The translations under genes and the position numbers were made by a program. From assembly GCF_003018115.1 (NCBI RefSeq), contig NZ_CP027457.1: a stretch of DNA of 64,000 nt. The stretch is one strand, 5' to 3'. The notes under the pieces are model-generated. The model was not told the origin of the DNA. It made no database searches and saw only the letters and a program-made list of their open reading frames with translations. This stretch comes from Escherichia coli (GTDB lineage Bacteria > Pseudomonadota > Gammaproteobacteria > Enterobacterales > Enterobacteriaceae). Every line of letters begins with the position of its first letter. Position 1 is the first letter of the stretch. Of the stretch, positions 1 through 64,000 are shown one piece after another.

Positions 1-989
1 TCGCAGAGCACTTTATTCCGTTCCTCAACGACCATATCAAGCCATTACTGGTAGGCCGCGATGTGGATGCTTTCCTGCCGAATGCCCGTTTCTTCGACAA
101 ATTGCGTATTGACGGCAACTTGCTGCATACCGCCGTGCGCTACGGATTATCACAGGCGCTGCTTGATGCTACCGCGCTGGCAACCGGCCGTCTGAAAACT
201 GAAGTGGTCTGTGATGAATGGCAGTTGCCACGCGTGGCGGAATCCATTCCATTATTTGGTCAGAGCGGCGACGATCGATATATCGCCGTCGATAAGATGA
301 TCCTTAAGGGCATCGACGTGCTGCCCCATGCGCTGATTAATAACGTCGAAGAGAAGCTGGGCTTTAAAGGTGAAAAACTGCGCGAATATGTCCGCTGGTT
401 GTCGGATCGCATTCTAAGCAAGCGCACCAGCGCACGCTACCACCCTACCCTGCACATCGATGTATACGGCACTATCGGTCTGATCTTCGATATGGATCCG
501 CTTCGCTGTGCGCAATACATCGCCAGCCTGGAAAAAGAAGCGCAAGGCCTGCCGCTCTACATTGAAGGGCCGGTCGATGCCGGTAACAAGCCCGACCAAA
601 TTCGCCTGCTGACCGCGATTACCAAAGAGCTGACGCGCCTCGGTTCCGGCGTGAAAATTGTGGCCGATGAATGGTGTAACACCTACCAGGATATTGTTGA
701 TTTCACTGATGCCGCCAGTTGTCACATGGTGCAAATCAAAACCCCGGATCTGGGCAGTATTCACAACATCGTCGATGCGGTTCTTTACTGCAATAGCCAC
801 AGCATGGAAGCGTACCAGGGCGGCACCTGCAATGAAACTGATGTCAGTGCCCGCACCTGTGTCCACGTCGCCCTTGCCGCTCGCCCTATGCGTATGCTGG
901 TAAAACCAGGGATGGGCTTTGACGAAGGCCTCGATATCGTCTTCAACGAAATGAATCGTACTATCGCGCTGTTGCAGGCTAAGGATTAA
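1..989 (+). CDS. 3-methylaspartate ammonia-lyase (methylaspartase), C-terminal ~330 codons; 5' end lies outside the window
   Basis: Frame (phase from base 3) is open from the window edge to the stop at 987-989. Translation carries methylaspartase/enolase-superfamily signatures LPHALINNVEEKLG, HIDVYGTIG, ADEWCNT, HMVQIKTPDLG, GGTCNET, KPGMGxDEG, matching clostridial methylaspartase as I remember it. Confidence 0.85.
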   Translation, partial: AEHFIPFLNDHIKPLLVGRDVDAFLPNARFFDKLRIDGNLLHTAVRYGLSQALLDATALATGRLKTEVVCDEWQLPRVAESIPLFGQSGDDRYIAVDKMILKGIDVLPHALINNVEEKLGFKGEKLREYVRWLSDRILSKRTSARYHPTLHIDVYGTIGLIFDMDPLRCAQYIASLEKEAQGLPLYIEGPVDAGNKPDQIRLLTAITKELTRLGSGVKIVADEWCNTYQDIVDFTDAASCHMVQIKTPDLGSIHNIVDAVLYCNSHSMEAYQGGTCNETDVSARTCVHVALAARPMRMLVKPGMGFDEGLDIVFNEMNRTIALLQAKD

Positions 990-992
990 CAA

Positions 993-2363
993 ATGGCTCG
1001 TTCTTTTAAAGTCTTATCGCCAACGGCAATCCTCGGGTATGGATTCCCGGAAGAGAGCTTCCGCAAAGCGATGGCAGAATCGCCCGATCTGATCGCCGTT
1101 GATGCAGGCTCTTCCGATCCAGGCCCCCACTACCTCGGGGCAGGCAAACCGTTTACCGATCGCGCAGGGGTCAAGCGCGATCTGCGCTATATGATCACCG
1201 CAGGCGTGCAAAATAATATACCGGTGGTGATCGGAACGGCTGGCGGTTCTGGTGCCGCACCACACCTGGAGTGGTGCCGAGAAATAATTCATGAGATTGC
1301 CCTGGAAGAGCAACTCGCGTTCTCCATGGCGTTGATCCCGGCAGACGTTGACAAAGCCATCGTCCACCAGGCGCTGGATAACGGCAAAATCACGGCGCTG
1401 GATTTTGTCCCGCCGTTAACCCACGACGCGATTGACGAAAGTACGTATATCGTTGCGCAAATGGGCATCGAACCCTTCCAGCGGGCGCTGAAAGAAGGCG
1501 CGCAAGTGGTGCTGGGCGGGCGCGCTTACGACCCGGCCTGCTTTGCTGCGCTACCGATCATGCAAGGCTTTGATGAAGGTCTGGCGCTGCATTGTGGGAA
1601 AATCCTTGAATGCGCGGCAATCGCCGCAACGCCCGGCTCAGGCTCTGACTGTGCGATGGGCATCATTGATGACAACGGCTTTACGCTGAAGACATTTAAT
1701 CCGAAGCGTAAATTTACCGAAACGTCAGCAGCTGCACACACACTGTATGAGAAATCCGATCCCTACTTCCTGCCAGGACCTGGCGGCGTGTTGAACCTGA
1801 AAGGCTGCACATTTAAAGCAGTCAATGACGGCGAAGTCTACGTCAGCGGTTCTAAGCATGAAGAAACGCCGTATGCCCTGAAACTGGAAGGTGCACGACG
1901 GGTGGGCTTCCGCTGTCTGACCATCGCCGGAACGCGCGACCCGATTATGATCGCCGGGATCGATAAAATCATCGATGAAGTCAAAACCAGCGTTTCGCGT
2001 AACCTGTCGCTCGACGATGACAGCATTCGCATCAATTTCCACCTGTACGGCAAAAACGGGGTGATGGGAGACCATGAACCGATGCAAACTGCCGGGCATG
2101 AGCTGGGGATTGTCCTTGATGTAGTTGCACCGACCCAGGAAATTGCCAATAGCGTTTGCTCGCTGGTGCGCTCTACCATGCTGCACTACGGCTATGAAAA
2201 CCGCATCGCTACCGCAGGCAATCTGGCGTTCCCGTTCTCCCCTTCTGATATCCAGGGCGGGCCGGTATACGAATTTTCCATATATCACCTGATTGAAGCC
2301 AACGACGCTCTGCGTTTTGATTTCCATATTGAACAGGTGACGCCAGAAGGAGTTCAGGCATGA
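993..2363 (+). CDS. hypothetical protein, 456 aa; tentatively DUF1446/AtuA-like
   Basis: ATG at 993 with AAGGA about 7 nt upstream, starting 4 nt after the methylaspartase stop. Long ORF with normal composition. Family assignment is from memory only and unverified. Confidence 0.6.
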   Translation: MARSFKVLSPTAILGYGFPEESFRKAMAESPDLIAVDAGSSDPGPHYLGAGKPFTDRAGVKRDLRYMITAGVQNNIPVVIGTAGGSGAAPHLEWCREIIHEIALEEQLAFSMALIPADVDKAIVHQALDNGKITALDFVPPLTHDAIDESTYIVAQMGIEPFQRALKEGAQVVLGGRAYDPACFAALPIMQGFDEGLALHCGKILECAAIAATPGSGSDCAMGIIDDNGFTLKTFNPKRKFTETSAAAHTLYEKSDPYFLPGPGGVLNLKGCTFKAVNDGEVYVSGSKHEETPYALKLEGARRVGFRCLTIAGTRDPIMIAGIDKIIDEVKTSVSRNLSLDDDSIRINFHLYGKNGVMGDHEPMQTAGHELGIVLDVVAPTQEIANSVCSLVRSTMLHYGYENRIATAGNLAFPFSPSDIQGGPVYEFSIYHLIEANDALRFDFHIEQVTPEGVQA

Positions 2364-2677
2364 AACAGTCAATTGTCTCACTGGCGCAAGTCATTCGTTC
2401 GAAAAATGCCGGACCTTACGAACTGGTTTTAGATATTTTATTTAAAACGAAAGAAAACTATGAGCGAGTTAAATCATCAGGGCAATTAACCCCAGAACTG
2501 ATTGCGCGCTTATATCATGTTGAACCTGACTTTATTCATCGTATTGTCTGGTTTGATCCTTCTAACGCAGTAAAAATCGTCATGCCACGAGATATTATCT
2601 CCGGGAATGTAGGTGACAATGATGTCTATGGTGCACAGCAACATGCACCTTTATTAAATATGAGTTTCGATTTGTAA
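2360..2677 (+). CDS. small hypothetical protein, 105 aa; tentatively the DUF4387-like partner of the preceding ORF
   Basis: Start overlaps the upstream stop (ATGA, 2360-2363), indicating translational coupling. Family assignment unverified. Confidence 0.55.
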   Translation: MKQSIVSLAQVIRSKNAGPYELVLDILFKTKENYERVKSSGQLTPELIARLYHVEPDFIHRIVWFDPSNAVKIVMPRDIISGNVGDNDVYGAQQHAPLLNMSFDL

Positions 2678-2760
2678 AAATCCGAATACTTTTAGCCAAC
2701 TGACATCCCGTCACTTATTGCAGTTCAACACTTCAGCTATTTGTAAGGTTGTAATAGCAG

Positions 2761-2792
2761 GTAGATGCCTGAATCTCTATTCAGGCATCTAC
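2761..2792. promoter_or_regulatory. perfect palindrome (14-bp arms, 4-nt loop) GTAGATGCCTGAAT-CTCT-ATTCAGGCATCTAC; possible intra-operon attenuator, RNA processing site or protein-binding site
   Basis: Read directly from the sequence, between the small ORF stop (2677) and the transporter start (2838). No clean T-run follows it. Confidence 0.4.
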
Positions 2793-2837
2793 TTCTCCTG
2801 ATTCTGATTTATCGCCGTGCACCTGATGGAGGAAAAA

Positions 2838-4118
2838 ATGAAGAAAATAAGTTTAACCACGATGATTCTTTTGGCGCTGGTACTTGGAATGATTATCGGC
2901 GTAGTGCTCAATAACACTGCTTCACCGGAAACCGCAAAACTCTATGCGCAAGAAATATCGATATTCACGACGATTTTCTTACGACTGATAAAAATGATTA
3001 TCGCTCCGTTAGTGGTCTCTACCCTGGTGGTAGGTATTGCTAAAATGGGCGATGCCAAAGCCCTTGGTCGTATTTTTTCTAAAACACTTTTTTTATTTAT
3101 TTGCGCCTCATTGCTGTCAATTGCCTTAGGCTTGATAACGGTAAATTTCTTCATGCCAGGCACAGGAATTAATTTTGTTGCACACGGTGCCGAAACCACA
3201 GGAGTGGTCGCGTCAGAACCCTTTACGCTAAAAGTATTTATTTCGCATGCTTTCCCCACCAGCATTGTCGATGCCATGGCGCACAATGAAATTTTGCAAA
3301 TCGTGGTGTTCTCAATTTTCCTCGGCTGTAGCCTGACGGCGATTGGCGAGAAAGGCAGCGCCATCGTTCACGCCTTAGATTCGCTGGCACATGCCATGTT
3401 AAAGCTCACTGGCTACGTCATGCTCTTCGCTCCCCTGACCGTATTCGCCGCTATTTCAGCATTGATTGCTGAACGAGGACTGGCCGTTATGGTGAGCGCC
3501 GGGATCTTTATGGGTGAATTTTATTTCACCATGTTATTACTTTGGGTGCTGCTTATCGGTCTGGCCATCGTTTATGTCGGCCCCTGCATCAGACGCCTGA
3601 CCCGCGCCCTTTCGGAACCCGCCCTGCTGGCATTTACCACATCCAGTTCTGAAGCGGCTTTTCCGGGAACGCTTGAAAAACTGGAGCAATTTGGCGTTTC
3701 CCCCAAAATTGCCAGCTTTGTCTTACCCATTGGCTACTCATTTAATCTCGTTGGATCAATGGCCTACTGCTCCTTCGCCACAGTTTTCATCGCCCAGGCC
3801 TGCAATATCCATTTATCCATCGGTGAACAAATCACCATGCTGTTGATCCTGATGTTGACCTCGAAAGGAATGGCTGGCGTACCACGCGCCTCAATGGTGG
3901 TTATCGCCGCCACGCTCAACCAGTTCAATATTCCGGAAGCGGGGCTGATCTTGCTGATGGGCGTTGATCCGTTCCTTGATATGGGGCGTTCCGCGACAAA
4001 CGTCATGAGCAACGCAATGGGCGCTGCGATGGTGAGTCGGTGGGAAGGCGAACATTTCGGCGAGGGCTGTCGGGGTAAAGCATTAAAACCCAATGAATCG
4101 AACGTTGCTCTGCCCTGA
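2838..4118 (+). CDS. dicarboxylate/amino acid:cation symporter (DAACS family, DctA/GltP-like), 426 aa
   Basis: ATG at 2838 preceded by GGAGG. Highly hydrophobic multi-helix protein with DAACS-like segments; the longer ORF from 2817 is probably an upstream extension. Confidence 0.8.
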   Translation: MKKISLTTMILLALVLGMIIGVVLNNTASPETAKLYAQEISIFTTIFLRLIKMIIAPLVVSTLVVGIAKMGDAKALGRIFSKTLFLFICASLLSIALGLITVNFFMPGTGINFVAHGAETTGVVASEPFTLKVFISHAFPTSIVDAMAHNEILQIVVFSIFLGCSLTAIGEKGSAIVHALDSLAHAMLKLTGYVMLFAPLTVFAAISALIAERGLAVMVSAGIFMGEFYFTMLLLWVLLIGLAIVYVGPCIRRLTRALSEPALLAFTTSSSEAAFPGTLEKLEQFGVSPKIASFVLPIGYSFNLVGSMAYCSFATVFIAQACNIHLSIGEQITMLLILMLTSKGMAGVPRASMVVIAATLNQFNIPEAGLILLMGVDPFLDMGRSATNVMSNAMGAAMVSRWEGEHFGEGCRGKALKPNESNVALP

Positions 4119-4225
4119 GGGGGATCTTAAGCAATCAGAAGCCAATGACTACGCATTTTTATAAGCCGGATCATGAAGTTAGACGGCAATTAAGTAACAC
4201 TAACGTTTAAGGTGAAAAGTGAAAT

Positions 4226-5878
4226 ATGTCCAAACCATTTATCTGGCAAGAACCGTTTCTACAAAATAAAGACGGTACAGAATATACATTAATTAGCGAT
4301 CAGCATATTACAGTAACGGAATTAGACGGCGAAGAAGTGATAAAAATCGCTCCTGAAGCATTAACGCTGCTTGCCCGGCAGGCATTTTATGAAGCCTCTT
4401 TTTTCTTACGTTCCGCTCATTTGCAACAGGTCGCCAGCATTCTTAACGATCAGCAGGCCAGTAGTAATGATAAATACGTTGCGTTGCAGTTATTACGTAA
4501 TGCTGAAGTCTCAGCAAAAGGGGTATTACCCAACTGTCAGGATACCGGCACCGCAACTATTGTTGCCAGTAAAGGGCAACAGATATGGACCGGAGGTAAC
4601 GACGCTGAAGCCTTAAGCAAAGGCATTTACAGTACTTTCCAGGAAAATAATCTGCGCTTTTCACAAAATGCGCCGCTGGATATGTATACCGAAGTCAATA
4701 CGCAAACCAATCTCCCGGCGCAGATTGATATCAGCGCTGTCGCTGGTGATGAGTACCATTTTCTCTGTGTTAATAAAGGGGGCGGCTCCGCCAATAAAGC
4801 CGCGCTTTATCAGGAAACCAAATCCTTATTGCAACCAGAAAAACTGACCGCATTTTTAATCGAAAAAATGAAATCGCTGGGCACCGCTGCCTGCCCGCCT
4901 TACCACATCGCCTTTGTCGTCGGAGGGCTTTCAGCCGATCAAACCTTAAAAGTTGCCAAGCTGGCCTCAACGAAATATTACGACAATTTGCCCACCAGCG
5001 GAAACGAGCAGGGACAAGCATTCCGTGATATTGAGCTGGAAAAAGCGTTGCTCGAGGCCAGTCAGCAATTTGGTATTGGTGCACAATTTGGGGGGAAATA
5101 TTTCGCTCATGATATTCGCGTCATGCGTCTGCCGCGTCACGGTGGCTCTTGCCCGATAGCTATGGCGCTCTCCTGTTCTGCCGATCGCAATATCAAAGCA
5201 AAAATTAACAAACACGGTATCTGGCTGGAAAAACTCGAACACAATCCGGGGCAATATATTCCAGCCTCATTGCGGGAAGAAAATCACGCGCAACATGTAC
5301 AACTGGATCTAAACCGTCCGTTGCGTGACGTGATGCTGGATCTCGCCAGATTACCGGTAGGCACCCGCGTGTCGTTAAGTGGTCCCATCGTAGTGGCGCG
5401 CGATATCGCCCACGCCAAAATAAAAGCGCGGCTGGATAGCGGCGAATCGATGCCGGAGTACCTGAAGCATCATATTGTCTATTACGCTGGCCCGGCGAAA
5501 ACACCGGAGAACATGGCCTGCGGTTCACTGGGTCCAACCACGGGCGGTCGAATGGACGGTTATATCGATACCTTCCAGGCGGCTGGCGGCAGTCTGGTGA
5601 TGTTATCGAAAGGTAACCGCAGCCAGCAGGTCACCGATGCCTGTCACAAACATGGCGGCTTCAATCTGGGAAGTATTGGCGGTGCTGCTGCGTTACTGGC
5701 GCAAGAATATGTCAAAAGTCTGCGTTGCCTGGAATATCCGGAGCTGGGTATGGAAGCGGTGTGGATGATGGAAGTGGAAAATCTGCCCGCATTCATCCTG
5801 GTAGATGATAAAGGCAATAATTTCTTTAGTCAGTTTGAGCAGCAACACCGCTGCGCCAGTTGCCCTGCGGGACATTAA
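4226..5878 (+). CDS. fumD: class I (Fe-S) fumarate hydratase paralog, 550 aa; candidate mesaconase (FumD-like)
   Basis: Near full-length similarity to E. coli FumA/FumB as I remember them (WQEPF, GVLPxCQDTGTA, [41 protein letters not shown], GSLGPTTxGRMD). The symbol is from my memory of a described O157:H7 mesaconase and is not verified. Confidence 0.75.
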
Positions 5879-5887
5879 GGAAAATGA

Positions 5888-6490
5888 ATGGAAGCGCGAA
5901 TTTCAACTGAACGGCATGTGCAGCGCCAACAGAAATTGAAGGAACAGGTCGATACGCGCGTCGCGGCGGCGATAGAGAAAAAAGGGATCTTGATTGTTTT
6001 CACCGGCAACGGCAAAGGGAAATCCACTGCCGCGTTTGGTACTGTGACGCGCGCGGTGGGTCATGGCAAAACGGTGGGGGTTGCGCAGTACATCAAGGGG
6101 CAATGGGACAACGGCGAATACAACCTTCTCCAGCCGCTGGGGGTTGAGTTTCATATTATGGGAACCGGTTTTACCTGGGAGACACAGAACCGGCAAGCGG
6201 ATATCGACGCGGCGAAAGAGGTCTGGTCGGAAAGCAAACGGATGCTGGCTGACAAGCGTTACGACTTAGTGGTGCTTGATGAGCTGACCTATATGCTGGC
6301 TTACCATTATCTGGATACCGAAGAAGTGATCGCTTCTCTGCAAAACCGCCCGGCACAACAAAGTGTCATTGTCACCGGACGCGGTTGCCACAGTCAGATA
6401 TTAAAAATGGCAGATACGGTCAGCGAAATCCGCCCCGTCAAACATGCTTTTGATAACGGCATACAGGCCCAGCCGGGTATCGACTGGTAA
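5888..6490 (+). CDS. ATP:cob(I)alamin adenosyltransferase, BtuR/CobA paralog, 200 aa
   Basis: P-loop VFTGNGKGKSTAAFG plus GFTWETQNR and LDELTYM motifs align along the whole length with E. coli BtuR as remembered. RBS AAGG upstream of the ATG at 5888. Confidence 0.85.
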   Translation: MEARISTERHVQRQQKLKEQVDTRVAAAIEKKGILIVFTGNGKGKSTAAFGTVTRAVGHGKTVGVAQYIKGQWDNGEYNLLQPLGVEFHIMGTGFTWETQNRQADIDAAKEVWSESKRMLADKRYDLVVLDELTYMLAYHYLDTEEVIASLQNRPAQQSVIVTGRGCHSQILKMADTVSEIRPVKHAFDNGIQAQPGIDW

Positions 6491-6493
6491 TAA

Positions 6494-6520
6494 CTGCGCC
6501 TGGCATCCTGCCAGGCGCAG
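6494..6520. terminator. hairpin CTGCGCCTGGCA-TCC-TGCCAGGCGCAG between convergent genes
   Basis: Perfect 12-bp inverted repeat lying between the adenosyltransferase stop (6490) and the LysR stop (6524), followed by GTTTTA. Confidence 0.5.
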
Positions 6521-6523
6521 GTT

Positions 6524-7429
6524 TTACATCTCCTGCGGTACGACCGATTTCGCCAGCAACCATTCACGAAATTGCTGCAAGTGCGGTGAGTCAGACTTCT
6601 CTTCCTGCCACGTCATAATAAAACGATTACCGGTACGAATAGGCACATCACAGGGGATCACCATATCGCCACTATCCAAATCATGTTGAATAGCGAACCG
6701 TGGTAACAGCGCCACGCCGAGATTAGAGCGCACGGCGGCAATCAGCATTGAAAGCAAATCGAAACGTGGTCCGTTGTTGACCAGCGGACTGCTAACGCCA
6801 GATAAAGCAAACCACTCTTCCCAGCCAGTAATACGGGTGCTTTGATGCAGAAGTGGTAACTCAGTAAGCAGTTCTGCCACTGACAGTTTTTGATCGGACA
6901 TTGCAAGCAAACTGCCGCTGCATACCGGCAAAATCTCCTCATCAAAGAGATATTCTACTTCCGCCCAGGGCGCGCAAAAATTTTCGCGCATAATGACAGC
7001 ATCGTACTCCCGATTAAGAAAATCGCCGTTATTAGCTAAAGAATGAATATTAACAATAATATCGGGATGTAACTTTGTGAATTCATGTAAATTTGGGATC
7101 AACCAGTGGGTACTAAAAGTAGGATTAACGGCAAGTTCAATAACCTGAACCGTAGGCTGCCAGGTCATAATGGTATTGGTATCGCGTTCCAGCTTATTTA
7201 ATGTTTCTTTTACTATCCCCAGGTAATACTTCCCTGCATCATTAAGAAAAATGCGTTTTTTAGAGTGTGAAAATAACGGAGTACGTAAAAATTCCTCCAG
7301 CGCACTTACTTGTCTGAATACTGCACTTTGGGTTAACGCTAACTCCTCTGCCGCTCTGGTATAACTTTCATGACGTGCGACGACCTCAAAAGTCACCAGC
7401 AGTTCCGTTTTAGGTATTTTCCCTCGCAT
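6524..7429 (-). CDS. LysR-family transcriptional regulator, 301 aa
   Basis: N-terminal HTH region (LTQSAVFRQVSALEEFL) and the usual ~300 aa length. Convergent with the pathway operon. Confidence 0.85.
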   Translation of the reverse strand: MRGKIPKTELLVTFEVVARHESYTRAAEELALTQSAVFRQVSALEEFLRTPLFSHSKKRIFLNDAGKYYLGIVKETLNKLERDTNTIMTWQPTVQVIELAVNPTFSTHWLIPNLHEFTKLHPDIIVNIHSLANNGDFLNREYDAVIMRENFCAPWAEVEYLFDEEILPVCSGSLLAMSDQKLSVAELLTELPLLHQSTRITGWEEWFALSGVSSPLVNNGPRFDLLSMLIAAVRSNLGVALLPRFAIQHDLDSGDMVIPCDVPIRTGNRFIMTWQEEKSDSPHLQQFREWLLAKSVVPQEM

Positions 7430-8194
7430 AATGCCTTCCGTGAAAAAAATAACAATTCAAAAAATTATTTTATAAAAAATAGTAGTGCTAATGAATATCA
7501 TAATTCAAATAAACAAACCAGTCAGCTATATGTCCAACCAGAAAAATAAAGTGACAATAATCCTAAAACAGAAATTTCACCTCAGTTATCCGCATGCAAT
7601 ACTTTAAAGCTATTATTGCAAGAATATTATTCATATACATGAATATACTCTAAATAACTCGAGTTGCAGGAAGGCAACAAATAATGAATTTCCAGAAACT
7701 TACATAAGTCAGTGGCCAGGGTGAGCGAACATCGATGCAGAACATGCAACTTGAAGTATGACAAGTATACAATGATAAATTTAGATACCCTATGTTATAT
7801 ATTATCTATGTCTGGTTAAATTGAATGAGTCATGGCCTTAAAAGACTTCGCAAAAGATAATTTCTCTTTAACAATAAGCCAGATTTACCACTTGTAAAAA
7901 TTGCTATCGCCACATACACTACGCGCGTTTTCTTTCCCTTTTGCTGGCTGCTGACCGGAAAGACAAAATTACCCTCGCAATACAGGGGGTTTTTTAACGT
8001 CTATATTTCAGGACAGCGTTATTCATCATCTTTCAAGGCTTGATAAAGCCTTTCTGCGCAAAGGGATCCAACTTTCCCGCGCCAACAATATTGTTTCATT
8101 ATCTCGTCCATCTGGTGCCAGTGCCCGCGTACTGCTGCCGGACGAACTACCGCTGGAAGAAAAAGCAGTAACACAACTGCTTGATTTTGCAGAA

Positions 8195-9418
8195 GTGAAG
8201 CTACCAGACCACCCAGGTTATGTGCGCCAGACGTGCGCGACGCCAGATTTTCACCCCGGCAATGGCGTCCCCGTTGGCGCGGTGGTGGCCTCAACGCCGG
8301 ATTTAGTCATTCCCGCCGCCATCGGCACCGATATTTCTTGCGGCATGCGGCTGCTAACGACTGGATTAACACTTGAGCAAGCCGAAGCGAATAAAGACGT
8401 CATCACTCAGCGGTTAACGCAAGTGCTACTGCAAAATGAGCGCGATGTTCCGTTATCCGCACAAGCGTTCACTGCGCTTTTTGATGGCGGACCGGCAGAT
8501 TACGTATCGACCTTGCCATCAGCAGGTCTCTGGACACGCACGAATATCCCCCGAATGGTACAAGAGATTGACCGCTGCATTGGGCTTAACGAGCATAACA
8601 GTCATTCGCGTTATGCCCCACCCGCCCTACTGGCAACGGACCGCGCATTACTCCGCGATCCTTGTCTGGGTACGCCAGGTTCAGGTAATCATTTTATTGA
8701 ACTTCAGGTGGTTGATAGCGTGGTCGATCGCCATGTGGCCTGGCAACAAGGGCTGAAAACGGGCGATATCGTGGTGATGATCCACAGTGGATCGCGAGAT
8801 GTCGGCTTTTACGTCGGACGACGCTGGATGGACCGTGCCCGTGCTGAATGGCCCGCCGGGCATAAACACCCACAAAGCGGGTTATATGGTCTGGCTGGTG
8901 GACTGGCGGAGGAATATCTACAAGCGATGGGAATGGCGGCGCGTTACGCATGGTTAAATCGCGTGACCATTGCGGAAATGGTTCGCGTATGTTTTGCCGA
9001 TTTATTTCATCAGGATGATTCACATCTGGTGGTGGATGTGCCGCATAACATCATCCTTCGCGAACATGAAATGAATATTCATCGCAAAGGTGCAACACCG
9101 GCACACGCGGGCGCTCTGGCATTAATCCCCGGTTCAATGGGCGATTATACGTGGCTTGCGGTAGGTTGCGGCAACTCGGAGTGGTTGTGGTCATGCAGTC
9201 ATGGAGCAGGACGCAGCCAGCGTCGGCAGGCGATGCGCTCACGCGCGACTGAAGAGTCAACGCTGCCGTGGCAATGCGTCACATTGCGTGAAGAACGACG
9301 TCTTGAAGAAGCGCCAGCTGCTTATAAAGATATTGCTCCGGTTATCGAAGCCCAACAAGAAGCCGGATTGATTCAGCCTGCGGTCAGATTACGACCGTGG
9401 TTAACGTTTAAGGGGTAA
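8195..9418 (+). CDS. RtcB-family RNA ligase homolog, 407 aa from the first canonical start (GTG at 8195)
   Basis: RtcB motifs DISCGM, GSGNHFIE, HSGSRDVG, HRKGAT, SCSHGAGR. The frame stays open for 80 codons upstream (7955-8194) with no ATG, GTG or TTG, so the true start is uncertain. Confidence 0.8.
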   Translation: MKLPDHPGYVRQTCATPDFHPGNGVPVGAVVASTPDLVIPAAIGTDISCGMRLLTTGLTLEQAEANKDVITQRLTQVLLQNERDVPLSAQAFTALFDGGPADYVSTLPSAGLWTRTNIPRMVQEIDRCIGLNEHNSHSRYAPPALLATDRALLRDPCLGTPGSGNHFIELQVVDSVVDRHVAWQQGLKTGDIVVMIHSGSRDVGFYVGRRWMDRARAEWPAGHKHPQSGLYGLAGGLAEEYLQAMGMAARYAWLNRVTIAEMVRVCFADLFHQDDSHLVVDVPHNIILREHEMNIHRKGATPAHAGALALIPGSMGDYTWLAVGCGNSEWLWSCSHGAGRSQRRQAMRSRATEESTLPWQCVTLREERRLEEAPAAYKDIAPVIEAQQEAGLIQPAVRLRPWLTFKG

Positions 9419-9433
9419 CTGAAATGATAAATG

Positions 9434-9526
9434 GCCTGCGGTTCTCACGCAGGTCAAATCTGGTATCTGCGTAAGCTAACAAACTTGTTTATCAACAATT
9501 TCAGGCCATCCGAAGATGGCCTGAAA
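9434..9526. terminator. two hairpins (CCTGCGGTTCTCACGCAGG and TTCAGGCCATCCGAAGATGGCCTGAA) between convergent rtcB-like and mngB
   Basis: Inverted repeats read directly in the 145-bp gap between convergent 3' ends. Confidence 0.45.
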
Positions 9527-9562
9527 TTGTTGCCCCCCTTAGATACACTTTAAGCGCAATAA

Positions 9563-12196
9563 TCAGCCAAGGCGGTAGCTAAATGTCCGTGACTGCCCCG
9601 GTAAAAATGCCCCCAGTTCCTTTAAATTATCTCTTTCCGCTGTGCTGATGCTTTCATCCATCATCGTTTGCGTACATGAAATCACCTCACGACTGAACGC
9701 AACAGTTGCCTCACAGGTTGTCGATTCTGCCGGATTAAACAGTCGCAATACCACTTCTTGCCGGTCCTCCGCTTTTTTAAGAGCGCTAATCAGGCATCCC
9801 ACAGGTGGCATTTTCAGCAAGCTATAGCTTTCCGGCACATTGAATCCGGCTTTATTTAACTTCATCGCATCCCATGGGATTTTGTTGTAACACTGTACTG
9901 GCGTCAGCCATGCACGCGCCTGCTGGGCTACACCGGCGGTCGCAGGCGTACCTGTATAACTTAATAAGCTCAGACGGCAGCTAAAGGAGCCACGTAATTG
10001 TGAATCGGGCACCGGCATTTTTATGCCTGAAGGACGTCCAGGCCTTAAAAGCAGATCTTCTTTGCCCAGTAAGCCCACGCCACGCAGCAACGTAATGGCA
10101 AAGGTTTTCTTCTCTTCACCGATGACTTCAAATTCACGTAGCCCTTCGCTAAAGACAGCCATGCCGTTACGCCCTTCCTGTAAGGCTGCATAGTTGAGCA
10201 TATTCCATACCGGAACCGGCGCTTCTTTCCAGCCTTCTTGCTGCCAGTTGTTCATTGCACTGTCGTTCACGGGGCGCGTTAGCGAACCAAACTGGGTATC
10301 TGCCAGAACACTATCGGTGTTAAAAGATGTAGGGATCAGGACGCGAAGGCGATGATCGTCAGCCTGGTTATCAAGGTTGATATCCACATCAATGCGCCTG
10401 CTGTTATGACTAAGAGTGACAACCAACTCCACCCCTACTCTACCCGTGGATTGCCGGGCGCTGCGTTCTTGCAGATTACGCGGCACCGCCATTTCATAGC
10501 GGATAACAGCCCTGCTCTGCCAGGCCTCATGAATAATCTCGCATTGCGGTTTCGCATTCGCCGAAGTAATTACCCACTCTTCTTTTGCGGGTGAATAGTC
10601 ATATTCATCACCATCATCAGAGCTTTCTTCAATTTGCAATACCCGGTCATAGCGCACACCGCTGTCTTTATCTACCAGTTGTAGCGTTCCATCCTCATTG
10701 AGCGCAATTTGCCAGAAAGCATTTTCCAGTATCCCTTCAGCGTCACTTTTTGCCGCAATCACGTTGCCAGGCTGATTCGCTTCGATATAAAGCGTTCGAT
10801 AGCCCATAGAAGGGACAATCTGGTTGATCTGAATATCAAACTCCATAAAGGGATCGTAATTACCGTAATGAACGATTTGCCGATCGATTAAGCCTGGATC
10901 GATCTCACGGGCATGGCGAATAAAATACGGTACAGGCTGACCGCGATCGTCTCGTAGATTAAACTGGCTGGCGCGCAGCCGCACAGTGGTGTTAATAACT
11001 TCTTCACGCGGCCAGGGCATCAGGTTAAACAGCACAAGTTTGTCGGCATCACTCTGTGGCATGTTATCGGCAATTTTGCGCATGTAGAAACGCAGCAGAT
11101 TATCCGCCATGTCTTCAGCCAGTTCGAAGCGGGCGACGATTTCGCGATGAACTTTGTCACTACAGCAGCAGCCGATGCTGTCGTGGGCATGATTTTTTAA
11201 GATCTCTTTCCACATTTTCTCCAGCAAGCCGTGGTGGTATTCAAAACCCAACGTCCAGGCCAGCGTTGCCAGCGGTTCCAGCAGATTAACAATCTTATTT
11301 TCAATACGTGCGTGGGCAACTTTGATATCCATGCGCGTGGAACCGATGGTGCGATGCACGCGCATATATTTGCCATCAATAAATTCACCTTTCAGGGTCG
11401 CCAGACTTTCACGCTGCGCTTCAATCTGCTCGAATACCTCTTCAAAGCGGCTCATCACAAACTTTCGTTGAGGATAAATTTCGCGAAGTTTCTCCATTAC
11501 TTCGAAGATATTTTGCTGCAATGGCATCTGGTCATGACCATTCGGCAGCAAAATCTCTTTGGTTACAGACGCTTTTTCCAGCACGTCAAAATAACTGTCG
11601 AGGCGTTTGCGTAATCCGTTTTCGTCCGCAGGTAAGTACTTACCGATGGCATAACCCAACGGCAGCACCTGCGCCGTCACTTCGCTACCGTCACTGCTTT
11701 GCCACAAAAACTCGTTTTTATCAGTACCGTGGCGCTCAGAACATCCACGCCAGAACATGGTGCGGGTAATGCCAAATCCATTGTAGATATGCGGCAGTTG
11801 CCCGGACATGCCAAAGGAATCCGGTAAATAACCTATTTTCATCGGCTCGCCAAACGCGAGGCAGTCACGCATTCCGTACATCAGATTACGGACGATGGAT
11901 TCCGCAGAAACAATCGTGGTATCGGTCTGGGTATACCAGGGGCCGATAATCAACTTGCCGGCTTCTACCAGTTTCTTCACGCGGTCTTTGTTTTCCGGTT
12001 TCACCGCGAAATAATCTTCGAGGATCGCCGTTTGCCCGTCGAGTACGTAATATTTGTATTCGTTGTCCTGTTCCAGTCGGCACAGGATCTCTTCCATATT
12101 ATTGACCAGCAGAATGCGTGACTCTTCGGTGGTGAAATACCACTCCCGATCCCAGTGCATATGCGGGGTGATGTGAACGCGAGATACCGCTTTCAT
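9563..12196 (-). CDS. mngB: alpha-mannosidase (mannosylglycerate hydrolase), 877 aa
   Basis: Length and sequence fit the family 38 glycosyl hydrolase MngB; position next to mngA. Confidence 0.9.
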
Positions 12197-12213
12197 CGTC
12201 GTTTCCTTTTTGT

Positions 12214-14190
12214 TTATGGCATTACGCCATCAGTCAGATAGTTGCCATGCTTAACCGCGTGACGCCGCCAGATAAGGAGAATTGCAGTCGAGATTGCAGC
12301 CCCCACCAATGCCGCACCAAACCAGCCAATTGCCGCCATAACACCGCCCGCGCCATTATCATGAAGTAAAAAGAGCGAGAAAATGCCGGCACCGGGTGTC
12401 GAAAGGCCGATATTCATCGCGCCGACAATAGCGCCCGTTACCATAGAGCCCAGCACAAACGAACCAATAACCCGCAGCGGATCTTCAATCGCCATCGGGA
12501 TCGCCCCTTCGGTAATACCTGCCAGCCCTAACAGCCAGGTGGATTTTCCGGTCTCAATTTCAAACTCTTTAAACAGGCGCGGTGCGAGCATCGTGGAAGC
12601 GGTTACGGTAAATGCCGAAACCATTTTGACGGAGGCGAAAATGGCATACGGGCCATAAACGCCGTTCGCCATTGCGCCCAGGCAGAATGCATAAGCGGCT
12701 TTGTTCACTGGCCCTCCAAGGTCAAAGGAACACATAAAACCGAGAATGGCACCCAGCAACAGCGCGTTACTTCCTGACAGACCGTTCAGCCAGGCGGTAA
12801 GCGAGTTATTGATCCAGGCGACAGGTTCCCCCACCACAAACAGCATCAGACTGCCCGCTCCCAATGTACCGAGCACCGGGTAGAGATAAAAAGTCAGGAA
12901 TCCATTGAATTTACTGCTAAGACGCAAGTGATTTTTCACCCAGCGCATCAGATAACCGGCTATCAATCCGCCAACGACCGCGCCGAGAAACCCGGAACCG
13001 ATCATGTTGGCGGCAAGTCCAGCCGCAAAGCCTGGCGCTAACGCCGGTTTATCTGCCAGTGAATAGGCGGTATAGGCCGCGAGCACCGGCACCATCAAAA
13101 TCCCGAGCATCCCGCCGCCCAGCTTGCGGTACATCCACAGCCAGGAGTTTTCTTCATTAAACAGATCTTGTAGCCCGAAGATTTGCGACAGTAATACCGC
13201 GACCGCCAGCACCGTGCCCCCCGCGACAATCAACGGTACGGCAAAAGAGATCCCGCTCAACAGTGCCTGTTTCAGCTCCGTTTTGACACTTTTCACCGGT
13301 TGCGTATCTTGCTGTACGATACGCGTCTCATCGCTACGCTTGAGGGTAAGCGCTTGTTGAATCAAAGCTTCTGCATGGCGAATCGGCTCGGCAACAGGCA
13401 CCGAAAGCGCGGGAATGCCGTTAAAACGCTCACTCTCCTTGATGGCGACTTCAGCCGCAAAAATACAGGCAGTTGCACTATTGAGTTGATCCGCCGTTAA
13501 ACGCCCTTCAATGCCGTTAGCACCTTGCTTTTCAACGTAGACATTCACGCCGAGTTTGCGTCCGGCTTTTTCCAGATACTCCGCAGCCATGTAGGTGTGA
13601 GCAATACCCGCCGGGCAGGCCGTTACGCAGACAATAGTTGGCGCGTTGGAAAAAGAGGCAGAAGGTTGCGTGCCTCCCTTGTCATCCAGCGCCGAGAGCA
13701 ATTCATCAGGCGTCGTCGCCGACTGTATACGCGCCCGAATCTCATCATCCGCCAGGCGCGTGGTCAGCGCTGTCAGCAGTTGCATATGCGTAGTACCCGC
13801 TTCATTGGGGGGAATCGCCAGCAACACCACTAAATCAACCGCTTCCGGGCCATCAACGCCTTCCCACTGAAGCGGCTCGCTGAGTGTGGCGACCGCAAAC
13901 GCCGCTTCTTTTACCGCAGCAGTTTTGCCATGCGGCACAGCCAACCCTTCACCTAAGGCGGTCGGGCCAAGGCTTTCACGGCGATACACTTCTTCCAGAA
14001 ATTGCTCAGTACTGGAAATTTTCCCCAGAGCAGCAAGACGTTGAGTCAACGCGTGGATGGCCTCTTCACGGCTGGTAAAGCGCGCATTCAGACACAACGC
14101 ATCGCGGTGGGTCAGAGTCGTCAGATTCATCATGATCCTCACTTGATCGTTTTTATAGTCGCGCCAGTGTGCCCGATAAAACAATACCAT
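12214..14190 (-). CDS. mngA: PTS 2-O-alpha-mannosyl-D-glycerate-specific EIIABC component, 658 aa
   Basis: N-terminal EIIA-like region, then EIIB and a hydrophobic EIIC domain; synteny with mngR and mngB. Confidence 0.9.
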
Positions 14191-14299
14191 TATGTGATCA
14201 ATTTCACTTGATTGAAATTATTTGTATTTTATTTGTATTATTTACAGGATGAGTTTATCGGGCATAATGGCTAAATTCGTATTAATGAGATGCTAAATC

Positions 14300-15022
14300 A
14301 TGGGACGGAAACCCTTATACCGACAGATTGCTGATCGCATTCGTGAGCAAATTGCGCGTGGCGAGCTTAAACCTGGCGATGCGTTACCCACTGAATCAGC
14401 GCTACAAACAGAGTTTGGCGTCAGCCGGGTTACGGTGCGCCAGGCTTTGCGCCAGTTAGTTGAACAGCAGATCCTCGAAAGTATTCAGGGCAGCGGGACT
14501 TACGTAAAAGAAGAGCGAGTCAATTACGATATTTTTCAGTTAACCAGTTTTGATGAAAAACTGACGGACCGTCACGTCGATACACACAGTGAAGTTCTGA
14601 TATTCGAAGTGATTCCGGCTGACGATTTTCTTCAGCAACAGCTACAAATCACCCCGCAGGATCGTGTGTGGCATGTGAAGCGCGTGCGCTATCGCAAGCA
14701 AAAGCCAATGGCGCTGGAAGAAACCTGGATGCCGCTTGCGTTGTTCCCGGATCTCACCTGGCAGGTCATGGAAAATTCGAAATATCACTTTATCGAAGAA
14801 GTGAAGAAAATGGTTATCGATCGTAGCGAACAGGAAATCATTCCTCTGATGCCAACCGAAGAGATGAGCCGTCTGCTTAATATCAGCCAGACAAAGCCGA
14901 TTCTTGAAAAAGTATCGCGTGGATATTTAGTTGATGGTCGGGTGTTTGAATATAGCCGCAACGCTTTTAATACCGATGACTATAAATTTACCCTGATAGC
15001 GCAGCGAAAATCATCGCGATAA
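14300..15022 (+). CDS. mngR: GntR/HutC-family repressor, 240 aa
   Basis: N-terminal GntR HTH (LPTESALQTEFGVSRVTVRQAL); divergent from mngA. Confidence 0.9.
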   Translation: MGRKPLYRQIADRIREQIARGELKPGDALPTESALQTEFGVSRVTVRQALRQLVEQQILESIQGSGTYVKEERVNYDIFQLTSFDEKLTDRHVDTHSEVLIFEVIPADDFLQQQLQITPQDRVWHVKRVRYRKQKPMALEETWMPLALFPDLTWQVMENSKYHFIEEVKKMVIDRSEQEIIPLMPTEEMSRLLNISQTKPILEKVSRGYLVDGRVFEYSRNAFNTDDYKFTLIAQRKSSR

Positions 15023-15024
15023 GC

Positions 15025-15125
15025 ACAAAAAAGGCCATCATACGATGGCCAACCATGTCGAAACCGACAGCCCTTCGCCATTCCTGTAGAGGGAAGCGGC
15101 GAGGGCTATTTCTTATTACAGATAT
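15025..15125 (-). ncRNA. sdhX: SdhX-type sRNA from the sucD 3' UTR, ending at a Rho-independent terminator (GGCCATCGTATGATGGCC + T-run on the minus strand)
   Basis: Hairpin and T-run seen directly downstream of the sucD stop. Assignment rests on established knowledge that the sdh-suc operon 3' UTR encodes SdhX; exact ends not determined. Confidence 0.5.
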
Positions 15126-15995
15126 TTATTTCAGAACAGTTTTCAGTGCTTCACCGATATCCGCCAGGCTGCGAACGGTTTTCACGCCTGCGGCTTCCAG
15201 AGCAGCGAATTTCTCATCCGCAGTCCCTTTACCACCGGCAATGATGGCACCCGCGTGGCCCATACGTTTGCCTTTCGGCGCAGTCACACCAGCGATGTAA
15301 CCCACAACTGGCTTGGTAACGTGCTCTTTGATGTACGCAGCCGCTTCTTCTTCAGCGCTACCGCCGATCTCACCGATCATCACGATCGCTTCGGTCTGCG
15401 GATCTTTTTCGAACATTTCGAGAATGTCGATAAAGTTAGAGCCAGGGATCGGGTCACCGCCGATACCGACACAGGTCGACTGACCGAAACCGTAATCTGT
15501 GGTCTGTTTAACCGCTTCATAGGTCAGTGTACCGGAACGGGAAACGATACCCACTTTACCCGGTTTGTGAATGTGACCCGGTTGGATACCAATTTTGCAT
15601 TCACCCGGGGTGATAACGCCCGGGCAGTTCGGGCCGATCATACGAACGCCGGCTTCATCCAGTTTCACTTTCACAGTCAGCATATCCAGCGTCGGGATGC
15701 CTTCAGTGATGGTGATAATCAGTTTGATGCCTGCGTCGATGGCTTCCAGAATGGAGTCTTTGCAGAACGGTGCTGGCACATAGATAACAGAAGCGGTAGC
15801 GCCAGTGGCAGCAACAGCTTCACGCACGGTGTTGAACACCGGCAGGCCGAGGTGGGTAGTACCGCCTTTACCTGGAGTTACACCGCCAACCATTTTGGTG
15901 CCGTAGGCAATGGCCTGTTCAGAGTGGAAAGTCCCCTGGCTACCAGTAAAGCCCTGGCAGATAACCTTGGTGTTTTTATCAATTAAAATGGACAT
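15126..15995 (-). CDS. sucD: succinyl-CoA synthetase alpha subunit, 289 aa
   Basis: Near-exact recall of E. coli SucD ([28 protein letters not shown]...). Confidence 0.95.
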
Positions 15996-17161
15996 TATTT
16001 CCCCTCCACTGCGGCAACAACCTGCTGAGCTGCATCCGTCAGACCTTTTGCTGCAATAATATTCAGGCCGCTGTCAGCCAGTTTCTTCGCGCCGAGTTCG
16101 GCGTTGTTACCTTCCAGACGTACCACGACCGGTACGTTAACACCCACTTCCGCTACCGCGCCGATGATACCGTCAGCGATCAGGTCGCAACGAACGATAC
16201 CGCCGAAGATGTTAACCAGAACGGCTTTCACTTTGTCGTCAGAGAGGATGATTTTGAACGCTTCGGTTACACGTTCTTTGGTTGCGCCGCCGCCAACGTC
16301 AAGGAAGTTAGCTGGTTCGCCGCCGTGCAGTTTAACGATGTCCATCGTACCCATCGCCAGACCTGCGCCGTTAACCATACAACCGATGTTACCGTCCAGC
16401 GCAACGTAGTTCAGTTCCCACTGTGCAGCCTGTGCTTCACGTGGATCTTCCTGCGACTGGTCACGCATTTCGCGCAGATCAGGCTGGCGGAACAGTGCGT
16501 TGCCATCAGCGCCCAGTTTGCCGTCGAGGCAAATCAGATCGCCCTGTTTGGTAATGACCAGCGGGTTGATTTCGATCAGCGCCAGGTCACGCTCCAGGAA
16601 AATGGTCGCCAGGCCCATGAAGATTTTGGTGAACTGCTGAACCAGTTTACCTTCCAGACCCAGTTTGAACGCCAGCTCGCGTCCCTGATACGGCATCGGG
16701 CCTGTCAGCGGATCAAGCGCAACTTTATGGATCAGGTGCGGAGTTTCTTCCGCCACTTTTTCGATTTCCACGCCGCCTTCGGTGGAGGCCATAAAGACCA
16801 CACGACGGGAACTACGGTCTACAACGGCACCGAGATACAGCTCTTTAGCGATATCGGTCGCTGCTTCAACCAGAATCTGGTTAACCGGTTGGCCATTGGC
16901 ATCTGTTTGATACGTTACCAGACGCTTGCCGAGCCAGTTTTCTGCAAAAGCACGGATGTCTTCTTTGCTGTTTACAACTTTCACACCGCCCGCTTTACCG
17001 CGGCCACCAGCGTGAACCTGACATTTCACTACCCACGGACCGGCACCGATTTTTGAAGCGGCTTCTTCTGCTTCGCGCGGAGTAGTACAGGCATAACCCA
17101 CCGGTGCTGGTAAGCCATAGCGGGCAAACAGTTGTTTTGCCTGATATTCATGTAAGTTCAT
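15995..17161 (-). CDS. sucC: succinyl-CoA synthetase beta subunit, 388 aa
   Basis: [19 protein letters not shown]-terminus; 1-nt stop/start overlap with sucD. Confidence 0.95.
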
Positions 17162-17239
17162 GTGTTCTGTCCATCCTTCAGTAATCGTTATCTTTTAAAC
17201 CGTAGACCGAATATTTCGTATCGCTTCCGGGTATTGTCG

Positions 17240-17415
17240 GTCACCCGTAGGCCTGATAAGACGTGTAAGCGTCGCATCTGGCATCGCTTGTCGGATGCGG
17301 CGCGAGCGCCTTATCCGACCTACATCGGTGCTTCCCGTAGGCCTGATAAGACGCGTTAAGCGTCGCATCAGGCTTCAATTGCCGGAGAAAGCAATAATGT
17401 CTTATCCGGTCTACA
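17240..17415. repeat. cluster of REP (repetitive extragenic palindromic) units in the sucB-sucC intergenic region
   Basis: Repeated GCCTGATAAGACG...CGTCGCATC(A/T)GGC and GCCGGATGCGGCG...CCTTATCCG palindromic units. Confidence 0.7.
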
Positions 17416-17436
17416 GTGCAGGTGAAACTTAAACTA

Positions 17437-18654
17437 CTACACGTCCAGCAGCAGACGCGTCGGATCTTCCAGCAACTCTTTGATCGTTACGAGGAAGCCC
17501 ACGGATTCGCGACCATCGATCAGACGGTGATCGTAGGACAGCGCCAGGTACATCATCGGCAGGATCTCAACCTGACCATTCACCGCCATCGGACGATCTT
17601 TGATAGCGTGCATACCCAGAATTGCGCTCTGCGGCGGGTTGATGATAGGCGTAGACATCAGGGAACCGAACACACCACCGTTGGTGATGGTGAAGTTACC
17701 ACCGGTCAGATCTTCAACCGTCAGCTTGCCGTCACGGCCTTTAACTGCCAGCTCTTTGATTTTCTTCTCGATGTCTGCCATGCCGAGGGTATCGACATCA
17801 CGCAGTACCGGCGTCACCAGGCCGCGCGGCGTAGAAACCGCCATGCTGACGTCGAAATAGTTGTGGTAAACCACGTCATCGCCGTCGATAGAAGCATTCA
17901 CTTCCGGGTAACGTTTCAGGGCTTCAACCACCGCTTTCACGTAGAAGGACATAAAGCCCAGACGGATGCCGTGGCGTTTTTCAAACGCTTCACCGTACTG
18001 CTTACGCAGATCCATAATCGGCTTCATGTTGACTTCGTTGAACGTGGTCAGCATGGCGGTGGAGTTTTTCGCTTCCAGCAGACGCTCTGCCACACGCTTA
18101 CGCAGGCGAGTCATCGGGACACGTTTTTCACTACGTGCAGCCAGAGCCGGTTGCGCCGCCGGAGCAGCCGCTGCCGGTGCAGACTCTTTCGCCGGGGATT
18201 TCGCCAGATGTTTTTCCACATCTTCACGGGTCAGACGACCACCCACACCGGTGCCTTTAATGGCGCTGGCGTCGAGGTTATGTTCAGCCAGCAAGCGACG
18301 GATCGCCGGGCTTAACGCATCGTTGTTTTGCTCTTCCAGAGACGCCTGCTGGCGTTGCGCCGGAGTGGACGCTTTCTCTTCAGATTTGGCGCTGGTTTCT
18401 TTACCGGCGCTGTTGCCTTCACGCAGGCGACCAAGGATCTGACGAGACGTTACCGTTGTACCTTCATCTTCCAGAACCGCATCCAGAATGCCGTCTGCTG
18501 ATGCCGGTACTTCCAGTACCACTTTGTCAGTTTCGATTTCTACCAGCACTTCATCACGTACGACTGCGTCGCCGGGTTTTTTATGCCAGGTTGCGACGGT
18601 GGCATCGGCTACGGATTCAGGCAGGTCAGGGACCAGAATATCTACGCTACTCAT
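17437..18654 (-). CDS. sucB: 2-oxoglutarate dehydrogenase E2 (dihydrolipoyl succinyltransferase), 405 aa
   Basis: Lipoyl domain at the N-terminus, Ala/Pro-rich linker, catalytic domain with the DHRLIDG motif. Confidence 0.95.
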
Positions 18655-18668
18655 TGTGTATCCTTTAT

Positions 18669-21470
18669 TTATTCGACGTTCAGCGCGTCATTAACCAGAT
18701 CTTGTTGCTGTTTCTGGTGAACGGACATATACCCTACCGCCGGAGAGGCGGAGGCCGGGCGGCCTGCATAACGCAGAGAAGCCCCAAACGGAATCACTTC
18801 ACGGAAATGATGCTGGCTGCAGTACCATGCGCCCTGGTTGAGCGGCTCTTCCTGGCACCAGACAAAATCCTTGACGTGAGCAAACTGCTGCAACACTTCC
18901 TGCATCGCTTTATGCGGGAACGGGTAGAGTTGCTCGATACGCACAATGGCGACATCGTGTTGATTGTTCTTACGACGTTGTTCCAGCAGGTCGTAATAAA
19001 CCTTACCAGAACACATCACTACGCGCTTCACGCCCTTCGGATCAAGCTCGTCGATTTCACCGATGGCTGGCAGGAAGGTGCCGTTCGCCAGTTCTTCGAG
19101 GCTGGAAACCGCCAGCGGATGACGCAGCAGGGATTTCGGCGACATCACGACCAGCGGACGACGCATCCCGCGCAGCGCCTGACGACGCAGCATGTGGTAA
19201 ACCTGTGCCGGGGTAGACGGTACGCACACCTGCATGTTTTGCTCAGCACAAAGTTGCAGATAACGTTCCAGACGCGCGGAGGAGTGCTCCGGCCCCTGCC
19301 CTTCGTAACCGTGCGGCAGCAACATCACCAGACCACACATCCGGCCCCATTTCTGTTCGCCAGAGGAGATGAACTGGTCGATAACCACCTGCGCACCGTT
19401 GGCGAAGTCACCGAACTGAGCTTCCCAGATAGTCAGAGTGCGTGGTTCTGCGGTGGCATAACCGTATTCAAACGCCAGCACTGCTTCTTCAGAAAGTACG
19501 GAGTCCCAGACACGGAACGCGCCCTGGCCGTTATGGATGTGTTGCAGCGGCGTGTAAGTGGAACCGTTAGACTGGTTGTGGATCACCGCGTGGCGGTGGA
19601 AGAACGTACCGCGACCGGAGTCTTCACCCGACAGGCGAACCGGAATGCCTTCATCAACCAGCGTGGCGTAAGCGAGGTTTTCCGCGCCGCCCCAGTCGAA
19701 CAGTTTCTCACCGGCTGCCATTGCCTGGCGATCGCCATAAATCTTGGCAACGCGAGACTGCATTTCAACTGCTTCCGGCACCGTGCTGATGCGTTTAGCC
19801 AGTTCCTGCAGGCGCTTCATCTCAACTTTGTTCGGGTACTCTTCGTCCCATTCGTGGTTGAGGTACGGCGACCAGGTGAAAGAGTGCATGTTCATCGGAC
19901 GCCACTCTGCCACTACGCAATCGCCAGCATCCAGCGCATCGCGGTACAGGTTAACCATCTCGGTGGCATCTTCCAGCGTCGCCACTTTTTCCTGCTCCAG
20001 CTTGTCAGCATAGATTTTGCGCGGCGTCGGATGTTTTTTGATTTTCTGATACATCAGCGGCTGGGTTGCGCTCGGCTCGTCGGCTTCGTTGTGGCCGTGA
20101 CGGCGGTAGCACACCAGGTCGATGAAGACATCACGTTTAAAGGTGTTACGGAAATCGAGCGCCAGACGGGTCACAAAGGCAACGGCTTCCGGATCATCCG
20201 CGTTAACGTGGAAAATCGGTGCCTGAACCATCTTACCGATATCAGTACAGTACGGTGTAGAACGAGCATCCAGCGGATTAGAGGTGGTGAAACCAACCTG
20301 GTTGTTGATAACGATACGTACCGTACCGCCAACTTCATAACCACGCGCTTTCGACATGTTCAGAGTTTCCTGAACCACGCCCTGCCCGGTCACTGCGGCG
20401 TCACCGTGGATGGTGATTGGCAGCACTTTGTTGCTGCTCGGCTCATCAAGTCTGTCCAGACGGGCACGAACAGAACCGATAACTACCGGGCTTACAATCT
20501 CAAGGTGAGACGGGTTAAACGCCAGCGCCAGGTGCACCAGGCCGCCATCGGTCTGGAAGTCAGACGAGAAGCCCATGTGGTATTTCACGTCACCCGTGCC
20601 GAGGTGTTCTTTATGTTTACCGGCAAACTCGTCGAACAAGTCTTGCGGTTTTTTACCCAGCACGTTCACCAGCACGTTCAGACGACCACGGTGCGCCATC
20701 CCGAGAACCACTTCCCGGGTGCCGCTGTTGCCAGCGTGGCGGATCATCTCTTTAAGCATCGGGATTAACGCGTCACCGCCTTCCAGCGAGAAGCGTTTTG
20801 CGCCAGGGAATTTTGCGCCGAGGTAACGTTCAAGGCCTTCAGCGGCGGTCAGTTCGCTTAAGAAGCGTTTTTTCTCTTCGCTATTGAAAGTCGCGCGACC
20901 AGACTCGAAACGCTGTTGGATCCAGCGTTTTTCTTCGGTGCTGGTGATGTGCATATACTCGGCACCAATCGGGCCGCAGTAGGTTTGCTTGAGGGCTTCC
21001 AGCAGCTCGCCGAGTTTCATGGTTTCTTTGCCGCTGGCAAATGAACCGACGTTGAAGGTCTCCTGGAAGTCTGCTTCGGTCAGATCGTGGAAAGACGGAT
21101 CCAGATCGGCCACTTTATCTTGCTGCCACAGTCCCAGCGGATCGAGATTCGCATGCTGGTGACCACGGAAGCGGTATGCGTTAATGAGCTGCAGGACTTT
21201 AACCTGCTTCACATTGGTGTCAGGGTCGGAGATCGTTGAAGAGTAACGTGAAGCGTCTTTCGCCAGGCGGCGGAAATATTCACGCGTTTGAGAGTGGAAT
21301 TGATCCGGTTTGACTCCCGTACCAGGTAACTGCTGGAACGTCGAACGCCAGTTAGCGTCAACCGAGTCAGGATCGGTTAAGAAGTCTTCATAGAGCTGTT
21401 CTATCCAGCTCTGGTTTGCGCCAGAGAGGTAAGAAGAGTCCAACCAGGCTTTCAAAGCGCTGTTCTGCAT
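18669..21470 (-). CDS. sucA: 2-oxoglutarate dehydrogenase E1 component, 933 aa
   Basis: [39 protein letters not shown]-terminus; length and synteny. Confidence 0.95.
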
Positions 21471-21647
21471 CGTGATCCCTTAAGCATCTTTTTTATGCTT
21501 ACTTCGCCGTGGATACTACCACGCACAGTGATGTGCGTGCCGGGGTTCACTTGCGAGCTCTTGTCTACGTAGTGGCTCGCGAAGGAACCTTTAAAAACTG
21601 TCTTAGTGTCAGGGGCAGTTTTTAAAGATTTCCTGCATTTCTTTGTT

Positions 21648-21768
21648 ACGCCTGATGCGCTGCGCTTATCAGGCCTACGGGTAATGACTTGTAGGCCGGA
21701 TAAGGCATTCACGCCGCATCCGGCACTGGTTGCCTGATGCGACGCTTGCGCGTCTTATCAGGCCTACG
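21648..21768. repeat. REP units in the sdhB-sucA intergenic region
   Basis: Palindromic GCCTGATGCG/CGCATCCGGC-type units read directly. Confidence 0.65.
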
Positions 21769-21770
21769 GT

Positions 21771-22487
21771 TTACGCATTACGTTGCAACAACATCGACTT
21801 GATATGACCGATGGCGCGCGTCGGGTTCAGCCCCTTCGGACATACACTGACGCAGTTCATGATGCTGTGACAGCGGAATACGCTGAATGCATCGCTCAAA
21901 CCGTCGAGGCGGCTGTCAGTCTCGGTATCACGGCTATCGATCAGGAAACGATATGCCGCTAACAAGCCTGCCGGGCCGATAAACTTATCGGGATTCCACC
22001 AGAAAGACGGACAAGAGGTTGAACAACATGCGCAGAGAATACATTCATACAGCCCGTCGAGTTTTTCGCGCTGCTCTGGCATCTGTAAATGCTCGCGAGC
22101 TGGCGGATTTTGTCCATTATTCAACAGGTAAGGCTTAATTTTCTCATATTGCGCATAGAATTGTCCCATGTCTACCACCAAATCGCGGATCACCGGTAAA
22201 CCTGGCAGCGGGCGAATCACAATCTTCTTGCCCGGCTGGTTGAGTGCCGAAATCGGGGTAATACAGGCCAGACCATTCTTGCCGTTCATGTTCAGACCGT
22301 CGGAACCGCACACACCTTCACGACAGGAGCGGCGGAACGACAGGCTGGGATCTTTCTCTTTCAGCTGGATAAGCGCATCCAGCAGCATCATGTCGCGACC
22401 TTCTTCCGCTTCCAGGGTGTAATCCTGCATACGCGGAGCATCATCAACATCCGGGTTATAGCGATAAATTGAAAACTCGAGTCTCAT
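21771..22487 (-). CDS. sdhB: succinate dehydrogenase iron-sulfur subunit, 238 aa
   Basis: Cysteine clusters for the 2Fe-2S, 4Fe-4S and 3Fe-4S centres; synteny. Confidence 0.95.
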   Translation of the reverse strand: MRLEFSIYRYNPDVDDAPRMQDYTLEAEEGRDMMLLDALIQLKEKDPSLSFRRSCREGVCGSDGLNMNGKNGLACITPISALNQPGKKIVIRPLPGLPVIRDLVVDMGQFYAQYEKIKPYLLNNGQNPPAREHLQMPEQREKLDGLYECILCACCSTSCPSFWWNPDKFIGPAGLLAAYRFLIDSRDTETDSRLDGLSDAFSVFRCHSIMNCVSVCPKGLNPTRAIGHIKSMLLQRNA

Positions 22488-22502
22488 TTTCCTGTCTCCG
22501 CA

Positions 22503-24269
22503 TTAGTAAGTACGAATCTTCGGCGGGAATGCCGGGCGCAGTTTCGGTTCCATGTTGACGCTTCGGCGCGTCATGGATTCCGACTCAGGCAGATACAGGG
22601 AGTGGCACAGCCAGTTTTCATCATCACGATCCGGGAAGTCGAAGCGGCTATGTGCGCCACGGCTTTCGGTACGGAAGTTGGCAGAAACAGCCGTTGCATA
22701 CGCCGTTTCCATCAGGTTATCCAGTTCCAGGCACTCAACGCGCTGGGTGTTGAACTCGCTGGAAGTGTCATCCAGACGGGCATTTTTCAGACGCTCGCGG
22801 ATCACTTTCAACTGCTCAAGCCCTTTCGCCATCGCATCACCTTCACGGAAGACCGAGAAGTTATGCTGCATACATTCTTGCAGTGCTTTACGGATCGCCA
22901 CCGGATCTTCACCGTTACGGTTGTTGTTCCAGCGGTTCAGGCGATCCAGAGACGCTTCAACATCAGACTCGCTGGCATCGCGCAGTGCGCCCTGCTCGGC
23001 GATAGACTCTTGCAGATGCAGACCCGCTGCGCGACCAAAGACCACCAGGTCCAGCAGCGAGTTGCCGCCCAGACGGTTAGCGCCGTGTACCGATACACAA
23101 GCGATTTCACCAACGGCAAACAGCCCCGGAACAACCACATCTTCGCCTTTCTCATTCACAGTCAGCGCCTGACCGGTCACTTTGGTCGGAATACCGCCCA
23201 TCATGTAGTGACAGGTTGGGATAACCGGAATCGGCTCTTTCACCGGATCAACGTGAGCGAAGGTACGGGAAAGCTCCAGGATACCCGGCAGACGGGATTC
23301 GAGAACTTCTTTACCCAGGTGATCGAGTTTCAGTTTCGCGTGTGGCCCCCACGGACCATCACAGCCGCGACCTTCACGGATTTCGATCATGATGGAACGC
23401 GCCACCACATCACGGCCCGCCAGGTCTTTGGCGTTCGGCGCATAACGCTCCATAAAGCGTTCGCCATGTTTGTTCAGCAGATAACCGCCTTCACCACGGC
23501 AACCTTCGGTGACCAGTACGCCCGCACCGGCAATGCCGGTCGGGTGGAATTGCCACATTTCCATATCCTGCACCGGTACGCCTGCGCGGATAGCCATGCC
23601 GACACCGTCGCCAGTGTTAATGTGGGCGTTAGTGGTAGACTGATAAATACGCCCTGCTCCGCCAGTCGCCAGCACGGTAGCGCGGGCTTTAAAATAAACC
23701 ACTTCACCGGTTTCGATGCACAGTGCGGTACAACCCACCACCGCACCATCCTGGTTTTTCACCAGATCCAGCGCATACCACTCGGAGAAAATGGTGGTGT
23801 GGTTTTTCAGGTTCTGCTGATAAAGCGTGTGCAACAGTGCGTGACCGGTACGGTCAGCAGCCGCCGCGGTACGTGCCGCCTGCTCGCCGCCGAAGTTCTT
23901 CGACTGACCGCCAAACGGACGTTGATAGATACGACCATCATCAAGACGCGAGAACGGCAGGCCCATGTGTTCGAGTTCCAGAATCGCTTCCGGCCCGGTT
24001 TTACACATATATTCAATCGCGTCCTGGTCACCGATATAGTCCGACCCTTTTACGGTGTCGTACATATGCCATTCCCAGTTATCTTCATGGGTATTACCCA
24101 GCGCAACGGTAATGCCGCCTTGCGCAGAAACGGTATGGGAACGGGTCGGGAAGACTTTAGAGAGCAGCGCACAGGTCTGGCCGCTCTGGGAAATTTGCAG
24201 CGCCGCGCGCATACCTGCGCCACCGGCACCAATCACAACTGCATCAAATTCTCTGACTGGCAATTTCAT
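22503..24269 (-). CDS. sdhA: succinate dehydrogenase flavoprotein subunit, 588 aa
   Basis: Start placed at [24 protein letters not shown] (FAD-binding fold), four codons inside the tracked ORF. Confidence 0.95.
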
Positions 24270-24616
24270 CACACACCCCACACCACAACGAATCCATAAA
24301 TCACGTAAACCACCAGTGCAACGACAATCACCAGTTGCAGCATCAGGCGCAAGGCCAGCGGTTTAACGTAGTCGGTCAACACCTGCCACATGCCGATCCA
24401 GGCATGAATCAAGATAGAAAACAGCGCCAGCAGGGTGAACACTTTGGTGAACGCAGAGGCGAAGAAACCGATCCAGACTTCATATGTCAGTTCGCCACTG
24501 GTGGCGAAAAAACCGACCATATAAATGATGTAGAGCGTCAGGACGATAGCGGTAGCGCGAACGAGGATGAAATCATGTACGCCATTGCGTCCTAATGCGG
24601 AGGCGTTGCTTACCAT
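24269..24616 (-). CDS. sdhD: succinate dehydrogenase membrane anchor subunit, 115 aa
   Basis: Small hydrophobic protein between sdhC and sdhA; overlaps both neighbours. Confidence 0.9.
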
Positions 24617-24999
24617 ACGAGGACTCCTGCGAGAAGTGAAAGCACGACAGTAATAACAAAGGAGATTTTGGCGGAGCGTTTACCCGCTTCGAATGTTTCT
24701 TCCAGATAGCCAAAATCCATCATCATGTGGCGAATACCTACGACTACGTGATACGCCAGAGCGGTAAGGATGCCCCACATGATAAATTTGACGAAGAAGC
24801 TGCCCATAATCGCGGAAGCTTGCTCGAAACCTTCAGGGGAAGAGAGGCTGGTACCCAGAAGCCACAGCAGGATGCCCACTGCAACAAAGGTGATCACACC
24901 GGAAACGCGATGGAGAATGGACGCTATCGCCGTGATGGGGAACCGGATGGTCTGTAGGTCCAGATTAACAGGTCTTTGTTTTTTCACATTTCTTATCAT
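24610..24999 (-). CDS. sdhC: succinate dehydrogenase cytochrome b556 subunit, 129 aa
   Basis: Start placed at [15 protein letters not shown] inside the longer tracked ORF; hydrophobic. Confidence 0.9.
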
Positions 25000-25707
25000 G
25001 AATAACGCCCACATGCTGTTCTTATTATTCCCTGGGGACTACGGGCACAGAGGTTAACTTTCTGTTACCTGGAGACGTCGGGATTTCCTTCCTCCGGTCT
25101 GCTTGCGGGTCAGACAGCGTCCTTTCTATAACTGCGCGTCATGCAAAACACTGCTTCCAGATGCGAAAACGACACGTTACAACGCTGGGTGGCTCGGGAT
25201 TGCAGGGTGTTCCGGAGACCTGGCGGCAGTATAGGCCGTTCACAAAATCATTACAATTAACCTACATATAGTTTGTCGGGTTTTATCCTGAACAGTGATC
25301 CAGGTCACGATAACAACATTTATTTAATTTTTAATCATCTAATTTGACAATCATTAAACAAAGTTGTTACAAACATTACCAGGAAAAGCATATAATGCGT
25401 AAAAGTTATGAAGTCGGTATTTCACCTAAGATTAACTTATGTAACAGTGTGGAAGTATTGACCAATTCATTCGGGACAGTTATTAGTGGTAGACAAGTTT
25501 AATAATTCGGATTGCTAAGTACTTGATTCGCCATTTATTCGTCATCAATGGATCCTTTACCTGCAAGCGCCCAGAGCTCTGTACCCAGGTTTTCCCCTCT
25601 TTCACAGAGCGGCGAGCCAAATAACAAACGGGTAAAGCCAGGTTGATGTGCGAAGGCAAATTTAAGTTCCGGCAGTCTTACGCAATAAGGCGCTAAGGAG
25701 ACCTTAA
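25000..25707. promoter_or_regulatory. divergent sdhC / gltA promoter-control region
   Basis: 708-bp AT-rich non-coding gap between divergently transcribed sdhC and gltA. Established knowledge that both promoters and their global-regulator sites lie here; individual sites not mapped. Confidence 0.6.
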
Positions 25708-26991
25708 ATGGCTGATACAAAAGCAAAACTCACCCTCAACGGGGACACAGCTGTTGAACTGGATGTGCTGAAAGGCACGCTGGGTCAAGATGTTATTGAT
25801 ATCCGTACTCTCGGTTCAAAAGGTGTGTTCACCTTTGACCCAGGCTTCACTTCAACCGCATCCTGCGAATCTAAAATTACTTTTATTGATGGTGATGAAG
25901 GTATTTTGCTGCACCGCGGTTTCCCGATCGATCAGCTGGCGACCGATTCTAACTACCTGGAAGTTTGTTACATCCTGCTGAATGGTGAAAAACCGACTCA
26001 GGAACAGTATGACGAATTTAAAACTACGGTGACCCGTCATACCATGATCCACGAGCAGATTACCCGTCTGTTCCACGCTTTCCGTCGCGACTCACATCCA
26101 ATGGCAGTCATGTGTGGTATTACCGGCGCGCTGGCGGCGTTCTATCACGACTCGCTGGATGTTAACAATCCTCGTCATCGTGAAATTGCCGCGTTCCGCC
26201 TGCTGTCGAAAATGCCGACCATGGCCGCGATGTGTTACAAGTATTCCATTGGTCAGCCATTTGTTTATCCGCGCAACGATCTCTCCTATGCCGGTAACTT
26301 CCTGAATATGATGTTCTCCACGCCGTGCGAACCGTATGAAGTTAATCCGATTCTGGAACGTGCTATGGACCGTATTCTGATCCTGCACGCTGACCATGAA
26401 CAGAACGCCTCTACCTCCACCGTGCGTACCGCTGGCTCTTCGGGTGCGAACCCGTTTGCCTGTATCGCAGCAGGTATTGCTTCACTGTGGGGACCTGCGC
26501 ACGGTGGTGCTAACGAAGCGGCGCTGAAAATGCTGGAAGAAATTAGCTCCGTTAAACACATTCCGGAATTTGTTCGTCGTGCGAAAGATAAAAATGATTC
26601 TTTCCGCCTGATGGGCTTCGGTCACCGCGTGTACAAAAATTACGACCCGCGCGCCACCGTAATGCGTGAAACCTGCCATGAAGTTCTGAAAGAGCTGGGC
26701 ACCAAAGATGACCTGCTGGAAGTGGCTATGGAGCTGGAAAACATCGCGCTGAACGACCCGTACTTTATCGAGAAGAAACTGTACCCGAACGTCGATTTCT
26801 ACTCTGGTATCATCCTGAAAGCGATGGGTATTCCGTCTTCCATGTTCACCGTCATCTTCGCTATGGCCCGTACCGTTGGCTGGATCGCTCACTGGAGCGA
26901 AATGCACAGTGACGGCATGAAGATCGCCCGTCCGCGCCAGTTGTATACAGGATATGAAAAACGCGACTTTAAAAGCGATATCAAGCGTTAA
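25708..26991 (+). CDS. gltA: citrate synthase, 427 aa
   Basis: [37 protein letters not shown]-terminus and full length. Confidence 0.95.
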
Positions 26992-27019
26992 TGGTTGATT
27001 GCTAAGTTGTAAATATTTT

Positions 27020-27050
27020 AACCCGCCGTTCAAATGGCGGGTTAATTTTT
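27020..27050 (+). terminator. Rho-independent terminator of gltA (AACCCGCCGTTCAAATGGCGGGTT + T-run)
   Basis: GC-rich hairpin followed by TTAATTTTT, 30 bp after the gltA stop. Confidence 0.65.
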
Positions 27051-27381
27051 ATATACCTAAACACAAAAAATTGTAAAAATAAAATCCACTATCGGACATT
27101 CATATATTCTAAAAAAAAATATATCGGTATAAATTATAAACAAATCGATGATTTTTAATCATGTATCTTCCTCTCAGTTACATGAATAAACCACCAAATA
27201 TAGCGCACCCCTATAATTTCCAATACTTTATTCATCAAACATTTAATTCATACCATCAATTAATTACTTTTACATTTAATAAAATTAATAATATTTTTAA
27301 GAAAAACTAAAAACATTCGACAATCAAATAAGATATTCTTGCACCGATATACTTTTTTCTTTTCTGTTAAAGGACTCCGTT

Positions 27382-27948
27382 ATGTTTAAAGGACAAAAAA
27401 CATTGGCCGCACTGGCCGTATCTCTGTTGTTCACTGCACCTGTTTATGCAGCTGATGAAGGATCCGGTGCAATTCATTTTAAAGGTGAGGTTATTGAAGC
27501 GCCTTGTGAAATACATCAGGATGATATTGATAAAGAAGTTGAACTTGGTCAGGTGACCACCAGCCACATTAATCAGTCACATCACAGCGATGCCGTTGCT
27601 GTCGACCTGCGCTTAGTCAACTGTGATCTGGAAAACTCCAGCAACGGTTCCGGTGGCAAGATTTCTAAAGTTGCAGTCACCTTTGATAGCTCAGCGAAAA
27701 CCACCGGCGCAGATCCGATTCTCAACAACACCAGCACGGGTGAAGCCACCGGCGTCGGCGTGCGTTTATTGAATAAAGATCAAACCAATATCGTTTTAGG
27801 CACTGCTGCTCCAGACATCGACCTGGCACCGACCTCCAGCGAACAAACGCTGAATTTCTTTGCCTGGATGGAACAAATTGATCAGGCTACACCTGTAACG
27901 CCAGGTGCAGTTACAGCGAATGCTACCTACGTGCTGGATTATAAATAA
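27382..27948 (+). CDS. ybgD: fimbrial major subunit-like protein, 188 aa
   Basis: Signal peptide (LAALAVSLLFTAPVYA), fimbrial-subunit size, C-terminal YVLDYK-type strand; synteny. Confidence 0.8.
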   Translation: MFKGQKTLAALAVSLLFTAPVYAADEGSGAIHFKGEVIEAPCEIHQDDIDKEVELGQVTTSHINQSHHSDAVAVDLRLVNCDLENSSNGSGGKISKVAVTFDSSAKTTGADPILNNTSTGEATGVGVRLLNKDQTNIVLGTAAPDIDLAPTSSEQTLNFFAWMEQIDQATPVTPGAVTANATYVLDYK

Positions 27949-27998
27949 GTATTACTTTGGCGGCGCTATCGCCGCCTTTCTTCAAATATTTATCAGGT

Positions 27999-30458
27999 AT
28001 GGACACCGTGAATATTTATCGACTCTCTTTTGTATCCTGCCTGGTTATGGCGATGCCTTGCGCATTGGCGGTCGAATTCAACCTTAATGTTCTCGATAAA
28101 TCGATGCGAGACCGCATTGATATTTCATTATTAAAGGAAAAAGGAGTCATTGCTCCCGGTGAATATTTTGTTAGCGTTGCGGTGAATAACAACCAAATCA
28201 GTAATGGGCAAAAAATCAACTGGCAAAAAAAGGGTGACAAAACCATTCCATGCATCAATGATTCACTGGTCGATAAATTTGGTTTAAAACCAGATATCCG
28301 TCAGTCCTTGCCACAGATAGATCGGTGTATTGATTTCAGTTCCCGACCTGAAATGCTCTTCAATTTCGATCAAGCCAATCAGCAACTGAATATTAGTATT
28401 CCGCAAGCCTGGCTGGTGTGGCACTCAGAAAACTGGGCTCCCCCCTCTACATGGAAAGAAGGTGTCGCCGGTGTCCTGATGGATTACAACCTGTTTGCCA
28501 ACAGCTACCGCCCACAGGACGGCAGCAGCAGCACTAACCTGAACGCCTACGGTACCACCGGAATTAACGCCGGGTCATGGCGCTTACGCAGTGATTACCA
28601 GCTTAATAAGACCGATAGCGAAGATAGCCATGAACAGTCAGGCGGAATATCGCGCACCTATCTTTTTCGTCCATTACCGCAATTAGGCTCTAAATTAACC
28701 CTCGGCGAAACCGATTTCAGTTCCAATATTTTCGATGGTTTTTCTTATACCGGCGCGGCACTGGCGAGTGACGATCGAATGTTGCCATGGGAGCTACGCG
28801 GCTACGCCCCACAAATTAGCGGTATTGCACAGACCAATGCCACGGTGACGATCAGTCAATCAGGCCGCGTCATTTACCAGAAAAAAATTCCGCCAGGCCC
28901 GTTTATTATTGATGACCTCAATCAGTCTGTTCAGGGCACGCTGGATGTCAAAGTGACGGAAGAAGATGGTCGGGTGAACAATTTCCAGGTTTCGGCAGCA
29001 TCGACGCCCTTCCTGACTCGCCAGGGACAGGTTCGCTATAAACTGGCCGCGGGTCAGCCACGGCCTTCCATGTCACATCAAACTGAAAATGAAACCTTTT
29101 TTAGCAATGAAGTTTCCTGGGGGATGCTCTCAAACACCTCGCTGTACGGCGGCCTGCTGCTTTCTGGTGATGACTACCATTCTGCCGCAATGGGTATCGG
29201 GCAAAATATGCTGTGGCTTGGCGCGCTGTCGTTTGATGTCACCTGGGCCAGTAGCCATTTTGATACTCAGCAGGACGAGCGGGGCTTAAGCTACCGATTT
29301 AACTACAGCAAACAAGTGGATGCCACCAACAGCACGATTTCGCTCACCGCTTATCGCTTCTCCGATCGTCATTTTCACAGCTACGCCAACTATCTGGATC
29401 ACAAATACAACGACAGCGATGCGCAGGACGAAAAACAGACGATCAGCTTATCCGTGGGCCAACCGATTACCCCGCTAAACCTCAATCTTTACGCCAACCT
29501 GCTGCATCAAACCTGGTGGAATGCAGACGCCTCCACGACTGCCAACATCACAGCCGGTTTTAATGTTGATATTGGTGACTGGAGAGATATCTCGATTTCG
29601 ACGTCATTCAATACGACCCACTACGAAGATAAAGATCGCGACAACCAGATTTACCTGTCGATTTCGCTCCCCTTCGGTAACGGTGGTCGGGTTGGTTATG
29701 ACATGCAAAACAGTAGCCACAGCACCACACACCGCATGTCGTGGAACGATACGCTGGATGAACGTAATAGCTGGGGCATGTCTGCCGGACTGCAATCCGA
29801 CCGTCCTGACAATGGAGCCCAGGTGAGCGGTAACTATCAGCACCTGAGTTCAGCAGGTGAGTGGGATATTTCTGGTACCTATGCCGCCAATGATTACAGT
29901 TCCGTCAGCAGCAGCTGGAGCGGTTCTTTCACCGCAACCCAATATGGTGCAGCGTTTCATCGCCGCAGCTCCACCAATGAACCACGCCTGATGGTCAGCA
30001 CCGATGGCGTGGCAGATATTCCGGTTCAGGGCAATCTCGACTACACCAACCATTTTGGCATTGCGGTGGTGCCGTTGATTTCCAGTTACCAGCCTTCCAC
30101 CGTGGCGGTGAACATGAATGACTTACCCGACGGCGTTACAGTTGCAGAAAACGTTATCAAAGAAACGTGGATTGAAGGCGCGATAGGTTACAAATCACTG
30201 GCTTCCCGTTCCGGTAAAGACGTTAACGTCATCATTCGCAACGCCAGCGGTCAGTTTCCTCCCCTCGGAGCGGATATCCGCCAGGATGACAGCGGCATTA
30301 GCGTGGGGATGGTTGGCGAGGAAGGACATGCCTGGTTAAGCGGAGTCGCTGAAAATCAAAAGTTTACCGTGGTCTGGGGTGATAGCCAGCATTGCTCGCT
30401 CCATCTTCCTGAACATATGGAAGACACCGCAAATCGCCTGATTTTACCTTGTCATTAA
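27999..30458 (+). CDS. ybgQ: outer-membrane fimbrial usher, about 819 aa
   Basis: Large beta-rich protein with a signal peptide, following the subunit gene. Start chosen at the ATG inside the tracked ORF; uncertain by a few codons. Confidence 0.8.
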   Translation: MDTVNIYRLSFVSCLVMAMPCALAVEFNLNVLDKSMRDRIDISLLKEKGVIAPGEYFVSVAVNNNQISNGQKINWQKKGDKTIPCINDSLVDKFGLKPDIRQSLPQIDRCIDFSSRPEMLFNFDQANQQLNISIPQAWLVWHSENWAPPSTWKEGVAGVLMDYNLFANSYRPQDGSSSTNLNAYGTTGINAGSWRLRSDYQLNKTDSEDSHEQSGGISRTYLFRPLPQLGSKLTLGETDFSSNIFDGFSYTGAALASDDRMLPWELRGYAPQISGIAQTNATVTISQSGRVIYQKKIPPGPFIIDDLNQSVQGTLDVKVTEEDGRVNNFQVSAASTPFLTRQGQVRYKLAAGQPRPSMSHQTENETFFSNEVSWGMLSNTSLYGGLLLSGDDYHSAAMGIGQNMLWLGALSFDVTWASSHFDTQQDERGLSYRFNYSKQVDATNSTISLTAYRFSDRHFHSYANYLDHKYNDSDAQDEKQTISLSVGQPITPLNLNLYANLLHQTWWNADASTTANITAGFNVDIGDWRDISISTSFNTTHYEDKDRDNQIYLSISLPFGNGGRVGYDMQNSSHSTTHRMSWNDTLDERNSWGMSAGLQSDRPDNGAQVSGNYQHLSSAGEWDISGTYAANDYSSVSSSWSGSFTATQYGAAFHRRSSTNEPRLMVSTDGVADIPVQGNLDYTNHFGIAVVPLISSYQPSTVAVNMNDLPDGVTVAENVIKETWIEGAIGYKSLASRSGKDVNVIIRNASGQFPPLGADIRQDDSGISVGMVGEEGHAWLSGVAENQKFTVVWGDSQHCSLHLPEHMEDTANRLILPCH

Positions 30459-30472
30459 TTAAGGAAATGAAA

Positions 30473-31204
30473 ATGACATTTATGAAAGGACTACCCCTTT
30501 TGTTGTTGGTTGCCAGTCTGTGCAGCCACGCTGCACTACAACCCGATCGCACTCGTATTGTGTTTAACGCTAATGATAAAGCTACCAGTCTGCGGGTGGA
30601 TAATCGTAGCGATAAACTCCCCTACCTCGCTTATTCCTGGCTCGAAAATGAAAAAGGGGAGAAAAGCGATGATCTTCTGGTCGCCCTGCCGCCGATACAA
30701 CGTCTGGAACCGAAAGCAACAACGCAGGTACGGATAGTAAAGCAAGCCTCGACCACAAAATTACCGGGCGATCGCGAAACGCTATTTTTCTACAATATGC
30801 GTGAAATTCCTCCCGCCCCGGAAAAAAACAGCGACCATGCCGTTCTGCAAGTCGCCATTCAGAGTCGTATCAAGGTGTTCTGGCGACCGGCTGCATTACG
30901 CAAGAAAGCAGGAGAAAAGGTCGAACTGCAGTTACAGGTCAGCCAGCAGGGCAACCAACTGACACTGAAAAATCCTACCGCGTATTATCTGACCATTGCC
31001 TACCTGGGACGAAATGAAAAAGGCGTTCTCCCCAGCTTCAAAACCGTGATGGTTGCGCCTTTTAGTACGGTCAACACAAACACCGGAAATTATAGCGGCA
31101 GCCAGTTTTATCTCGGTTATATGGATGATTACGGCGCGTTACGCATGACGACGCTCAACTGCAGCGGACAATGCCATTTACAAGCCGTGGAGGCGAAGAA
31201 ATGA
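30473..31204 (+). CDS. ybgP: periplasmic fimbrial chaperone (PapD-like), about 243 aa
   Basis: Signal peptide and chaperone-like length; start chosen at the ATG with an AAGGA spacer; overlaps the usher stop. Confidence 0.8.
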
Positions 31205-32262
31205 GTGCTGGCAAGGGAGTGTTGCTCGTCATCTGTCTGTTATTTCTGCCGTTGAAGTCTGCGCTTGCCCTGAACTGCTACTTTGGTTCATCCGGTGGCT
31301 CGGTAGAAAAATCAGAAGCGATTCAACCTTTTGCTGTACCAGGCAATGCCAAACTCGGCGATAAGATTTGGGAATCTGACGATATTAAAATTCCCGTCTA
31401 TTGTGACAACAATACCAACGGCAATTTTGAAAGTGAGCATGTTTATGCCTGGGTAAACCCCTACCCGGGGGTGCAGGATCGCTATTATCAACTCGGCGTA
31501 ACTTACAATGGCGTTGATTATGACGCCAACCAGGGAAAAAGCCGCATCGACACTAACCAGTGTATCGACAGTAAGAACATTGACATTTATACCCCTGAGC
31601 AGATTATCGCGATGGGATGGCAGAACAAAATTTGCTCGGGTGATCCCGCTAATATTCACATGTCGCGTACCTTTCTCGCTCGCATGCGGTTATACGTCAA
31701 AATACGAGAAATGCCGCCGCATGATTATCAAAGTACGCTTAGCGACTATATCGTCGTGCAATTTGACGGTGCCGGTAGCGTTAACGAAGATCCTACTGCC
31801 CAAAACCTGAAATATCATATTACCGGTCTGGAAAACATTCGCGTGCTGGATTGCAGCGTCAATTTTTCCATTTCACCGGAAACACAGGTGATTGATTTTG
31901 GTAAATTTAATTTGCTGGATATTCGTCGCCACACAATGTCGAAAACATTCAGTATTAAGACGACAAAATCACAAAATGACCAATGCACCGACGGATTTAA
32001 AGTCAGTTCCTCCTTTTATACCGAAGAAACGTTGGTTGAAGAAGATAAAGCATTGTTGATTGGTAATGGTCTGAAGCTACGTTTGCTGGATGAAAACGCC
32101 TCGCCTTATACATTCAATAAATATACTGAATACGCCGATTTCACCAGCGATATGCTGATCTACGAAAAAACCTATACGGCTGAACTTTCGTCCATTGCAG
32201 GCACCCCCATCGAGGCTGGCCCCTTCGATACAGTGGTGCTTTTTAAGATTAACTATAACTGA
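31201..32262 (+). CDS. ybgO: fimbrial adhesin-like protein, 353 aa
   Basis: Signal peptide; last gene of the chaperone-usher operon; overlaps the ybgP stop. Confidence 0.7.
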
Positions 32263-32413
32263 CTTGCCATGATGCCCTTTGCAGCCGGAAAGGGCATCTC
32301 TTTCAGAAAATTGCTGATTTTCCCCTTTTCCTTGATTGCTGTTATTTTTTCCTGGCCCGGCTTTCTTTATGCTGTATCGATACACCAAAGAGAAAATAAT
32401 GAGGGAGCAAAGG

Positions 32414-33460
32414 ATGCCAGTTTTGCAGTGGGGAATGTTATGTGTGCTATCACTTCTCCTTTCTATTGGTTTCCTCGCGGTACATCTCCCGGCGGCATTA
32501 TTACTTGGGCCGATGATCGCCGGGATCATCTTTAGTATGCGCGGGGTTACCCTGCAACTCCCCCGCTCCGCTTTTCTCGCCGCGCAGGCCATTCTTGGCT
32601 GCATGATTGCGCAAAACTTGACCGGTTCGATCCTGACCACGCTGGCGGTTAACTGGCCGATTGTGTTAGCTATTTTACTGGTGACGTTGCTTTCCAGCGC
32701 TATCGTGGGATGGCTACTGGTGCGCTATAGCTCACTGCCCGGAAATACTGGTGCCTGGGGCTCCTCGCCTGGCGGGGCGGCGGCAATGGTCGCGATGGCG
32801 CAGGATTACGGCGCAGATATCCGCCTGGTGGCGTTTATGCAGTATCTGCGAGTGCTGTTTGTCGCGGGGGCCGCAGTTCTGGTCACGCGAATGATGCTGG
32901 GCGATAACGCTGAAGCGGTTAACCAGCATATCGTCTGGTTCCCGCCAGTGAGCATTAATCTCCTGCTTACTATTTTGCTCGCGGTCGTTGCCGGTACAGT
33001 GGGATGCCTGCTGCGTCTTCCTTCCGGCACGATGCTCATCCCGATGCTTGCGGGCGCAGTGCTCCAGTCTGGTCAGCTCATCACCATCGAACTACCGGAA
33101 TGGCTGCTGGCGATGGCGTATATGGCAATTGGCTGGCGGATTGGTCTTGGTTTCGATAAACAAATATTACTGCGGGCATTGCGCCCACTGCCACAAATCC
33201 TGCTGTCGATTTTTGCTCTGCTGGCTATTTGTGCGGGTATGGCGTGGGGACTGACCCGGTTTATGCACATTGATTTTATGACTGCCTACCTCGCCACCAG
33301 CCCCGGCGGGCTTGATACCGTGGCGGTCATCGCCGCAGGGAGCAATGCCGATATGGCGCTCATTATGGCGATGCAAACCCTGCGCCTGTTCAGTATTTTG
33401 CTGACTGGGCCTGCCATTGCACGGTTTATTTCGACCTATGCGCCGAAGCGGTCGGCCTAG
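32414..33460 (+). CDS. abrB: AbrB-family membrane protein (putative regulator), 348 aa
   Basis: Start placed at MPVLQWGML; polytopic hydrophobic protein; synteny with nei. Confidence 0.8.
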
Positions 33461-34248
33461 TGCTGGCAGCCTGGACACCAGTAAAACGGGCGCGAGGACA
33501 ACGTGGTTTTCTCAATGATGCCGCCACAGCGTTCGCACAGTTCGCCATCACGATGAAAAACCTTAAAGCGAAACAGCGCCCCATGATGCTTATTCTCATC
33601 CACCTGCCCCCGCGTAGCGTAAGAAAATCGAGGAATCTCCAGTAACGCGTGTGCGAGTGCATCCAGTTGCGCCGCATTGAGATCTTTCGCTTTATGATTT
33701 CCAGTCAACCCAACCTGCCAGAGGATCTCCACCCGCAAATAATTGCCAAGTCCTGCCAGAAACGCCTGATCGAGCAGTAATCCAGCAAACTGACGGTTAC
33801 GAAAGCGCGGCGACAATAACCGTTCTTTCACCACCTCCGGCGTCAGATTCGGATCCAGCACATCGGGACCAACGCGTTGTAAAAACGGATGCGTGGTCAG
33901 TTGTTCCGGCCTCAACATCTCAATATCCGAGGCGCTATAAAGCAGAATGGTTTTGTCAGCCGTTTGCAGTTTTACCCGCAATACTCGCGTGGTCTGCGAC
34001 TCTTCGCCGGTATCAACCACGCGCCAGACGCCATAAAGCTGATTATGGCTGTAGAGCGTTAAGTCGTTGGAAAAATGAGTTAACAACGCCTTACCACGCG
34101 TTTCCACATGGGTAACGTGTTGACCGATAAGTTGTGATTGATAAGTTTTTAACTGCGGGAAGGCAAACCAGACATCAGTTAGTGGTTTGCCTTTGATCGC
34201 CGCCTCCAGGTTATCCGCTGCACGGCGGATCTCCGGGCCTTCAGGCAT
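33457..34248 (-). CDS. nei: endonuclease VIII (DNA glycosylase/AP lyase), 263 aa
   Basis: N-terminal [18 protein letters not shown] (Fpg/Nei catalytic P2-E3) and C-terminal zinc finger [25 protein letters not shown]. Confidence 0.9.
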
Positions 34249-34283
34249 GGTGATATCCTTTTTTCATTCTTTATTAATCGGGG

Positions 34284-35018
34284 TTATGCTGCGACAACAA
34301 TCCCCTTTTCGGCAAATGCAGAGCGTAGTCGGCGGGCGAACGCCAGTGCGTGCTCGCCGTCGCCATGCAGGCAGACCGTTTGCGCCGTGACCGTTGCCCA
34401 TTCGCCGGTGATACTTTTGACTCTGCCGTGTTGCACCATCTCCAGCGTTTGCGCCAGCGCCTGTTCTTCGTTTTCAATCAACGCGCCTGACTGGCTTCGC
34501 GGCACCAGCGAGCCGTCAGCCTGATAACCGCGATCGGCAAACACTTCCTCGCGCGTTGTCAGACCATATTGCTTGCCTGCACGAATCAGCTCGCTTCCTG
34601 CCAGCCCGACGAGAATCAATGCCGGATCGCAAGCGTATACCGCTCTGGCGATGACGTCTGCCAGTTGTGCTTCTTTCGCCGCCTGGTTGTACAACATGCC
34701 GTGCGGTTTGACATGACGCATTACGCCGCCTTGCGCACGGGCAATCGTTGCCAGCGCGCCAATTTGATACAGCGTCTGGGCGTAAACGGTTTCTGGCGGC
34801 AGCTGCATAGCGCTGCGACCAAAATTTTCCCTGTCGGGAAAACTCGGATGAGCGCCAATCGCGACACCATTTTTTATTGCTTCACGCACGCAAGCCTGCA
34901 TGGTTTGCGCATCGCCTGCATGAAATCCACAGGCAATATTGGCAGAGGAAACCAGCGTTAATAGCTCTGCGTCACTGGTGCAGCCTTCGCCCAGATCGGC
35001 GTTCAGGTCAATTTTCAT
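34284..35018 (-). CDS. pxpA: 5-oxoprolinase subunit A (LamB/YcsF family), 244 aa
   Basis: [13 protein letters not shown]-terminus typical of LamB/YcsF; overlaps pxpC. Confidence 0.85.
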
Positions 35019-35940
35019 TGTGCAGCCGCCACGCTAATTGTTCGAAATAACGTTGCTGATCTTGCCGCGCTTTCAGTGCCTCTTCCAGTGAACACTGGAC
35101 AAAATGAATCGGCTGACCGAGCGGAATTTGCGCCAGATGGTACATATCAGCCTCAATGATACAGGCAATACGCGGGTAACCACCGGTGGTCTGTGCGTCG
35201 TTCATCAACACAATGGGCTGCCCGTTATGTGGCACCTGCACCACGCCCGGTAACAAACCGTGAGATAACAGTTCGCGATCGGTGGTGCGTTTTAAAATTT
35301 GCCCCTGTAAGCGATAGCCCATGCGGTTACTTTGCGGGCTAAGCTGCCAGGGCGAACGCCAGAATGCATCCTGCGAGGCGCGATCGAACTCATGATATTC
35401 CGGCCCCGGCAAGGCGCGAATGCGGTTGCCCCACAGCAGCTGTTTAACGCCTTGCGCTTCCATAAAATCACGCTTCGCTTTGCCAATCGGGAGCCGGTCA
35501 CCATCCCTCAGTAAACGGCCTTCCAGCCCGCCAATCCCCACTTTGAGATCGGTGCTGCATGATCCCATTACCGGCGGAACATCAATACCACCCGCGACCG
35601 CCAGATAACTGCGCATCCCGTGCTGCGGGCGTTTAAGCGTTAAACGCTGGCCTGCTTTCATCGGCAATCGCCAGCCGGTCCAGACGGCATTATCATCCAG
35701 CCGCGCTTCGCAACCGGCACCCGTCAGAGCAAACCACCCATCAGTTTCGAACTCAACCGTTAACTGACCGAGCGTGATCTCCAGCGCGGGGGCATTGGCG
35801 TCATTACCCACCAGCAGGTTAGCAATGCGTAACGCAGGCATATCCAGTGCGCCGCAGTGGCTGATACCCGACTGGCGAAAACCGTGACGACCGCCATCTT
35901 GCACAGTGGTATACATGCCCGCACGAATAATCTTCAGCAT
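35008..35940 (-). CDS. pxpC: 5-oxoprolinase subunit C (allophanate hydrolase subunit 2-like), 310 aa
   Basis: Size and position between pxpB and pxpA; overlaps both neighbours. Confidence 0.85.
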
Positions 35941-36590
35941 ACTCCCTCCTTTTGCGGAACAAAGCGCACGCTGTCTCCCGGACGTAATAAGATGGGTTCG
36001 TCACGCGCCGGATCAAACAGGCTGAGTGAGGTATGACCAATCAACTGCCAGCCACCCGGCGTTGCCAGCGGATAAACACCAGTCTGAGGCCCGCCGATCC
36101 CGACAGAACCTGCCGGAACGAGCAAGCGCGGTTCAGCGCGCCGTGGCGTGTGTAGTTGTTCCGGCAAACTCCCGAGATACGGGAAGCCCGGTTGAAAACC
36201 TAAAAACCAGACCACGTATTCCACGGAGGAGTGCAATTCAACAACCTGTTTTTCGCTCAACCCGCAATGCGCCGCGACCACCGCCAAATCCGGTCCGCCT
36301 GCACCACCGTAAACCACCGGAATTTCAATAAAGCGAGACTCAGGTTCCAGGGCCTCGCTCTCCTCCCACCAGCGTTGCAAACGCTCTATGGCATCCAGCG
36401 CCAGCGACTCAGGATTACGCAAAATCACCGTGATATTGTTCATGCCGGGAATGGCTTCAACCACATTCGGCATATCCACCAGACGCTGCGCCAGTCGCCA
36501 GATCCGTTTCTGGCTAGCCAGCGTCACCGGCGGTTCCAGTTCCAGCACTACCGCCGTTTCACCTATCAGATAACAACGCGCTCGTTGCAC
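35934..36590 (-). CDS. pxpB: 5-oxoprolinase subunit B (allophanate hydrolase subunit 1-like), 218 aa
   Basis: Size and operon position. Confidence 0.85.
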
Positions 36591-36612
36591 TTTCGATCCC
36601 TCTGATTATTCG

Positions 36613-37356
36613 TTATGCAGGATTAGGAATATCAATAAAAGTCACATCAAGATCGGTATTTTCATTCAGCCACTCGCTCAATGCGCGAATACCACCACGT
36701 TCAGTGGCATGGTGACCTGCAGCATAAAAATGCAATCCCTGCTCGCGGGCTGAATGAATGGTCTGTTCAGAAACTTCGCCAGTAATAAAAGCATCCACGC
36801 CAAAACGCGCGGCGCTATCGATAAAACTTTGCCCGCCGCCCGTGCACCAGGCGACGCGCTGGACCACCTCAGGTCCGGTATCGCCACACCATAACGGCTT
36901 ACGTCCCAGACGCGCTTCAATCCAGGAAGCCAGCTCCAGTCCCGGCACAGGCATGGTCAGCTCTCCCCACGGCACCAACGGCTCAATTTCGCCCATGACC
37001 GTGATCCCCAGTAACGCCGCCAGCTGTGCGTTATTGCCCAGCTCAGGATGTGCGTCAAGCGGCAAATGCCAGCCATACAGGTTGATATCATTTGCCAGCA
37101 ACGTTTTTAAACGGTTACGCTTCATGCCGCGAATGACCGGAGATTCACCTTTCCAGAAGTAGCCATGATGCACAATGACCGCATCCGCGCCCAGACGCAC
37201 TGCCTCATCGAGCAAAGCCTGGCTGGCAGTGACACCGGTAACAATTTTTTGCACCGTCTCTTTGCCTTCCACCTGCAAACCATTCGGCGCGTAATCACTA
37301 ATCGCCGCGCTGTTCAGTTTTTCGTTAATCAGTTGTTCCAGTTCGGTGTTTTTCAT
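36613..37356 (-). CDS. ybgI: NIF3-family metal-binding protein, 247 aa
   Basis: Size and synteny upstream of pxpB; HHGYFWKG-type motif. Confidence 0.85.
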   Translation of the reverse strand: MKNTELEQLINEKLNSAAISDYAPNGLQVEGKETVQKIVTGVTASQALLDEAVRLGADAVIVHHGYFWKGESPVIRGMKRNRLKTLLANDINLYGWHLPLDAHPELGNNAQLAALLGITVMGEIEPLVPWGELTMPVPGLELASWIEARLGRKPLWCGDTGPEVVQRVAWCTGGGQSFIDSAARFGVDAFITGEVSEQTIHSAREQGLHFYAAGHHATERGGIRALSEWLNENTDLDVTFIDIPNPA

Positions 37357-37443
37357 CTTCGCGCCTTCCGTATTCTGATAGCTACACCGTTAACATAGCG
37401 TTACCTCGCCTGTTCGTCGATAGCCAATCTTTTGACATATTAA

Positions 37444-39108
<1,665 letters not shown>

Positions 39109-39119
39109 TAGGCCAGCAC

Positions 39120-39235
39120 CGATGCCTGATGCGACGCTTGACGCGTCTTATCAGGCCTACGTATTTCCTGCAATTTATTGAATTTGCACAAATTTGTAGG
39201 CTGGATAAGGCGTTCACGCCGCATCCGGCATCTGG
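39120..39235. repeat. REP units between dtpD and phr
   Basis: GCCTGATGCGACGCTTG...CGTCTTATCAGGCCTAC and GTAGGCTGGATAAGGCG...CGCATCCGGCA palindromes. Confidence 0.65.
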
Positions 39236-39257
39236 GCTCGATTGCCTGACGCGTCTG

Positions 39258-40676
39258 TTATTTCCCCTTCCGCGCCGCCTCATACGCTGCCAACGTTTGT
39301 ACTCTCGCCTCTTTGTGCTCGACTATCGGTTGCGGATAATCCAGCTTCACACCTGCTTTCTCAGCCCACTTCCACGGCTCATGCACCACTTTCCCTGGCA
39401 CATCGCGCAGTTCCGGTAGCCACTGGCGGATAAACTCGCCTTCGCGGTCAAATTTCTCGCCCTGGGTTGTCGGGTTGAAAATACGAAAATACGGCGCTGC
39501 ATCAGTACCCGTAGAAGCCGCCCACTGCCAGCCACCGTTATTGGCTGCCAAATCACCATCAATCAGCTGCGACATGAAATATCGCTCGCCTTCGCGCCAG
39601 TCGATCAATAAATCTTTCACCAGAAAACTGGCTGTAATCATCCGTAGCCGGTTATGCATCCAGCCAGTGCTATTAAGCTGACGCATGGCAGCATCGACAA
39701 TCGGGTATCCCGTTATGCCTTCCTGCCAGGCCTTTAAATGGGCGGGATTGCTTTGCCACTGTACACGATCCGTCCAGGCAATAAATGGACGATGTTTACA
39801 CAACGAGGGGTAATACGTCATCAGATGACGGTAGAACTCGCGCCAGATCAGCTCATTAAGCCAGACACTACCGGCCCCACCGTCCAGCGCCTGCGGCTGT
39901 TCCGCCAACAAGCGATGCAAACACTGGCGAGGCGATAACCCGCCCGTTGCCAGGCTGGCGGACAAACGACTGGTGCCTTCCACTGCCGGAAAATCTCGTT
40001 GTTGCTCATATTCTCCGGCACCGTTCTGGCAAAACTGGCGTAATTGCGCAATCGCCGCTTTTTCTTCCACCGGGAAATGCGCAGTATCGAAAGACTGACG
40101 AGGATAATTCAGCGTAATGGATGGCGCGGGCTTTATCGATCCGCTACTACGAACTTTTGGTGCAGCGACGCACTCCGGCATCCCTTCCCGCAGCCGTTTC
40201 AGCCAGGCATTCTTAAAAGGCGTAAAGACTTTGTACATCTCATGATTGCCGGTCATCACCGCGCCAGGCGGCAGGATCACGCTGTCATCAAATCCTTCAC
40301 ACACCACGTTACGCAGCGCTCTTTCAACTTCCACATCCCGCGCCCGCTCATTCACCTCATACTGATAGTTATAAAAAAGATGAGTAACGCTGTTTTCCGC
40401 GCACACCTGTTTAATTATTTCGACGCTGGCGGCAAAGTCATCCACTTCACGGAACAATAAAGGAATACCTTTTTCCGCCAGCGCGATTTGTAGCCCGTTC
40501 AGTTGAGCATTGATAAGTTCAGCCTGACGCGGCGACATATTATGCGCCGCCCACTGGCGTGGTGTAGCGATATACAACGCCAGCACGCGTGCAGACGAAT
40601 TGCGACAGGCGGCAGCCAGCGCGAGATTATCGTGCAGACGTAAATCCTGGCGAAACCAGACCAGATGAGTAGTCAT
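39258..40676 (-). CDS. phr: deoxyribodipyrimidine photolyase, 472 aa
   Basis: MTTHLVWFRQDLRLHDNLAL N-terminus and FAD-binding C-terminal half; overlaps the ybgA stop. Confidence 0.9.
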   Translation of the reverse strand: MTTHLVWFRQDLRLHDNLALAAACRNSSARVLALYIATPRQWAAHNMSPRQAELINAQLNGLQIALAEKGIPLLFREVDDFAASVEIIKQVCAENSVTHLFYNYQYEVNERARDVEVERALRNVVCEGFDDSVILPPGAVMTGNHEMYKVFTPFKNAWLKRLREGMPECVAAPKVRSSGSIKPAPSITLNYPRQSFDTAHFPVEEKAAIAQLRQFCQNGAGEYEQQRDFPAVEGTSRLSASLATGGLSPRQCLHRLLAEQPQALDGGAGSVWLNELIWREFYRHLMTYYPSLCKHRPFIAWTDRVQWQSNPAHLKAWQEGITGYPIVDAAMRQLNSTGWMHNRLRMITASFLVKDLLIDWREGERYFMSQLIDGDLAANNGGWQWAASTGTDAAPYFRIFNPTTQGEKFDREGEFIRQWLPELRDVPGKVVHEPWKWAEKAGVKLDYPQPIVEHKEARVQTLAAYEAARKGK

Positions 40677-41182
40677 AAAACTCCTGAATGGCGCAAGTTA
40701 ATCACACGCGGCCAAAGTTCGAAATAACGCTGCCCTGAAAGCCAGGCGTCAGGATAAAGCGCCATATAGTGTTTGATACGCATCAGCGGCGCAAGAAGCG
40801 GTTGCTCGCCACGGCGATAACTGTCGATAAGCGCTGCCAGCTGCTGGCGTTCTGTGGAATCAATATGCGGGCGAAAATAACCCTGAACGTGCATCAAAAC
40901 GTTGGTGTGATCGCGCGGGTTGGCGGGATGAGAAAGCAAAACAATTACGCGTTGGCGGTACTGGTTGTAAAAATCATCCAGATTTTGCCACTGGTGAATA
41001 TCAGCCACGAACGGGCCAAGTTTGCGGTATTCCGGCTGGGAATGAGCCAGAAAGACGAGTTTATAGCGGCTGTGATAATCGTTGAGCGCCCCGCGCGTTA
41101 AGCCATGTTCTTTCAGTCGATGTAACTCATGAAGGGCGAAGATACGGATTAGGGTGCTGTCATCAAATCGTTGCTGATTCAT
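40673..41182 (-). CDS. ybgA: DUF1722-family protein co-transcribed with phr, 169 aa
   Basis: Size and position immediately upstream of phr, with a 4-nt overlap. Confidence 0.85.
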   Translation of the reverse strand: MNQQRFDDSTLIRIFALHELHRLKEHGLTRGALNDYHSRYKLVFLAHSQPEYRKLGPFVADIHQWQNLDDFYNQYRQRVIVLLSHPANPRDHTNVLMHVQGYFRPHIDSTERQQLAALIDSYRRGEQPLLAPLMRIKHYMALYPDAWLSGQRYFELWPRVINLRHSGVL

Positions 41183-41355
41183 TACTGCTCCTGAACGGTT
41201 TACAGGAGTAAGTGTAGACGATGGTAAATGAATTTTGTGGGGTTATGCTTTCTTCCCTACCAAGCTGTTATATCCAGTTCAAAAACAATCATTTTACATC
41301 ATCATCAAAGCAGCGAATACTTGACCGATTGGTAGTACCGCTGCATATTTCACCA

Positions 41356-41613
41356 TCAATTATATTTTATAATTTGTTGTATTGCTGACTTTATATTGCC
41401 AATGACATCCTCATCATTAAATTCATTTAATATATTTTTTAGAATAGGATGTAGTTTAATATCACCTAAAATACCTGCCGAAATAATCACTTCATCAAAA
41501 ATTATGTTTTTTTGCAGTTCATAAATTATAGCAGTTATAACACGATTATCTTTTCTTTCTGCCAGTCCGCTTATAGCTTCAATTCTGGCACAATCATTCT
41601 TATCTGTCAGCAT
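41356..41613 (-). pseudogene. 85-codon ORF with HEAT-like repeat character; possible remnant of a gene disrupted by the adjacent H-repeat element
   Basis: Starts 13 nt after the H-repeat ORF stop, in a different frame, with no convincing RBS. Repeat-like AISGLAE.../ILGDIKLHPILKNIL pattern. Weak call. Confidence 0.25.
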
Positions 41614-41625
41614 TCCAGGGCAAGA

Positions 41626-42762
41626 TTACGAAAGCCCGCTCCCCGCAAGGACTGACGCCAGATAGTTTCTGTCCATGGCTGCTTTTCGCATCTTACGTCT
41701 TAACCCTGCCTTGAATACCTTATCATTCGTCAAAATATTAATAGCAATGTGCCGTATCCCTGAAAATAATTCTGCTGCATTTCCTCTTCTTATCTTGCAG
41801 TCGTCTTCATTCATTACCACGTCCAGACGCCAGTGCAGCTTATTCTCCACGTGCCAGTGGTTTCGGATTGCTGTGGCGAACTTCTCTGCGGTTAAATCAG
41901 CAGAACTGATATAATATCTGACCGTCATTTCTGGTTCTTTCTTTTGTTCTGCTATTATGGACCGAAAGGAGACTGCCACGCATAATTTCTTCAGCCCTTT
42001 CCATTCAAACGTGAAATCAATAAGTTCATAAGGGACATCGCAAACAATATGAAGACGGATCTCTTCTCTGCCGTGACTCTTTTCACTGATTGCGTAACTG
42101 TCATGCTCTGGATTATTTAATTCTTTCAGCGGAAATTTTTCCTCAAAGGCTTTATTTAGCCGCCCCTGGTTTCCTTTTACCGCGAATAAATAATCACCTC
42201 CCTGTTTTTGTATCTTCTCTGCAATATCTTTCTGGCAACCCATCGCATCAGTTGTGATGATTTTTCCTTTAATATCCAGCATGTTAAGAAGTTCTGGGAT
42301 AGCTGTAATCTCATTAGATTTCTCATCCGTCTTGATCTGTCCGATGACCAGACTGTGCATTGTTGAGAACGCACTAATGACATGAATCGCTCCCCTGCGG
42401 CGACTCTTGTCATAAGAGTGCCGGAGCGTTTTTCCATCAATTGCAATGACGTCTTTATCATCTGAAGAATGGCAGTCACGCATCCAGTTAATAAAGCACT
42501 CGTGAAATTTTGCAGGACTGATACAGGATACAACTCTGGCAATGGTATCGTGAACAGGAATACCATTTTCAAAATCACCATATTGCTTCAAAAAATCGAG
42601 ATGTGTTTCCCCAAAATCCTCTATATCTTCCCAGCCTTCTGCACCAGAAATAACGGCACAAATAGTCAACAGTAGAATATCAGATAATTTATGTTCCACT
42701 TTCCAGGCTTGTCTGTAATCAGGGATAAGAGAAATATGTTCCATCAATTTTTTAAGCTCCAT
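41626..42762 (-). mobile_element. H-repeat (ISAs1-family) transposase-like ORF, 378 aa, of the kind found beside Rhs elements
   Basis: [64 protein letters not shown] is the H-repeat protein N-terminus as I recall it; sits between ybgA and the Rhs locus. Confidence 0.85.
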
Positions 42763-43420
42763 TTTGTTCTCCTTAATTATGTAAGGAGTATTTGATCATG
42801 TATAAGCAATAAAAAACAGCTTCAGGTAATGAGGAATATCTCAATTTTTAAACATAAAATGCGAATTATTTAGTACAAAAAGTGAACTTCTGATGATCTT
42901 TCCCTGTGATTGCTTCCCGTTTCCCGATACGGCGGCGCGGGGAGTCATAAAGGTAAGAAATTTCCAGCAGTACGGCGTCCTATTGTTCACGGCGGTAATG
43001 CACCAGCCAGTATTGGCTATCGTAGTGATAACCGTGTAACCTGCCGCCGCATCGCGTATCTAATGTTCATTCTTTTCCATAAACCGTCCGTACACATTGT
43101 GATAGTAAAAATACAATACATCTTCGCTGATGCGGTTATTCTGCTGCATGTGGGAAGCGCCGAATACTGCTCCCGGTATGGCCAGTAATTACTATTTAGT
43201 ACGACGTTAGGGGGAGTCACTTAATCTCACAGATACTTCAAGTAACAGATGAAAATCGCTCCTGAAATGAAAAAAGAATTTTTTTTGAATGTGTTTCTGT
43301 CAAATCAAGTGGTTTTTTCGTCGATATGTAGAGTCATATTGTACACAAAATAGTTACGAAACACACCTTGGTAAAATATTTGAATCGACTGTACAGTGGA
43401 TTATTTTGTGTGTATTACAT

Positions 43421-43675
43421 TCAACACTTGCCCATCTTTTTCGCTATTAGTATTGTAAAATTTCCTCCTAACGTCTTCGGTTGTTTTCCCTCGATTTTCC
43501 AACAATTATTGTCATCTGTAATACTATATGGTTTCTGAAATTCTGCTTTTTCTTTCCCGTATACATATTTAATGTAAACATATGATAATTCCAAAGCCAT
43601 TTCACGACTATTTACTAAAATTTCCACAGGATTTTCTTTTCCAAATACTGAGTGTGATATTGTAAACAATATCAT
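43421..43675 (-). CDS. small hypothetical protein, 84 aa; candidate orphan immunity protein
   Basis: ORF directly downstream of a short toxin-like open frame (about 43712-43849, minus strand) in the Rhs-associated AT-rich region. No family recognised. Confidence 0.3.
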   Translation of the reverse strand: MILFTISHSVFGKENPVEILVNSREMALELSYVYIKYVYGKEKAEFQKPYSITDDNNCWKIEGKQPKTLGGNFTILIAKKMGKC

Positions 43676-43870
43676 AATAAGTAATATTAGTGAGTTTCTC
43701 GTGTTCTACACCTATCGAATCTCAAAAGTTGTGGGTAAAACATTACATTCAGAATATATGATATTCTTACCATCGGAATCCATTTTTCCAAATCGACCTT
43801 CTGGTGTACCTGGATATCCATTAAGAACATGTTTTTCCGAATGGTTAATTTATTTTCTCAGGAAGATGTT

Positions 43871-44440
43871 TTATTTTTCTTCACTACGAAGCAGTTCATG
43901 CTGTATTTTTGTTAAACATTCGTAAGACTCATCTTTGTTCGGGAGATGTGCTGTCATTCGAGCATAAGTTGGCTTCTCATCTTTAAAATATTTAACCATG
44001 ATTGAATTATCAAGGACTGCCAACAACTGAGCTGGATCACTGCTCTTTTTTTGATAGATACCCGCTCTTATATAACTTCTAAACCGATCGCCGAGAAACG
44101 CCGTTTTTTCTGCTGTATTTATCAACTCCTGCAACGTTCCTTTGATGGTATGATTTTCATTAAGGCGTAGTGACCCGACGCGAATTAAGAGTCTCGCCCC
44201 GCTTGGTGTGAATTTATTATTTTTACATGTGCCCAGTTCTGTTTGCCAATAATACTCACCGATGTCCTCATTCTGATACCATCTCCACATGGCTTTATTA
44301 TTTAAGACAGGAAACGCGGAAAAAATAGTACCCTTAGCGAAAATAGTAAAACAATCATGATCTTTAGCTTGTATTTCGCAATCAGCTATAACACCAAAAC
44401 TAACAAATATCATCAGCAAAAAGAACAAAACTCTTTTCAT
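43871..44440 (-). CDS. Rhs immunity candidate with a Sec signal peptide, 189 aa (YbfC-like)
   Basis: Starts inside the last codons of the Rhs gene (4-nt overlap). N-terminus [21 protein letters not shown] is a classical signal peptide with a V-I-A cleavage motif. Confidence 0.6.
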
Positions 44441-47400
44441 TTTCTTATTCCTCTCGATGTTCTCTGTTTCATTTTAGCTAAAATTTCACCCAAATCATCT
44501 ATCCCTGCTGTTGCTGGCCCATCGGGTTTATTAATGTCTGGGAATAAATAGGGTTCTGCACAAGTATATCCTGGTGGTAATTGAGTTGTTGGCCAATTTG
44601 TCTGTGGCAGGTAATCACTTGCTGTCTTTGTATCCATCCCTGGATACTGGGGATCATCCTGTGGCGTACAAGTCAGATTTGGTTTTACCCACTTCCTGCA
44701 ATACAGTGTGTAGTCGTAAGGGCTTAATACTCTGAAGAATGTTTTGAAAACATTAGGCGCACTACTGGCCTGGTCAATAGGATATGGCAGTCTTAATTGT
44801 TTCGCTATGTCTGGCAATTTACTTGGATCGGGCGTAGGCGGTTTGTTGGGTCTCGCTCCATATCCGCCATTATTTAAGTGTCCATATTTTGATGCCAGTC
44901 CCATTGAATCTATATACTGAACCGGATTCAACGGATACTGATAAAAATTCCATCCCCCCTTCAGTCCAATCGGATCCTGAGTGATATATCGCCCCTGCAG
45001 CGGGTCATAATAGCGGTGGCGGTTGTAATACAGGCCGGACTCCTCATCATACTGCTGCCCCGGCAGGCGGATAAGCTGCTGCAGCTGATGCGGGTTCTCT
45101 TCATTCAGCAGGTTGCCCCACTCATCGTATTCTGCGCACCATTCTGTTGCCCCTTCCGTGCTGATAAGCACCAGCGGCAGGCCGCGATGGTCGCAGTGGT
45201 ACAGGTGAATTTTTCGCGCCGGCGTGTACACCGGGTCCAGCTGGTTTTGCATCTGCTTCACCGTCAGGCCGCACGATGCCAGCCAGCGGCGGCTTTCCTC
45301 ACTCACCCGGTCAGCCAGGATTTCACTTTCCAGCCGGTCGAGCATCTGCACCAGCACCGGCGGGAACACCACACTGCCACCGTCTTCGCCGCCGGACTGC
45401 TGAAGCGCATCCGCCAGGCTGCGGCGCTGCGTTTTCGCCAGCTCACCGGTGGCGGTTTCAACCCTGATGAGTGGCGTGAAGCTCCCCGGCTGATAAATCG
45501 TCTGGATGCGGGTTCTGTCGTTCTGTATTGTGGTCAGCCGGTCGCCGTCCCAGCCGTACCAGGTCACTTGCGGTTTCCGTGACAGCGACATCCAGCCCGT
45601 CAGGTCCCGTTCACGTCGCCACACCCGTTTTGCCACCCTGCGGCCCAGCGGGTCGTAAAGATAGCGACTTTCGACCAGCGGCTCTGCATATTGTGTCCGC
45701 GTGTAGTGCACCAGCCGGTGCTGACTGTCGTAATGGTACCGGTGGGTGCGCTCATCATCCGTGCGGATAACCCCTTCCGGGATGAGGTCGGTTTTCTCTG
45801 TCAGTCTGCCGTGACGGTCATACCGGTAAAGATAGTGCGCGTCACGGGCGATACGGTTATCCGGCCACATGCTGAGGGTGCTGTCCGGGTGCAGCTCCGG
45901 GTCGGGCAGGCGGTTACCTGCCGGGTCTGTGGCATACGGGATGCGGATATCCAGAGTTGAGGTGGTGGTGTGAACGCCGGTCAGCCTGCCGGTGGTGCTG
46001 TAGCTGTAACTCCGGGTATGGCGCGGGCTGCTGATGCGGATGAGTTCGCCGTTGTCGTTCCAGGTGTAATCGCGGTCATACTGCAGGCTGTTCAGGTGCT
46101 GACGCTGTAACTGCCCGGCAGGGGTGTAAGCGGTGGTGAGTTCATAACGGCCGAAGCTGCGCAGCGTTTCCCGGTGCAGGCGGTCGCGGGTGAAATCCAC
46201 CAGCGGTGTGTCGCCGAGCTTCATGCCTGCCAGGTAACCGCTGCCGTAGGCCAGCCATTCCACGGCGGGCAGGCTGTCCGGTATACAGCGGTTCGCCAGT
46301 CCCTGCGCGTTGTACGCATGTCTGGTCTCATGCTGCCAGAGCAGTGCTTCCGTCTGCGGGTGATGCACCGTCTGACGCTCACCGGTCAGCCGGCCTTTCT
46401 CATCATACCCGTAATGCACCGTCACCCGGTGCCCTTCGCTGATATGGCTGATGTCTGTCAGCCAGCCGCGTTCGTCGTACCGCCACCGCTCTGCGGTTTC
46501 ACCCTTCACGGTGCGCTGCGTGAGGCGGTCTGCTTCGTCATAGTGCCAGTGGGTGACCAGCCCCTCATCCTCGCTGCGGATAAGTTTGCCGGTCAGGTCG
46601 TGGTGATAACGCTGTGTGCGGCCGTCAAAGCCGGTTTCCTGTATCAGCCGGTCGAGTACATCGTAACGGAAGGTGGTGTGGCTGCCGTTTTCACTGGTCA
46701 GGCGGATGACCCGTCCGGCAGCATTGTATTCCATACTGCGCGTCAGACCGCCCTGCGTGGTACGGATGGCCTTTCCCCACGCATCGTACTGTGTCCCGTT
46801 TCTGCTGCCGTCCGGGGCAATGACGGCGGTCAGGTCACCGGCGATGTTGTATTCATACCGCATTTCATGGCCCTGCATGTCTTTCACCGCAATTAACTGT
46901 CCACGGCTGTCGTATGCACGGTACTGGCTCAGCCCTTCCTCGCGGTGCACCGCCGTCATCTGCCCGAAGCGGTCATGGTCATAACGGGTTACATAACCGG
47001 AACAGTCGGTGAAGCTCAGCAACTGGCCGTAACGGCTCCATGTCATGGTTTTCCGGCTGCCGGTGGCATCGTCCGTTGCGCAGGGTAAGTCACTGTGTGG
47101 ATTATCATAACGGTAGCGGGTGATATCGCCGTTGTGTGCAGTTTCCTGAATCAGACGGCCCAATTCATCATATTCCCGGCGTATTTCCAGCCCGTCTGGC
47201 CCGGTGGCTGACGTTAACTGGCTGTGGTGGTTATAGTAAAACGCCGATGCCCTGCCATCCGGCGTGGTGATGCGCGTGATGAGTCCCGTCACCACATCCG
47301 GGCTGTACTCAGTCGTCCGGCCTGCGGCATCCGTCTGTGCCTTAAGCCTGCCCACCGCGTCAAACTGACTCTGCGTGACGCTGCCGTCCGCGTGTTCCTT

Positions 47401-48636
47401 TTTCACCACCCGCTTCAGCCCGGCTTCACCCTGCGTGTGCAGGACTTCACGGCGGTCCAGGCTGTCGGTGATGGTGATGCGGTCTTTCTCATACTGATAC
47501 GTGTAGCTTAAGCCTGCCGGGTTTAGCTGTTCTGTCACCCGCCCGTCGCGGTCGTAACGGTAACGGATTTCCGGTCGGCCCGTGTGACGGTGCGCCACCA
47601 TCCGGCCCCGGTATTTATCATCGTAAGTAAAGCTGCGCACCTGTGTATTGCTGCGGTCATACACCGCCGCCAGTTCGCCGCGCGGCGTCCAGCCATAGCG
47701 CACCAGCGGCGCGGCAGGTAAATTCTCCGGGTATTCCGGGTCGTGCGTCAGCCACACGGCAGACAGACGGATGCCGTTGTCCCGGCCATATTCGGTGTAA
47801 CCCGGCAGGGTATCAGGAAAAGCGGACGGTTCCGTCCCGCCGGAAATGGCCTGCTGCCGGGCTTCTTCTGCCCGCTGCGCCTGCGTGGTCAGTACCAGCC
47901 GGAAGTGACGCCCGGCACCATCCGTCACGCCGGTGATTTCGCCGCTGAATTCACCGGCGGCTTCGCGGTGGAACGTCTGTGTGCGCCCGAAGCGGTCCAC
48001 CAGCCCGGTCAGTACCCGGTACGGCGGCAGCGGCGCAGGCAGCACCTCATCCGCTTCCGGCACCCGCTCACACCAGCCGAGCAGCCACCACGGCCCCTGC
48101 GGGCTGTTTGTCGCCAGATAACGATGCGGACTTAAGCGGAGTTCTTCCGGCAGCGCCTGCCAGAGTGCGGCCAGCCGGTGACCTTCATCCAGTTTCGCCA
48201 CACCGCCGCGCACCAGCCACAGTGACTCGCTGCGGCTGTAACCGTCCTCACGGGGAAACAGGTGCTCAAAATACAGGCTTCTGCCGCCGTTATCACTGAG
48301 TATCAGTGTGTTATCGCGCAGCTGTAAGCGGATATCCGCAGGCATTTTCCAGCCGGGGCCGAGGCTCCCCACCGGCGCGGGCGTTTTTGTCCGGTAACTG
48401 CTGTAGGTGCGGGAGAGAATGAACGGCAGCGGGGCGGGCAGGGCGATGTCGGTTTCACCGGGAAGGACCTTTGCACCCAGCAGCGGATTGACCGGATGGC
48501 CGGACGTCACTCCGCCGGGGCACACCGAACAGGCCACGCCGGTGGGGGCACCAATGCGCACCCCGGCTGAACCCTGGACAATGCTACCGCCATACTGCGT
48601 CATGTCGCCCTGACGCGCCGCCGGTTTTCCGCTCAT
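44437..48636 (-). CDS. rhsC: Rhs-family polymorphic toxin, 1399 aa: conserved core with YD repeats, then a ~150-aa variable C-terminal toxin domain after [27 protein letters not shown]
   Basis: N-terminus [33 protein letters not shown] and YD-repeat core match E. coli Rhs proteins as remembered; locus position next to ybfA/kdp corresponds to rhsC. C-terminal domain family not recognised. Confidence 0.9.
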
Positions 48637-48824
48637 CTGCTCATCCTTGTTTTATCGAGTTATTTGTCTGCTTCCAGGCAAAACCCTACAGATTTATAAG
48701 AAAGCCTTAAGTGAGATATCCATCAGATAGAAACAATTAGGAAAATATTTATATATATTTCATGAATATATGTTTCGATTGGTATAACGGTGTCTAAATA
48801 TTCCTCTGAACATCTTCCTTATAC

Positions 48825-48859
48825 AAAAAACCGCCAGCGTTTCCGCTGGCGGTTTTCAA
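48825..48859. terminator. bidirectional hairpin AAAAAACCGCCAGCGTTTCCGCTGGCGGTTTTCAA downstream of ybfA
   Basis: GC stem flanked by an A-run and a T-run, 20 bp after the ybfA stop on the minus strand. Confidence 0.55.
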
Positions 48860-48878
48860 TGTATTCAAAACTCAGCAA

Positions 48879-49085
48879 TCAGTAAAAATCACCAGTTGCC
48901 TTTTCGGCCTGATCCATCCACACCGGTTTATCGCTGGTTTTCGACCAGACGCGATGCAGGTAGCTGTAAAAGCGGGCGCGGTCTTTCCAGAAAAGCATGA
49001 AAGGCAGCGCCAGAACGCCCGCTGCAACCGCATAAGTACGGCGTAAAAAGATAAGCCATGCAGGATATTCTCTGTAGAGTTCCAT
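48879..49085 (-). CDS. ybfA: small membrane protein, 68 aa (DUF2517)
   Basis: [33 protein letters not shown]; synteny between the Rhs locus and kdp. Confidence 0.8.
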
Positions 49086-49294
49086 ACTTTTCTCCCCCTT
49101 TTGTATCTACCCGGTGAATAGCACCGGAAAAATGAATTTGTTTATCTGATGAAAATAGTACCGCCTTTTGTGTAATTTTACTACTCATCCGACCACTTAT
49201 TTTTGCTTATTGATGGTTTATTTACATTCACCCTGTAATTAAGTTACACAAAAGTTAAATTAATACTAAACATTAGTTAAATCATGGCTTTTGC

Positions 49295-49325
49295 CATTTT
49301 TATACTTTTTTTACACCCCGTCCGC
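49295..49325 (+). promoter_or_regulatory. KdpE-binding site / kdpFABC promoter element (TTTTTATACTTTTTTACACCCCGTCCG)
   Basis: T-rich direct-repeat sequence about 75-100 bp upstream of kdpF, matching my memory of the KdpE operator. Confidence 0.5.
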
Positions 49326-49397
49326 AGATTTTTGCGAAATCTTTGCAGCCAGAATTCTACCCTTCCGGTATCACTTTTAGGCCACTGGAGGTGCACT

Positions 49398-49487
49398 GTG
49401 AGTGCAGGCGTGATAACCGGCGTATTGCTGGTGTTTTTATTACTGGGTTATCTGGTTTATGCCCTGATCAATGCGGAGGCGTTCTGA
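49398..49487 (+). CDS. kdpF: K+-transporting ATPase small subunit KdpF, 29 aa, GTG start
   Basis: [29 protein letters not shown] lies inside the longer tracked ORF 49284-49487; its stop overlaps the kdpA start (TGATG). Confidence 0.8.
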
Positions 49488-51160
49488 TGGCTGCGCAAGG
49501 GTTCTTACTGATCGCCACGTTTTTACTGGTGTTAATGGTGCTGGCGCGTCCTTTAGGCAGCGGGCTGGCGCGGCTGATTAATGACATTCCTCTTCCAGGT
49601 ACAGCGGGCGTTGAACGTATACTCTTTCGTTTACCTGGCGTCTCTGACCATGAGATGAACTGGAAGCAGTATCTCTGTGCCATTCTCGGCCTGAACATGC
49701 TGGGGCTGGCGGTGCTGTTTTTTATGTTGCTCGGTCAGCACTATCTGCCGCTTAATCCACAGCAGTTGCCGGGGCTGTCGTGGGATCTGGCGCTGAATAC
49801 CGCCGTCAGCTTTGTCACGAATACCAACTGGCAATCTTATAGCGGTGAAACCACGTTGAGCTATTTCAGCCAGATGGCAGGCTTAACGGTACAAAACTTT
49901 CTTTCTGCCGCCAGCGGGATTGCGGTGATTTTTGCCCTCATTCGTGCATTTACCCGCCAGAGCATGAGCACACTCGGGAATGCCTGGGTCGATCTGCTAC
50001 GCATCACGTTATGGGTGCTCGTCCCTGTGGCGTTGGTGATCGCACTGTTTTTTATTCAACAAGGTGCGCTGCAAAACTTTCTGCCCTATCAGGCAGTGAA
50101 TACCGTTGAAGGAGCGCAACAGCTGTTACCAATGGGTCCGGTGGCTTCTCAGGAAGCGATCAAGATGCTCGGCACTAACGGCGGTGGTTTCTTTAATGCC
50201 AACTCGTCGCATCCGTTTGAAAACCCAACCGCACTGACCAACTTCGTGCAGATGCTGGCGATCTTCTTGATCCCAACAGCGCTGTGCTTTGCCTTTGGTG
50301 AAGTGACGGGCGATCGCCGCCAGGGGCGCATGTTGCTGTGGGCGATGTCGGTGATTTTTGTCATCTGCGTAGGCGTGGTGATGTGGGCAGAAGTTCAGGG
50401 TAATCCTCATCTGCTGGCGCTGGGTGCGGACAGCAGCATCAATATGGAAGGTAAAGAGAGCCGTTTCGGCGTGTTGGTCAGTAGCCTGTTTGCGGTCGTG
50501 ACTACGGCGGCGTCCTGTGGCGCGGTGATTGCGATGCATGATTCGTTTACCGCTCTCGGTGGCATGGTGCCGATGTGGCTGATGCAAATTGGTGAAGTGG
50601 TATTCGGCGGTGTCGGTTCTGGTCTTTACGGCATGATGCTGTTTGTCCTGCTGGCGGTGTTTATTGCCGGGCTGATGATTGGTCGTACACCGGAATATCT
50701 GGGTAAAAAAATCGACGTACGTGAGATGAAACTGACTGCACTGGCGATTCTGGTCACCCCGACGCTGGTGCTGATGGGCGCGGCGCTGGCAATGATGACC
50801 GACGCCGGACGTAGCGCCATGCTCAACCCTGGCCCGCATGGTTTTAGCGAAGTGCTGTACGCCGTGTCATCCGCCGCTAACAACAACGGCAGCGCCTTTG
50901 CCGGATTAAGCGCCAACTCTCCGTTCTGGAACTGTTTACTGGCGTTCTGCATGTTTGTCGGTCGCTTCGGGGTGATTATCCCGGTGATGGCAATTGCCGG
51001 TTCGCTGGTGAGTAAAAAGAGCCAACCCGCCAGCTCCGGCACGCTGCCAACGCACGGCCCGCTGTTTGTTGGCCTGTTAATCGGCACCGTGTTGCTGGTT
51101 GGCGCACTGACCTTTATCCCTGCCCTGGCGCTTGGTCCGGTGGCGGAATATCTCTCCTGA
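49487..51160 (+). CDS. kdpA: K+-transporting ATPase subunit A, 557 aa
   Basis: Start at [26 protein letters not shown] inside the tracked ORF; polytopic membrane protein. Confidence 0.95.
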
Positions 51161-51182
51161 TGATATTGAGTGAGCACTGAAT

Positions 51183-53231
51183 ATGAGTCGTAAACAACTG
51201 GCGCTATTCGAACCAACACTTGTCGTTCAGGCGCTGAAAGAAGCGGTGAAAAAATTAAACCCGCAGGCGCAATGGCGCAATCCGGTGATGTTTATCGTCT
51301 GGATCGGCAGTCTGCTGACCACCTGTATTAGCATCGCGATGGCAAGCGGTGCGATGCCCGGCAATGCGCTGTTTAGCGCGGCCATTAGCGGTTGGCTGTG
51401 GATCACCGTACTGTTCGCTAATTTCGCCGAGGCGCTGGCAGAAGGCCGCAGTAAAGCGCAGGCCAACAGTCTGAAAGGGGTGAAAAAAACTGCCTTTGCC
51501 CGCAAGCTGCGTGAGCCGAAATATGGCGCTGCGGCGGACAAAGTTCCTGCCGATCAACTTCGTAAAGGCGATATCGTACTGGTAGAAGCTGGCGATATTA
51601 TCCCCTGCGATGGTGAAGTTATTGAAGGGGGTGCATCGGTCGATGAAAGCGCCATCACCGGGGAATCGGCACCGGTGATCCGTGAATCCGGCGGCGATTT
51701 TGCCTCCGTCACTGGCGGCACGCGTATTCTTTCTGACTGGCTGGTGATTGAGTGTAGCGTTAACCCCGGCGAGACATTTCTGGATCGGATGATCGCGATG
51801 GTGGAAGGCGCACAGCGACGTAAAACGCCGAACGAGATTGCCCTGACCATCCTGCTGATTGCCCTGACTATCGTCTTTTTACTGGCAACCGCCACGCTGT
51901 GGCCGTTTTCCGCGTGGGGCGGTAATGCAGTCAGTGTAACGGTACTGGTGGCGCTGCTGGTCTGTCTGATCCCAACCACTATTGGCGGCCTGTTGTCAGC
52001 GATCGGCGTCGCCGGGATGAGTCGGATGCTGGGCGCGAATGTGATTGCCACCAGCGGACGTGCAGTTGAAGCGGCAGGTGACGTTGACGTTCTGCTGCTG
52101 GATAAAACCGGCACCATCACACTCGGTAACCGTCAGGCATCGGAGTTTATCCCCGCGCAGGGCGTGGATGAAAAAACACTGGCTGACGCCGCACAACTGG
52201 CTTCGCTGGCTGATGAAACGCCGGAAGGCCGCAGTATTGTGATCCTCGCCAAGCAACGTTTTAACCTGCGCGAGCGCGATGTGCAGTCGCTCCATGCCAC
52301 CTTTGTACCGTTTACTGCGCAAAGCCGGATGAGCGGGATAAACATCGACAACCGCTTGATCCGTAAAGGTTCTGTCGATGCCATTCGCCGCCATGTTGAG
52401 GCTAACGGTGGTCACTTCCCTGCCGATGTTGATCAAAAAGTCGATCAGGTTGCGCGTCAGGGAGCCACGCCGCTGGTGGTGGTGGAAGGTTCTCGTGTGC
52501 TGGGTGTTATTGCGCTGAAAGATATCGTCAAAGGCGGTATTAAAGAGCGCTTCGCCCAGCTGCGTAAAATGGGCATTAAAACGGTGATGATTACCGGCGA
52601 TAACCGTCTGACTGCCGCCGCGATTGCTGCGGAAGCGGGTGTCGATGATTTTCTCGCCGAAGCGACACCGGAGGCCAAGCTGGCATTGATCCGTCAGTAT
52701 CAGGCGGAAGGCCGTTTGGTAGCGATGACCGGCGACGGCACCAACGATGCTCCGGCGCTGGCGCAGGCAGATGTCGCGGTGGCGATGAACTCTGGTACTC
52801 AGGCGGCGAAAGAAGCGGGCAATATGGTGGATCTCGACTCTAACCCGACCAAGTTGATCGAGGTGGTGCATATTGGCAAACAGATGCTGATGACCCGTGG
52901 CTCGCTGACCACCTTCAGCATTGCCAACGATGTGGCGAAATACTTCGCCATTATTCCGGCGGCATTCGCGGTAACGTATCCACAGTTAAATGCGCTGAAC
53001 ATCATGCGCCTGCATTCGCCCGACTCCGCCATTCTCAGTGCGGTCATTTTCAACGCCTTGATTATCGTCTTTTTGATTCCCCTGGCGTTAAAAGGCGTGA
53101 GTTATAAACCGCTTACCGCTTCTGCCATGTTGCGCCGTAACTTATGGATTTACGGTCTGGGTGGGCTGCTGGTGCCGTTTATTGGTATCAAAGTCATTGA
53201 TTTACTGCTGACCGTTTGCGGTCTGGTGTGA
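51183..53231 (+). CDS. kdpB: K+-transporting P-type ATPase subunit B, 682 aa
   Basis: P-type ATPase motifs DKTGTIT and [12 protein letters not shown]. Confidence 0.95.
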
Positions 53232-53239
53232 GGTTTACC

Positions 53240-53812
53240 ATGCGTGGATTACGTCCGGCATTATCGACATTTATCTTTCTGTTATTGATTACTGGCGGTG
53301 TTTACCCGCTGCTGACCACCGCGCTGGGGCAATGGTGGTTTCCCTGGCAGGCCAACGGTTCGTTGATCCGTGAAGGTGATACGGTGCGGGGTTCGGCATT
53401 AATCGGGCAGAATTTTACCGGCAACGGCTATTTTCATGGTCGCCCGTCGGCAACGGCAGAAATGCCTTATAATCCACAGGCTTCTGGCGGGAGCAATCTG
53501 GCAGTCAGTAACCCGGAGCTGGATAAACAGATAGCCGCACGCGTTGCTGCATTACGGGCCGCTAACCCGGATGCCAGCGCGAGCGTTCCGGTTGAACTGG
53601 TGACGGCATCGGCAAGCGGGCTGGACAATAACATCACCCCACAAGCGGCGGCCTGGCAGATCCCACGCGTAGCGAAAGCGCGTAATCTCAGCGTTGAACA
53701 GCTCACGCAACTGATCGCAAAATACAGCCAACAACCACTGGTGAAATATATCGGCCAGCCGGTCGTCAACATTGTCGAACTCAATCTGGCGCTGGATAAA
53801 CTTGATGAATAA
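53240..53812 (+). CDS. kdpC: K+-transporting ATPase subunit C, 190 aa
   Basis: Start placed at the second in-frame ATG ([20 protein letters not shown]). Confidence 0.9.
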
Positions 53813-56489
53813 CGAACCCTTACGTCCCGACCCCGATCGTCTGCTGGAACAAACTGCCGCGCCGCATCGGGGGAAGCTGAAAGTTTTCTTCGGTGCCTGC
53901 GCAGGCGTCGGGAAGACCTGGGCGATGCTGGCAGAAGCCCAGCGACTGCGGGCGCAAGGGCTGGATATTGTGGTTGGCGTGGTAGAAACCCACGGGCGGA
54001 AAGATACCGCCGCCATGCTGGAAGGGCTGGCTGTTCTGCCGCCAAAACGCCTGGCGTACCGTGGGCGGCACATCAGCGAGTTTGATCTCGATGCCGCCCT
54101 CGCCCGCCGTCCGGCGCTGATCTTAATGGACGAACTGGCGCACAGTAATGCGCCAGGTTCTCGTCATCCTAAACGCTGGCAGGATATCGAAGAACTGCTG
54201 GAAGCTGGCATTGATGTTTTCACAACCGTCAACGTTCAGCATCTGGAAAGTCTGAATGATGTGGTCAGCGGCGTCACCGGAATTCAGGTACGGGAAACCG
54301 TGCCCGATCCTTTTTTCGATGCCGCCGACGACGTGGTGCTGGTGGACTTGCCCCCGGACGATCTGCGCCAGCGGCTGAAAGAAGGCAAAGTCTATATTGC
54401 TGGGCAGGCGGAGCGCGCCATTGAACATTTTTTCCGCAAAGGCAATCTGATCGCCCTGCGCGAACTGGCACTGCGCCGTACTGCCGATCGCGTTGATGAG
54501 CAAATGCGCGCCTGGCGGGGGCATCCTGGCGAAGAGAAAGTCTGGCACACGCGCGACGCGATCCTTTTATGCATCGGCCATAACACCGGCAGCGAAAAAC
54601 TGGTCCGCGCGGCGGCGCGGCTGGCGTCACGGCTGGGGAGCGTCTGGCACGCGGTGTATGTTGAAACCCCTGCCCTGCATCGCTTACCGGAGAAAAAACG
54701 TCGGGCAATTCTCAGCGCCTTACGTCTGGCGCAGGAGCTGGGCGCGGAGACGGCAACACTTTCTGATCCAGCGGAAGAGAAAGCGGTAGTGCGTTATGCC
54801 CGTGAACATAATCTCGGCAAGATTATTCTCGGTCGCCCAGCCTCGCGCCGCTGGTGGCGTCGGGAAACGTTTGCTGACCGACTGGCGCGCATCGCCCCCG
54901 ATCTCGATCAGGTGCTGGTCGCGCTTGATGAACCACCCGCCCGCACGATTAACAACGCGCCGGATAGCCGCTCTTTTAAAGACAAGTGGCGGGTACAGAT
55001 TCAGGGATGCGTGGTTGCCGCCGCGTTATGCGCCGTTATCACCTTAATTGCCATGCAGTGGCTGATGGCGTTTGATGCCGCCAACCTGGTGATGCTGTAT
55101 CTACTTGGCGTGGTGGTGGTGGCGCTATTTTATGGACGCTGGCCTTCGGTGGTTGCTACCGTCATTAATGTGGTGAGTTTCGATCTCTTTTTTATCGCCC
55201 CACGCGGCACGCTCGCCGTCTCTGATGTGCAATATCTGCTGACCTTCGCGGTGATGTTAACCGTCGGGCTGGTGATCGGGAACCTTACTGCGGGTGTGCG
55301 TTATCAGGCGCGGGTAGCCCGTTACCGCGAGCAACGCACACGGCACTTATATGAAATGTCGAAAGCTCTGGCTGTGGGCCGCAGTCCGCAGGACATCGCC
55401 GCCACCAGCGAACAATTTATTGCCTCCACGTTTCATGCCCGCAGCCAGGTATTGTTACCCGATGACAACGGTAAATTGCAGCCGTTAACGCATCCGCAAG
55501 GAATGACGCCGTGGGACGATGCCATCGCGCAGTGGAGTTTTGATAAAGGCCTGCCTGCGGGTGCGGGCACCGACACGTTACCCGGCGTGCCATATCAGAT
55601 TTTGCCGTTAAAAAGCGGTGAGAAAACTTACGGGCTGGTGGTGGTGGAACCGGGGAATCTGCGCCAGTTGATGATCCCGGAACAGCAGCGCCTGCTGGAG
55701 ACGTTTACGCTGTTAGTCGCCAATGCGCTTGAGCGGCTGACGCTGACCGCCAGCGAAGAACAGGCGCGGATGGCAAGCGAACGTGAACAGATCCGCAACG
55801 CCCTGCTGGCAGCGCTTTCGCATGATTTACGCACTCCGCTCACGGTGTTGTTCGGTCAGGCAGAAATCTTAACGCTCGATCTGGCAAGCGAAGGATCGCC
55901 CCACGCCCGCCAGGCCAGCGAGATTCGTCAGCATGTGCTGAACACTACCCGACTGGTGAATAATCTACTGGATATGGCGCGAATTCAGTCCGGCGGCTTT
56001 AATTTGAAGAAAGAGTGGTTAACGCTGGAAGAAGTAGTCGGCAGCGCGCTGCAAATGCTGGAACCGGGTTTATCGTCGCCCATCAATCTTTCTCTGCCAG
56101 AACCGCTGACCTTAATCCACGTTGACGGGCCACTCTTTGAACGGGTGCTGATTAATCTGCTGGAGAACGCGGTGAAATATGCGGGTGCGCAGGCCGAAAT
56201 TGGTATCGATGCCCACGTTGAGGGCGAAAATCTACAACTGGATGTCTGGGATAACGGCCCCGGTCTTCCGCCAGGCCAGGAGCAGACGATATTTGATAAG
56301 TTTGCTCGCGGGAATAAAGAGTCGGCAGTACCGGGGGTAGGGCTTGGACTGGCAATTTGTCGGGCGATTGTGGATGTACACGGCGGCACCATTACCGCGT
56401 TCAACCGACCGGAAGGTGGTGCCTGTTTTCGTGTTACACTTCCCCAGCAAACCGCTCCTGAACTTGAAGAATTTCATGAGGATATGTGA
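53805..56489 (+). CDS. kdpD: sensor histidine kinase KdpD, 894 aa
   Basis: Start at [16 protein letters not shown]; N-terminal P-loop GACAGVGKT, membrane segments, C-terminal HisKA ([10 protein letters not shown]) and ATPase domains; overlaps kdpC by 8 nt. Confidence 0.9.
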
Positions 56490-57163
56490 CAAACGTTCTG
56501 ATTGTTGAAGATGAACAAGCTATTCGTCGCTTTCTGCGCACGGCGCTGGAGGGCGACGGGATGCGCGTCTATGAGGCCGAAACGCTGCAACGCGGCTTGC
56601 TGGAAGCGGCTACCCGTAAGCCAGATTTGATTATTCTCGATCTCGGCCTGCCCGATGGTGATGGGATTGAGTTTATCCGCGACCTGCGCCAGTGGAGCGC
56701 GGTGCCGGTGATTGTGCTTTCCGCACGCAGCGAAGAGAGCGACAAAATCGCCGCGCTGGATGCCGGAGCTGATGATTACCTGAGTAAGCCGTTTGGCATT
56801 GGCGAATTGCAGGCCCGTCTGCGCGTCGCCTTACGCCGCCATTCAGCCACCGCCGCACCCGATCCGCTGGTGAAATTTTCCGATGTGACCGTCGATTTAG
56901 CCGCCCGCGTGATTCACCGGGGTGAGGAAGAGGTGCATCTTACGCCAATTGAATTTCGCCTGCTGGCGGTGCTGCTCAACAATGCCGGAAAAGTGCTCAC
57001 CCAGCGCCAACTCCTTAACCAGGTATGGGGGCCAAACGCGGTCGAACACAGTCACTATTTGCGTATTTATATGGGACATCTGCGACAAAAACTGGAACAG
57101 GATCCCGCCCGCCCCCGCCATTTCATTACTGAAACCGGTATTGGTTATCGGTTTATGCTTTAG
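56486..57163 (+). CDS. kdpE: OmpR-family response regulator KdpE, 225 aa
   Basis: Receiver domain with DLIILDLGLPDGDG and a winged-helix C-terminus; 4-nt overlap with kdpD. Confidence 0.95.
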   Translation: MTNVLIVEDEQAIRRFLRTALEGDGMRVYEAETLQRGLLEAATRKPDLIILDLGLPDGDGIEFIRDLRQWSAVPVIVLSARSEESDKIAALDAGADDYLSKPFGIGELQARLRVALRRHSATAAPDPLVKFSDVTVDLAARVIHRGEEEVHLTPIEFRLLAVLLNNAGKVLTQRQLLNQVWGPNAVEHSHYLRIYMGHLRQKLEQDPARPRHFITETGIGYRFML

Positions 57164-57171
57164 GCGGTTAA

Positions 57172-57312
57172 ATGCTGGATCCGGCGTGAACGCCTTATCC
57201 GGCCTACAAAATAGCTTAAATTCAATAAATTGCACCATCCTCGCAGGCCTGATAAGCATAGCGCATCAGGCAGTCATAAGTAAAAAAGGGCGATCTTGCG
57301 ACCGCCCTTTTT
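57172..57312. repeat. REP units (57172-57272) followed by a bidirectional terminator hairpin AAAAAGGGCGATCTTGCGACCGCCCTTTTT (57283-57312) between kdpE and pgm
   Basis: Palindromic GGCGTGAACGCCTTATCCGGCCTAC / GCAGGCCTGATAAGCATAGCGCATCAGGC units and a GC hairpin flanked by A- and T-runs. Confidence 0.6.
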
Positions 57313-57326
57313 CTTATTTAATGTGT

Positions 57327-58967
57327 TTACGCGTTTTTCAGAACTTCGCTAACAATCTCAACCGCTTCTTTCTCAATCTGCTTGCGATGTTCTTCACCGA
57401 GGAAGCTTTCGCAGTAGATCTTATATGCGTCTTCCGTGCCTGACGGACGCGCGGCGAACCAGCCGTTGTCAGTCATCACTTTCAGACCGCCAATAGAAGC
57501 ACCGTTGCCCGGAGCAGCAGTCAGGCGCGCGGTGATCGGGTCACCAGCCAGGGTGCTGGCGCTCACCATTTCCGGAGACAGCTTAGACAGCGCCGCTTTT
57601 TGTGCGGAAGTCGCAGCTGCCTGCAAACGGTTGTAGCTCGGCGCACCAAAGCGTTTTGCCAGTTCGTTGTAGTGTTCCTGCGGGTTCTTACCGGTGACAG
57701 CGGTGATTTCCGCCGCCAGCAGACACATGATGATGCCGTCTTTGTCGGTGGACCACGGCGTGCCGTCGAAACGCAGGAAGGAAGCCCCTGCGCTCTCTTC
57801 GCCGCCAAAGCCGAAGCTGCCGTCGAACAGACCATCAACAAACCATTTGAAACCTACCGGGACTTCTACCAGCTTACGACCCAAGTCATTGACCACACGG
57901 TCGATCATCGCAGAAGAAACCAGCGTTTTACCAACGGCAACATCTTTGCCCCACTGCGGACGATGCTGGAACAGGTAATTGATCGCCACCGCCAGGTAGT
58001 GGTTCGGATTCATCAAACCTGCCGGAGTGACGATACCGTGACGGTCATAATCCGGGTCGTTAGCAAACGCCAGATCGAACTTATCACGCAGTGCCAGCAG
58101 GCCCGCCATCGCACACTCGGAGGAGCAGTCCATACGGATCGCGCCGTCTTTATCAAGGTGCATAAAGCGGAAGGTTTGATCGACCTGATCGTTAACGATA
58201 GTCAGGTTGAGGTTGTAATACTCGCCAATACGCTTCCAGTATTCGATACCGGAACCGCCCAGCGGATCAACGCCAAGCGTCAGGCCCGCTTTCTGAATCG
58301 CCGCCATATCAACGATATCGGCCAGCCCTTCCACGAACGGCTGCACCAGATCCTGCTCTTTCACATGACCGGATGCCATCGCTTCGTCGAGGGAGATACG
58401 CTTCACGCCTTTCAGGCCATCGGCCAGCAGTGCGTTGGCACGATCTTCCACCACTTTAGTGACGTTGGTATCAGCCGGGCCACCATTTGGCGGATTGTAC
58501 TTGATACCACCATCTTCCGGCGGGTTATGGGACGGTGTAATAACGATACCGTCTGCCAGCGGGCCACCTTTTTTATTGTGAACCAGGATGGCATTGGAAA
58601 CGGCAGGCGTCGGGGTGAAGCCATTGTTTTCCTGCACAATAACATCTACGCCGTTCGCTGCCAGCACTTCCAGAACGGAAATAAATGCAGGTTCGGACAG
58701 GGCGTGAGTATCTTTACCCACATAGCAAGGGCCAGTGATGCCGTTTTTCGCACGTTCTTCAGCAATTGCCTGAGCGATCGCCAGAATGTGCGGCTCGTTA
58801 AAGCTGTGGCGCGCTGCACTGCCACGGTGACCGGAAGTACCGAATTTCACCGCGTGCTCCGCATTCCCTGCTTCTGGTTTCAGTACATAATATTGCGCCG
58901 TCAGTTGGGCGACGTTAATCAAATCACTCTGTTGTGCAGGTTGGCCTGCACGATTGTGGATTGCCAT
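57327..58967 (-). CDS. pgm: phosphoglucomutase, 546 aa
   Basis: Start at [16 protein letters not shown] inside the tracked ORF; phosphoserine loop GTSGHRGS near the N-terminus. Confidence 0.9.
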
Positions 58968-58992
58968 TGCTTTGTCCTTTGTCTGCAACGTG

Positions 58993-59538
58993 TTAGATAG
59001 TTCCGCAAACCTTCTCAATCAATTCCGCCGGGAATTGCATCGACTGCATGATGTGTTCGATCATGCTGCATTTACGGCCGGTGTTGGTGTTGGTGATCAC
59101 CCAATACGGCGTGCCTGGCACATGTTTCGGCTTGGTCTGATTACCATTTTTCAGCAGCGTTTGTTCATCTGCCGCAAAGTAAACGCGCGTACGACCGTGC
59201 AACGATTCCGTTGCTTCGGCAAACGCCTGGGCGTCAAGAGAATATAGTGTAGACAACAGCAGCATAAAGCGATTGACCGCTCGCTTTTGCTCTGCGTATT
59301 CATCCGAAAGCAGAAGTTCACGCATTGCGCGAACCTTGTCTTTAATCGTTTTGACCGGCTTCGCTTCGACGATAGCAGGTGACGCAACGCGAACCTCTTT
59401 CGTCACCGGAGCAGCAGGCTGTGATGCGGCGGAAAATTTCAACATACGCCGTAAAATGTCGGATGCGCTCTCGCCGATATGCTTAGTGTGGCTGGCAATA
59501 TAGCTGTAGAGTTCATCATCAACTTCAATCGTTTTCAT
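58993..59538 (-). CDS. seqA: replication initiation negative regulator SeqA, 181 aa
   Basis: Start at [35 protein letters not shown] inside the tracked ORF. Confidence 0.9.
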
Positions 59539-59722
59539 CTTAATCCAGTGCAGTGTCTTAGCTGAATACAAGTCGCCAGGAGTATATGAATAAATCCCGG
59601 CAGCGGATAGCGTCAAGCCTGGCTTGCAGAAAAACTCGGAATAAACCTTATTTGTTGCAGCCCTGTGGCACAATGGTCAACATAATACCCTAACCCGACA
59701 ACGCGAAAAAAAGAACTTTGCC

Positions 59723-60487
59723 ATGAAATTGAATATCCGCGCGCAAACTGCACAAAACCAGCACAATAATTCTCCCATCGTTCTTGTCCACGGTCTGTTT
59801 GGCAGCCTCGACAACCTTGGCGTACTGGCTCGCGATCTGGTAAACGATCACAATATCATCCAGGTTGATATGCGTAACCACGGTCTTTCACCGAGAGATC
59901 CGGTGATGAATTACCCGGCGATGGCGCAGGATCTTGTTGATACCCTGGATGCACTGCAGATCGACAAAGCAACATTTATCGGTCACTCCATGGGCGGTAA
60001 AGCGGTAATGGCACTTACTGCACTGGCCCCCGATCGCATCGATAAACTGGTGGCGATCGATATCGCACCGGTCGACTATCACGTACGCCGTCATGATGAG
60101 ATTTTCGCGGCTATCAACGCGGTCAGTGAATCGGACGCACAAACTCGCCAGCAAGCAGCAGCAATAATGCGCCAGCATCTAAATGAAGAAGGGGTGATTC
60201 AGTTTCTGTTGAAATCTTTTGTTGACGGGGAGTGGCGTTTTAACGTGCCGGTATTGTGGGATCAGTATCCGCATATTGTGGGTTGGGAGAAAATCCCGGC
60301 ATGGGATCACCCTACCCTGTTTATCCCTGGTGGTAATTCTCCGTATGTTAGCGAGCAGTACCGTGATGATTTACTGGCACAATTTCCACAGGCACGGGCG
60401 CATGTGATTGCAGGCGCGGGTCACTGGGTCCATGCTGAAAAACCGGATGCGGTATTACGCGCTATCCGTCGCTATCTCAATGATTAA
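59723..60487 (+). CDS. ybfF: alpha/beta-hydrolase fold esterase, 254 aa
   Basis: GHSMGG nucleophile elbow and HGLFGS oxyanion region; synteny. Confidence 0.85.
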   Translation: MKLNIRAQTAQNQHNNSPIVLVHGLFGSLDNLGVLARDLVNDHNIIQVDMRNHGLSPRDPVMNYPAMAQDLVDTLDALQIDKATFIGHSMGGKAVMALTALAPDRIDKLVAIDIAPVDYHVRRHDEIFAAINAVSESDAQTRQQAAAIMRQHLNEEGVIQFLLKSFVDGEWRFNVPVLWDQYPHIVGWEKIPAWDHPTLFIPGGNSPYVSEQYRDDLLAQFPQARAHVIAGAGHWVHAEKPDAVLRAIRRYLND

Positions 60488-60626
60488 CGCAACTGATTAA
60501 AAACCCAGCGTCCGCGTCGCTTTCCGCGCGTGGGCGTTGGCGTGACTCATCGCGCTGATGTATTATGGCGCGCTATCCATCCGGGCAGAGGCCTGGCTGA
60601 TTGTTTCCCCCGAAGTCACCAAGATC

Positions 60627-60920
60627 ATGGCCAAAGAACAAACGGACCGTACGACATTAGATCTGTTCGCGCACGAGCGTCGACCGGGACGACCGAAAAC
60701 AAATCCGCTTTCGCGCGATGAACAGCTGCGTATTAATAAACGCAACCAACTAAAACGCGACAAAGTACGTGGCCTTAAGCGTGTCGAACTGAAGCTGAAC
60801 GCGGAAGCTGTCGAGGCGCTGAACGAGCTGGCGGAATCGCGCAATATGAGCCGTAGCGAACTGATCGAAGAGATGTTAATGCAGCAACTGGCGGCGCTGC
60901 GTAGTCAGGGCATCGTTTAA
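60627..60920 (+). CDS. ybfE: small CopG/ribbon-helix-helix-like protein (LexA-regulated), 97 aa
   Basis: Start at MAKEQTDRT inside the tracked ORF; synteny between ybfF and fldA. Confidence 0.7.
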
Positions 60921-61059
60921 ATTTCCACTTTCATGTAGCACAGTGTGCAGTCCTGCTCGTTTGCTGATTCCGCAAGACTGCCTGTTCTGCTATGATTGCC
61001 TTTATCCGTGGGCAATTTTCCACCCCCATTTCAATAAGTTTCAAGAGGTTATTTCACTC

Positions 61060-61590
61060 ATGGCTATCACTGGCATCTTTTTCGGCAGCGACACCGGTAA
61101 TACCGAAAATATCGCAAAAATGATTCAAAAACAGCTTGGTAAAGACGTTGCCGATGTCCATGACATTGCAAAAAGCAGCAAAGAAGATCTGGAAGCTTAT
61201 GACATTCTGCTGCTGGGCATCCCAACCTGGTATTACGGCGAAGCGCAGTGTGACTGGGATGACTTCTTCCCGACTCTCGAAGAGATTGATTTCAATGGCA
61301 AACTGGTTGCGCTGTTTGGTTGTGGTGACCAGGAAGATTACGCCGAATATTTCTGCGACGCATTGGGCACCATCCGCGACATCATTGAACCGCGCGGCGC
61401 AACCATCGTTGGTCACTGGCCAACTGCGGGCTATCATTTCGAAGCATCAAAAGGTCTGGCTGATGACGACCACTTTGTCGGTCTGGCTATCGACGAAGAC
61501 CGTCAGCCGGAACTGACCGCTGAACGTGTAGAAAAATGGGTTAAACAGATTTCTGAAGAGTTGCATCTCGACGAAATTCTCAATGCCTGA
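61060..61590 (+). CDS. fldA: flavodoxin 1, 176 aa
   Basis: [30 protein letters not shown]-binding N-terminus. Confidence 0.9.
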
Positions 61591-61795
61591 TGTGATGCGG
61601 CGTAGACTCATGTCTACGCCGTATTAATAGATAATGCCAATCAAAATAATTGCTACAAATTTGTAACTTTTGCTGTTGTACCTGTACAATGTCCCGGTGT
61701 TCAAGTGGCCTTGCCGTTGTAAATGTAAGCTGTGCCACGTTTTTATTAACAATATTTGCCAGGGACTTGTGGTTTTCATTTAGGCGTGGCAATTC

Positions 61796-61814
61796 TATAA
61801 TGATACGCATTATC
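61796..61814 (+). promoter_or_regulatory. Fur box TATAATGATACGCATTATC at the uof-fur promoter
   Basis: 19-bp AT-rich imperfect palindrome overlapping the uof start, matching the Fur operator as I remember it. Confidence 0.6.
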
Positions 61815-61886
61815 TCAAGAGCAAATTCTGTCACTTCTTCTAATGAAGTGAACCGCTTAGTAACAGGACAGATTCCGCATGACTGA
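61800..61886 (+). CDS. uof: upstream-of-fur leader peptide Uof, 28 aa
   Basis: MIRIISRANSVTSSNEVNRLVTGQIPHD at the end of tracked ORF 61650-61886; its stop overlaps the fur start region. Confidence 0.7.
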   Translation: MIRIISRANSVTSSNEVNRLVTGQIPHD

Positions 61887-62325
61887 TAACAATACCGCCC
61901 TAAAGAAAGCTGGCCTGAAAGTAACGCTTCCTCGTTTAAAAATCCTGGAAGTTCTTCAGGAGCCGGACAACCATCACGTCAGTGCGGAAGATTTATACAA
62001 ACGTCTGATCGATATGGGTGAAGAAATTGGTCTGGCTACGGTATATCGCGTACTGAACCAGTTTGACGACGCTGGTATCGTCACCCGCCACAATTTTGAA
62101 GGCGGTAAATCCGTATTTGAACTGACACAGCAACATCACCACGATCACCTGATCTGCCTCGACTGCGGCAAGGTTATCGAATTTAGTGATGATTCCATCG
62201 AAGCGCGTCAGCGTGAAATTGCCGCAAAACATGGCATTCGCCTGACTAACCACAGTCTCTATCTTTACGGTCACTGTGCCGAAGGCGATTGCCGCGAAGA
62301 TGAGCACGCGCACGAAGGCAAATAA
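61879..62325 (+). CDS. fur: ferric uptake regulator, 148 aa
   Basis: MTDNNTALKKAGLKVTLPRLKILEVLQEP and the C-terminal HHDHLICLDCGKVIEF metal site. Confidence 0.95.
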   Translation: MTDNNTALKKAGLKVTLPRLKILEVLQEPDNHHVSAEDLYKRLIDMGEEIGLATVYRVLNQFDDAGIVTRHNFEGGKSVFELTQQHHHDHLICLDCGKVIEFSDDSIEARQREIAAKHGIRLTNHSLYLYGHCAEGDCREDEHAHEGK

Positions 62326-62340
62326 GCCAGTCTGAACGAG

Positions 62341-62368
62341 AAAAGCCAACCTGCGGGTTGGCTTTTTT
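62341..62368. terminator. Rho-independent terminator after fur (AAAAGCCAACCTGCGGGTTGGCTTTTTT)
   Basis: Hairpin with flanking A- and T-runs read directly. Confidence 0.65.
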
Positions 62369-62408
62369 ATGCAAGGGAAATAAGAAAAGCGAGAGTTACA
62401 GCTCTCAC

Positions 62409-62735
62409 TTATTTGTTATTACTGCGAATTTCCTGCCAGACCTTATCACAATCGGCTTTCACCGCCTGATCATTTCCGGTTTGCGTTGCACGCAGACACT
62501 GCTGATAATCCAGTACGCGGACACTTTCCTGGTCGGCAAACTGCTGATGTTGTTTCTCTTTCTTCAGCACGTTTAACACGCTCTGGCAGGCTTCAATTTT
62601 TTCCGGCGAACCTTGTGCGGTGTTGATACAGGCGCTGTATGCCTCTTTCAGACGGCTGTCTTCCTGTGGTGCGGTTGATTGCGCACAAGCTACCAGCCCC
62701 GATGCCATCATAGCGATGAGAATCAGTTTTTTCAT
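62409..62735 (-). CDS. chiQ: lipoprotein, 108 aa
   Basis: Signal peptide ending in a lipobox (LVAC); directly downstream of chiP. Confidence 0.8.
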   Translation of the reverse strand: MKKLILIAMMASGLVACAQSTAPQEDSRLKEAYSACINTAQGSPEKIEACQSVLNVLKKEKQHQQFADQESVRVLDYQQCLRATQTGNDQAVKADCDKVWQEIRSNNK

Positions 62736-62784
62736 AGCAAATTCCTCAAACGTGCGGCAGGCACAAAACCTGCCGCGTCGGGCA

Positions 62785-64000
62785 TCAGAAGATGGTGAAT
62801 GGTGCGATTACCATAAATTTTACGTCACGCTCATCCTGGAAGATGTTGCCGTAACCACCGCCCCAGCTTGGGATGTCGGAGTGGTTGTCGTATTCGGTGA
62901 AGTGCAGTTTGAACATCGTGCCTTTGGCGCGACCGTCCTGAATGGTGTAGACCGCATCCAGGCTGTAGGCAGACTCTTCAATAGTCCGGTTTTTGTCGTA
63001 GTACGCATCCGGATTGCTCTGCCAGGTCGCAGGTTTAGCATCCCATGCGTAAACGTAGGAAGCGCCGATGGCGAAGCCTGGAAGATTCCAGTTTTTCAGG
63101 TCATACATCGCACCGAAGAAGACCGCTTTTTCGCCGTTGGCGTTGAAGTCAGAACGGTTATCCCACCAGATATCCAGGCGACCGTTTGAGGATGCGTAGG
63201 TCGGAGTCATACGTTGCAGGAAGTATCCCTGCTGACCGTCAGCTTTAACCCAGGTGCCTTCGAGACGCAAATCCACTACGTCAGCCGCCCGGTAACCAAA
63301 GGTCAACGCTTGCAGCCAGGCGGTGCCGTCATAAAGATCGTTGACGCTGCGATCGTCAACTTTATCGCGGGTACCGTAGAACTGGTAGCTGGTGGTTAAT
63401 GGGCTACCGGCGATATCAAATTTGTAGCTGGCTTTGGCAAAATATTGATCGATATACCCTCCTGCCTGACCAAATGCCGCTTCCAGTACGAAGTTATTTT
63501 TGAAGTCGTATTTCGCCCCAAGGGAGTGCAGATAATCAACTTTGGTGGTTTTATCGTTCTGATAAAACTCATCCATTTCCAGATGCCACGGTGCTTTGTA
63601 TTCGTTGGTCCACATGTAGGAGAAACTCAACGCACCAGCATCGCCGTAATCAAAATTCGCTCCGGCTTCCGCCCCCTGATAAGTACCCGGCATAAAGCTC
63701 CAGTGAGGCGCTAACAGCGTCTGACCGGTTGGCTGAATATAACCTGCCCTCGCCCAAACCGGACCGTATTTAAATTTGGCCGCAGCTTTATACAGGCTTA
63801 TACCGCTTTTGTCGCCGGACCAGTCTTCGTCATAGGCTTTATTACTTTTTGAAAACGCGATTTCGTTCGGGTGAGAGCTGTCGCCGTTTTCCGCCATTTC
63901 AATCGCCGTAAACGCAGCAATATCAAGGCCGAACATATCAGCAGCATAACCGGACTGAAAATCGAGGTTGGCATTCCAGGTGGAGTGAGAAAGGTTGGTT
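62785..64000 (-). CDS. chiP: chitoporin (outer-membrane porin), C-terminal ~400 codons; 5' end lies outside the window
   Basis: Beta-barrel-like sequence ending in a C-terminal F; tracked ORF 62785-63936 continues open to the window edge; synteny with chiQ. Confidence 0.85.

Follow-up and report, generated by a model that had tools for sequence, protein, structure and literature searches.

A mosaic AT-rich junction in Escherichia coli carries a decayed ERIC repeat and a conserved structured leader upstream of a stand-alone rtcB gene

A junction between a LysR gene and an rtcB gene

We analysed positions 7430–8194 of a 64,000-nucleotide stretch of E. coli DNA (contig NZ_CP027457.1; the whole stretch is hereafter the window), a 765-bp block that a sequence-only reading had described as AT-rich and lacking open reading frames (ORFs) of 60 codons or more. 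The left edge of the block is a gene for a LysR-family regulator, the last gene of a methylaspartate/mesaconate island annotated in RefSeq in the order glmS, glmL, glmE, methylaspartate ammonia-lyase, AtuA-family protein, DUF4387 protein, dicarboxylate symporter, class I fumarate hydratase and cobO. After the island come the minus-strand LysR gene (6524–7429), a plus-strand gene annotated as ‘RtcB family protein’ (8021–9418), mngB, mngA, mngR and sucDCBA. A query of 851 bp spanning 7400–8250 is 100% identical to the reverse strand of E. coli F9792 (NZ_CP024273.1), a strain of the ETEC O169:H41 lineage. The features that we assign to the junction and its flanks are collected in Table 1.

Table 1 Features of the LysR–rtcB junction, in window coordinates
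Feature	Position	Strand	Evidence
LysR-family (GcvA-like) regulator, coding sequence	6524–7429	-	Pfam HTH_1 and LysR_substrate; RefSeq annotation
LysR-proximal AT-rich segment, 26% GC	7430–7643	-	GC content; promoter scan; breakpoint 7447/7448
Degenerate ERIC (IRU/RU-1) repeat, 126 bp	7644–7769	-	Consensus alignment; inverted repeat; multi-copy family
AT-rich spacer between ERIC and rtcB promoter, 29.5% GC	7770–7891	.	Single-copy; no recognised feature
Inferred sigma-70-type rtcB promoter	7892–7920	+	-35/-10 pattern common to homologous leaders
Conserved structured 5′ leader of rtcB	~7927–8020	+	Covariance model R2; leader identity
Pyrimidine tract UCUUUCC	7931–7937	+	Complementary tracts conserved
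Invariant GCUGCUG, 5′ strand of P1	7947–7953	+	CTGCTG in 84/86 loci; invariant alignment columns
Predicted helix P1	7945–7953 with 8014–8021	+	Minimum-free-energy fold
Predicted extra pairs with AGGA Shine-Dalgarno	C7955, C7956 with G8011, G8012	+	Fold
Predicted helix P2, 5′ strand GAAAGAC (purine tract)	7958–7964	+	Minimum-free-energy fold; covariation
Predicted helix P2, 3′ strand GUCU...UUC	7999–8009 (pairs 7999–8002, 8007–8009)	+	Minimum-free-energy fold; covariation
Predicted helix P3, apical hairpin ACCCUC(GCAAUACA)GGGGGU	7971–7976 with 7985–7990	+	Terminator scan; allele comparison
Shine-Dalgarno AGGA (8010–8013) and P1 3′ strand CAGCGUUA (8014–8021)	8010–8021	+	Fold
rtcB start codon, ATT in F9792/O169:H41 lineage, ATG elsewhere	8021–8023	+	RefSeq coding sequence start; allele comparison
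Stand-alone RtcB-family RNA ligase, coding sequence, 465 codons	8021–9418	+	RefSeq; Pfam PF01139; full-length 465-aa homologues

The AT-richness of the block is borne out: its GC content is 36.5%, compared with 51.4% in the window overall, and just 2.4% of 765-bp segments across the 64-kb stretch have so low a value. The A/T run quoted in the sequence-only reading lies at 7444–7482. True intergenic DNA is limited to 7430–8020 (591 bp, 33% GC), within which 7430–7891 has 30.5% GC against a background of 51%; the remainder, 8021–8194, is coding at 47% GC. The described absence of ORFs of at least 60 codons holds for ATG, GTG and TTG starts on the plus strand, where our scan of the block likewise found none, but it fails in two respects, as 8021–8194 encodes the N terminus of RtcB and a 91-codon minus-strand ORF (8019–8294) overlaps the block. 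This last frame, antisense to rtcB, was taken as spurious.

A start-codon change conceals the beginning of rtcB

The RefSeq coding sequence of rtcB starts at 8021 with ATT rather than at 8195, in a frame that is open from 7955. Position 8021 aligns exactly with Met-1 of homologues of 462–471 residues, which share the N terminus MxxxSRLxKAFxRxGI, and residue 30 of Pyrococcus horikoshii RtcB aligns with the residue encoded at about 8138; taking the GTG at 8195 as the start would therefore remove conserved N-terminal residues and structure. At this position ATG is found in the three further E. coli strains that were compared. A 60-nt stretch around the ATT is matched exactly in 5 of 271 genomes, all of the O169:H41 group, and the other 266 differ from it at one to three positions: the rtcB start is ATG in 266 of 271 E. 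coli genomes and ATT in the rest. The change from ATG to ATT hides 174 coding bases, which is why the ORF scan showed 765 empty bases, and the case illustrates how one start-codon mutation can make an ORF scan report false empty space.

Apart from its start codon, the gene has the features of its family. The product matches Pfam PF01139 (E 1.6e-95) over profile positions 7–426 of 426, and the motifs PDFHPG, GTDIxCG, GSGNHF, HSGSR, PHN and SHGAGR are invariant or nearly so among RtcB homologues. Among solved structures, it is closest in sequence to the RtcB proteins of Thermus thermophilus (TTHA1785), P. horikoshii and human.

The intergenic DNA is a mosaic with an ERIC repeat

BLAST comparison with 5,426 complete E. 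coli genomes shows that the block is not uniform across relatives. The LysR start is present in 711 genomes, 7448–7634 in 144, 7772–7912 in 150 and the rtcB start in 271, each as a single copy; the two internal segments are found at this locus only, and all 144 carriers of 7448–7634 are at least 94% identical. Homology breaks sharply at three points. In O55:H7/O157-type genomes it ends at 7447, so that only 7430–7447 of the LysR-proximal segment is held in common, and what follows is 449 bp of AT-rich DNA unrelated to the block, then 3′ remnants of rtcB (all that O55:H7 retains of the gene) and sucD. Strain A25 has lost the DNA between a point within glmE and 7634, a deletion that stops ten bases short of the ERIC element, and matches the block from 7634 onwards. 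In genomes that carry rtcB in a hut context, such as IR53017, homology begins only at 7913. These sharp breakpoints and the differing distributions of the segments indicate that the LysR island and rtcB are independent modules that abut here, in agreement with the earlier proposal of a seam between two acquisition events. The segment 7430–7643 is LysR-upstream DNA specific to one island haplotype. The LysR promoter must sit within it, and a promoter scan gave two candidate sigma-70-like sites on the minus strand, 7525→7497 and 7491→7464.

Next to this segment lies a decayed ERIC miniature inverted-repeat element. Its 126 nt align end to end with the published 127-nt ERIC/RU-1 consensus (PMC2759123), its ends read TATAC...GTATA, and its 25-nt inverted-repeat arms (7644–7668 and 7745–7769) are 72% complementary. 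Relatives of the element occur at 28,289 places, with a median of 5 per genome, in 5,425 of the 5,426 E. coli genomes, and the places listed are unannotated and intergenic. The copy thus shares with the ERIC/IRU/RU-1 family a length of about 127 bp and end-to-end alignment, terminal inverted repeats within an imperfect palindrome, and multi-copy intergenic location; it departs from the consensus in being more AT-rich and in its central core (the ERIC2 primer region), which has several substitutions and a 1-nt deletion. No Rfam match was found in the spacer between the element and the rtcB promoter. Neither the ERIC element nor the structured rtcB leader described below, both of which fall in the block, had been mentioned in the sequence-only reading.

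rtcB travels with its promoter and leader

In many genera an rtcB gene with the same upstream sequence lies beside unrelated genes, among them hutU, mngB, dmsABC, a methyltransferase gene and cytochrome c assembly genes, and no regulator gene travels with it. Because the neighbouring genes differ in almost every genus, promoter, leader and gene must travel as one unit: 7892–9418 is a self-contained, horizontally mobile single-gene cassette comprising a sigma-70-type promoter, a leader some 94 nt long and a gene for a 465-aa RtcB. The predicted promoter consists of a -35 element TTGTAA (7892–7897), a 17-nt spacer and a -10 element TACACT (7915–7920), with a predicted transcription start near 7927. 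A -10-like box (TAGAAT, TATACT, TACACT and similar) lies 16–30 nt upstream of a CTGCTG motif in 78 of 80 homologous leaders, and the same 78 have a -35-like hexamer 16–18 nt above that box. A sigma-54 promoter for rtcB was rejected, as a search of 7430–8020 for TGGCAC-N5-TTGCW with up to two mismatches found no site.

The block is therefore a composite junction rather than one functional unit. We consider it probable that the whole is explained by LysR-upstream DNA, a decayed ERIC element, a spacer and a mobile rtcB cassette whose leader masks the ribosome-binding site. Most of the block is ordinary junction DNA, its emptiness inflated by the start-codon mutation, and as first described, an AT-rich junction with an ERIC repeat, it would be routine.

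Two other readings of the junction were weighed against this composite origin. LysR-type regulators are often divergent from their targets, a classic arrangement for this regulator family, and in 144 genomes LysR and rtcB diverge across a gap of 591 bp, so the block might be a shared control region through which the regulator controls rtcB. Each gene is, however, found without the other: the rtcB promoter and leader persist with no LysR gene alongside, both in hut-context E. coli and across many other genera, and O55:H7/O157 genomes have LysR without an intact rtcB. The pair is moreover separated by the ERIC insertion and two homology breakpoints, and LysR terminates the methylaspartate island. 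LysR control of rtcB is unlikely, and we give a shared divergent control region very little chance of being the correct reading; the earlier suggestion of a LysR and rtcB promoter region stands in that both promoters must fall inside the block, but not as a common control region, since the two modules occur separately. Alternatively, the AT-rich DNA may chiefly be a putative H-NS-bound silencing patch over acquired DNA that largely sets the expression of the genes on either side. H-NS has a preference for acquired DNA rich in A and T; the low GC content of 7430–7891 and the mosaic of acquired modules both suit this reading, and from base composition H-NS silencing of the block is plausible. 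A silencing patch offers no account of the cross-genus conservation of the leader, and it is compatible with the composite junction. That such a patch is the chief identity of the DNA is possible, but it is not the outcome that we would expect.

The rtcB leader is conserved from E. coli to Burkholderia

An alignment of the sequence 5′ of rtcB from relatives whose RtcB proteins are 85%, 81% and 67% identical revealed that about 110 nt before the start are conserved and that sequence further upstream is not. Pseudomonas, Variovorax, Burkholderia and Chitinivorax were added next, followed by 80 genomes drawn from a scan of a genome collection. CTGCTG occurs 61–136 nt upstream of the start in 84 of 86 rtcB loci of the 465-aa RtcB clade, which spans gamma- and beta-proteobacteria, against a chance expectation of about 5% per locus; the two loci without it are a Snodgrassella match truncated at the N terminus and one in a Peptococcaceae metagenome-assembled genome. 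Identity of the leader to distant relatives is 0.61–0.86, compared with 0.32–0.47 at synonymous third positions and 0.39–0.52 in the DNA upstream of the promoter.

A covariance model, R2, was built from a gamma-proteobacterial seed in which RNAalifold recovered two helices, P1 and P2, followed by one iteration. In the 64-kb window it has a single hit, at 7936–8023 (34.1 bits, E 1.8e-5). The model finds the element in 75 of 87 loci and misses about 12 that carry GCUGCUG; 76 of its 78 hits fall immediately before rtcB and on the coding strand, as do all hits with E below 0.6.

The leader corresponds to no catalogued family that we searched. Rfam 15 gave no match in 6400–9700 at E values up to 1, nor at the leader in 10 diverse homologous loci from ten other genera. 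A literature search for an rtcB leader motif or an E. coli ‘RtcB3’ found nothing, and the structured-RNA discovery papers that it brought up make no mention of rtcB in the main text. In metagenome contigs, the pattern TTCCT-N4-9-GCTGCTGCAGGAA gave, among the 80 matches listed, 78 inside long ORFs and none near rtcB; these matches are chance hits in coding sequence and carry no information on whether the motif occurs apart from rtcB. The leader is broadly conserved from E. coli to Burkholderia and apparently has no earlier description.

The leader is predicted to fold into one extended hairpin

All 16 diverse leaders folded independently gave the same P1–P2–P3 hairpin, with z-scores from -1.7 to -4.7; the E. 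coli leader is among the weaker, at -1.86 here and -2.69 for the ATG allele. In homologues the purine tract of P2 reads GGAAAG or similar, and P3 is highly variable, its apical stem taking about 50 different forms. Pairing of four or more of the seven GCUGCUG bases with the 22 nt before the start is seen in 65 of 80 minimum-free-energy folds, against 10% in shuffles, and this partner lies 60–130 nt away, at the ribosome-binding site. A scan for the P1 partner by 7-mer complements discriminated only weakly from shuffles.

In structural alignments, which were fitted by the covariance model so that their pair counts are biased toward the structure, 88.6–94.3% of helix cells are paired, falling to 31–70% when the partner is slid by one to three columns; changes on both sides are found at 10 of 10 pairs in P2, and covariation amounts to 128 cells against 40 in shuffles, a value reached by none of 500 shuffles. 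P1 is 89.6–94.5% paired, and it shows one-sided changes only (G–C to G–U, U–A to U–G) because its 5′ strand is invariant. Such changes fit pairing, and they also fit a site that a protein or a second RNA recognises by its sequence. When 66 leaders were aligned by plain MAFFT, RNAalifold gave no pairs because the stems were misaligned. Two general hallmarks of a cis-regulatory RNA are present, namely compensatory changes, as seen in the model-fitted alignment, and a steady position upstream of one gene family.

The pyrimidine tract at 7931–7937 is complementary to purines at 7957–7963, and this complementarity is conserved: the tracts are 79% paired, yet 70% pair with the partner slid by +1, as several registers can form. 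The candidate alternative 5′ hairpin has z = -0.45 against shuffled arms, which fold nearly as stably, and adopting it would cost a mean of 7.6 kcal/mol compared with the minimum-free-energy fold; in beta-proteobacteria it is the structure that RNAalifold picks.

Three accounts of the conserved sequence other than a translational leader deserve consideration. That a small RNA or protein so far unannotated is encoded in the block, as the sequence-only reading had raised, might seem consistent with its ORFs of 20–45 codons (for example 7832–7897 and 7712–7819) and with a TTG-initiated 18-codon frame (7941–7997) that spans GCUGCUG. The Rfam scan that covers the leader turned up no evidence for a small RNA in 7430–7890 either, no sign of a conserved small ORF was seen there among carriers that are at least 94% identical, 7448–7634 and 7772–7912 are confined to this locus, and ORF 7712–7819 lies mostly within the ERIC element. 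Across 80 leaders the distance from CUGCUG to the start divides over the three frames as 26/28/26, 27 leaders have no start-initiated ORF over the motif, and elsewhere the frame varies between leaders. A leader peptide or N-terminal extension was accordingly rejected, as neither frame nor start codon is conserved, and we regard a small RNA or small protein as highly improbable. The invariance of GCTGCTG, and its position 16–30 bp past the -10 box, a common location for repressor sites, would also suit a DNA operator for a transcription factor with a GCTGCTG core and no RNA structure. Such an operator does not explain why all ten P2 pairs covary, with strand-specific G–U pairs, why P3 changes sequence completely yet stays a hairpin, or why GCUGCUG has its distant partner at the ribosome-binding site, and the cassette has no accompanying regulator gene; we judge the operator improbable, with a small chance of being right. 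Finally, P3 and the U-run after it could form a transcription attenuator or terminator, placing control on transcription rather than translation. In F9792 a terminator scan scored 7971–7990 followed by TTTTTT as terminator-like, and U-rich tracts follow P3 in Gilliamella, Xenorhabdus and Pectobacterium leaders too. Other E. coli compared have TTGTTT or TTGATT after P3, however, in Burkholderia and Comamonas the U-run is separated from P3 by over 10 nt and makes up the 3′ strand of P2, and what is conserved universally is pairing with the ribosome-binding site. An attenuator is quite unlikely.

A proposed mechanism for the leader

Judging from the predicted folds, the leader most likely masks the ribosome-binding site of rtcB. 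It would form one long imperfect hairpin with P1 at its base, P2 in its middle and the variable P3 as a cap, in which GCUGCUG may pair through P1 with the Shine-Dalgarno and start-codon region. The hairpin would thereby hold RtcB translation low until it is opened. The upstream pyrimidine tract might open it by competing for the purine tract, in which case an early 5′ hairpin would display GCUGCUG in its loop and block P2; alternatively, the pyrimidine tract could be a ribosome standby site. GCUGCUG is invariant while its partner varies, which suggests an additional sequence-specific interaction at this motif.

A more speculative extension, and one that we consider unlikely, is that the leader is a new conditional switch that couples RtcB synthesis to RNA damage and is opened by binding or cleavage at GCUGCUG. 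In one version, a ligand, a protein or a fragment of broken RNA would bind GCUGCUG in the loop of the early 5′ hairpin. In another, an endoribonuclease would cut GCUGCUG, a candidate being a GCU-specific toxin such as MqsR. Either event would free the ribosome-binding site, and a cleaved leader could be resealed by RtcB in a self-shutoff. If true, a mobile single-gene cassette would carry its own self-contained sensor and feedback loop across gamma- and beta-proteobacteria.

Comparison with known systems

The rpoS 5′ untranslated region (UTR) contains a hairpin that masks the ribosome-binding site and is opened by DsrA, RprA or ArcZ, and the type I toxin mRNAs tisB and zorO need 5′ processing or a standby site. 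The rtcB leader resembles all three in that an upstream strand is predicted to pair with the Shine-Dalgarno and start region, with a single-stranded 5′ tract and possible alternative pairing; it has no sequence relationship with them. Like riboswitches and other Rfam leaders, it is a covarying 5′ UTR structure tied to one gene family over phyla-level distances, but instead of a multi-helix junction or an obvious ligand pocket it has one extended hairpin and an invariant 7-mer.

The gene itself also differs from known RtcB systems. The canonical E. coli rtcBA operon is controlled by RtcR and sigma-54. Its product and the one encoded here are both RtcB-family ligases with conserved catalytic motifs, but the 465-aa RtcB locus has no rtcA or rtcR within about 15 kb on either side and no sigma-54 site. 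As in the RtcB2–PrfH module, the RtcB is an accessory paralogue that some E. coli strains carry and others lack; unlike that module the locus has no adjacent prfH, its neighbours being the LysR gene and mngB, and its score against TIGR03073 (release_rtcB), 172.2 bits against a cutoff of 271.8, places it outside RtcB2–PrfH. A translational leader would add further control logic beside RtcR/sigma-54 and PrfH pairing, and offers a handle on the repair targets and the timing of synthesis of this third E. coli RtcB paralogue.

Expression signals of rtcB in the O169:H41 lineage

F9792 carries a second point change in the cassette, T for G at 7992, which makes a U6 run (7990–7995) directly after P3; the other E. 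coli compared retain the G and read UUGUUU or UUGAUU. The substitution lowers the predicted stability of the leader from -29.2 to -25.1 kcal/mol. AUU initiation in E. coli proceeds at about 0.02–3% of AUG initiation (bioRxiv 10.1101/063800). As with the AUU starts of infC and pcnB, the annotated ATT start of rtcB is preceded by a well-spaced AGGA; unlike theirs, it is a lineage-specific mutation, confined to the five genomes noted above, and no conserved regulatory feature. PGAP treats the ATT allele as an intact gene. Both changes hit expression signals of an otherwise intact 465-codon gene, which suggests that the rtcB allele of this lineage is weakly expressed or decaying. Read from sequence, ATT and U6 together probably make rtcB a weakly expressed allele in the F9792/O169:H41 lineage, and they mark this ETEC lineage as a probable natural low-expression variant.

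Rearrangement at the rtcB locus

A complete methylaspartate (mesaconate) glutamate-catabolism island, located between mngB and cydA, occupies the left part of the window and the DNA upstream of it in NZ_CP024273.1 (E. coli F9792); in E. coli the locus holding this island is hypervariable. Genomes of the O55:H7/O157 type lack mngRAB at the LysR–sucD site and retain there, between the LysR gene and sucD, two short fragments of the rtcB 3′ end. Hence rtcB was formerly present at this site and has since been deleted. In E. coli A25, a deletion that begins within glmE, annotated as a pseudogene in this genome, and ends 10 bp before the degenerate ERIC element between the LysR gene and rtcB has removed the ammonia-lyase through LysR genes. 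The edge of the ERIC element may have served as a recombination or deletion endpoint in A25.

Features of the rtcB locus and of comparison loci (L handles) in other genomes
Feature	Location	Strand	Detail
Methylaspartate island	window 1-7429 and upstream DNA; NZ_CP024273.1 719298-729341		glmS, glmL, glmE, methylaspartate ammonia-lyase, class I fumarate hydratase paralogue, cobO
rtcB 3′ remnants, E. coli O55:H7 CB9615	L005:7498-7594		similar to window 9145-9201 and 9375-9413
Deletion, E. coli A25	L004:5513-6001 (= window 7634)
LysR codon 28 difference	window 7348		C, T in NZ_CP024273.1
Terminator-like hairpin and T-run	window 7518-7541	-
TTG-initiated frame	window 7941-7997		18 codons
RNA 2′-phosphotransferase gene, Chitinivorax sp. 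B	L014:3977-4549		Tpt1/KptA type, PF01885
Tandem glycine riboswitch, Variovorax sp. SG517	L019:5313-5520	-	RF00504, 57.3 and 39.6 bits

The LysR gene and its upstream DNA

Across 7300-8300 the window differs from NZ_CP024273.1 by a single mismatch, which changes LysR codon 28 to GAG (Glu) from AAG (Lys) in the reference. Upstream of the LysR gene and on its strand lies a terminator-like hairpin; no gene is placed for termination by it, and it is probably a chance match within AT-rich DNA.

Variation in the rtcB leader and its neighbours

In Variovorax, Acidovorax, Delftia and Rubrivivax leaders (L019, L021, L023, L031, L034, L074, L077 and similar loci), the GCUGCUG motif lies 105–136 nt from the start codon, and one or two additional hairpins stand between the 3′ strand of the middle helix P2 and the ribosome-binding site. 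Alignment of these leaders by the covariance model was poor. The short TTG-initiated frame in the window covers the motif and the apical hairpin P3 and ends at a TAA inside the U-run; it lacks conservation in other genera.

Directly 3′ of rtcB, Chitinivorax sp. B encodes a further RNA-repair enzyme, the 2′-phosphotransferase. In Variovorax sp. SG517 the tandem glycine riboswitch, some 1.5 kb downstream from the rtcB gene, bears no relation to the rtcB leader finding.

Follow-up and report, generated by a model that had tools for sequence, protein, structure and literature searches.

The small RNA gene sdhX of Escherichia coli, its probably one-directional terminator, and a putative 3' extension of convergent mngR across both

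In Escherichia coli, the last gene of the sdhCDAB-sucABCD operon, sucD, and the repressor gene mngR are transcribed towards each other, and only a short interval lies between their stop codons. This arrangement raises the question of which RNAs end in that interval, and of whether the hairpin that closes the operon transcript can also stop RNA polymerase arriving from mngR. From the letters alone, a sequence-only reading of positions 15025-15125 had proposed that the 3' untranslated region (UTR) of sucD carries an SdhX-type small RNA (sRNA) whose terminator faces one way. Here, we describe a computational analysis of this proposal within a window of 64,000 nucleotides (64 kb) of E. coli DNA (contig NZ_CP027457.1, assembly GCF_003018115.1), the whole stretch to which all positions refer; the features are collected in Table 1. 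We consider it very probable that the best overall explanation is the known sRNA SdhX, ending at a one-directional terminator through which mngR-sense transcription appears to read.

Table 1. Features at the sucD-mngR junction, in window positions
Feature	Position	Strand	Basis
mngR, GntR/UTRA-family repressor, convergent with sucD	14300..15022	+	ORF list, NC_000913.3, Pfam GntR + UTRA; stop TAA 15020-15022
Small hairpin TGACGGTCCGTCA then GTTTTTC, inside antisense mngR	14562..14574	-	terminator-like scan site
Inferred mngR 3' UTR, antisense to SdhX nt 13-99	15023..15113	+	plus-strand sequence, fold, mapped terminus
sdhX (b4764), annotated 101-nt long form of 3' UTR-derived sRNA	15025..15125	-	annotation, 100% identity, fold
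U6 tail of sdh-suc/SdhX, mapped 3' end 15027	15027..15032	-	Term-seq, TRS
Terminator hairpin GGCCAUC-GUAU-GAUGGCC, 7 bp, loop GUAU	15033..15050	-	fold, shuffle counts, covariation
SdhX seed UUCGACAUGGU, SdhX nt 64-74	15052..15062	-	exact match to published seed (PMC6393394)
SdhX 5' stem-loop, SdhX nt 19-57, holding E. coli-specific katG-pairing segment (C34)	15069..15107	-	fold -22.0 kcal/mol
Reverse-facing terminator-like element: hairpin 15069-15107 then AUUUCUUAUU (15108-15117)	15069..15117	+	fold, shuffles, TRS termini
sucD CDS, final gene of sdhCDAB-sucABCD	15126..15995	-	ORF list + NC_000913.3; stop TAA 15128..15126

It is virtually certain that the minus strand of 15025-15125 is sdhX (b4764, formerly RybD), the known sRNA in the sucD 3' UTR. 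The 121 bases around this stretch align at 100% identity with E. coli K-12 MG1655 (NC_000913.3), an alignment from which the mapping g = 780175 - w was taken (g, MG1655 position; w, window position), and the sdhX ncRNA at 765050-765150 in that record coincides exactly with 15125..15025. Its neighbors there are sucD (764180-765049) and, on the opposite strand, mngR (765153-765875), and its first base is the one that follows the sucD stop codon. Folding of the 101-nt RNA gives -41.3 kcal/mol (z = -4.7), and none of 200 shuffles is as low. Following the sucD TAA on the minus strand come AUAUCUGUAAUAAGAAAU, a long imperfect hairpin (15107..15069), single-stranded GUCGGUUUCGACAUGGUU, the terminator hairpin (15050..15033), UUUUUU (15032..15027) and GU. 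Alignment to the annotated gene had been suggested as the check on an SdhX-type sRNA, and a seed unlike that of known SdhX as the contrary outcome; the coordinates prove to be exact, the published seed UUCGACAUGGU is present letter for letter at 15062..15052, and these findings, together with the position after sucD and the pairing with ackA described below, bear out the proposal.

A scan against Rfam 15 at E <= 1 matched no SdhX family, which says nothing against membership because no SdhX model appears to exist; a match to rli24 elsewhere is a chance one. In the PGAP-annotated genomes that match the region only sucD and mngR are annotated, the gap between them is empty, and the sRNA is named only in the curated MG1655 record. 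Reading the sequence by itself had recovered a real sRNA that automated annotation pipelines skip. Since the feature is SdhX itself, the finding is already known; the biogenesis, seed and targets of the sRNA have been published, and the finding is correct but ordinary.

SdhX is Hfq-dependent and is cut by RNase E from the sdhCDAB-sucABCD mRNA, giving a long form and a 38-nt form (PMC6393394; PMC9438474). According to the review PMC9438474 it was also described by De Mets et al. (2019), and an SdhX-related entry is marked 'TEX sensitive' in PMC7213987. When we scanned for a promoter belonging to sdhX itself, only a 9/12 match within sucD was returned, which is at chance level. Cleavage by RNase E would release forms of ~101 nt and 38 nt, both keeping the seed and the terminator with its Hfq-binding U-tail. 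The seed sits immediately upstream of the terminator stem-loop, and UUCGACAUGG of SdhX pairs with CCAUGUCGAG of ackA, positions -2 to +8, across the AUG, in a duplex of -17.1 kcal/mol; in this calculation, for which only the single-stranded seed region of SdhX was used, 76 of 2000 mononucleotide shuffles reached this energy. Applying RNAduplex to full-length SdhX and ackA was rejected as an approach, as it gave meaningless full-length pairing that was no better than shuffles. An Hfq-CLASH chimera joins 765114-765133 of the sucD 3' UTR to ackA (PMC7213987). The seed represses ackA, and E. coli SdhX also represses fdoG via G62 (PMC6393394; PMC9438474) and katG via a non-conserved upstream 'variable region', as tested with the compensatory mutation C34G (PMC6393394). 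C34 falls in the 5' hairpin and G62 just ahead of the seed, which is the placement given in PMC6393394. By pairing across the ackA start codon the seed would repress acetate kinase, and the E. coli-specific 5' stem-loop would carry the katG-pairing segment.

The hairpin at the end of this RNA, GGCCATCGTATGATGGCC (15050..15033), is a perfect 7-bp stem with five G-C pairs and a 4-nt loop, at -11.5 kcal/mol, and the minus strand reads GGTT, hairpin, TTTTTT (15032..15027) and then GTGC. Under strict criteria (a perfect stem of 7 bp or more with five or more G-C pairs, a loop of 3-8 nt, and six or more T no further than one base away), three such sites, this one among them, were counted on the two strands of the 64-kb window, against a mean of 0.04 in dinucleotide-preserving shuffles, and chance is not a plausible explanation of hairpin plus T-run; a lenient scan was non-discriminating, with 4 sites and 3.8 expected in shuffles. 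The stem is also upheld by covariation in 10 Enterobacteriaceae sequences, which had been fetched by a seed-plus-T-run pattern that did not contain the hairpin: all 69 of 69 cells of the seven pairs are paired, and three of the seven pairs show compensatory changes, among them A-U to G-C and C-G to U-A. Term-seq places a 3' end on the final U of the tail, 765148(+) = w15027, with scores of 19841.8 and 34703.6 that are among the strongest in the genome (PMC7815308 suppl. 1), and TRS analysis of RNAtag-seq gives sdh-suc/SdhX 3' peaks at 765149/765151 (PMC10687069). The earlier statement that sdh-suc transcription stops at this hairpin, which would supply the 3' end of SdhX, agrees with the top-ranked Term-seq position; minus-strand sdh-suc transcription would end at an intrinsic terminator made of the hairpin and U6, with its 3' end at 15027.

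Even in its own direction, the SdhX terminator is incompletely efficient. A Rho-dependent termination region at 765604(+) = w14571 (Rho score 2.86, p 2.3e-5; PMC7815308 suppl. 2) lies on the same strand ~450 nt downstream of this terminator and coincides with a small hairpin at 14574..14562. As the region is inside antisense mngR, some sdh-suc transcription therefore passes the SdhX terminator and is cleared by Rho.

Read on the plus strand, this palindrome has AAAAAA before it and AACCATGTCG after it (AACCATG, no T-run). The T-run, as had been noticed from the sequence, follows the hairpin on the minus strand only, where it is TTTTTT; with a U-tract on one side only, we conclude with considerable confidence that the terminator acts on the sdh-suc strand and is one-directional. 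Tests for a bidirectional intrinsic terminator gave the same picture: the hairpin at 15033-15050 is not flanked on each strand by an upstream A-tract and a downstream U-tract, nor do the two 3' ends lie on the two sides of one hairpin, since they map to 15027 (-) and 15112/15113 (+) with two hairpins between them. Elsewhere in the window, a palindrome at 48826-48856 (AAAAAA-CCGCCAGCGTTTCCGCTGGCGG-TTTT), situated between two minus-strand ORFs (48928-49188 and 44437-48636), differs from 15033-15050 in having T-runs on both sides, T6 on the minus and T4 on the plus strand. Further strong terminator-like sites are found on the plus strand at 6494-6520 (CTGCGCCTGGCATCCTGCCAGGCGCAG then GTTTTAC; -23.8 kcal/mol) and at 62345-62362 (GCCAACCTGCGGGTTGGC then TTTTTT).

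The distances at the junction are very short. From the mngR stop it is 2 nt to the annotated end of sdhX (15025), 4 nt to the T-run and mapped 3' end (15027) and 10 nt to the base of the hairpin, so that the 3 bp given by the sequence-only reading is about right (15025 minus 15022). Such closeness would suit a bidirectional terminator, at which the small hairpin pauses the mngR polymerase and head-on collisions with sdh-suc transcription release the RNA: mngR and sucD are convergent, with only 4-10 nt from the mngR stop to the element, and under the collision model such terminators 'do not resemble intrinsic terminators' (bioRxiv 10.1101/2022.10.23.513370). Expression of sdh-suc is, moreover, far above that of mngR, the Term-seq score being in the tens of thousands and mngR ends being absent (PMC7815308). 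However, the plus strand is without a U-tract after the small hairpin, and its terminus is found ~60 nt past it, none being listed in the TRS tables at 15051-15060 (PMC10687069). We regard release by collision at the small hairpin as improbable.

The plus-strand terminus directs attention to a second hairpin (15069-15107), which was overlooked by the author of the sequence-only reading. It is the reverse complement of the SdhX 5' stem-loop, folds at -23.4 kcal/mol on the plus strand, and is directly followed by AUUUCUUAUU, in which 7 of 10 bases are U and the longest U run is 3; the terminator scan missed it because its stem has bulges. Single hairpins of <= -22 kcal/mol with 5 or more T among the next 8 bases occur three times in the 64-kb window, this one included, compared with 0.3 in shuffles. 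This contrast overstates significance, because the hairpin owes its existence to the sense strand and the plus strand adds no more than the T-rich tail. From the fold, a mngR-sense 3' end was forecast at 15112-15118 (765057-765063 on the MG1655 minus strand) before the published termini were found. The supplement of PMC10687069 lists on that strand a terminus at 765059-765067, dominant at 765062 (w15113; signal 0.88; adjusted p 5.8e-6, 1.3e-11 and 0), from the authors' LB RNAtag-seq and, from a re-analyzed earlier data set, one at 765060-765068, dominant at 765063 (w15112), both data sets being the product of one method (RNAtag-seq + TRS) and one laboratory. The earlier data set is probably Barsheshet 2022, to judge from sheet order and the three libraries. 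The TRS pipeline labels the 765062/765063(-) terminus 'Antisense sdhX', not mngR, and its authors do not discuss it (PMC10687069). The terminus lies 91 nt past the mngR stop, within the T-rich tract and 5-6 nt from the end of the stem. The Adams Term-seq tables (PMC7815308) do not contain it, an absence that may reflect low mngR expression. Mapping of mngR 3' ends had been named as a check on the claim that the small hairpin is unlikely to terminate mngR; the published terminus, at w15112/15113 in two RNAtag-seq data sets, and the missing plus-strand U-tract both speak for that claim.

A promoter scan found consensus-like plus-strand promoters only upstream of mngR, at 14212-14268, and no promoter-like site on this strand between 14300 and 15060. 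The mngR RNA would thus pass the small hairpin, continue antisense to SdhX and stop at ~15112-15113 after the second hairpin and AUUUCUUAUU. The convergent transcripts would overlap over 15027-15113, ~87 nt, and each would traverse the hairpin of the other on the way to its own. Whether the mngR-sense RNA ends at the second hairpin by intrinsic termination is, in our judgment, evenly balanced.

One alternative accepts the end at 15112/15113 as real and denies that it is a site of termination: transcription would run on antisense to sucD until Rho or collisions halted it, and the RNA would then be trimmed to the hairpin by a 3' exonuclease or cut as a duplex by RNase III. Rho-terminated transcripts are reportedly trimmed back to upstream hairpins, a report credited to Dar and Sorek in 2018 that counts in favor of trimming here. 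So do the weakness of the U-tract after hairpin 15069-15107 (longest run 3), the great stability of the hairpin on the plus strand (-23 kcal/mol) and the fact that Rho-dependent clean-up acts at this locus in the opposite direction. A terminus 5-6 nt after the stem and within a T-rich tract is, however, what intrinsic termination predicts, and we look upon a trimmed or cleaved end as a possible but doubtful origin.

The plus-strand 'terminus' might also be a library artifact, leaking across strands from a sharp SdhX 5' end at about nt 13-14, or might belong to an antisense RNA that does not come from the mngR promoter. SdhX has one of the most abundant 3' ends (PMC7815308), cleavage near the stop codon yields its long form (PMC6393394), and the terminus is seen with RNAtag-seq only. 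Yet two independent data sets contain it, the lowest adjusted p being 0, and the 38-nt form has no corresponding antisense peak listed at its 5' end (PMC10687069). The same stretch of plus strand, 14300 to 15060, in which no promoter-like site was found also tells against a separate antisense RNA. RNase E prefers U two bases after its cut, and SdhX nt 12-14 (A-A-G) misfit this preference. An artifactual or unrelated origin therefore strikes us as quite unlikely, and the simplest reading remains that mngR RNA stops after the second hairpin. The plus strand additionally holds an 81-aa ORF (15055-15300) that runs antisense into sucD from an ATG-TCG complementary to the SdhX seed; with no visible ribosome-binding site, and with the plus-strand RNA apparently ending at 15113, it makes no credible gene.

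The junction was then viewed across genomes. Of 5,426 complete E. coli genomes, 5,425 match the region, and in 3,882 (72%) the match takes in 80% or more of the query and so extends into mngR. In the others it spans sucD and sdhX and stops at the T-run or shortly beyond; in an evenly spaced sample of E. coli rows most break off at w15020-15027, and in loci L002 and L003 the break falls at 6174-6182. In O157:H7 a LysR/cobO/fumarate-hydratase island stands after sdhX instead of mngR, and another strain has TPR and RtcB genes; sdhX in both has the same sequence except for one loop base. The SdhX terminator, at which these genomes diverge, is thus the edge of a variable region, a junction at which 72% of E. 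coli genomes carry mngR-mngAB. In one strain, E. coli FDAARGOS_944 (NZ_CP065613.1, 6148-6960, ~window 15053), IS1 lies inside sdhX directly after ...TTTCGACATGG, with mngR after the IS; the element parts the seed from the terminator hairpin, and normal SdhX should be missing there.

Beyond E. coli, public genomes were scanned with the pattern TTTCGACATGGTN{14,30}TTTTT. About 90% of the matches listed are chance ones in unrelated phyla, and at least 14 usable Enterobacteriaceae loci are among them, Salmonella and Klebsiella not being represented among the matches listed. Because the pattern contained both seed and T-run, the invariance of these two elements in the compared loci is circular. Among the matches listed, 12 of the 13 other Enterobacteriaceae loci have the seed 33-71 nt beyond the point where the SucD match ends, the thirteenth being cut at a contig edge, and all 13 have a G+C-rich hairpin right after the sucD stop, then the seed, then the terminator. 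An outer stem of the 5' hairpin, AGCCCU/AGGGCU, is common to Escherichia and three of four Citrobacter, and the inner part, which pairs with katG in E. coli, differs. On the antisense side, the T-rich tract of this hairpin is present in Escherichia and Citrobacter (up to T7) and not in Enterobacter, Pluralibacter or Superficieibacter, and its distribution does not follow that of abutting convergent genes. The mngR gene abuts sdhX directly in one Enterobacter genome and is 1 kb away in Superficieibacter; E. albertii (L015, 3852-4196) and Superficieibacter electus (L023, 7819-8685) have a different convergent ORF with its stop inside the terminator A-run. This ORF (C-terminus ...SIMLK*) is 288 aa long in Superficieibacter, where it matched no Pfam family, and is shortened to 114 aa in E. 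albertii.

The idea that the 5' hairpin and its antisense T-tract exist on account of mngR was rejected on these grounds. Both are identical in three E. coli genomes without mngR at this place and are present in E. albertii, and the T-tract is even stronger in Citrobacter, where the downstream gene points in the same direction and no convergent gene abuts. Being present without mngR, the hairpin and its A-rich tract show that the reverse-facing terminator shape did not evolve for mngR, which, on comparison of these sequences, would at most use it. A role in SdhX itself is another possibility for the A-rich tract, such as an (ARN)n motif for Hfq or a site of RNase E entry; the tract may also be neutral.

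If the mngR-sense end is real, a trans-acting sRNA has at this locus a naturally occurring cis-antisense partner, found in part of the species only. We attach little likelihood to the stronger proposition that the mngR 3' UTR is the perfect antisense of SdhX nt 13-99, seed included, and that the two RNAs act on each other. Were it true, pairing of the abundant SdhX, or of the sdh-suc 3' end, with the 3' UTR of mngR could change the stability of the latter, for instance via RNase III, and expression of a TCA-cycle operon would thereby be coupled to repression of mngAB, the PTS genes for mannosylglycerate. Induced mngR transcription could, conversely, sponge SdhX or interfere with its synthesis. 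Any such cross-regulation would be limited to the 72% of E. coli genomes with mngR at the junction. Cis pairs are often filtered from Hfq-CLASH tables. The Hfq-CLASH supplements of PMC7213987 have no mngR entry. Our search of the literature on mngR with SdhX, sucD or terminator turned up no discussion of the mngR/sdh-suc 3' overlap; mngR occurs 0 times in the SdhX paper PMC6393394, and the SMRT-Cappable-seq supplements mention neither mngR nor sdhX. The mngR 3' UTR antisense to nearly all of SdhX is the only part of the present account for which we found no discussion in the literature.

Compared with known systems, the sRNA shows no difference from SdhX as described by Miyakoshi et al. (2019; PMC6393394), with the same locus, sequence (100%), seed, terminator and ackA complementarity. 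It shares with other sRNAs released by RNase E from 3' UTRs (CpxQ, SroC, NarS, MalH and GlnZ; PMC9438474) an operon terminator that serves as the Hfq-binding 3' end, a seed just upstream of it, and the lack of a separate promoter. What sets SdhX apart from these five is that the stop of a convergent gene lies 4 nt from the T-run, and that the sdhX gene is therefore entirely under its neighbor's inferred 3' UTR. Work on Staphylococcus aureus by Lasa and colleagues in 2011 is said to have found genome-wide antisense overlap, with convergent 3' UTRs processed by RNase III. The perfectly complementary convergent 3' ends are alike in the two cases; here the overlap, and any duplex or RNase III cleavage within it, would be hypothetical, and one partner is an abundant trans-acting sRNA. 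The overlapping bidirectional terminators revealed by SEnd-seq (Ju, Li & Liu 2019; model in bioRxiv 10.1101/2022.10.23.513370) resemble the present locus in comprising a convergent pair with overlapping mapped 3' ends and a hairpin-forming overlap. The putative mngR/sdh-suc overlap differs from them in being long (~87 nt) and in containing two hairpins, each with a U-rich tail in one direction only, so that the ends flank the whole region and not one shared hairpin.

Follow-up and report, generated by a model that had tools for sequence, protein, structure and literature searches.

The DNA analysed here (the window) is one stretch of 64,000 nt from Escherichia coli, in which open reading frames and annotation placed sucC at 15995-17161 and sucB (odhB) at 17437-18654, both on the minus strand. 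The start of sucC at 17161 and the stop of sucB at 17437 delimit an intercistronic spacer of 275 nt (17162-17436, minus strand), which holds the sucC ribosome-binding region at its 3' end. A 1.7-kb query over the sucB-sucC region had matches in 5,425 of the 5,426 complete E. coli genomes, with 100% identity to ETEC-type strains such as F9792, and the whole window was collinear with the F9792 genome at 99.0-99.7% identity. The K-12 RefSeq annotation of the corresponding stretch contained no repeat_region features. The genes sdhCDAB-sucABCD are transcribed as one mRNA of approximately 10 kb, in which the sucB-sucC spacer is intercistronic within sucABCD; promoters have been described for it at two places only, sdhC and the sdhB-sucA interval, and its internal terminator sits after sdhB (PMC6393394, PMC4161252).

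A cluster of REP (repetitive extragenic palindrome) units, which are imperfect palindromes of 30-40 nt, was found to span 17247-17414. It comprised four units of alternating orientation, z2, y, z2, and a degenerate y, for which the consensus alignment gave the orientations -, +, -, and + on the plus strand. Tandem Repeats Finder reported a tract at 17244-17415 with a period of 91, 1.9 copies, and 76% matches, and the cluster can be described as two tandem 91-nt repeats, each made up of a y REP and a z2 REP in opposite orientation. The linkers, of 5-6 nt where the units stand head-to-head and of 13 nt where they stand tail-to-tail, were repeated as part of the 91-nt unit. When the spacer was read in the mRNA sense, the sucB stop codon was followed by 22 nt, the degenerate y, z2, y, z2, a decayed REP end, and finally 39 nt, which carry the sucC ribosome-binding region.

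The first unit in the mRNA sense (17380-17414, minus strand) was the degenerate y-type REP, which reads GTAGACCGGATAAGACATTATTGCTTTCTCCGGCA and has its GTAG at 17414-17411. It was in phase with the 91-nt repeat and its tail, CTTATCCGGTCTAC, had 1 mismatch; its consensus score of 30 was at the background level and its predicted hairpin was weak (-9.8 kcal/mol). The adjacent z2-type REP (17337-17373, minus strand), reading GCCTGATGCGACGCTTAACGCGTCTTATCAGGCCTAC and standing in the iREP orientation in the mRNA, had 0 mismatches to the full Stern-type REP pattern, a consensus score of 60, and a predicted RNA hairpin of -21.5 kcal/mol (z -5.7). It was followed by a y-type REP (17289-17323, minus strand; GTAGGTCGGATAAGGCGCTCGCGCCGCATCCGACA) with a consensus score of 54 and an RNA hairpin (-18.8 kcal/mol) that shows the internal loop typical of REPs, and by another z2-type REP (17247-17283, minus strand; TGCCAGATGCGACGCTTACACGTCTTATCAGGCCTAC) with a consensus score of 58, 0 mismatches in the tail, and an RNA hairpin of -12.8 kcal/mol. 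The series ended with the decayed, iREP-like REP end (17201-17233, minus strand), which lay beyond the stretch covered by the initial annotation. It contained the remnant ...ATTCGGTCTAC and closed with ...CGGTCTAC, scored 20 (background), was 65% identical to the repeat tail, and had no fold of its own (-5.5 kcal/mol, z +0.55). We accepted it as a REP remnant only because of its positional homology with other genera, since it was homologous in position and sequence to the ...GGTCTAC end seen in Citrobacter sp. R56, Buttiauxella, and E. whittamii. The GTAG/CTAC tetranucleotide was present in all four units and in the remnant. The predicted y and z2 hairpins retained an internal loop or a mismatch in the stem, which is needed for the binding of TnpA-REP (PMC3333891).

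The motif search with a REP consensus, which had been suggested as a check in the initial annotation, was run with the REP tail motif CTTATCMGGCCTAC, allowing at most 1 mismatch, and with 100 dinucleotide-preserving shuffles as the null. The tail had 11 matches in the 64-kb window versus 0.00 expected from the shuffles, and these were distributed as 4 in the sucC-sucB spacer, 3 in sucA-sdhB, 2 in dtpD-phr, and 2 in kdpE-pgm. Since all 11 tail matches fell in four spacers, exactly the four spacers named beforehand hold REPs. The whole window was also scanned by alignment to y, z1, and z2 consensus sequences, the types being named as in the literature (PMC3333891). Scores of 60-70 were reached in the four spacers, and the background, including the shuffles, was 32 or lower; of the units in the sucB-sucC cluster, three scored 54-60 and the degenerate fourth scored 30. 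Megablast with queries spanning the four spacers showed the family to be dispersed: the median number of matching places in an E. coli genome ranged from 6 to 33 among the queries and was 6 for the one across the sucB-sucC spacer. The Rfam model naRNA4 (RF02564, gathering score 59.5) matched 17250-17320 on the minus strand with 64.9 bits, the y unit forming its 5' half and the z2 unit its 3' half. The other unit pair (17340-17411) scored 46.3 bits, under the gathering score, and the plus strand of the cluster scored 53 bits. In the alignment, the naRNA4 model consensus reads as a generic y/z2 REP pair; therefore, the match confirms the type of the element and not a discrete sRNA gene.

The statement in the initial annotation that the clusters are REP/BIME elements was thus borne out by the consensus types, the GTAG/CTAC ends, the alternating orientation, the dispersed family, and the naRNA4 match. 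The sucB-sucC cluster is of the BIME-2 type, consisting of y and z2 units that alternate, are joined by short linkers, and occur in tandem copies. The sdh-suc region has been known to contain REP/BIME clusters ever since its first sequencing, and work to characterise the family goes back 40 years. The sucB-sucC cluster is an ordinary element of an already known kind. BIME-2 elements consist of z2 and y units with short linkers in tandem copies, and their copy number varies between strains (PMC3333891). In the Gilson/Bachellier classification, the sucB-sucC cluster shares with BIME-2 the unit types, the orientation, the shortness of the linkers, the tandem units, the variation between strains, and the extragenic site, but differs from the BIME-2 norm in that its outermost units are decayed (PMC3333891).

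The whole cluster was enclosed by a basal stem. In the mRNA sense, its 5' arm (17403-17417, minus strand), which carries the outermost GTAG, begins approximately 19 nt past the sucB stop codon and pairs with the 3' arm (17199-17213, minus strand), which carries the CTAC of the remnant. The stem is 15 nt long, 87% complementary, and used in the minimum-free-energy fold of the spacer. The predicted fold of the spacer RNA was -106 kcal/mol compared to -72.8 kcal/mol for shuffles (z -7.1). The REP hairpins did not have the form of an intrinsic terminator, since no U-tract was found after them and the basal stem was followed by GGUUUAAAAG.

Among the 5,426 complete E. coli genomes, the long (REP) allele at sucB-sucC, defined as at least 80% cover of a 481-nt query across the spacer, was present in 2,021. 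The short allele, counted by a 76-nt junction probe from O157:H7, was present in 3,402 and contained no REP unit. The short-allele spacer is 93 nt long, and a 31-nt hairpin, GTAGACCGAC-GTGGATAGGGT-GTCGGTCTAC, with a fold of -21.5 kcal/mol, stands in place of the whole REP block. K-12, whose spacer at 762,740-763,013 of NC_000913.3 aligned nearly collinearly with that of the window, and the window both carried two 91-nt units, and a BL21 derivative carried three; strain N1420 had a 14-nt deletion in the long allele. In an evenly spaced sample of the ranked genomes, approximately 15% had the two-unit, 21% the three-unit, and 62% the short allele. Since the genome collection is biased to clinical isolates, these figures are database frequencies and not species frequencies. 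The REP cluster at sucB-sucC is a minority allele among sequenced E. coli. The short allele may have arisen by deletion between the GTAGACCG and CGGTCTAC ends. Open reading frames of 29-65 aa in the spacer, which are arginine-rich REP translations of the MRRL...LIRPT type, were considered as genes and rejected because the DNA is missing from 63% of the genomes; gene callers could report ORFs of this type in 17162-17432 as spurious 'hypothetical proteins'.

The spacer was then compared across other genera in a one-genome-per-species scan with a degenerate sucC-start pattern, which yielded at least 120 loci, in a sample that did not include E. albertii, E. fergusonii, or Salmonella enterica subsp. 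enterica. Among the loci listed, the sucB-sucC spacer in Enterobacterales was usually 56-160 nt long. In Enterobacteriaceae, the flanks of the spacer were conserved (ATCACCTGC next to sucB and TTTAAAGATAACGATTAC next to sucC), and the core between them was bounded by GTAG...CTAC and very variable in content. Collapsed hairpin cores of 27-31 nt were present in several Citrobacter, in Enterobacter asburiae, and in the short allele of E. coli. The core consisted of one REP and the ...GGTCTAC remnant in Citrobacter sp. R56 and Buttiauxella, of one z2/y pair in Salmonella enterica subsp. arizonae and Citrobacter youngae, of two units in E. whittamii, K-12, and the window, and of three units in BL21. 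The E. whittamii spacer was 94.2% identical to that of the window, and its coding flanks were 97.0-97.7% identical. Since E. whittamii carries the two-unit allele at these identities, this allele looks old and vertically inherited. If so, the short E. coli allele is most simply explained as a collapse between the outer arms and not as a virgin empty site.

To count the pairs of the basal stem, its arms were anchored on GTAG/CTAC in 15 related sequences. The 11-bp basal stem was kept in 15 of the 15 GTAG-anchored Enterobacteriaceae sequences. At 5 positions both sides of the stem had changed, and two of these positions are not part of the REP consensus. In one metagenome-assembled genome, the stem had CCAG/CTGG instead of GTAG/CTAC. 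Short, 2-unit, and 3-unit alleles alike had the basal stem, as did other genera, with compensatory changes. Furthermore, Pluralibacter gergoviae and Superficieibacter carried unrelated, non-REP hairpins at the same place. The conserved stem and the non-REP hairpins together suggest that a stem-loop 3' of sucB has been selected for. The sample behind the stem covariation is small and its members are related, and homogenisation between REPs or a selected DNA hairpin for transposition could be an alternative source of it. The comparison with other genomes shows that the REP content of this old slot directly 3' of sucB expands and collapses between fixed GTAG...CTAC ends. The REP cluster, a minority allele in sequenced E. 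coli, occupies a hairpin slot that is conserved. Only two points are mildly new, namely that most genomes carry the 'collapsed' allele and that the enclosing stem is conserved from genus to genus, and the discovery value of the sucB-sucC cluster is small.

The locus is a BIME-2-type cluster in a transcribed spacer, and REPs turn over there in a conserved slot; the account as a whole, in which the cluster would serve as an mRNA protector and attenuator, we consider probable. By analogy with other REP loci, its most likely role would be that of a stem-loop block that protects the sucAB RNA and dampens read-through into sucCD. The REP DNA would be non-autonomous repeats handled by the REP-associated tyrosine transposase, TnpA-REP/RAYT (PMC3333891), a link that we infer. 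In the mRNA, the hairpins and the basal stem may form a barrier to 3'-to-5' exonucleases and thereby shield the upstream sucAB part; in addition, they may partly attenuate the read-through into sucCD, probably with the assistance of Rho. Protection and attenuation together would uncouple the levels of the sucAB and sucCD enzyme modules. In full-text searches of the literature, nothing was found on RNA 3' ends within the sucB-sucC spacer. BIMEs within polycistronic mRNAs have been described to stabilise upstream genes (PMC9023263). In a recent preprint, tandem gene pairs that contain REPs tended to show upstream-biased expression, and REP325, the y/z2 array in yjdM-yjdN, stabilised yjdM and attenuated yjdN (bioRxiv 10.64898/2026.03.23.713779). 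According to the same preprint, REPs varied greatly among themselves and did not affect mRNA half-life in general (bioRxiv 10.64898/2026.03.23.713779). Since approximately 63% of the complete E. coli genomes are without REP units, any effect should be either dispensable or small, or should be supplied by the 31-nt hairpin. The polymorphism favours a weak or dispensable effect of the sucB-sucC cluster.

Further known systems resemble the sucB-sucC cluster. The REP325/naRNA4 locus of K-12 (yjdM-yjdN) likewise has a y/z2 tandem array between co-directional operon genes and matches the same Rfam model, but it has 12 hairpins and the sucB-sucC cluster has 4 to 5. The role of REP325 was shown experimentally, whereas the same stabiliser and partial-terminator role is proposed for the sucB-sucC cluster by analogy. 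The intercistronic REPs of malE-malF are reportedly the classical mRNA stabiliser, as described by Newbury et al. in 1987. In malE-malF, a different operon, the REPs lie between cistrons and upstream expression is higher; its likeness to the suc spacer consists in the intercistronic REPs. With the REPIN/RAYT system, in which REP doublets go with a single-copy Y1 transposase, the sucB-sucC cluster shares the inverted pairs, the GTAG/CTAC ends, the mismatch in the stem, and the presence/absence polymorphism; the difference is that mobility at sucB-sucC is deduced from the comparison of alleles only. No RAYT gene was annotated in the genome region matching the 64-kb window, and one RAYT (tnpA-REP) copy has been reported elsewhere in E. 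coli (PMC3333891).

A further reading is that an ancient slot is under selection and that the REP allelic series (none, one REP, 1-3 y/z2 units) tunes sucAB:sucCD between lineages, which we regard as doubtful. If it were true, the ratio of 2-oxoglutarate dehydrogenase (sucAB) to succinyl-CoA synthetase (sucCD) would be tuned without promoter or coding changes. A core TCA-cycle operon with naturally occurring alleles of 0, 2, and 3 units would be a convenient test bed for the debated effect of REPs on the expression of neighbouring genes.

The cluster could also be selfish or neutral repeat DNA, whose REP pairs are multiplied and lost via the RAYT transposase and replication slippage and have no host function here. 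This is favoured by the presence/absence and copy-number polymorphism at sucB-sucC, where 3,402 genomes had no REP unit and the sampled long alleles had 2 or 3, and by the polymorphism of all four clusters in the window; moreover, two of the five REP-like elements in the spacer are decayed. Nevertheless, the slot and the basal stem persist from genus to genus, the compensatory changes reach beyond the REP consensus, and species without REPs, such as Pluralibacter gergoviae and Superficieibacter, still have a hairpin there, so that this explanation is possible but somewhat unlikely. A role at the DNA level seems quite unlikely. The cluster would then be a BIME-2-type site that DNA gyrase binds strongly and cleaves, so that supercoiling is relieved in an operon that is long and heavily transcribed. 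The BIME-2 class reportedly binds gyrase, as Yang and Ames in 1988 and Espeli and Boccard in 1997 are said to have found, and the y/z2 make-up of the cluster fits this class. However, most E. coli lack the REP units, and the conserved stem in species with non-REP hairpins would be left unexplained.

Since the naRNA4 match at 17250-17320 exceeded the gathering score and lay on the transcribed minus strand, a gene for a nucleoid-associated, naRNA4-type small RNA acting with HU in chromosome condensation has to be weighed as well. This is highly improbable, since the model consensus is a y/z2 pair, i.e., a BIME-2 unit, the plus strand also reached 53 bits, and in the 2026 preprint no part in chromosome compaction was found for either REP325 or naRNA4 (bioRxiv 10.64898/2026.03.23.713779). 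It is very unlikely that the spacer is a true operon boundary, at which a sucAB terminator would be followed by an independent sucCD promoter. Such a boundary would agree with an older notation, that of Cunningham and Guest in 1998, which reportedly writes sucAB-sucCD as separate blocks. However, no promoter-like sites were found in 16900-17700, and the single terminator-like match in this range straddled the sucB stop codon, outside the REP units, so that the combination of terminator and independent downstream promoter was not found at sucB-sucC; this agrees with the lack of a U-tract and with the co-transcription of the 10-kb unit, for which two promoters only are named (PMC6393394, PMC4161252). 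The chance that the cluster is a CRISPR array or an integron attC site is practically negligible. Repeated palindromes are present, and nothing more; the units alternate in orientation, the linkers of 5-13 nt are themselves repeated in the 91-nt unit, and neither cas nor intI was annotated in the matching genome region, which agrees with the exclusion of CRISPR repeats in the initial annotation. Integron sites, which it had likewise excluded, are unlikely at sucB-sucC, the sequence being fully explained as REPs and no integrase being annotated in the matching region.

REPs that are 'intergenic within a polycistronic operon' have been treated as a class apart from 3'-terminal REPs (PMC12306157). 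Since the operon is co-transcribed and no promoter-like site was found, the sucB-sucC REPs belong to this class. The initial annotation had placed the four clusters exactly at operon junctions. This was correct for dtpD/phr and kdpE/pgm, which are convergent gene ends, and loosely so for sdhB/sucA, which is a sub-operon junction, but not for sucB/sucC, which is intercistronic. When the gene junctions in the window were tallied from the annotation, REPs were present at 4 of approximately 55, and most junctions therefore have none; by class, REPs were present at 2 of 7 convergent, 2 of 42 tandem, and 0 of 6 divergent junctions. Genome-wide, approximately 60% of the REPs are convergent, 40% tandem, and 1% divergent, and approximately 30% of the convergent spacers carry them (bioRxiv 10.64898/2026.03.23.713779). 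The tally in the window agrees with this distribution. REPs mark the 3' ends of genes, also inside operons, rather than operon boundaries as such.

The sdhB-sucA cluster (21650-21767, minus strand) was an atypical BIME composed of z1 (21650-21678), y (21691-21725), and z2 (21731-21767), and it matched naRNA4 with 82.3 bits at 21694-21764. The GTAG of its z2 REP lies 4 nt past the sdhB stop codon (window 21767-21773). REPs within approximately 15 nt of a stop codon are said to lower the expression of the upstream gene through ribosome stalling, as reportedly described by Liang, Rudd and Deutscher in 2015. SdhB would be a candidate for this near-stop effect, and the stem at sucB, approximately 19 nt past the stop, lies just beyond the approximately 15-nt range.

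The remaining two clusters lay between convergent genes. The dtpD-phr pair (39123-39230) consisted of z2 (39123-39160), a 35-nt L-type linker, and y (39196-39230), and the kdpE-pgm pair (57173-57272) of y (57173-57207), a 37-nt L-type linker, and z1 (57245-57272). The layout of the kdpE-pgm pair was BIME-1-like and its linker carried AAATTCAATAAATTGCA; both linkers (39161-39195 and 57208-57244) held AAATTCAATAAATTGCA, in opposite orientation. These long linkers resemble the L linker of BIME-1 with its IHF site. In comparison with BIME-1, or RIP/RIB (y, L linker with IHF site, z1), kdpE-pgm has the same layout and dtpD-phr has the same but with z2 for z1, whereas the sucB-sucC cluster is without an L linker. 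The Rfam family ES036/CssrF matched 39153-39195, which is essentially the dtpD-phr linker. Since this match falls on a REP linker, what ES036/CssrF represents is probably a BIME linker rather than a stand-alone sRNA.

All four REP clusters in the window were polymorphic across E. coli. Full-length matches (at least 80% of the query) were obtained in 2,708 of the 5,426 genomes for sdhB-sucA (query 21400-21850), in 1,981 for dtpD-phr (query 39020-39340), and in 160 for kdpE-pgm. The sdhB-sucA locus had length variants of approximately -100 and +60 nt in the sampled rows. kdpE and pgm are adjacent in the window (spacer 57162-57335), and only 160 of the 5,426 genomes covered this junction to at least 80%. 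In K-12, ybfP, ybfG, ybfI, potE, speF, and speFL lie between kdpE and pgm, and the kdpE-pgm REP pair is located at a junction of an insertion or deletion of several kb. In some of the sampled genomes, all that is left at this place is the z1 REP, the terminator-like hairpin, and the end of pgm.

The initial annotation had further claimed that the four clusters account for every extended GC-rich palindromic stretch in the window. A hairpin scan of the window (arms of at least 10 bp, GC of at least 0.5) contradicted this, since non-REP palindromes were found at 6487-6527, 27018-27045, 32271-32298, 47928-47959, 48827-48856, 57283-57312, and 61598-61621, and further ones at 9493-9532 and 62341-62366. 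The claim holds only if 'extended' refers to multi-hairpin tracts of at least approximately 100 nt. Most of the non-REP palindromes look like ordinary gene-end hairpins in terminator-like positions. The one at 57283-57312, directly beside the kdpE-pgm REPs, is terminator-like with flanking A and T runs.

The non-REP palindrome at 9493-9532, CAACAATTTCAGGCCATC-CGAA-GATGGCCTGAAATTGTTG, has perfectly matching arms of 18 bp around a 4-nt loop. It is located where the RtcB-family gene and mngB converge, and it may be a bidirectional terminator or a feature of an island junction. Beside mngB, the stretch 1-9500 holds an accessory gene cluster that comprises methylaspartate mutase subunit E, methylaspartate ammonia-lyase, an AtuA-family protein, a DUF4387 protein, a dicarboxylate/amino acid symporter, a class I fumarase, cobO, a LysR regulator, and the RtcB-family protein. 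This cluster looks like a methylaspartate-pathway island for glutamate catabolism. An Rhs element was also observed at 41600-48700 between ybgA and ybfA. It contains an RHS core protein, ybfC, an NTF2-fold immunity protein, and an ISEc1 (ISAs1-like) transposase, and it aligned with the K-12 rhsC only piecewise.

Follow-up and report, generated by a model that had tools for sequence, protein, structure and literature searches.

The segment at 26992-32262 of the window (the whole 64,000-nucleotide stretch of E. coli DNA analysed here) raises three linked questions: whether the fimbrial operon behind its AT-rich leader is intact, whether that leader keeps it silent, and which of its parts differs most between strains. 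We propose that the segment is very probably an intact allele of the E. coli Ybg locus (ybgD-ybgQ-ybgP-ybgO), a minimal four-gene chaperone-usher operon of the pi clade (P-pilus-like) inserted between gltA and abrB. Earlier publications already describe the Ybg operon and its clade, how patchily it is distributed, and H-NS binding at its K-12 promoter, and the locus is ordinary apart from a hypervariable pilin gene and promoter region; the adhesin gene is not hypervariable. As annotation the locus therefore matters little, and the useful outcome is corrective.

Gene content, integrity and junctions

The four genes occupy 27382-32262 on one strand (Table 1), within the order gltA-ybgDQPO-abrB-nei; flanks and order are as in K-12 RR1 and F9792, and the RefSeq gene names agree. 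Start codons were taken from the RefSeq annotation of strain F9792, which is 99.8% identical. Pfam identifies a Fimbrial domain in YbgD, PapC_N, Usher and PapC_C in YbgQ, PapD_N and PapD_C in YbgP, and a weak C-terminal Fimbrial match in YbgO. Synteny, gene names and domain content thus bear out the ybgD-ybgQ-ybgP-ybgO chaperone-usher operon named by the first-pass annotation. Frameshifts and premature stops, of which that annotation had seen none, were looked for in the window and in five comparison strains (K-12, O157, 222, WG5 and F9792), and none was found: every gene translates over its full length, to within one codon of its orthologues, which rules out hidden frameshifts and pseudogenes.

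A Ybg locus type is defined by usher type and genomic position (Wurpel et al. 2013). Here the operon lies between gltA and abrB in the order ybgD-Q-P-O, with an usher orthologous to K-12 YbgQ (97.2% amino-acid identity). The pi family, in which ybg has been placed (PMC5216030), is delimited by usher phylogeny in the scheme of Nuccio and Baumler; in a phmmer search of PDB, YbgQ scores 521 bits with PapC against 273 bits with FimD, a comparison by bit score. The parts of a classical chaperone-usher system are all present, namely a three-domain usher, a PapD-like chaperone, a pilin-fold major subunit and a two-domain adhesin. The three usher domains score above their Pfam gathering cut-offs (PapC_N 119.5, Usher 621.9 and PapC_C 48.7 bits), and the protein matches the PapC chain 7lhg_C over its full length (PDB phmmer). 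Read from its translation, YbgP carries the PapD-type subunit-anchoring residues DRTR (Arg8) and (S)RIKVFWRP (Lys112-equivalent), numbered as in PapD.

In the major pilin YbgD the signal peptide ends in VYA, GSGAIHFKGEVIEAPC forms the N-terminal extension, and the C-terminus bears the Gly(-14)/Tyr(-2) motif. The protein scores 132.4 bits with the equivalog model NF007276 (PRK09733), below the cut-off of 189, and pilins of the window type are not named ybgD in RefSeq. Assignment to the Ybg locus is unaffected, because membership is decided by usher and position, and window YbgD is, judged by sequence and position, a positionally orthologous yet deeply divergent allele.

The two-domain architecture of YbgO supports its annotation as the candidate tip adhesin. 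The protein lacks an N-terminal donor strand, and its pilin domain falls just under the Pfam gathering cut-off (23.7 vs 25.6 bits), an assignment that structure prediction and fold searches nevertheless support. Its N-terminal domain is an exact match to PDB 9RX0 and 9RWW (same allele). In the literature searched, no relevant paper was found behind entries 9RX0, 9RWW, 9RWU, 9RWV and 9RWE; the Foldseek PDB copy of 2026-04-08 contains none of the five, which are therefore probably later releases. Salmonella, Citrobacter, Enterobacter and Kluyvera have YbgO homologues of full length, with identities of 57-64%.

The genes had been described as overlapping one another, which holds for ybgP and ybgO, sharing the 4-nt ATGA with GGAGG 7 nt upstream, but not for the other pairs: ybgD and ybgQ are 50 nt apart, and ybgQ and ybgP 14 nt, the latter gap containing AAGGA 7 nt upstream of the ATG at 30473. 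Further overlaps appear only when the longest, TTG-started ORFs are used. The 50-nt gap holds a conserved hairpin whose stem GGCGGC/GCCGCC is unchanged across five alleles including O157, in which the seventh pair is replaced in compensatory fashion (G-C to T-A). The pap and fim operons offer an analogy, on which this hairpin is likely to serve as an attenuator inside the operon or as a stabiliser of mRNA, keeping pilin high relative to usher. The hairpin downstream of ybgO, which the terminator-like scan did not report, is a candidate terminator of the operon, its T-run being weak.

Table 1. Features of the ybg locus, in window coordinates.
Feature	Position	Strand	Details
gltA intrinsic terminator	27018-27045	+	12-bp stem TTAACCCGCCGT/ATGGCGGGTTAA, then TTTTTAT; terminator scan
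AT-rich spacer / ybgD promoter region	27050-27381	+	GC 23.8% over 332 nt; hypervariable between strains
Promoter-like TAAACA-16-TAAAAT	27058-27085	+	Promoter-like scan; hexamers of the proposed K-12 ybgD promoter
Inverted repeat, left arm	27113-27128		AAAAAAATATATCGGT, 16 nt; pairs 15/16 with 27343-27358 across 214 nt
Promoter-like TTTACA-17-TATTTT	27269-27297	+	~85 nt upstream of ybgD ATG; consensus match only
Inverted repeat, right arm	27343-27358		ACCGATATACTTTTTT; 24 nt upstream of ybgD ATG
ybgD, major pilin	27382-27948	+	188 aa; PF00419, 104.9 bits; Shine-Dalgarno AAGGA at 27370-27374
Hairpin between ybgD and ybgQ	27959-27976	+	GGCGGCG-CTAT-CGCCGCC, then TTTCTTC; top terminator-like match, 7 GC pairs
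ybgQ, outer-membrane usher	27999-30458	+	819 aa; RefSeq F9792 start; TCAGGTATGGA context invariant across alleles
Three best matches to H-NS high-affinity motif TCGATAAATT	28013-28279		AT-richer 5' part of ybgQ
ybgP, periplasmic chaperone	30473-31204	+	243 aa; PapD_N 118.6 bits, PapD_C 54.8 bits
ybgO, two-domain tip adhesin	31201-32262	+	353 aa; signal peptide 1-23
YbgO receptor-binding domain	31270-31851	+	Residues 24-217
YbgO pilin domain	31852-32259	+	Residues 218-353
Hairpin downstream of ybgO	32271-32298	+	GATGCCCTTT-gcagccgg-AAAGGGCATC, then TCTTTC; 9 nt past ybgO stop; read from sequence

The AT-rich leader and its regulation

From the gltA stop to the ybgD start there are 390 nt, in keeping with the leader of about 390 bp that had been annotated, and the GC content is as extreme as claimed; the first ~55 nt, however, are taken up by the intrinsic terminator of gltA, the GC core of whose stem is kept in every leader allele. 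Of all 332-nt stretches in the 64-kb window, the one with the lowest GC (22.6%, where the window averages 51.4%) falls within the spacer, far beyond chance. The spacer thus provides the AT-rich tract that characterises an H-NS-silenced promoter region, H-NS preferring DNA of such composition.

The first ~100 nt of the spacer are ~97% identical to K-12 and include the upstream promoter-like site, which a genomic SELEX promoter list gives as TAAACA-16-TAAAAT ybgD with the flag HNS (PMC3946193). This site is identical in K-12 and altered in the WG5/222 leader type, and it is a putative promoter only, because promoter-like sites in the leader region are not enriched over shuffles (8 vs 9.2). That the leader forms a structured RNA, or belongs to a known family of RNAs, was also considered and rejected (RNA fold z-score -0.74; no Rfam family above threshold). 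The sole Rfam match is sub-threshold and lies on the gltA terminator.

In K-12 the corresponding spacer is the 'promoter island' 751980_413 ybgD/gltA, on which every ChIP study compiled shows H-NS (PMC3661553 Table 1); it is one of 78 listed islands, associated with genes presumed to be foreign (PMC3661553, Panyukov and Ozoline 2013). Island and window spacer share position, length and composition, but their central sequence differs by 25-38%; because the leaders are just 62-75% identical beyond the first ~100 nt, the K-12 ChIP data transfer to the window by composition only. The annotated H-NS-silenced type of promoter is thus upheld as regards the AT-rich tract and the H-NS-bound K-12 orthologue, and for the window strain we infer silencing from the composition of its spacer. 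Matches to the high-affinity motif TCGATAAATT with at most one mismatch number 15 in 64 kb, and the only exact one in the window (28270-28279) stands close to two with a single mismatch (at 28013 and 28093), where GC is 37-42%; the spacer itself has three two-mismatch sites. This cluster within 5' ybgQ is possibly a downstream nucleation site for H-NS. That H-NS represses many cryptic chaperone-usher operons is stated by Wurpel et al. (2013) with reference to Korea et al. (2010).

The operon had also been called cryptic. This agrees with low ybg expression in K-12, as far as it is reported in papers citing Korea et al. (2010), but not with expression elsewhere: all four genes are 1.6-2.3 log2-fold higher in HUS-associated STEC (PMC6033998), and BolA overexpression raises ybgD (PMC4337573). 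Low expression could also come about without H-NS, from a promoter that is weak or dependent on an activator (for instance one that responds to BolA or host signals), with AT-richness a by-product of horizontal origin. The response to BolA and the variation of ybg expression between STEC groups favour this explanation, as do the unenriched promoter-like sites and the fact that H-NS binding is documented only for the K-12 leader allele. Against it stand a GC content of 23% across more than 300 nt, which is the composition H-NS prefers, the motif matches in the spacer with the cluster in 5' ybgQ, and the binding of the K-12 spacer in every compiled ChIP set, together with its HNS flag in SELEX. 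We consider low expression without H-NS unlikely, and favour silencing by H-NS. The two explanations are mutually compatible.

Phase variation is widespread among fimbrial operons, and the window leader contains an inverted repeat of a quality reached in just 2 of 300 dinucleotide shuffles, whose arms bracket 214 nt with a promoter-like site facing ybgD. A trans-acting recombinase of the Fim type might accordingly invert the segment between the arms, or the leader might hold a Pap-like Dam/Lrp switch. The Pap type is excluded, since 26992-27381 has no GATC site, and neither the ORF list nor the RefSeq annotation shows a recombinase or regulator gene within or adjoining the operon. The repeat is absent from the leaders of K-12, WG5, 222 and O157, each of which is AT-rich and has only many imperfect repeats. 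A search with 27129-27342 reverse-complemented retrieved no genome covering 80% or more of the query, and many genomes match both flanks at 97-100%. With neither both orientations nor paired GATC sites found, an invertible or methylation-dependent switch is extremely improbable. There is likewise hardly any likelihood that the repeat is functional in this leader type, whether as the ends of a promoter segment that trans-acting recombinases of the Fim family rarely flip, or as a long-range helix, within a 5' UTR of ~290 nt, that would occlude the region just upstream of the ybgD ribosome-binding site; such a repeat would add allele-specific ON/OFF control of Ybg on top of H-NS silencing.

Variation and selection across E. 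coli

The first-pass annotation held the tip adhesin candidate ybgO to be the most variable component and suggested comparing it with other strains. The comparison reverses that expectation. Amino-acid identities of the window proteins to K-12 and O157 are 78.7 and 70.7% for YbgD, 90.5 and 78.6% for YbgP, 97.2 and 82.8% for YbgQ, and 97.2 and 86.4% for YbgO, which is therefore the most conserved (equalled by YbgQ for K-12). Among 5,426 genomes, ybgD is 60-80% identical to the window allele in 1,338, against 412 for ybgO. The receptor-binding domain is not a focus of variation either, per-site differences being equal in the two domains of YbgO. No gene of the operon varies more than ybgD, which has three deep allele classes and whose variation is central: both termini are conserved, the extension GSGAIHFKGEVIEAPC and the C-terminus ...PGAVTANATYVLDYK being kept in all alleles. 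dN/dS is 0.04-0.15 across the four genes, even between alleles with dS above 1, and lowest in ybgO (0.04-0.07), the least variable of the fimbrial genes; all four genes are under long-term purifying selection. The strong constraint on YbgO suggests a conserved receptor, and the protein is a reasonable target for receptor identification.

The leader varies along with the pilin gene. Its identity in the window is 56-65% to WG5/222 and about 40% to O157, and near-identical leaders occur in F9792, APEC O78 and RM9975. Full-length, single-piece matches to the locus at about 97% are common; those of at least 99% over the whole locus are rare (6-7 genomes). ybgD and leader fall into deep allelic classes with dS of 1.2-1.9. 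By these patterns the locus reads as a recombination mosaic: diversification and recombination act on the promoter spacer and on the predicted surface-exposed core of YbgD, and the adhesin stays conserved. Frequency-dependent selection by antibodies or phages may hold the deep classes in place, which we regard as more probable than a functional inverted repeat; if so, the 'cryptic' Ybg fibre would be regularly expressed in hosts. Ybg typing should expect the pilin gene and promoter spacer, and not the adhesin, to differ most between strains, and automated naming of ybgD fails because the differences in pilin and spacer are so large. High-density SNP and 'frameshift' calls relative to K-12 have been reported at the ybgQ/ybgP junction (PMC12547504); these may reflect allele replacement.

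Could the operon instead be a decaying relic, silenced because it is non-functional and heading for deletion? At least 80% of its length is retained in 4,157 of 5,426 complete E. coli genomes (about 77%); about 600 genomes retain only a 3' ybgO scar, others carry a different island, and in several strains IS1 has inserted at the locus. The annotation of Shigella flexneri 2457T lists ybgO as a pseudogene (PMC6854044), and Ybg has been described as core-associated but often not intact (Wurpel 2013). The locus is dispensable: about 23% of genomes have lost it or carry something else in its place. Decay, however, does not fit genes that are full-length in the window and in five strains spanning all allele classes, the conservation of their assembly residues, or dN/dS values that, even at dS above 1, speak for long-term purifying selection; transcripts of all four genes have moreover been detected and are differentially expressed in STEC (PMC6033998). 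A relic is thus a very unlikely description, and we retain that of an intact, dispensable operon.

Proposed assembly and relation to known fimbriae

In the mechanism we propose, transcription would begin within the AT-rich spacer, where polymerised H-NS, possibly extending to the motif-rich 5' DNA of ybgQ, would normally keep it down. The hairpin behind ybgD would damp read-through or stabilise the pilin message, giving pilin in excess over usher, chaperone and adhesin, and ybgP and ybgO would be translationally coupled through their ATGA overlap. All four products would be exported by Sec, YbgP capping the subunits via donor-strand complementation. A YbgP-YbgO complex would then prime the YbgQ usher and so place YbgO at the tip, beneath which YbgD would polymerise by donor-strand exchange via its N-terminal extension. 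When expressed, the ybg operon is said to promote adhesion by papers citing Korea et al. 2010 (PMC8249706; PMC6033998).

The window locus shares with K-12 Ybg its position, order, flanks and gene product lengths (188, 818/819, 242/243 and 353 aa). Overall nucleotide identity is 91.3%, falling to 74.9% in ybgD (78.7% as protein), with YbgP at 90.5% amino-acid identity and a divergent block spanning the 3' end of ybgQ and the 5' end of ybgP. Among NCBIfam models the best matches are those of Salmonella Std, Ste and Stf (usher StdB 644 bits; chaperone SteC 185, StfD 172 and StdC 170), with scores so far under the equivalog cut-offs (for example 644 vs 1289) that these systems are relatives and not orthologues.

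P pili (pap), the archetype of the pi clade, resemble Ybg in having the nearest usher, PapC, the DRTR/Lys motifs of the chaperone PapD, a hairpin past the major pilin gene and an adhesin encoded last, and two-domain YbgO is near PapG in size (316-residue chain in 7lhg_G). Its receptor-binding domain, however, has no detectable sequence similarity to PapG, and Ybg, with four genes only, lacks the papI/papB regulators, the GATC/Lrp switch, the PapK/E/F adaptor and minor subunits and the PapH terminator.

Type 1 fimbriae (fim) belong to clade gamma1, the Ybg usher scoring about half as well with FimD as with PapC, and Ybg has neither their fimS invertible element nor the fimB/fimE recombinases. 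The assembly logic is common to both, and fold searches with YbgO place FimH-like two-domain adhesins among the top matches (1qun). Ybg and type 1 fimbriae also share a pattern of variation, with a hypervariable major pilin that keeps its termini and a conserved adhesin, as FimA and FimH do.

Gene content and junctions of the operon

The order gltA-ybgD-ybgQ-ybgP-ybgO-abrB-nei was established at 25708-34248 from ORF listing, Pfam and annotated E. coli genomes, with the window in reverse-complement orientation relative to the K-12 map. Gene order, flanks and Pfam domains agree with the first-pass annotation's identification of the ybgD-ybgQ-ybgP-ybgO chaperone-usher operon: YbgD matches Fimbrial (104.9 bits), YbgQ matches PapC_N, Usher and PapC_C (119.5, 621.9 and 48.7 bits), and YbgP matches PapD_N and PapD_C (118.6 and 54.8 bits). 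Start codons were taken from the RefSeq annotation of strain F9792 (99.8% identical). Comparison with K-12, O157:H7, 222, WG5 and F9792 bore out the earlier impression of intactness, revealing no frameshift or internal stop in any of the four genes, whose lengths equal those of their orthologues to within one codon.

Features of the ybg operon, with identity of the window alleles to K-12 / O157:H7
Feature	Position	Length	Description	aa identity	nt identity
ybgD	27382-27948	188 aa	pilin	78.7% / 70.7%	74.9% / 70.5%
GC hairpin	27959-27976	7 bp	between ybgD and ybgQ, followed by TTTCTTC		
ybgQ	27999-30458	819 aa	usher	97.2% / 82.8%	
ybgP	30473-31204	243 aa	chaperone	90.5% / 78.6%	
ybgO	31201-32262	353 aa	adhesin	97.2% / 86.4%	94.7% / 79.5%
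Second hairpin	32271-32298		downstream of ybgO		

The genes had been described as overlapping one another, which holds for ybgP/ybgO alone, where 4 nt (ATGA) are shared and GGAGG lies 7 nt upstream of the ybgO ATG. Gaps of 50 nt and 14 nt separate ybgD from ybgQ and ybgQ from ybgP, the latter containing AAGGA 7 nt before the ybgP ATG, and overlaps at these two junctions arise only with the longest, TTG-started ORFs. The TTG start for ybgQ falls inside a GC hairpin and is implausible. In all five alleles compared, among them an O157 allele with differing flanks, the hairpin between ybgD and ybgQ keeps an unchanged GGCGGC/GCCGCC stem, with the seventh pair changing from G-C to T-A in O157. By analogy with the pap and fim operons, this hairpin would attenuate read-through or stabilise the pilin message.

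Allelic variation, recombination and distribution

The adhesin gene ybgO had been singled out as the most variable component; our comparisons overturn this, as ybgO displays the lowest dN/dS (0.036-0.071, with 0.04-0.15 over all genes) and the highest amino acid identity to O157:H7, and ybgD is the most divergent. Across 5,426 complete genomes, 60-80% identity to the window allele was found in 1,338 for ybgD versus 412 for ybgO, and identity of at least 99% in only 12 versus 1,165. Clustering of E. coli proteins at 90% identity yields many YbgD clusters, at 66%-97% identity, and few for YbgO. Variability of the YbgO receptor-binding domain does not exceed that of its pilin domain; in YbgD the changes are central, with donor strand and C-terminus conserved. 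The window-type pilin scores 132 bits versus the 189-bit cut-off of the NCBI YbgD equivalog, and carries no gene name in RefSeq.

Between allele classes dS reaches 1.2-1.9, versus 0.04-0.09 in adjacent gltA. The Ybg locus is a recombination mosaic: WG5 joins window-like ybgD/ybgQ to K-12-identical ybgP/ybgO. A sharply divergent block at 30275-30700 (ybgQ 3' end and ybgP 5' end) shows only 76-86% identity to K-12, with a one-codon length difference in both genes, and only 6-7 genomes match the window combination over the whole locus at 99% or more. Relative to the K-12 reference, ybgP has been described as dense in SNPs and ybgQ as carrying a "frameshift" (PMC12547504); these calls may be allele-replacement artefacts. 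In the 5' half of abrB (32473-32800), identity is 88-91% to K-12, F9792, 222 and WG5 and 96-100% to O157:H7, the opposite of what is seen within ybg, which means that breakpoints of recombination also border the operon towards abrB.

The locus is present at 80% of its length or more in 4,157 of 5,426 genomes (77%). In around 600 genomes all that is left of ybgO is its final ~320-390 nt. The deletion in SC477 (L004:5873-6393) spans the equivalent of window positions 27088 to 31870; what survives in this recurrent class is the gltA terminator, ~100 nt of leader and the last 393 nt of ybgO, encoding the pilin domain. In ET650 (region L005) an IS1 lies at the deletion junction, and IS1 insertions occur at the locus in several strains. 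A further ~660 genomes have no ybgO match. The ST131 O25:H4 strain CU568-3 carries in place of ybgDQPO an ~8-kb island (L010:1105-8910) encoding a TRAP transporter, two UxaA-family hydrolases, an SDR, a zinc alcohol dehydrogenase, an RraA-family protein and a GntR regulator, with no ybgO remnant in the gltA-abrB gap, which makes this gap a hot spot for replacement. Such patchiness agrees with Wurpel et al. 2013, who describe Ybg as core-associated, "not intact in many strains" and found mainly in commensal and diarrhoeagenic strains.

The AT-rich leader and expression

The spacer from the gltA stop to the ybgD start measures 390 nt, and the length and extreme AT content first attributed to the leader both stand, except that its first ~55 nt are the intrinsic terminator of gltA (27018-27045 and a T-run). 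GC content is 23.8% over 27050-27381, which holds the lowest-GC 332-nt stretch of the 64-kb window (22.6% versus a mean of 51.4%). Besides the leader, GC falls below 30% over 332 nt only at 41209-41609 and 43368-43878, flanking ORFs that adjoin a 1,399-aa ORF (44437-48636, minus strand), probably an Rhs protein. The sdhC-gltA intergenic region, an AT-rich divergent promoter region (GC 31-36%), contains at 25395-25502 (+) a RefSeq conserved hypothetical protein of 35 aa (WP_001305582.1), identical in all strains fetched.

The orthologous spacer of K-12 belongs to a set of 78 "promoter islands" (751980_413, ybgD/gltA), and every ChIP data set in one compilation shows H-NS bound to it (PMC3661553). 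The hexamers of the SELEX-derived ybgD promoter TAAACA-16-TAAAAT, which bears an HNS flag (PMC3946193), lie at 27058-27085 and are identical in K-12. Since the window leader is only 62-75% identical to that of K-12 past its first ~100 nt, it is on composition that H-NS binding here appears plausible. Three matches to the high-affinity H-NS motif TCGATAAATT with two mismatches occur in the spacer. The sole exact match in the window, at 28270 in the AT-richer 5' end of ybgQ, clusters with two one-mismatch matches (28013 and 28093), which suggests a possible downstream nucleation site.

Promoter-like sites in the leader were not enriched over shuffles, no Rfam family reached threshold, RNA structure was insignificant (z-score -0.74), and the spacer contains no GATC site. 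An inverted repeat pairing at 15/16 positions (27113-27128 / 27343-27358) encloses 214 nt, its quality being matched by only 2 of 300 shuffles. We regard it as a minor feature, since two results speak against a function: its conservation does not extend to other leader types, and no genome was recovered at 80% coverage or more when the inner segment was inverted in the query, both flanks matching many genomes at 97-100%. A poly-A tract adjoining its left arm (27111-27119) is A9 in the window, F9792 and RM9975 and A8 in APEC O78. The 9-nt string TTAAAGGAC at 27367-27375, with the ybgD Shine-Dalgarno, is repeated exactly 19 nt on at 27386-27394 (codons 2-4). Across alleles otherwise ~70% identical, the SD core AAGGA is conserved and the ybgD ATG with the first 18 coding bases (ATGTTTAAAGGACAAAAAA) is invariant.

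Papers citing Korea et al. 2010 credit the K-12 ybg operon with promoting adhesion once it is expressed (PMC8249706, PMC6033998) and state, in the case of Wurpel et al. 2013, that many cryptic chaperone-usher operons are H-NS-repressed. BolA overexpression raises ybgD (PMC4337573), and all four genes are 1.6-2.3 log2-fold higher in HUS-associated non-O157 STEC (PMC6033998); "cryptic", as the first-pass annotation had it, therefore describes laboratory K-12 and is no general property.

The YbgO adhesin and the pi-type system

No Pfam or NCBIfam model matches the first ~200 residues of YbgO, and its C-terminal Pfam Fimbrial match is weak (residues 218-353, 23.7 bits versus a cut-off of 25.6). 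A confident AlphaFold2 model (pLDDT 87.8, 31-sequence alignment) has two domains, and its best whole-length Foldseek matches are the two-domain tip adhesins LpfD, FimH, CupB6, PapG and CsuE. Residues 24-217 match PDB entries 9RX0 and 9RWW ("Fimbrial protein") at 100% identity, so the receptor-binding domain has already been solved for precisely this allele. Entries 9RWU, 9RWV and 9RWE cover homologues, scoring 85-117 bits against this domain (phmmer). All five, very recent crystal structures and apparently unpublished, are absent from the Foldseek copy dated 8 April 2026, and a literature search found no publication on 9RX0 or 9RWW; the set suggests that this adhesin family is under active characterisation.

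Read from sequence, YbgD has a signal peptide (...APVYA/ADEG) and a FimA-like donor strand (GSGAIHFKGEVIEAPC), both YbgD and YbgO carry the subunit C-terminal motif (Gly -14, Tyr -2), and YbgP has PapD-type DRTR and RIKVFWRP motifs. The usher YbgQ scores 521 bits against PapC versus 273 against FimD, among NCBIfam models it comes closest to Salmonella StdB, Ste and Stf, with scores well short of their equivalog cut-offs, and ybg has been assigned to the pi family (PMC5216030). Taken together, the four genes therefore make up a minimal system of the pi type, consisting of pilin, usher, chaperone and tip adhesin, without adaptor subunits, terminator subunits or linked regulators; this is the known operon, correctly recognised, and everything in it falls within known kinds.

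Follow-up and report, generated by a model that had tools for sequence, protein, structure and literature searches.

The genes abrB and nei converge in the 64,000-nucleotide stretch of Escherichia coli DNA analysed here (the window), and their coding sequences run into each other at their 3' ends, raising the question of whether this overlap serves a regulatory purpose or is simply the closest approach of two neighbouring genes. Read directly, window positions 33450-33462 are ggtcggCCTAGtg. On the plus strand, abrB ends with ...TCG GCC TAG, its stop codon occupying 33458-33460, and on the minus strand nei ends with ...CAG CAC TAG, its stop codon occupying 33459-33457. These two opposite-strand coding genes, arranged 3' end to 3' end, have exactly 4 bp in common, CTAG, which reads TAG on either strand, and both stops lie inside this single YTAR tetranucleotide (Table 1). 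A preliminary description of this DNA had reported a 4-bp stop overlap here; the sequence and the open reading frames agree on it, and the RefSeq annotation is identical. The same 4-bp overlap is annotated by RefSeq/PGAP in every other E. coli record inspected that has both genes intact, including K-12 TOP10, FDAARGOS_943, MG1655 (nei 745935..746726 +, abrB 746723..747769 -) and one divergent clinical strain (93.6% identity). The 2-kb nei-abrB region was found in 5424 of 5426 complete E. coli genomes, and across nei-abrB the window aligns colinearly with MG1655 at 96.2% identity, without a single indel. Over positions 32300-34300, the window shares 96.2-96.4% identity with K-12, while its best match among the 5426 complete genomes, FDAARGOS_943, reaches 98.7%; judging from these K-12 and best-match identities, the lineage of the window appears poorly represented among them. 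The overlap itself is already known, being annotated in RefSeq, belonging to a textbook class and involving a pair named in a 2025 survey.

Table 1. Features of the window discussed in the text, with the basis on which each was assigned.
Feature	Position	Strand	Basis
abrB CDS, 348 aa, AbrB-family inner-membrane protein	32414..33460	+	ORF list, profile matches, PGAP colinearity
nei CDS, 263 aa, endonuclease VIII	33457..34248	-	NF007763 equivalog, annotation
Palindrome CTAG common to both genes (first three bases, nei stop in complement; last three, abrB stop)	33457-33460		
Weak terminator-like hairpin GTGGGC-GCAAT-GCCCGC, then AGTAATATTT	33162..33188	-	Pattern scan
C-rich, G-poor stretch (C 0.35, G 0.15), including 33147	33097..33176	-	Composition
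Two C>G stretches (C/G ~2), antisense in nei	33521..33780	+	Composition
Rfam hit, first by coordinate	17250-17320	-	
Rfam hit, second by coordinate	21694-21764	+	
Rfam hit, third by coordinate	39153-39195	-	

The most trivial explanation would be an annotation artefact, in which either abrB or nei stops sooner than annotated or is spurious, leaving no true overlap. AbrB lends this idea some colour: it matches PF05145 with 324 bits over residues 29-339 of 348, so that its last 9 residues fall outside the Pfam domain, and the last two or three of these are variable. However, stop codons are set by the sequence and not by an annotator's choice, the length of the AbrB tail is conserved in species with the overlap and in species with a gap, and both proteins give strong family matches. 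AbrB is also matched by TIGR03082 ('membrane protein AbrB duplication'), which together with PF05145 covers nearly all of the protein. Nei matches the endonuclease VIII equivalog NF007763 with 503 bits, against a cut-off of 252, over residues 1-263 of 263; its zinc-finger motif CPGCQH extends to the very end of the protein, and Nei is equally long in all 80 loci compared. The artefact reading, to which we give almost no credence, is effectively already refuted.

Mechanically, the abrB frame is open from a TTG at 32336, and the equivalent of the annotated start is the one given in Table 1. PGAP names the product 'AbrB family transcriptional regulator', and AbrB was named as a regulator of the alkylation-inducible gene aidB; the protein resembles a polytopic membrane protein, and 'regulator' is probably a legacy misnomer. 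As for nei, it is the final gene in the same-strand run ybgI-pxpB-pxpC-pxpA-nei, and the nei operon is said to be the subject of a paper by Gifford and Wallace from 2000.

Two real convergent genes that share four bases belong to a recognised class. Only the tetranucleotides CTAA, TTAA, CTAG and TTAG allow convergent stops to interlock, and owing to them the length distribution of convergent overlaps jumps at length 4 (Lillo & Krakauer 2007, PMC2174442). The same study counted 58 convergent overlaps in E. coli and 1890 across 58 genomes, 1218 of which span at least 5 nt, leaving about a third at 4 nt or less (PMC2174442). Applied to E. coli, these figures suggest, by our estimate, that ~20 of its 58 convergent overlaps are of the 4-nt kind. 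The abrB/nei junction has the geometry of the 4-nt class, with two real opposite-strand genes whose stops interlock in CTAG, and would count among the 58 E. coli cases; nothing substantive sets it apart from that class, its one peculiarity being the use of CTAG, the rarest of the four tetramers in the window. In K-12, the 50 kb around the locus hold three convergent junctions, phr/dtpD at +149 bp, nei/abrB at -4 bp and sdhX/mngR at +2 bp. Judged against the published count and this 50-kb K-12 sample, the abrB/nei overlap is no more than chance would produce.

Two side observations belong here. At the third of these junctions, MG1655 765050-765153 is the sRNA SdhX at the 3' end of sucD, terminating 2 bp from the stop of the convergent mngR, and a Rho region antisense to mngR at 765604 has also been reported (Adams et al. 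2021, PMC7815308). Just two copies of CTAG are present in the 64-kb window, at 33457 and 36514, where base composition would predict 249 and a second-order Markov model 38; the abrB/nei junction accounts for the first of them. Avoidance of CTAG is well known in E. coli, and the window is poorer in it than the genome average would suggest.

How stable the arrangement is was seen by scanning one genome per species, which yielded 80 nei loci. Nei has 263 residues and an unchanged stop position in all 80, and abrB is convergent to it only in Escherichia, Salmonella and part of Citrobacter. The 4-bp overlap is kept in six of six Escherichia-lineage loci and in seven Citrobacter loci. Five of the six Escherichia loci use CTAG, E. 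albertii and one Citrobacter use CTAA, and TTAG and TTAA occur in other Citrobacter loci, so that the 14 overlapping loci together use all four YTAR variants. Among the genera having the pair, spacing ranges from -4 to +75 bp, with gaps of 6 bp in Salmonella enterica arizonae, 54 bp in S. enterica diarizonae, 25 bp in C. sedlakii and 75 bp in one C. amalonaticus; two Citrobacter loci have ~0.9 kb and another gene between nei and abrB. These gapped Salmonella and Citrobacter loci encode the same two proteins at full length. The AbrB tail is as long in the overlapping species as in S. arizonae with its 6-bp gap, only its last two or three residues varying, and neither reading frame is over-extended, the C-terminal lengths of AbrB and Nei being the same with and without the overlap. 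As a refutation, the preliminary description had named relatives with a shorter abrB or nei and a clear gap, and a gap (6-75 bp) is indeed present in Salmonella and some Citrobacter. This demonstrates that the overlap is dispensable, not that the window lacks it.

In most other Enterobacteriaceae, the gene opposite nei is gltA (427 aa, citrate synthase, PF00285), +41 to +390 bp away. In K-12, ybgD-ybgQ-ybgP-ybgO-abrB lies between gltA and nei, on the gltA strand, an order consistent with insertion of this block into an ancestral nei/gltA junction. Other genes also lie close to nei. Five Citrobacter loci have a gene for an AraC-family regulator whose end is 2 bp away from the nei stop (around position 3795 in the extracted loci), and in a Pluralibacter MAG a homologous AraC-family gene overlaps nei by 10 bp (around position 3783 in the extracted locus), indicating that different convergent genes have abutted the nei 3' end more than once. 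The 54-bp spacer of S. enterica diarizonae (locus positions 3793-3846) includes ...TGCCTGGTGGCGCTACGCTTATCGGGCCTAC, which we take to be a REP (repetitive extragenic palindrome) unit, and the S. arizonae spacer consists of only 6 bp.

We consider it highly probable that abrB/nei is a minimal-spacer junction of two unrelated convergent genes, the overlap of their transcripts being a by-product with probably little regulatory effect. The geometry itself accounts for the interlocking of the stops. Read from the other strand with a shift of one base, the nei stop (TAR) and the pyrimidine before it, the final letter of the last nei codon (His, CAY), again spell TAR; the abrB frame arrives in that register and so is closed by the complement of the nei stop, with both proteins keeping their normal length. 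The terminal residue of Nei is His (CAY), replaced in E. albertii by Arg (CGC), and the R that closes the nei stop lies opposite the wobble position of the last AbrB codon, which always ends in Y. The abrB stop thus survives as long as the final base of the last nei codon stays a pyrimidine, and CTAG, CTAA, TTAG and TTAA interconvert by doubly silent transitions, in keeping with the variation observed; finding all four YTAR variants is the pattern that neutral synonymous transitions would be expected to leave. The shared bases comprise only stop-codon bases and the synonymous third position of each gene's last codon, so the overlap would carry no cost, and it would persist since any further deletion would damage a protein. 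With AbrB tails equally long in overlapping and gapped loci, the overlap arose through loss of spacer DNA and not through protein extension. It is the tightest packing that keeps both proteins intact, not a shared coding segment, and purifying selection on the two stops combined with a deletion bias suffices to account for it, with no need to invoke a regulatory function. The overlap thus appears neutral, as far as sequence comparison can tell, and its retention in every sampled Escherichia species could also reflect selection.

With no spacer left, the question becomes how transcription of either gene is brought to an end. Because the stop codon of each gene has to be part of its mRNA, the two transcripts must share 4 nt or more, and since a terminator has no room between the genes the true overlap must be longer. 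The antisense overlap of transcripts put forward in the preliminary description agrees with a Rho region mapped in K-12 and with the ExcludonFinder survey, both of which are detailed below. At or near 33457-33460, a pattern scan found neither an intrinsic nor a bidirectional terminator, and on both strands the folding of the junction is no stronger than that of shuffles (z-scores of +0.69 and -0.41), so that both kinds of terminator were rejected for the junction itself. The locus shares with bidirectional intrinsic terminators its genomic position, between two converging genes, but not their structure, a G+C-rich hairpin with an A-tract on one side and a U-tract on the other being absent between abrB and nei. 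No Rfam family was detected at the junction either; the gathering-level hits of the window, two to naRNA4 (RF02564, REP-derived nucleoid-associated RNA) and one to the ES036 sRNA (RF02751), are all distant (Table 1).

With no intergenic DNA between them, abrB and nei lack terminators of their own, and RNA polymerase leaving nei would proceed ~300 nt antisense into abrB, to be stopped mainly by Rho acting on untranslated RNA. In K-12, a bicyclomycin-sensitive Rho termination region has been located at 747036 (+), antisense to abrB (Adams et al. 2021, PMC7815308, Supplementary file 2). This position lies 310 nt beyond the nei stop and corresponds, mapped without indels, to window position 33147. 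Without bicyclomycin, 68 reads fall upstream of it and 30 downstream; in the presence of the drug the counts are 75 and 95, which gives a Rho score of 2.87 (p 7.6e-5), a modest value obtained at 800-nt window resolution, and nei-strand reads are low in K-12, at 68 per 800 nt (PMC7815308). The window has C-rich, G-poor RNA in the same zone, 281-360 nt downstream of the nei stop (Table 1), and since this RNA is antisense to abrB it is untranslated. The locus thus resembles published cases of Rho-dependent termination of antisense read-through (PMC7815308) in its bicyclomycin-sensitive region 310 nt past nei and in its C-rich, G-poor composition, but with a modest score, low resolution and coverage of the nei strand only. 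None of the four supplementary files of that study has an entry under the name 'nei'. In a different data set, SMRT-Cappable-seq, the supplements mention neither nei nor abrB.

Alternatively, nei transcripts might end not through Rho but at an intrinsic terminator lying antisense in abrB. The pattern scan returned a candidate, a 7-pair stem at 33188-33172 followed by AGTAATATTT, ~270-295 nt beyond the nei stop and just upstream of the Rho position, and the stem is worth -11 to -13 kcal/mol in the window, in K-12 and in three of six other Escherichia loci. Its T-rich tail, however, makes a poor U-tract, terminator-like hits are in only modest excess across the region (8, against 3.4 +/- 1.8 in shuffles), bicyclomycin increases read-through in K-12, and no curated Term-seq 3' end has been reported within MG1655 746500-747099. 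Moreover, an intact stem is missing from E. whittamii, Escherichia sp. MOD1-EC7003, E. albertii and every locus of Citrobacter and Salmonella. We regard termination of nei at this hairpin as rather unlikely; as a conserved nei terminator the hairpin was rejected, its intact form being confined to the window, to K-12 and to three of the other six Escherichia loci.

Rho-dependent termination also offers a plausible fate for the opposite strand, where abrB transcripts would probably end in like manner within nei. From 33460 to 34445 (~1 kb), the pattern scan found no terminator-like site on the plus strand, and the two C>G stretches, 61-180 and 201-320 nt downstream of the abrB stop, are candidate Rho entry sites on untranslated abrB read-through RNA. 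Adams et al. 2021 (PMC7815308) report no Rho region on the abrB strand, which may be due to poor expression of abrB. The antisense overlap of the two mRNA 3' ends would then be a by-product of compaction, and at low expression it would probably have little regulatory effect.

Does this overlap of transcripts nevertheless matter for expression? The pair 'nei-abrB' is listed among 165 convergent excludons of MG1655 in Table 1 of the ExcludonFinder survey (NAR 2025, PMC12288877), a pair being listed when 50% or more of the samples show overlap of its RNA-seq-defined transcription units. Compared with other neighbouring genes, excludon pairs as a group are less co-expressed in single cells and more syntenic, and validation by p19 dsRNA is not feasible for convergent pairs (PMC12288877). 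Our locus conforms to these convergent excludons (PMC12288877) in being listed itself and in having the termination signal of one gene inside the other; it differs in that the overlap reaches the coding sequences and not UTRs alone, and mutual exclusion, the defining property, is putative here. A functional convergent excludon would be one in which the overlap was selected for mutually exclusive expression, through RNA polymerase collision and/or RNase III cleavage, and it could link DNA-damage repair by nei to AbrB. The survey listing, the class-level single-cell and synteny results, the ~310-nt read-through into abrB documented in K-12 and the retention of the overlap across Escherichia all speak for it. 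Against it, reciprocal expression of nei and abrB was not found in the literature, the statistics being class-level only; both genes are retained in Salmonella and several Citrobacter but are separated there by a 6-75 bp gap or an intervening gene; abrB is absent from the nei site in most Enterobacteriaceae; low expression suggests that collisions would be rare; the junction has no conserved RNA structure; and one natural E. coli strain carries a P2 prophage within the 3' end of abrB. On balance, we find a functional excludon improbable.

A related idea would make the nei-abrB overlap a selected cis-regulatory switch, in which a highly transcribed ybgI-pxpBCA-nei operon silences abrB, or the reverse. 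Such a switch would couple oxidative DNA-damage repair to AbrB-dependent control of aidB. It owes what plausibility it has to the overlap of the transcripts in K-12 and to an arrangement that is fixed across Escherichia, and we hold it to be very improbable. As to the transcriptional interference for which the preliminary description saw scope, it is a possibility at abrB/nei, and probably a functionally negligible one.

The abrB/nei overlap is therefore ordinary tight gene packing, with no sign of a special function, and in that sense it matters little. As a minimal-spacer junction, it nonetheless provides an example of spacer deletion halting where two convergent stops interlock, and convergent pairs of this kind must depend on termination within the neighbouring gene. 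It also has practical consequences, since any recoding or engineering of either amber stop must respect the partner gene, and indels at the 3' end of abrB or nei affect the other; TTAA, already present in natural Citrobacter sequences, is a silent substitute for CTAG in both genes.

Finally, in E. coli OkiPb01694, the P2 prophage mentioned above, 33.7 kb long, sits within abrB ~95 nt upstream of the stop, at the equivalent of window positions ~33355-33368, with junctions at 4566-4583 and 38336-38350 of the extracted locus. It splits abrB into a 957-nt pseudogene and a 108-nt remnant, and the remnant keeps the 4-bp overlap with nei. An abrB split in this way by a prophage was seen in 1 of 5424 genomes. 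A literature search on secondary attachment sites of P2 returned nothing; the insertion point may, we presume, be one of the classical ones. The attP rebuilt from the two OkiPb01694 junctions matches the annotated attP of phage P2 at 98.8%.

Follow-up and report, generated by a model that had tools for sequence, protein, structure and literature searches.

The ATP-dependent conversion of 5-oxoproline to glutamate by the three-subunit enzyme PxpABC was described by Niehaus et al. (2017), according to the summary in PMC13274462, which also outlines the roles of PxpA, PxpB and PxpC. In Escherichia coli K-12, the genes for these subunits lie in the series ybgI-pxpB-pxpC-pxpA-nei (ybgIJKL-nei). An operon table gives 'nei,ybgI,ybgJ,ybgK,ybgL' as one unit (PMC4448311), and nei is called a terminal operon gene in the title of Gifford and Wallace (2000). 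In a split-GFP assay, YbgJ and YbgK assembled when expression relied on the native polycistron with its internal ribosome-binding site (PMC3790201).

Clusters containing the same three subunit families are also found in other phyla, including Corynebacterium glutamicum, Bacillus subtilis and the distant loci L007-L014 of our comparison set. In these clusters pxpB always stands directly before pxpC, usually overlapping it, as it does in the window (the whole 64,000-nucleotide stretch of E. coli DNA, from contig NZ_CP027457.1, that was analysed here). Unlike in the window, pxpA comes first in C. glutamicum pxpTABC and B. subtilis pxpA-ycsG-...-pxpB-pxpC (PMC13274462). In other phyla, ybgI and nei are never among the partner genes, which are pcp or encode transporters (of the Nramp type or DUF969/DUF979); these clusters also come with regulators of their own, whereas in E. 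coli no regulator lies next to the cluster. In Thermus thermophilus, PxpB and PxpC are fused in a single chain (TTHA0988, PDB 3OEP) whose domain order, CT_C_D followed by CT_A_B, corresponds to the gene order across a 7-nt overlap in the window, although the window has two out-of-frame overlapping genes in place of one polypeptide.

Among closer relatives, the ybgI-pxpBCA-DUF969-DUF979-pcp-nei clusters of Citrobacter, Salmonella and Klebsiella have the flanks seen in the window (phr, dtpD on the opposite strand, and ybgI), the same 7- and 11-nt overlaps and nei as the last gene, and in Citrobacter and Salmonella abrB is convergent downstream, again as in the window. They differ in approximately 2.45 kb, absent from the window, that encodes a 5-oxoproline transporter and pyroglutamyl peptidase.

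Gene Content and Identity of the Locus

The window contains five co-directional genes between dtpD and abrB, listed here in the order of transcription:

36613-37356, minus strand: ybgI, 247 aa, ATG start, TAA stop; first gene of the operon
35934-36590, minus strand: pxpB (ybgJ), 218 aa, GTG start, TGA stop; 5-oxoprolinase subunit B
35008-35940, minus strand: pxpC (ybgK), 310 aa, ATG start; 5-oxoprolinase subunit C
34284-35018, minus strand: pxpA (ybgL), 244 aa, ATG start; 5-oxoprolinase subunit A, LamB/YcsF family
33457-34248, minus strand: nei, 263 aa; endonuclease VIII, terminal gene of the operon

The initial annotation had placed ybgI, pxpB, pxpC and pxpA on the minus strand at 34284-37356, in exact agreement with the open reading frames, and had called the unit pxpABC-ybgI, a name that does not follow the transcription order ybgI, pxpB, pxpC, pxpA, nei.

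All five proteins score above curated equivalog cut-offs. YbgI matches Pfam PF01784 with 225 bits over residues 1-246 and NCBIfam NF008064 with 531.6 bits (cut-off 414); it has a full-length DUF34_NIF3 domain in the YbgI-type architecture, without the inserted YqfO-like domain, and aligns end to end with PDB 1NMO (E 1e-168). The three PxpABC families are all present and clustered, with pxpB immediately before pxpC: PxpB belongs to CT_C_D (PF02682, 245.9 bits; TIGR00370, 355.6 bits, cut-off 145.55), PxpC to CT_A_B (PF02626, 317.7 bits; NF045499, 595.8 bits, cut-off 500) and PxpA to LamB/YcsF (PF03746, 315.7 bits; NF003812, 511.8 bits, cut-off 378). There are structural matches as well, PxpA aligning with 1XW8 (YbgL; E 3.5e-156), PxpB with chain B of 5DUD over its full length (E 5.7e-147) and PxpC with chain A of the same entry (E 1.6e-213; 4 residues differ). 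Since 5DUD holds YbgK together with YbgJ, PxpB and PxpC have been solved as one complex. Nei reaches 503 bits against NF007763 (cut-off 252) and matches PF01149, PF06831 and PF06827, that is, it has the Fapy_DNA_glyco, H2TH and zinc-finger domains, with the N-terminus MPEGPEI (Pro2-Glu3) and a C-terminal CxxC...CxxC zinc finger (CERCGG...CPGCQH). Within the operon there are also antisense ORFs of 101-134 aa on the plus strand, which have no Pfam match and were treated as shadow ORFs. The ybgI-pxpBCA pattern of four genes is not due to chance, considering that Pfam and NCBIfam scores are far above the cut-offs and that the overlap lengths recur across genera.

Comparison with K-12 and Other E. 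coli Genomes

The K-12 reference was the RefSeq annotation of an MG1655 derivative, in which the same four genes from ybgI to pxpA occupy the same relative coordinates. Order, strand, lengths, start codons and both overlaps are those of the window, and both spacers are identical in sequence, so that the two operons differ by strain-level substitutions only. DNA identity is 98.4-98.9% per gene for ybgI, pxpB, pxpC and pxpA and 97.7% for nei, with 57 nucleotide differences over the five genes and no indels; the intergenic region between dtpD and ybgI carries a single SNP, at 37411. YbgI and PxpB are the same proteins as in K-12, while PxpA, PxpC and Nei show 4, 4 and 5 amino-acid changes, respectively. 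Low identity to the K-12 ybgI-ybgJ-ybgK-ybgL genes, which would have spoken against the initial annotation, was thus not found, and its assignment of the locus to the core genome holds as well, the locus being found in 5424 of 5426 complete E. coli genomes. What the window carries here is almost certainly the ybgI-pxpB-pxpC-pxpA-nei operon already known from E. coli (formerly ybgIJKL-nei), a standard part of the core genome; it has been described before and holds no surprise.

Operon Extent, Promoter and Terminators

The unit had initially been described as a four-gene operon. However, nei follows pxpA on the same strand after only 35 nt, and a terminator scan found no terminator-like site in this spacer or in the 22-nt spacer between ybgI and pxpB. 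The scan of the region returned 12 sites (6.2 ± 3.0 expected), and those on the minus strand were only weak matches, all within coding sequence. Together with the five-gene entry in PMC4448311, these observations extend the unit by one gene and suggest, from literature and sequence, a single transcript of five genes that ends at nei. At the downstream border, nei and abrB are convergent and their stop codons overlap within the palindrome CTAG (33457-33460), leaving no intergenic space there for a terminator.

As sequence and literature together indicate, the most likely start of transcription is in the 270-nt intergenic region between dtpD and ybgI, from where it would read through all five genes. 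The consensus promoter scan, with a threshold of 9 of 12 positions, returned no minus-strand site upstream of ybgI. A candidate that matches 8 of the 12 consensus positions is suggested by conservation across three genera:

37392-37420, minus strand: candidate sigma-70 promoter for ybgI; -35 TCGACG (37420-37415), 17-nt spacer, -10 TATGTT (37397-37392)

The blocks CTATCGAC and TATGTTA of this putative promoter are invariant in the alignment of the dtpD-ybgI intergenic region from E. coli, Salmonella and Klebsiella.

Junctions between the Subunit Genes

According to the initial annotation, the genes from ybgI to pxpA follow one another with 7- and 11-nt overlaps. This is correct for two of the three junctions. 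The pxpB and pxpC genes share 7 nt (ATGCTGA, 35934-35940) and the pxpC and pxpA genes 11 nt (ATGAAAATTGA, 35008-35018), both out of frame, whereas between ybgI and pxpB there is a gap of 22 nt (36591-36612, cgaataatcagagggatcgaaa) that contains a moderate Shine-Dalgarno sequence (GAGGG; anti-SD energy -6.3 kcal/mol). The start of pxpC sits in the last codons of pxpB, and its strong Shine-Dalgarno sequence, GGAGG, is located inside the pxpB coding sequence, with a duplex energy of -12.1 kcal/mol that falls in about the top 1% of operon 20-mers. Among the five genes, the weakest Shine-Dalgarno sequence is that of pxpA, -4.8 kcal/mol (background mean -3.1, sd 2.4), and the 35-nt spacer between pxpA and nei (34249-34283) contains AAGGA as the Shine-Dalgarno sequence of nei.

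Conservation of these junctions was followed in a small comparison set of six Enterobacteriaceae genera, E. coli included, and six distant loci; a search for encoding contigs had given 13 loci. In the homologous-protein search, the matches listed all belonged to Enterobacteriaceae with at least 74% identity, and the distant relatives came from a representative search. PxpC homologues with biotin-lipoyl domains (P0243, P0181 and P0251) were set aside as members of a biotin-dependent branch. The 7-nt overlap of pxpB and pxpC is kept in all six Enterobacteriaceae genera, reading ATGTTAA in Klebsiella with both proteins unchanged, and the 11-nt overlap of pxpC and pxpA in Cronobacter, Klebsiella, Salmonella, Citrobacter and Intestinirhabdus; PxpC identity among genera with the same overlap lengths is 74-88%. 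At the distant loci the B-C-A order is mostly overlapping too. Two of the ten B|C junctions in the set are short gaps (+1 and +10 nt), so members of the family can do without the B|C overlap; at the C|A junction, an overlap is present in all eight cases examined. Both overlaps thus coincide precisely with the boundaries between subunit genes and persist from genus to genus. In addition, natural fusion proteins join CT_C_D with CT_A_B (B-C) and CT_A_B with LamB_YcsF (C-A) in the same order as the genes, although frameshifts or gene-calling errors might have produced those that come from metagenome assemblies, and a solved structure is available only for the Thermus fusion.

Short co-directional gene overlaps are common in bacterial operons, and the two overlaps might be neutral by-products of genome compaction, with independent ribosome-binding sites and no role in subunit balance. 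The very strong Shine-Dalgarno sequence that pxpC has of its own and the small B|C gaps at two distant loci agree with such an origin. However, it would not readily account for exact overlap lengths where PxpC itself has diverged, for Klebsiella changes that preserve both frames, for the weakness of the pxpA Shine-Dalgarno sequence, for the consistent C|A overlap, or for fusions at exactly these two junctions, and we consider it rather unlikely, though deserving of some weight. From these junctions we may reasonably infer that synthesis of the 5-oxoprolinase subunits would be tightly coupled. The overlaps had been linked to the 5-oxoprolinase complex from the start, and between pxpB, pxpC and pxpA this link stands; it does not extend to ybgI, whose product belongs to NIF3/DUF34 and is not a subunit.

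Missing Transporter and Peptidase Genes

In Citrobacter, Salmonella and Klebsiella, pxpA and nei lie 2449-2472 nt apart, and the intervening sequence encodes DUF969, DUF979 and Peptidase_C15; DUF969/DUF979 is reported to be a 5-oxoproline transporter (PMC12795558). This DUF969-DUF979-pcp block is absent from the window and from all 5426 complete E. coli genomes searched. The 35-nt spacer of E. coli can be aligned with the end of Salmonella pcp together with the pcp|nei spacer of that genus, at a score reached by 1 of 2000 shuffles, and it is probably a scar from loss of the block. The E. coli cluster would then be a reduced form, from which DUF969-DUF979 and pcp were lost between pxpA and nei.

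Place of ybgI and nei in the Cluster

YbgI is a NIF3/DUF34 metal-binding protein and not a 5-oxoprolinase subunit. In the other genera the gap between ybgI and pxpB is 13-22 nt and the GTG start always comes next. A position of ybgI next to pxp was found only in the six Enterobacteriaceae genera sampled, and none of the distant pxp loci with a visible upstream side has a NIF3 gene. It appears that ybgI and nei accompany pxp in Enterobacteriaceae only.

One explanation for their presence is that ybgI, nei and the upstream phr form the core of a DNA-damage cluster into which the pxp module was inserted as a passenger. In Cedecea and Cronobacter, ybgA-phr-ybgI-pxpBC are co-directional and phr and ybgI are just 10-15 nt apart, the RefSeq product name of YbgI is 'radiation resistance protein YbgI', and the gene content from pxpC or pxpA to nei varies among genera. 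However, the invariant part of the cluster is ybgI-pxpB-pxpC, and in this small sample ybgI was not found adjoining nei without pxp in between, which makes this origin improbable. It is also conceivable that YbgI loads the metal site of PxpA, which is metal-dependent, or the zinc finger of Nei, so that the linkage would reflect a real dependency and not a historical accident; this idea derives from the proposal, made elsewhere, that DUF34/NIF3 proteins act as metal chaperone or insertase, and we regard it as very improbable here.

That the four genes form an operon of their own, with ybgI as part of the pxpABC group and all four products made together for the 5-oxoprolinase complex, is extremely improbable: although all six Enterobacteriaceae genera examined have ybgI directly upstream of pxpB, 13-22 nt away and in the same orientation, the ybgI|pxpB junction is a gap, nei follows pxpA without a terminator and is placed in the same unit by the literature, distant pxp loci with a visible upstream side lack a NIF3 gene, the enzyme is described with three subunits (PMC13274462), the pxp COG numbers are not mentioned in the main text of the comparative study of DUF34, and one E. 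coli strain that lost ybgI to an IS1A element retains pxpBCA-nei intact.

Proposed Function and Significance

In the five-gene reading preferred here, pxpB, pxpC and pxpA would encode the prokaryotic ATP-dependent 5-oxoprolinase, in which the PxpB-PxpC complex presumably phosphorylates 5-oxoproline, with PxpA presumably opening the ring to yield glutamate. Translation of pxpC would make use of the strong Shine-Dalgarno sequence embedded in pxpB, while pxpA, with the weakest one, probably depends on ribosomes that finish pxpC. As the outer genes, ybgI (NIF3/DUF34 metal-binding protein) and nei (DNA glycosylase) are set off by ordinary 22- and 35-nt spacers. Because the transporter and pcp block appears to have been lost in E. 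coli, PxpABC probably only clears 5-oxoproline that is formed internally.

The locus is otherwise an expected core-genome structure whose boundary is moved to five genes ending at nei, and its value is a modest comparative one. Considering that its relatives have a transporter and a pyroglutamyl peptidase which E. coli lacks, the arrangement fits a role of PxpABC in internal metabolite repair in E. coli, and not in feeding on 5-oxoproline.

Gene layout and conservation of the locus

The ORF list for window positions 32500-39500 contains exactly the four minus-strand reading frames that had been delimited in the initial annotation as a pxpABC-ybgI operon, and a fifth gene, nei, follows 35 nt past pxpA:

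36613-37356, minus strand, ybgI, 247 aa, ATG start
35934-36590, minus strand, pxpB (ybgJ), 218 aa, GTG start
35008-35940, minus strand, pxpC (ybgK), 310 aa, ATG start
34284-35018, minus strand, pxpA (ybgL), 244 aa, ATG start
33457-34248, minus strand, nei, 263 aa

The sequence and a junction script show that pxpB and pxpC share 7 nt (ATGCTGA) and that pxpC and pxpA share 11 nt (ATGAAAATTGA), as initially described, whereas ybgI and pxpB do not overlap and are separated by a 22-nt spacer. Plus-strand ORFs of 101-134 aa within the operon had no Pfam match and were treated as shadow ORFs of GC-rich genes.

The locus is already known, and nothing new is found in it here. A megablast search with window 34200-37650 detected it in 5424 of 5426 complete E. 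coli genomes at 97-99.9% identity (one copy on a plasmid, two genomes without it), which bears out the core-genome status assigned to it. In a K-12 MG1655 derivative (RefSeq annotation), nei, pxpA, pxpC, pxpB and ybgI occupy exactly corresponding coordinates. Base-by-base comparison with K-12 revealed no indels across the five genes and a clearly high DNA identity (ybgI 98.9%, pxpB 98.9%, pxpC 98.4%, pxpA 98.8%, nei 97.7%); YbgI and PxpB are identical proteins, PxpA and PxpC carry four substitutions each and Nei five. Both the 22-nt and the 35-nt spacers are identical to K-12, and the 270-nt intergenic region upstream of ybgI has one SNP. In E. coli FDAARGOS_943 (comparison locus L015, 6445-7142), IS1A has taken the place of ybgI, the intergenic region common to ybgI and dtpD, and the dtpD 5′ end, leaving pxpBCA-nei intact but without its normal upstream region.

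Other differences from K-12 were observed elsewhere in the window. About 9.5 kb beside mngB (1-9559) have no K-12 counterpart there, where K-12 has cydAB and tol-pal next. This segment codes for a methylaspartate ammonia-lyase (truncated at the edge of the window), an AtuA-like protein, a sodium:dicarboxylate symporter, a class I fumarase-like hydratase, a corrinoid adenosyltransferase, a LysR regulator and RtcB, and resembles an accessory island that would degrade glutamate through methylaspartate. At 57161-57173, approximately 5.7 kb of K-12 are missing (speFL, speF, potE, a kdpE-like fragment, a DUF2625 pseudogene and a lipoprotein gene). The kdpE end at 57020-57161 has a second K-12 match, at 89%, in the kdpE-like fragment, so the K-12 speFL-speF-potE segment is bracketed by direct repeats. 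The stretch at 41240-45940, with ISAs1 transposase remnants and the tail of rhsC, shows rearrangement and partial duplication compared with K-12. Three Rfam matches were above the gathering score:

39153-39195, minus strand, ES036 (CssrF), between dtpD and phrB
17250-17320, minus strand, naRNA4 (REP-derived), suc/sdh region
21694-21764, plus strand, naRNA4 (REP-derived), suc/sdh region

Protein families and structures

All five proteins exceed the curated Pfam and NCBIfam cut-offs:

YbgI: Pfam DUF34_NIF3; NCBIfam NF008064, 531.6 bits (cut-off 414)
PxpB: Pfam CT_C_D; NCBIfam TIGR00370, 355.6 bits (cut-off 145.55)
PxpC: Pfam CT_A_B; NCBIfam NF045499, 595.8 bits (cut-off 500)
PxpA: Pfam LamB_YcsF; NCBIfam NF003812, 511.8 bits (cut-off 378)
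Nei: Pfam Fapy_DNA_glyco, H2TH and zinc finger; NCBIfam NF007763, 503 bits (cut-off 252)

PDB entry 1XW8, annotated as 'ybgL', matches PxpA, and the two chains of 5DUD, A ('YbgK') and B ('YbgJ'), match PxpC and PxpB, respectively; hence, the products of the two genes that meet at the 7-nt overlap have been crystallised as a complex. Association of YbgJ and YbgK has also been reported in a split-GFP study, in which the native polycistron was used with its own internal ribosome-binding site (PMC3790201). Thermus TTHA0988 (PDB 3OEP), whose N-terminal half matches PxpB and C-terminal half PxpC, is a natural PxpB-PxpC fusion in the order of the E. coli genes.

YbgI has a full-length match in 1NMO (E 1e-168). 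A role in 5-oxoprolinase had been implied for its gene; however, the enzyme is described with three subunits (PMC13274462, which also summarises the subunit roles and B. subtilis phenotypes), and YbgI is not one of them. In a comparative study of DUF34 (PMC8469502), the family is proposed to act as a metal chaperone or insertase, YbgI is shown not to replace FolE, and pxp COG numbers are absent from the main text. The RefSeq product name is 'radiation resistance protein YbgI'. Cedecea and Cronobacter have phr (photolyase) 10-15 nt ahead of ybgI on the same strand, which places ybgI between two DNA-repair genes, an arrangement that could be either meaningful or a historical accident.

Extent of the operon and a candidate promoter

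According to the spacer sequences and published accounts, the operon comprises five genes ending at nei, not the four first proposed. No terminator-like site was found by a site scan in the 22-nt ybgI|pxpB or the 35-nt pxpA|nei spacer, 'nei,ybgI,ybgJ,ybgK,ybgL' is tabulated as a single operon (PMC4448311), and Gifford & Wallace (2000, NAR 28:762) state in their title that the gene for endonuclease VIII is transcribed at the end of an operon, as its terminal gene. A modest Shine-Dalgarno sequence (AAGGA) precedes nei. The convergent genes nei and abrB end inside the palindrome CTAG (33457-33460) with overlapping stop codons and zero intergenic space; with no intergenic terminator, transcription of nei must continue into abrB in antisense orientation.

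A consensus promoter scan upstream of ybgI reported no site. Alignment of the dtpD-ybgI intergenic region of E. coli, Salmonella and Klebsiella revealed two invariant blocks, from which a candidate ybgI promoter, agreeing with the consensus at 8 of 12 positions, may be inferred:

37420-37392, minus strand, -35 TCGACG (37420-37415), 17-nt spacer, -10 TATGTT (37397-37392)

A 14-nt block at 37500-37513 (TGCATAAATATACA on the minus strand) is invariant in the same three genera; read on the plus strand (TGTATATTTATGCA), it may serve dtpD as an extended -10 element or be bound by a regulator.

Overlapping junctions and probable translational coupling

Thirteen loci were fetched via PxpC homologues for comparison. 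In Cronobacter, Klebsiella, Salmonella, Citrobacter and Intestinirhabdus, ybgI directly precedes pxpB with a gap of 15-22 nt, pxpB starts with GTG where read, and the overlaps are exactly 7 and 11 nt. The Klebsiella 7-nt overlap is ATGTTAA instead of ATGCTGA with both proteins unaltered, as would be expected if both reading frames were constrained. Cedecea keeps the 7-nt overlap; at the Cedecea davisae locus (L005, 5001-6743), nei comes 18 nt after pxpC in the order ybgI-pxpB-pxpC-nei, and pxpA is absent, being either encoded elsewhere or lost, in which case PxpBC would be left without a partner. The order pxpB-pxpC-pxpA also occurs in six distant loci (38-53% PxpC identity), with junctions of -4/-4, -14, -23, -4/-14 and -7 (negative values are overlaps) and two short pxpB|pxpC gaps (+1 and +10). 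Near pxp in these six loci, neither nei nor, where the upstream side was visible, a NIF3 gene was found; pxp is accompanied there by an Nramp transporter gene, DUF969/DUF979 or pcp. Among representative protein matches, CT_C_D+CT_A_B fusions (P0197, P0234, P0265) and a CT_A_B+LamB_YcsF fusion (P0203) are joined at exactly the two overlapping junctions, although fusions taken from metagenomes could have arisen as artefacts of assembly or gene calling. Taken together, the junctions across genera, the distant loci and the fusions support the view that the overlaps belong to the enzyme module, with ybgI and nei as lineage-specific outer genes. The link initially drawn between the overlaps and 5-oxoprolinase stands; they fall between subunit genes and are conserved across genera.

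Anti-Shine-Dalgarno duplex energies over the 20 nt ahead of each start codon were -12.1 (pxpC), -6.3 (pxpB), -5.7 (ybgI), -5.4 (nei) and -4.8 kcal/mol (pxpA), against a background of 20-mers of the operon with a mean of -3.1 (sd 2.4; approximately 1% at <= -10). The very strong pxpC site, GGAGG, is embedded in the end of pxpB, and pxpA, with the weakest site of the five genes, has its ATG 8 nt ahead of the pxpC stop codon. Most likely, pxpB translation would open the pxpC ribosome-binding site and ribosomes finishing pxpC would restart on pxpA, so that the subunits may be made in linked amounts.

A reduced gene cluster in E. coli

The distance between pxpA and nei is 2449-2472 nt in Citrobacter, Salmonella and Klebsiella, compared to 35 nt in E. 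coli, and the additional block codes for DUF969, DUF979 and Peptidase_C15 (pyroglutamyl peptidase, pcp). Intestinirhabdus has DUF969 and DUF979 at this position, and Cronobacter a MarR-type gene, DUF969, DUF979 and DUF2891. The Salmonella block had no match in any complete E. coli genome by sensitive blastn. When window 34249-34283 was compared with the loci L011 (6658-9117), L010 and L016, the E. coli spacer aligned to the very end of Salmonella pcp together with the pcp|nei spacer (1 of 2000 shuffles reached the score), and alignments to Klebsiella and Citrobacter were weak. The Salmonella alignment suggests that the 35-nt spacer may be a deletion scar keeping the pcp tail. DUF969/DUF979 has been proposed as a 5-oxoproline transporter, and a C. 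jejuni mutant without it was unable to use 5-oxoproline (PMC12795558). Thus, E. coli keeps 5-oxoprolinase without the adjoining uptake and peptide-release genes of Citrobacter, Salmonella and Klebsiella, which fits a role of the E. coli enzyme in the repair of internally formed 5-oxoproline.
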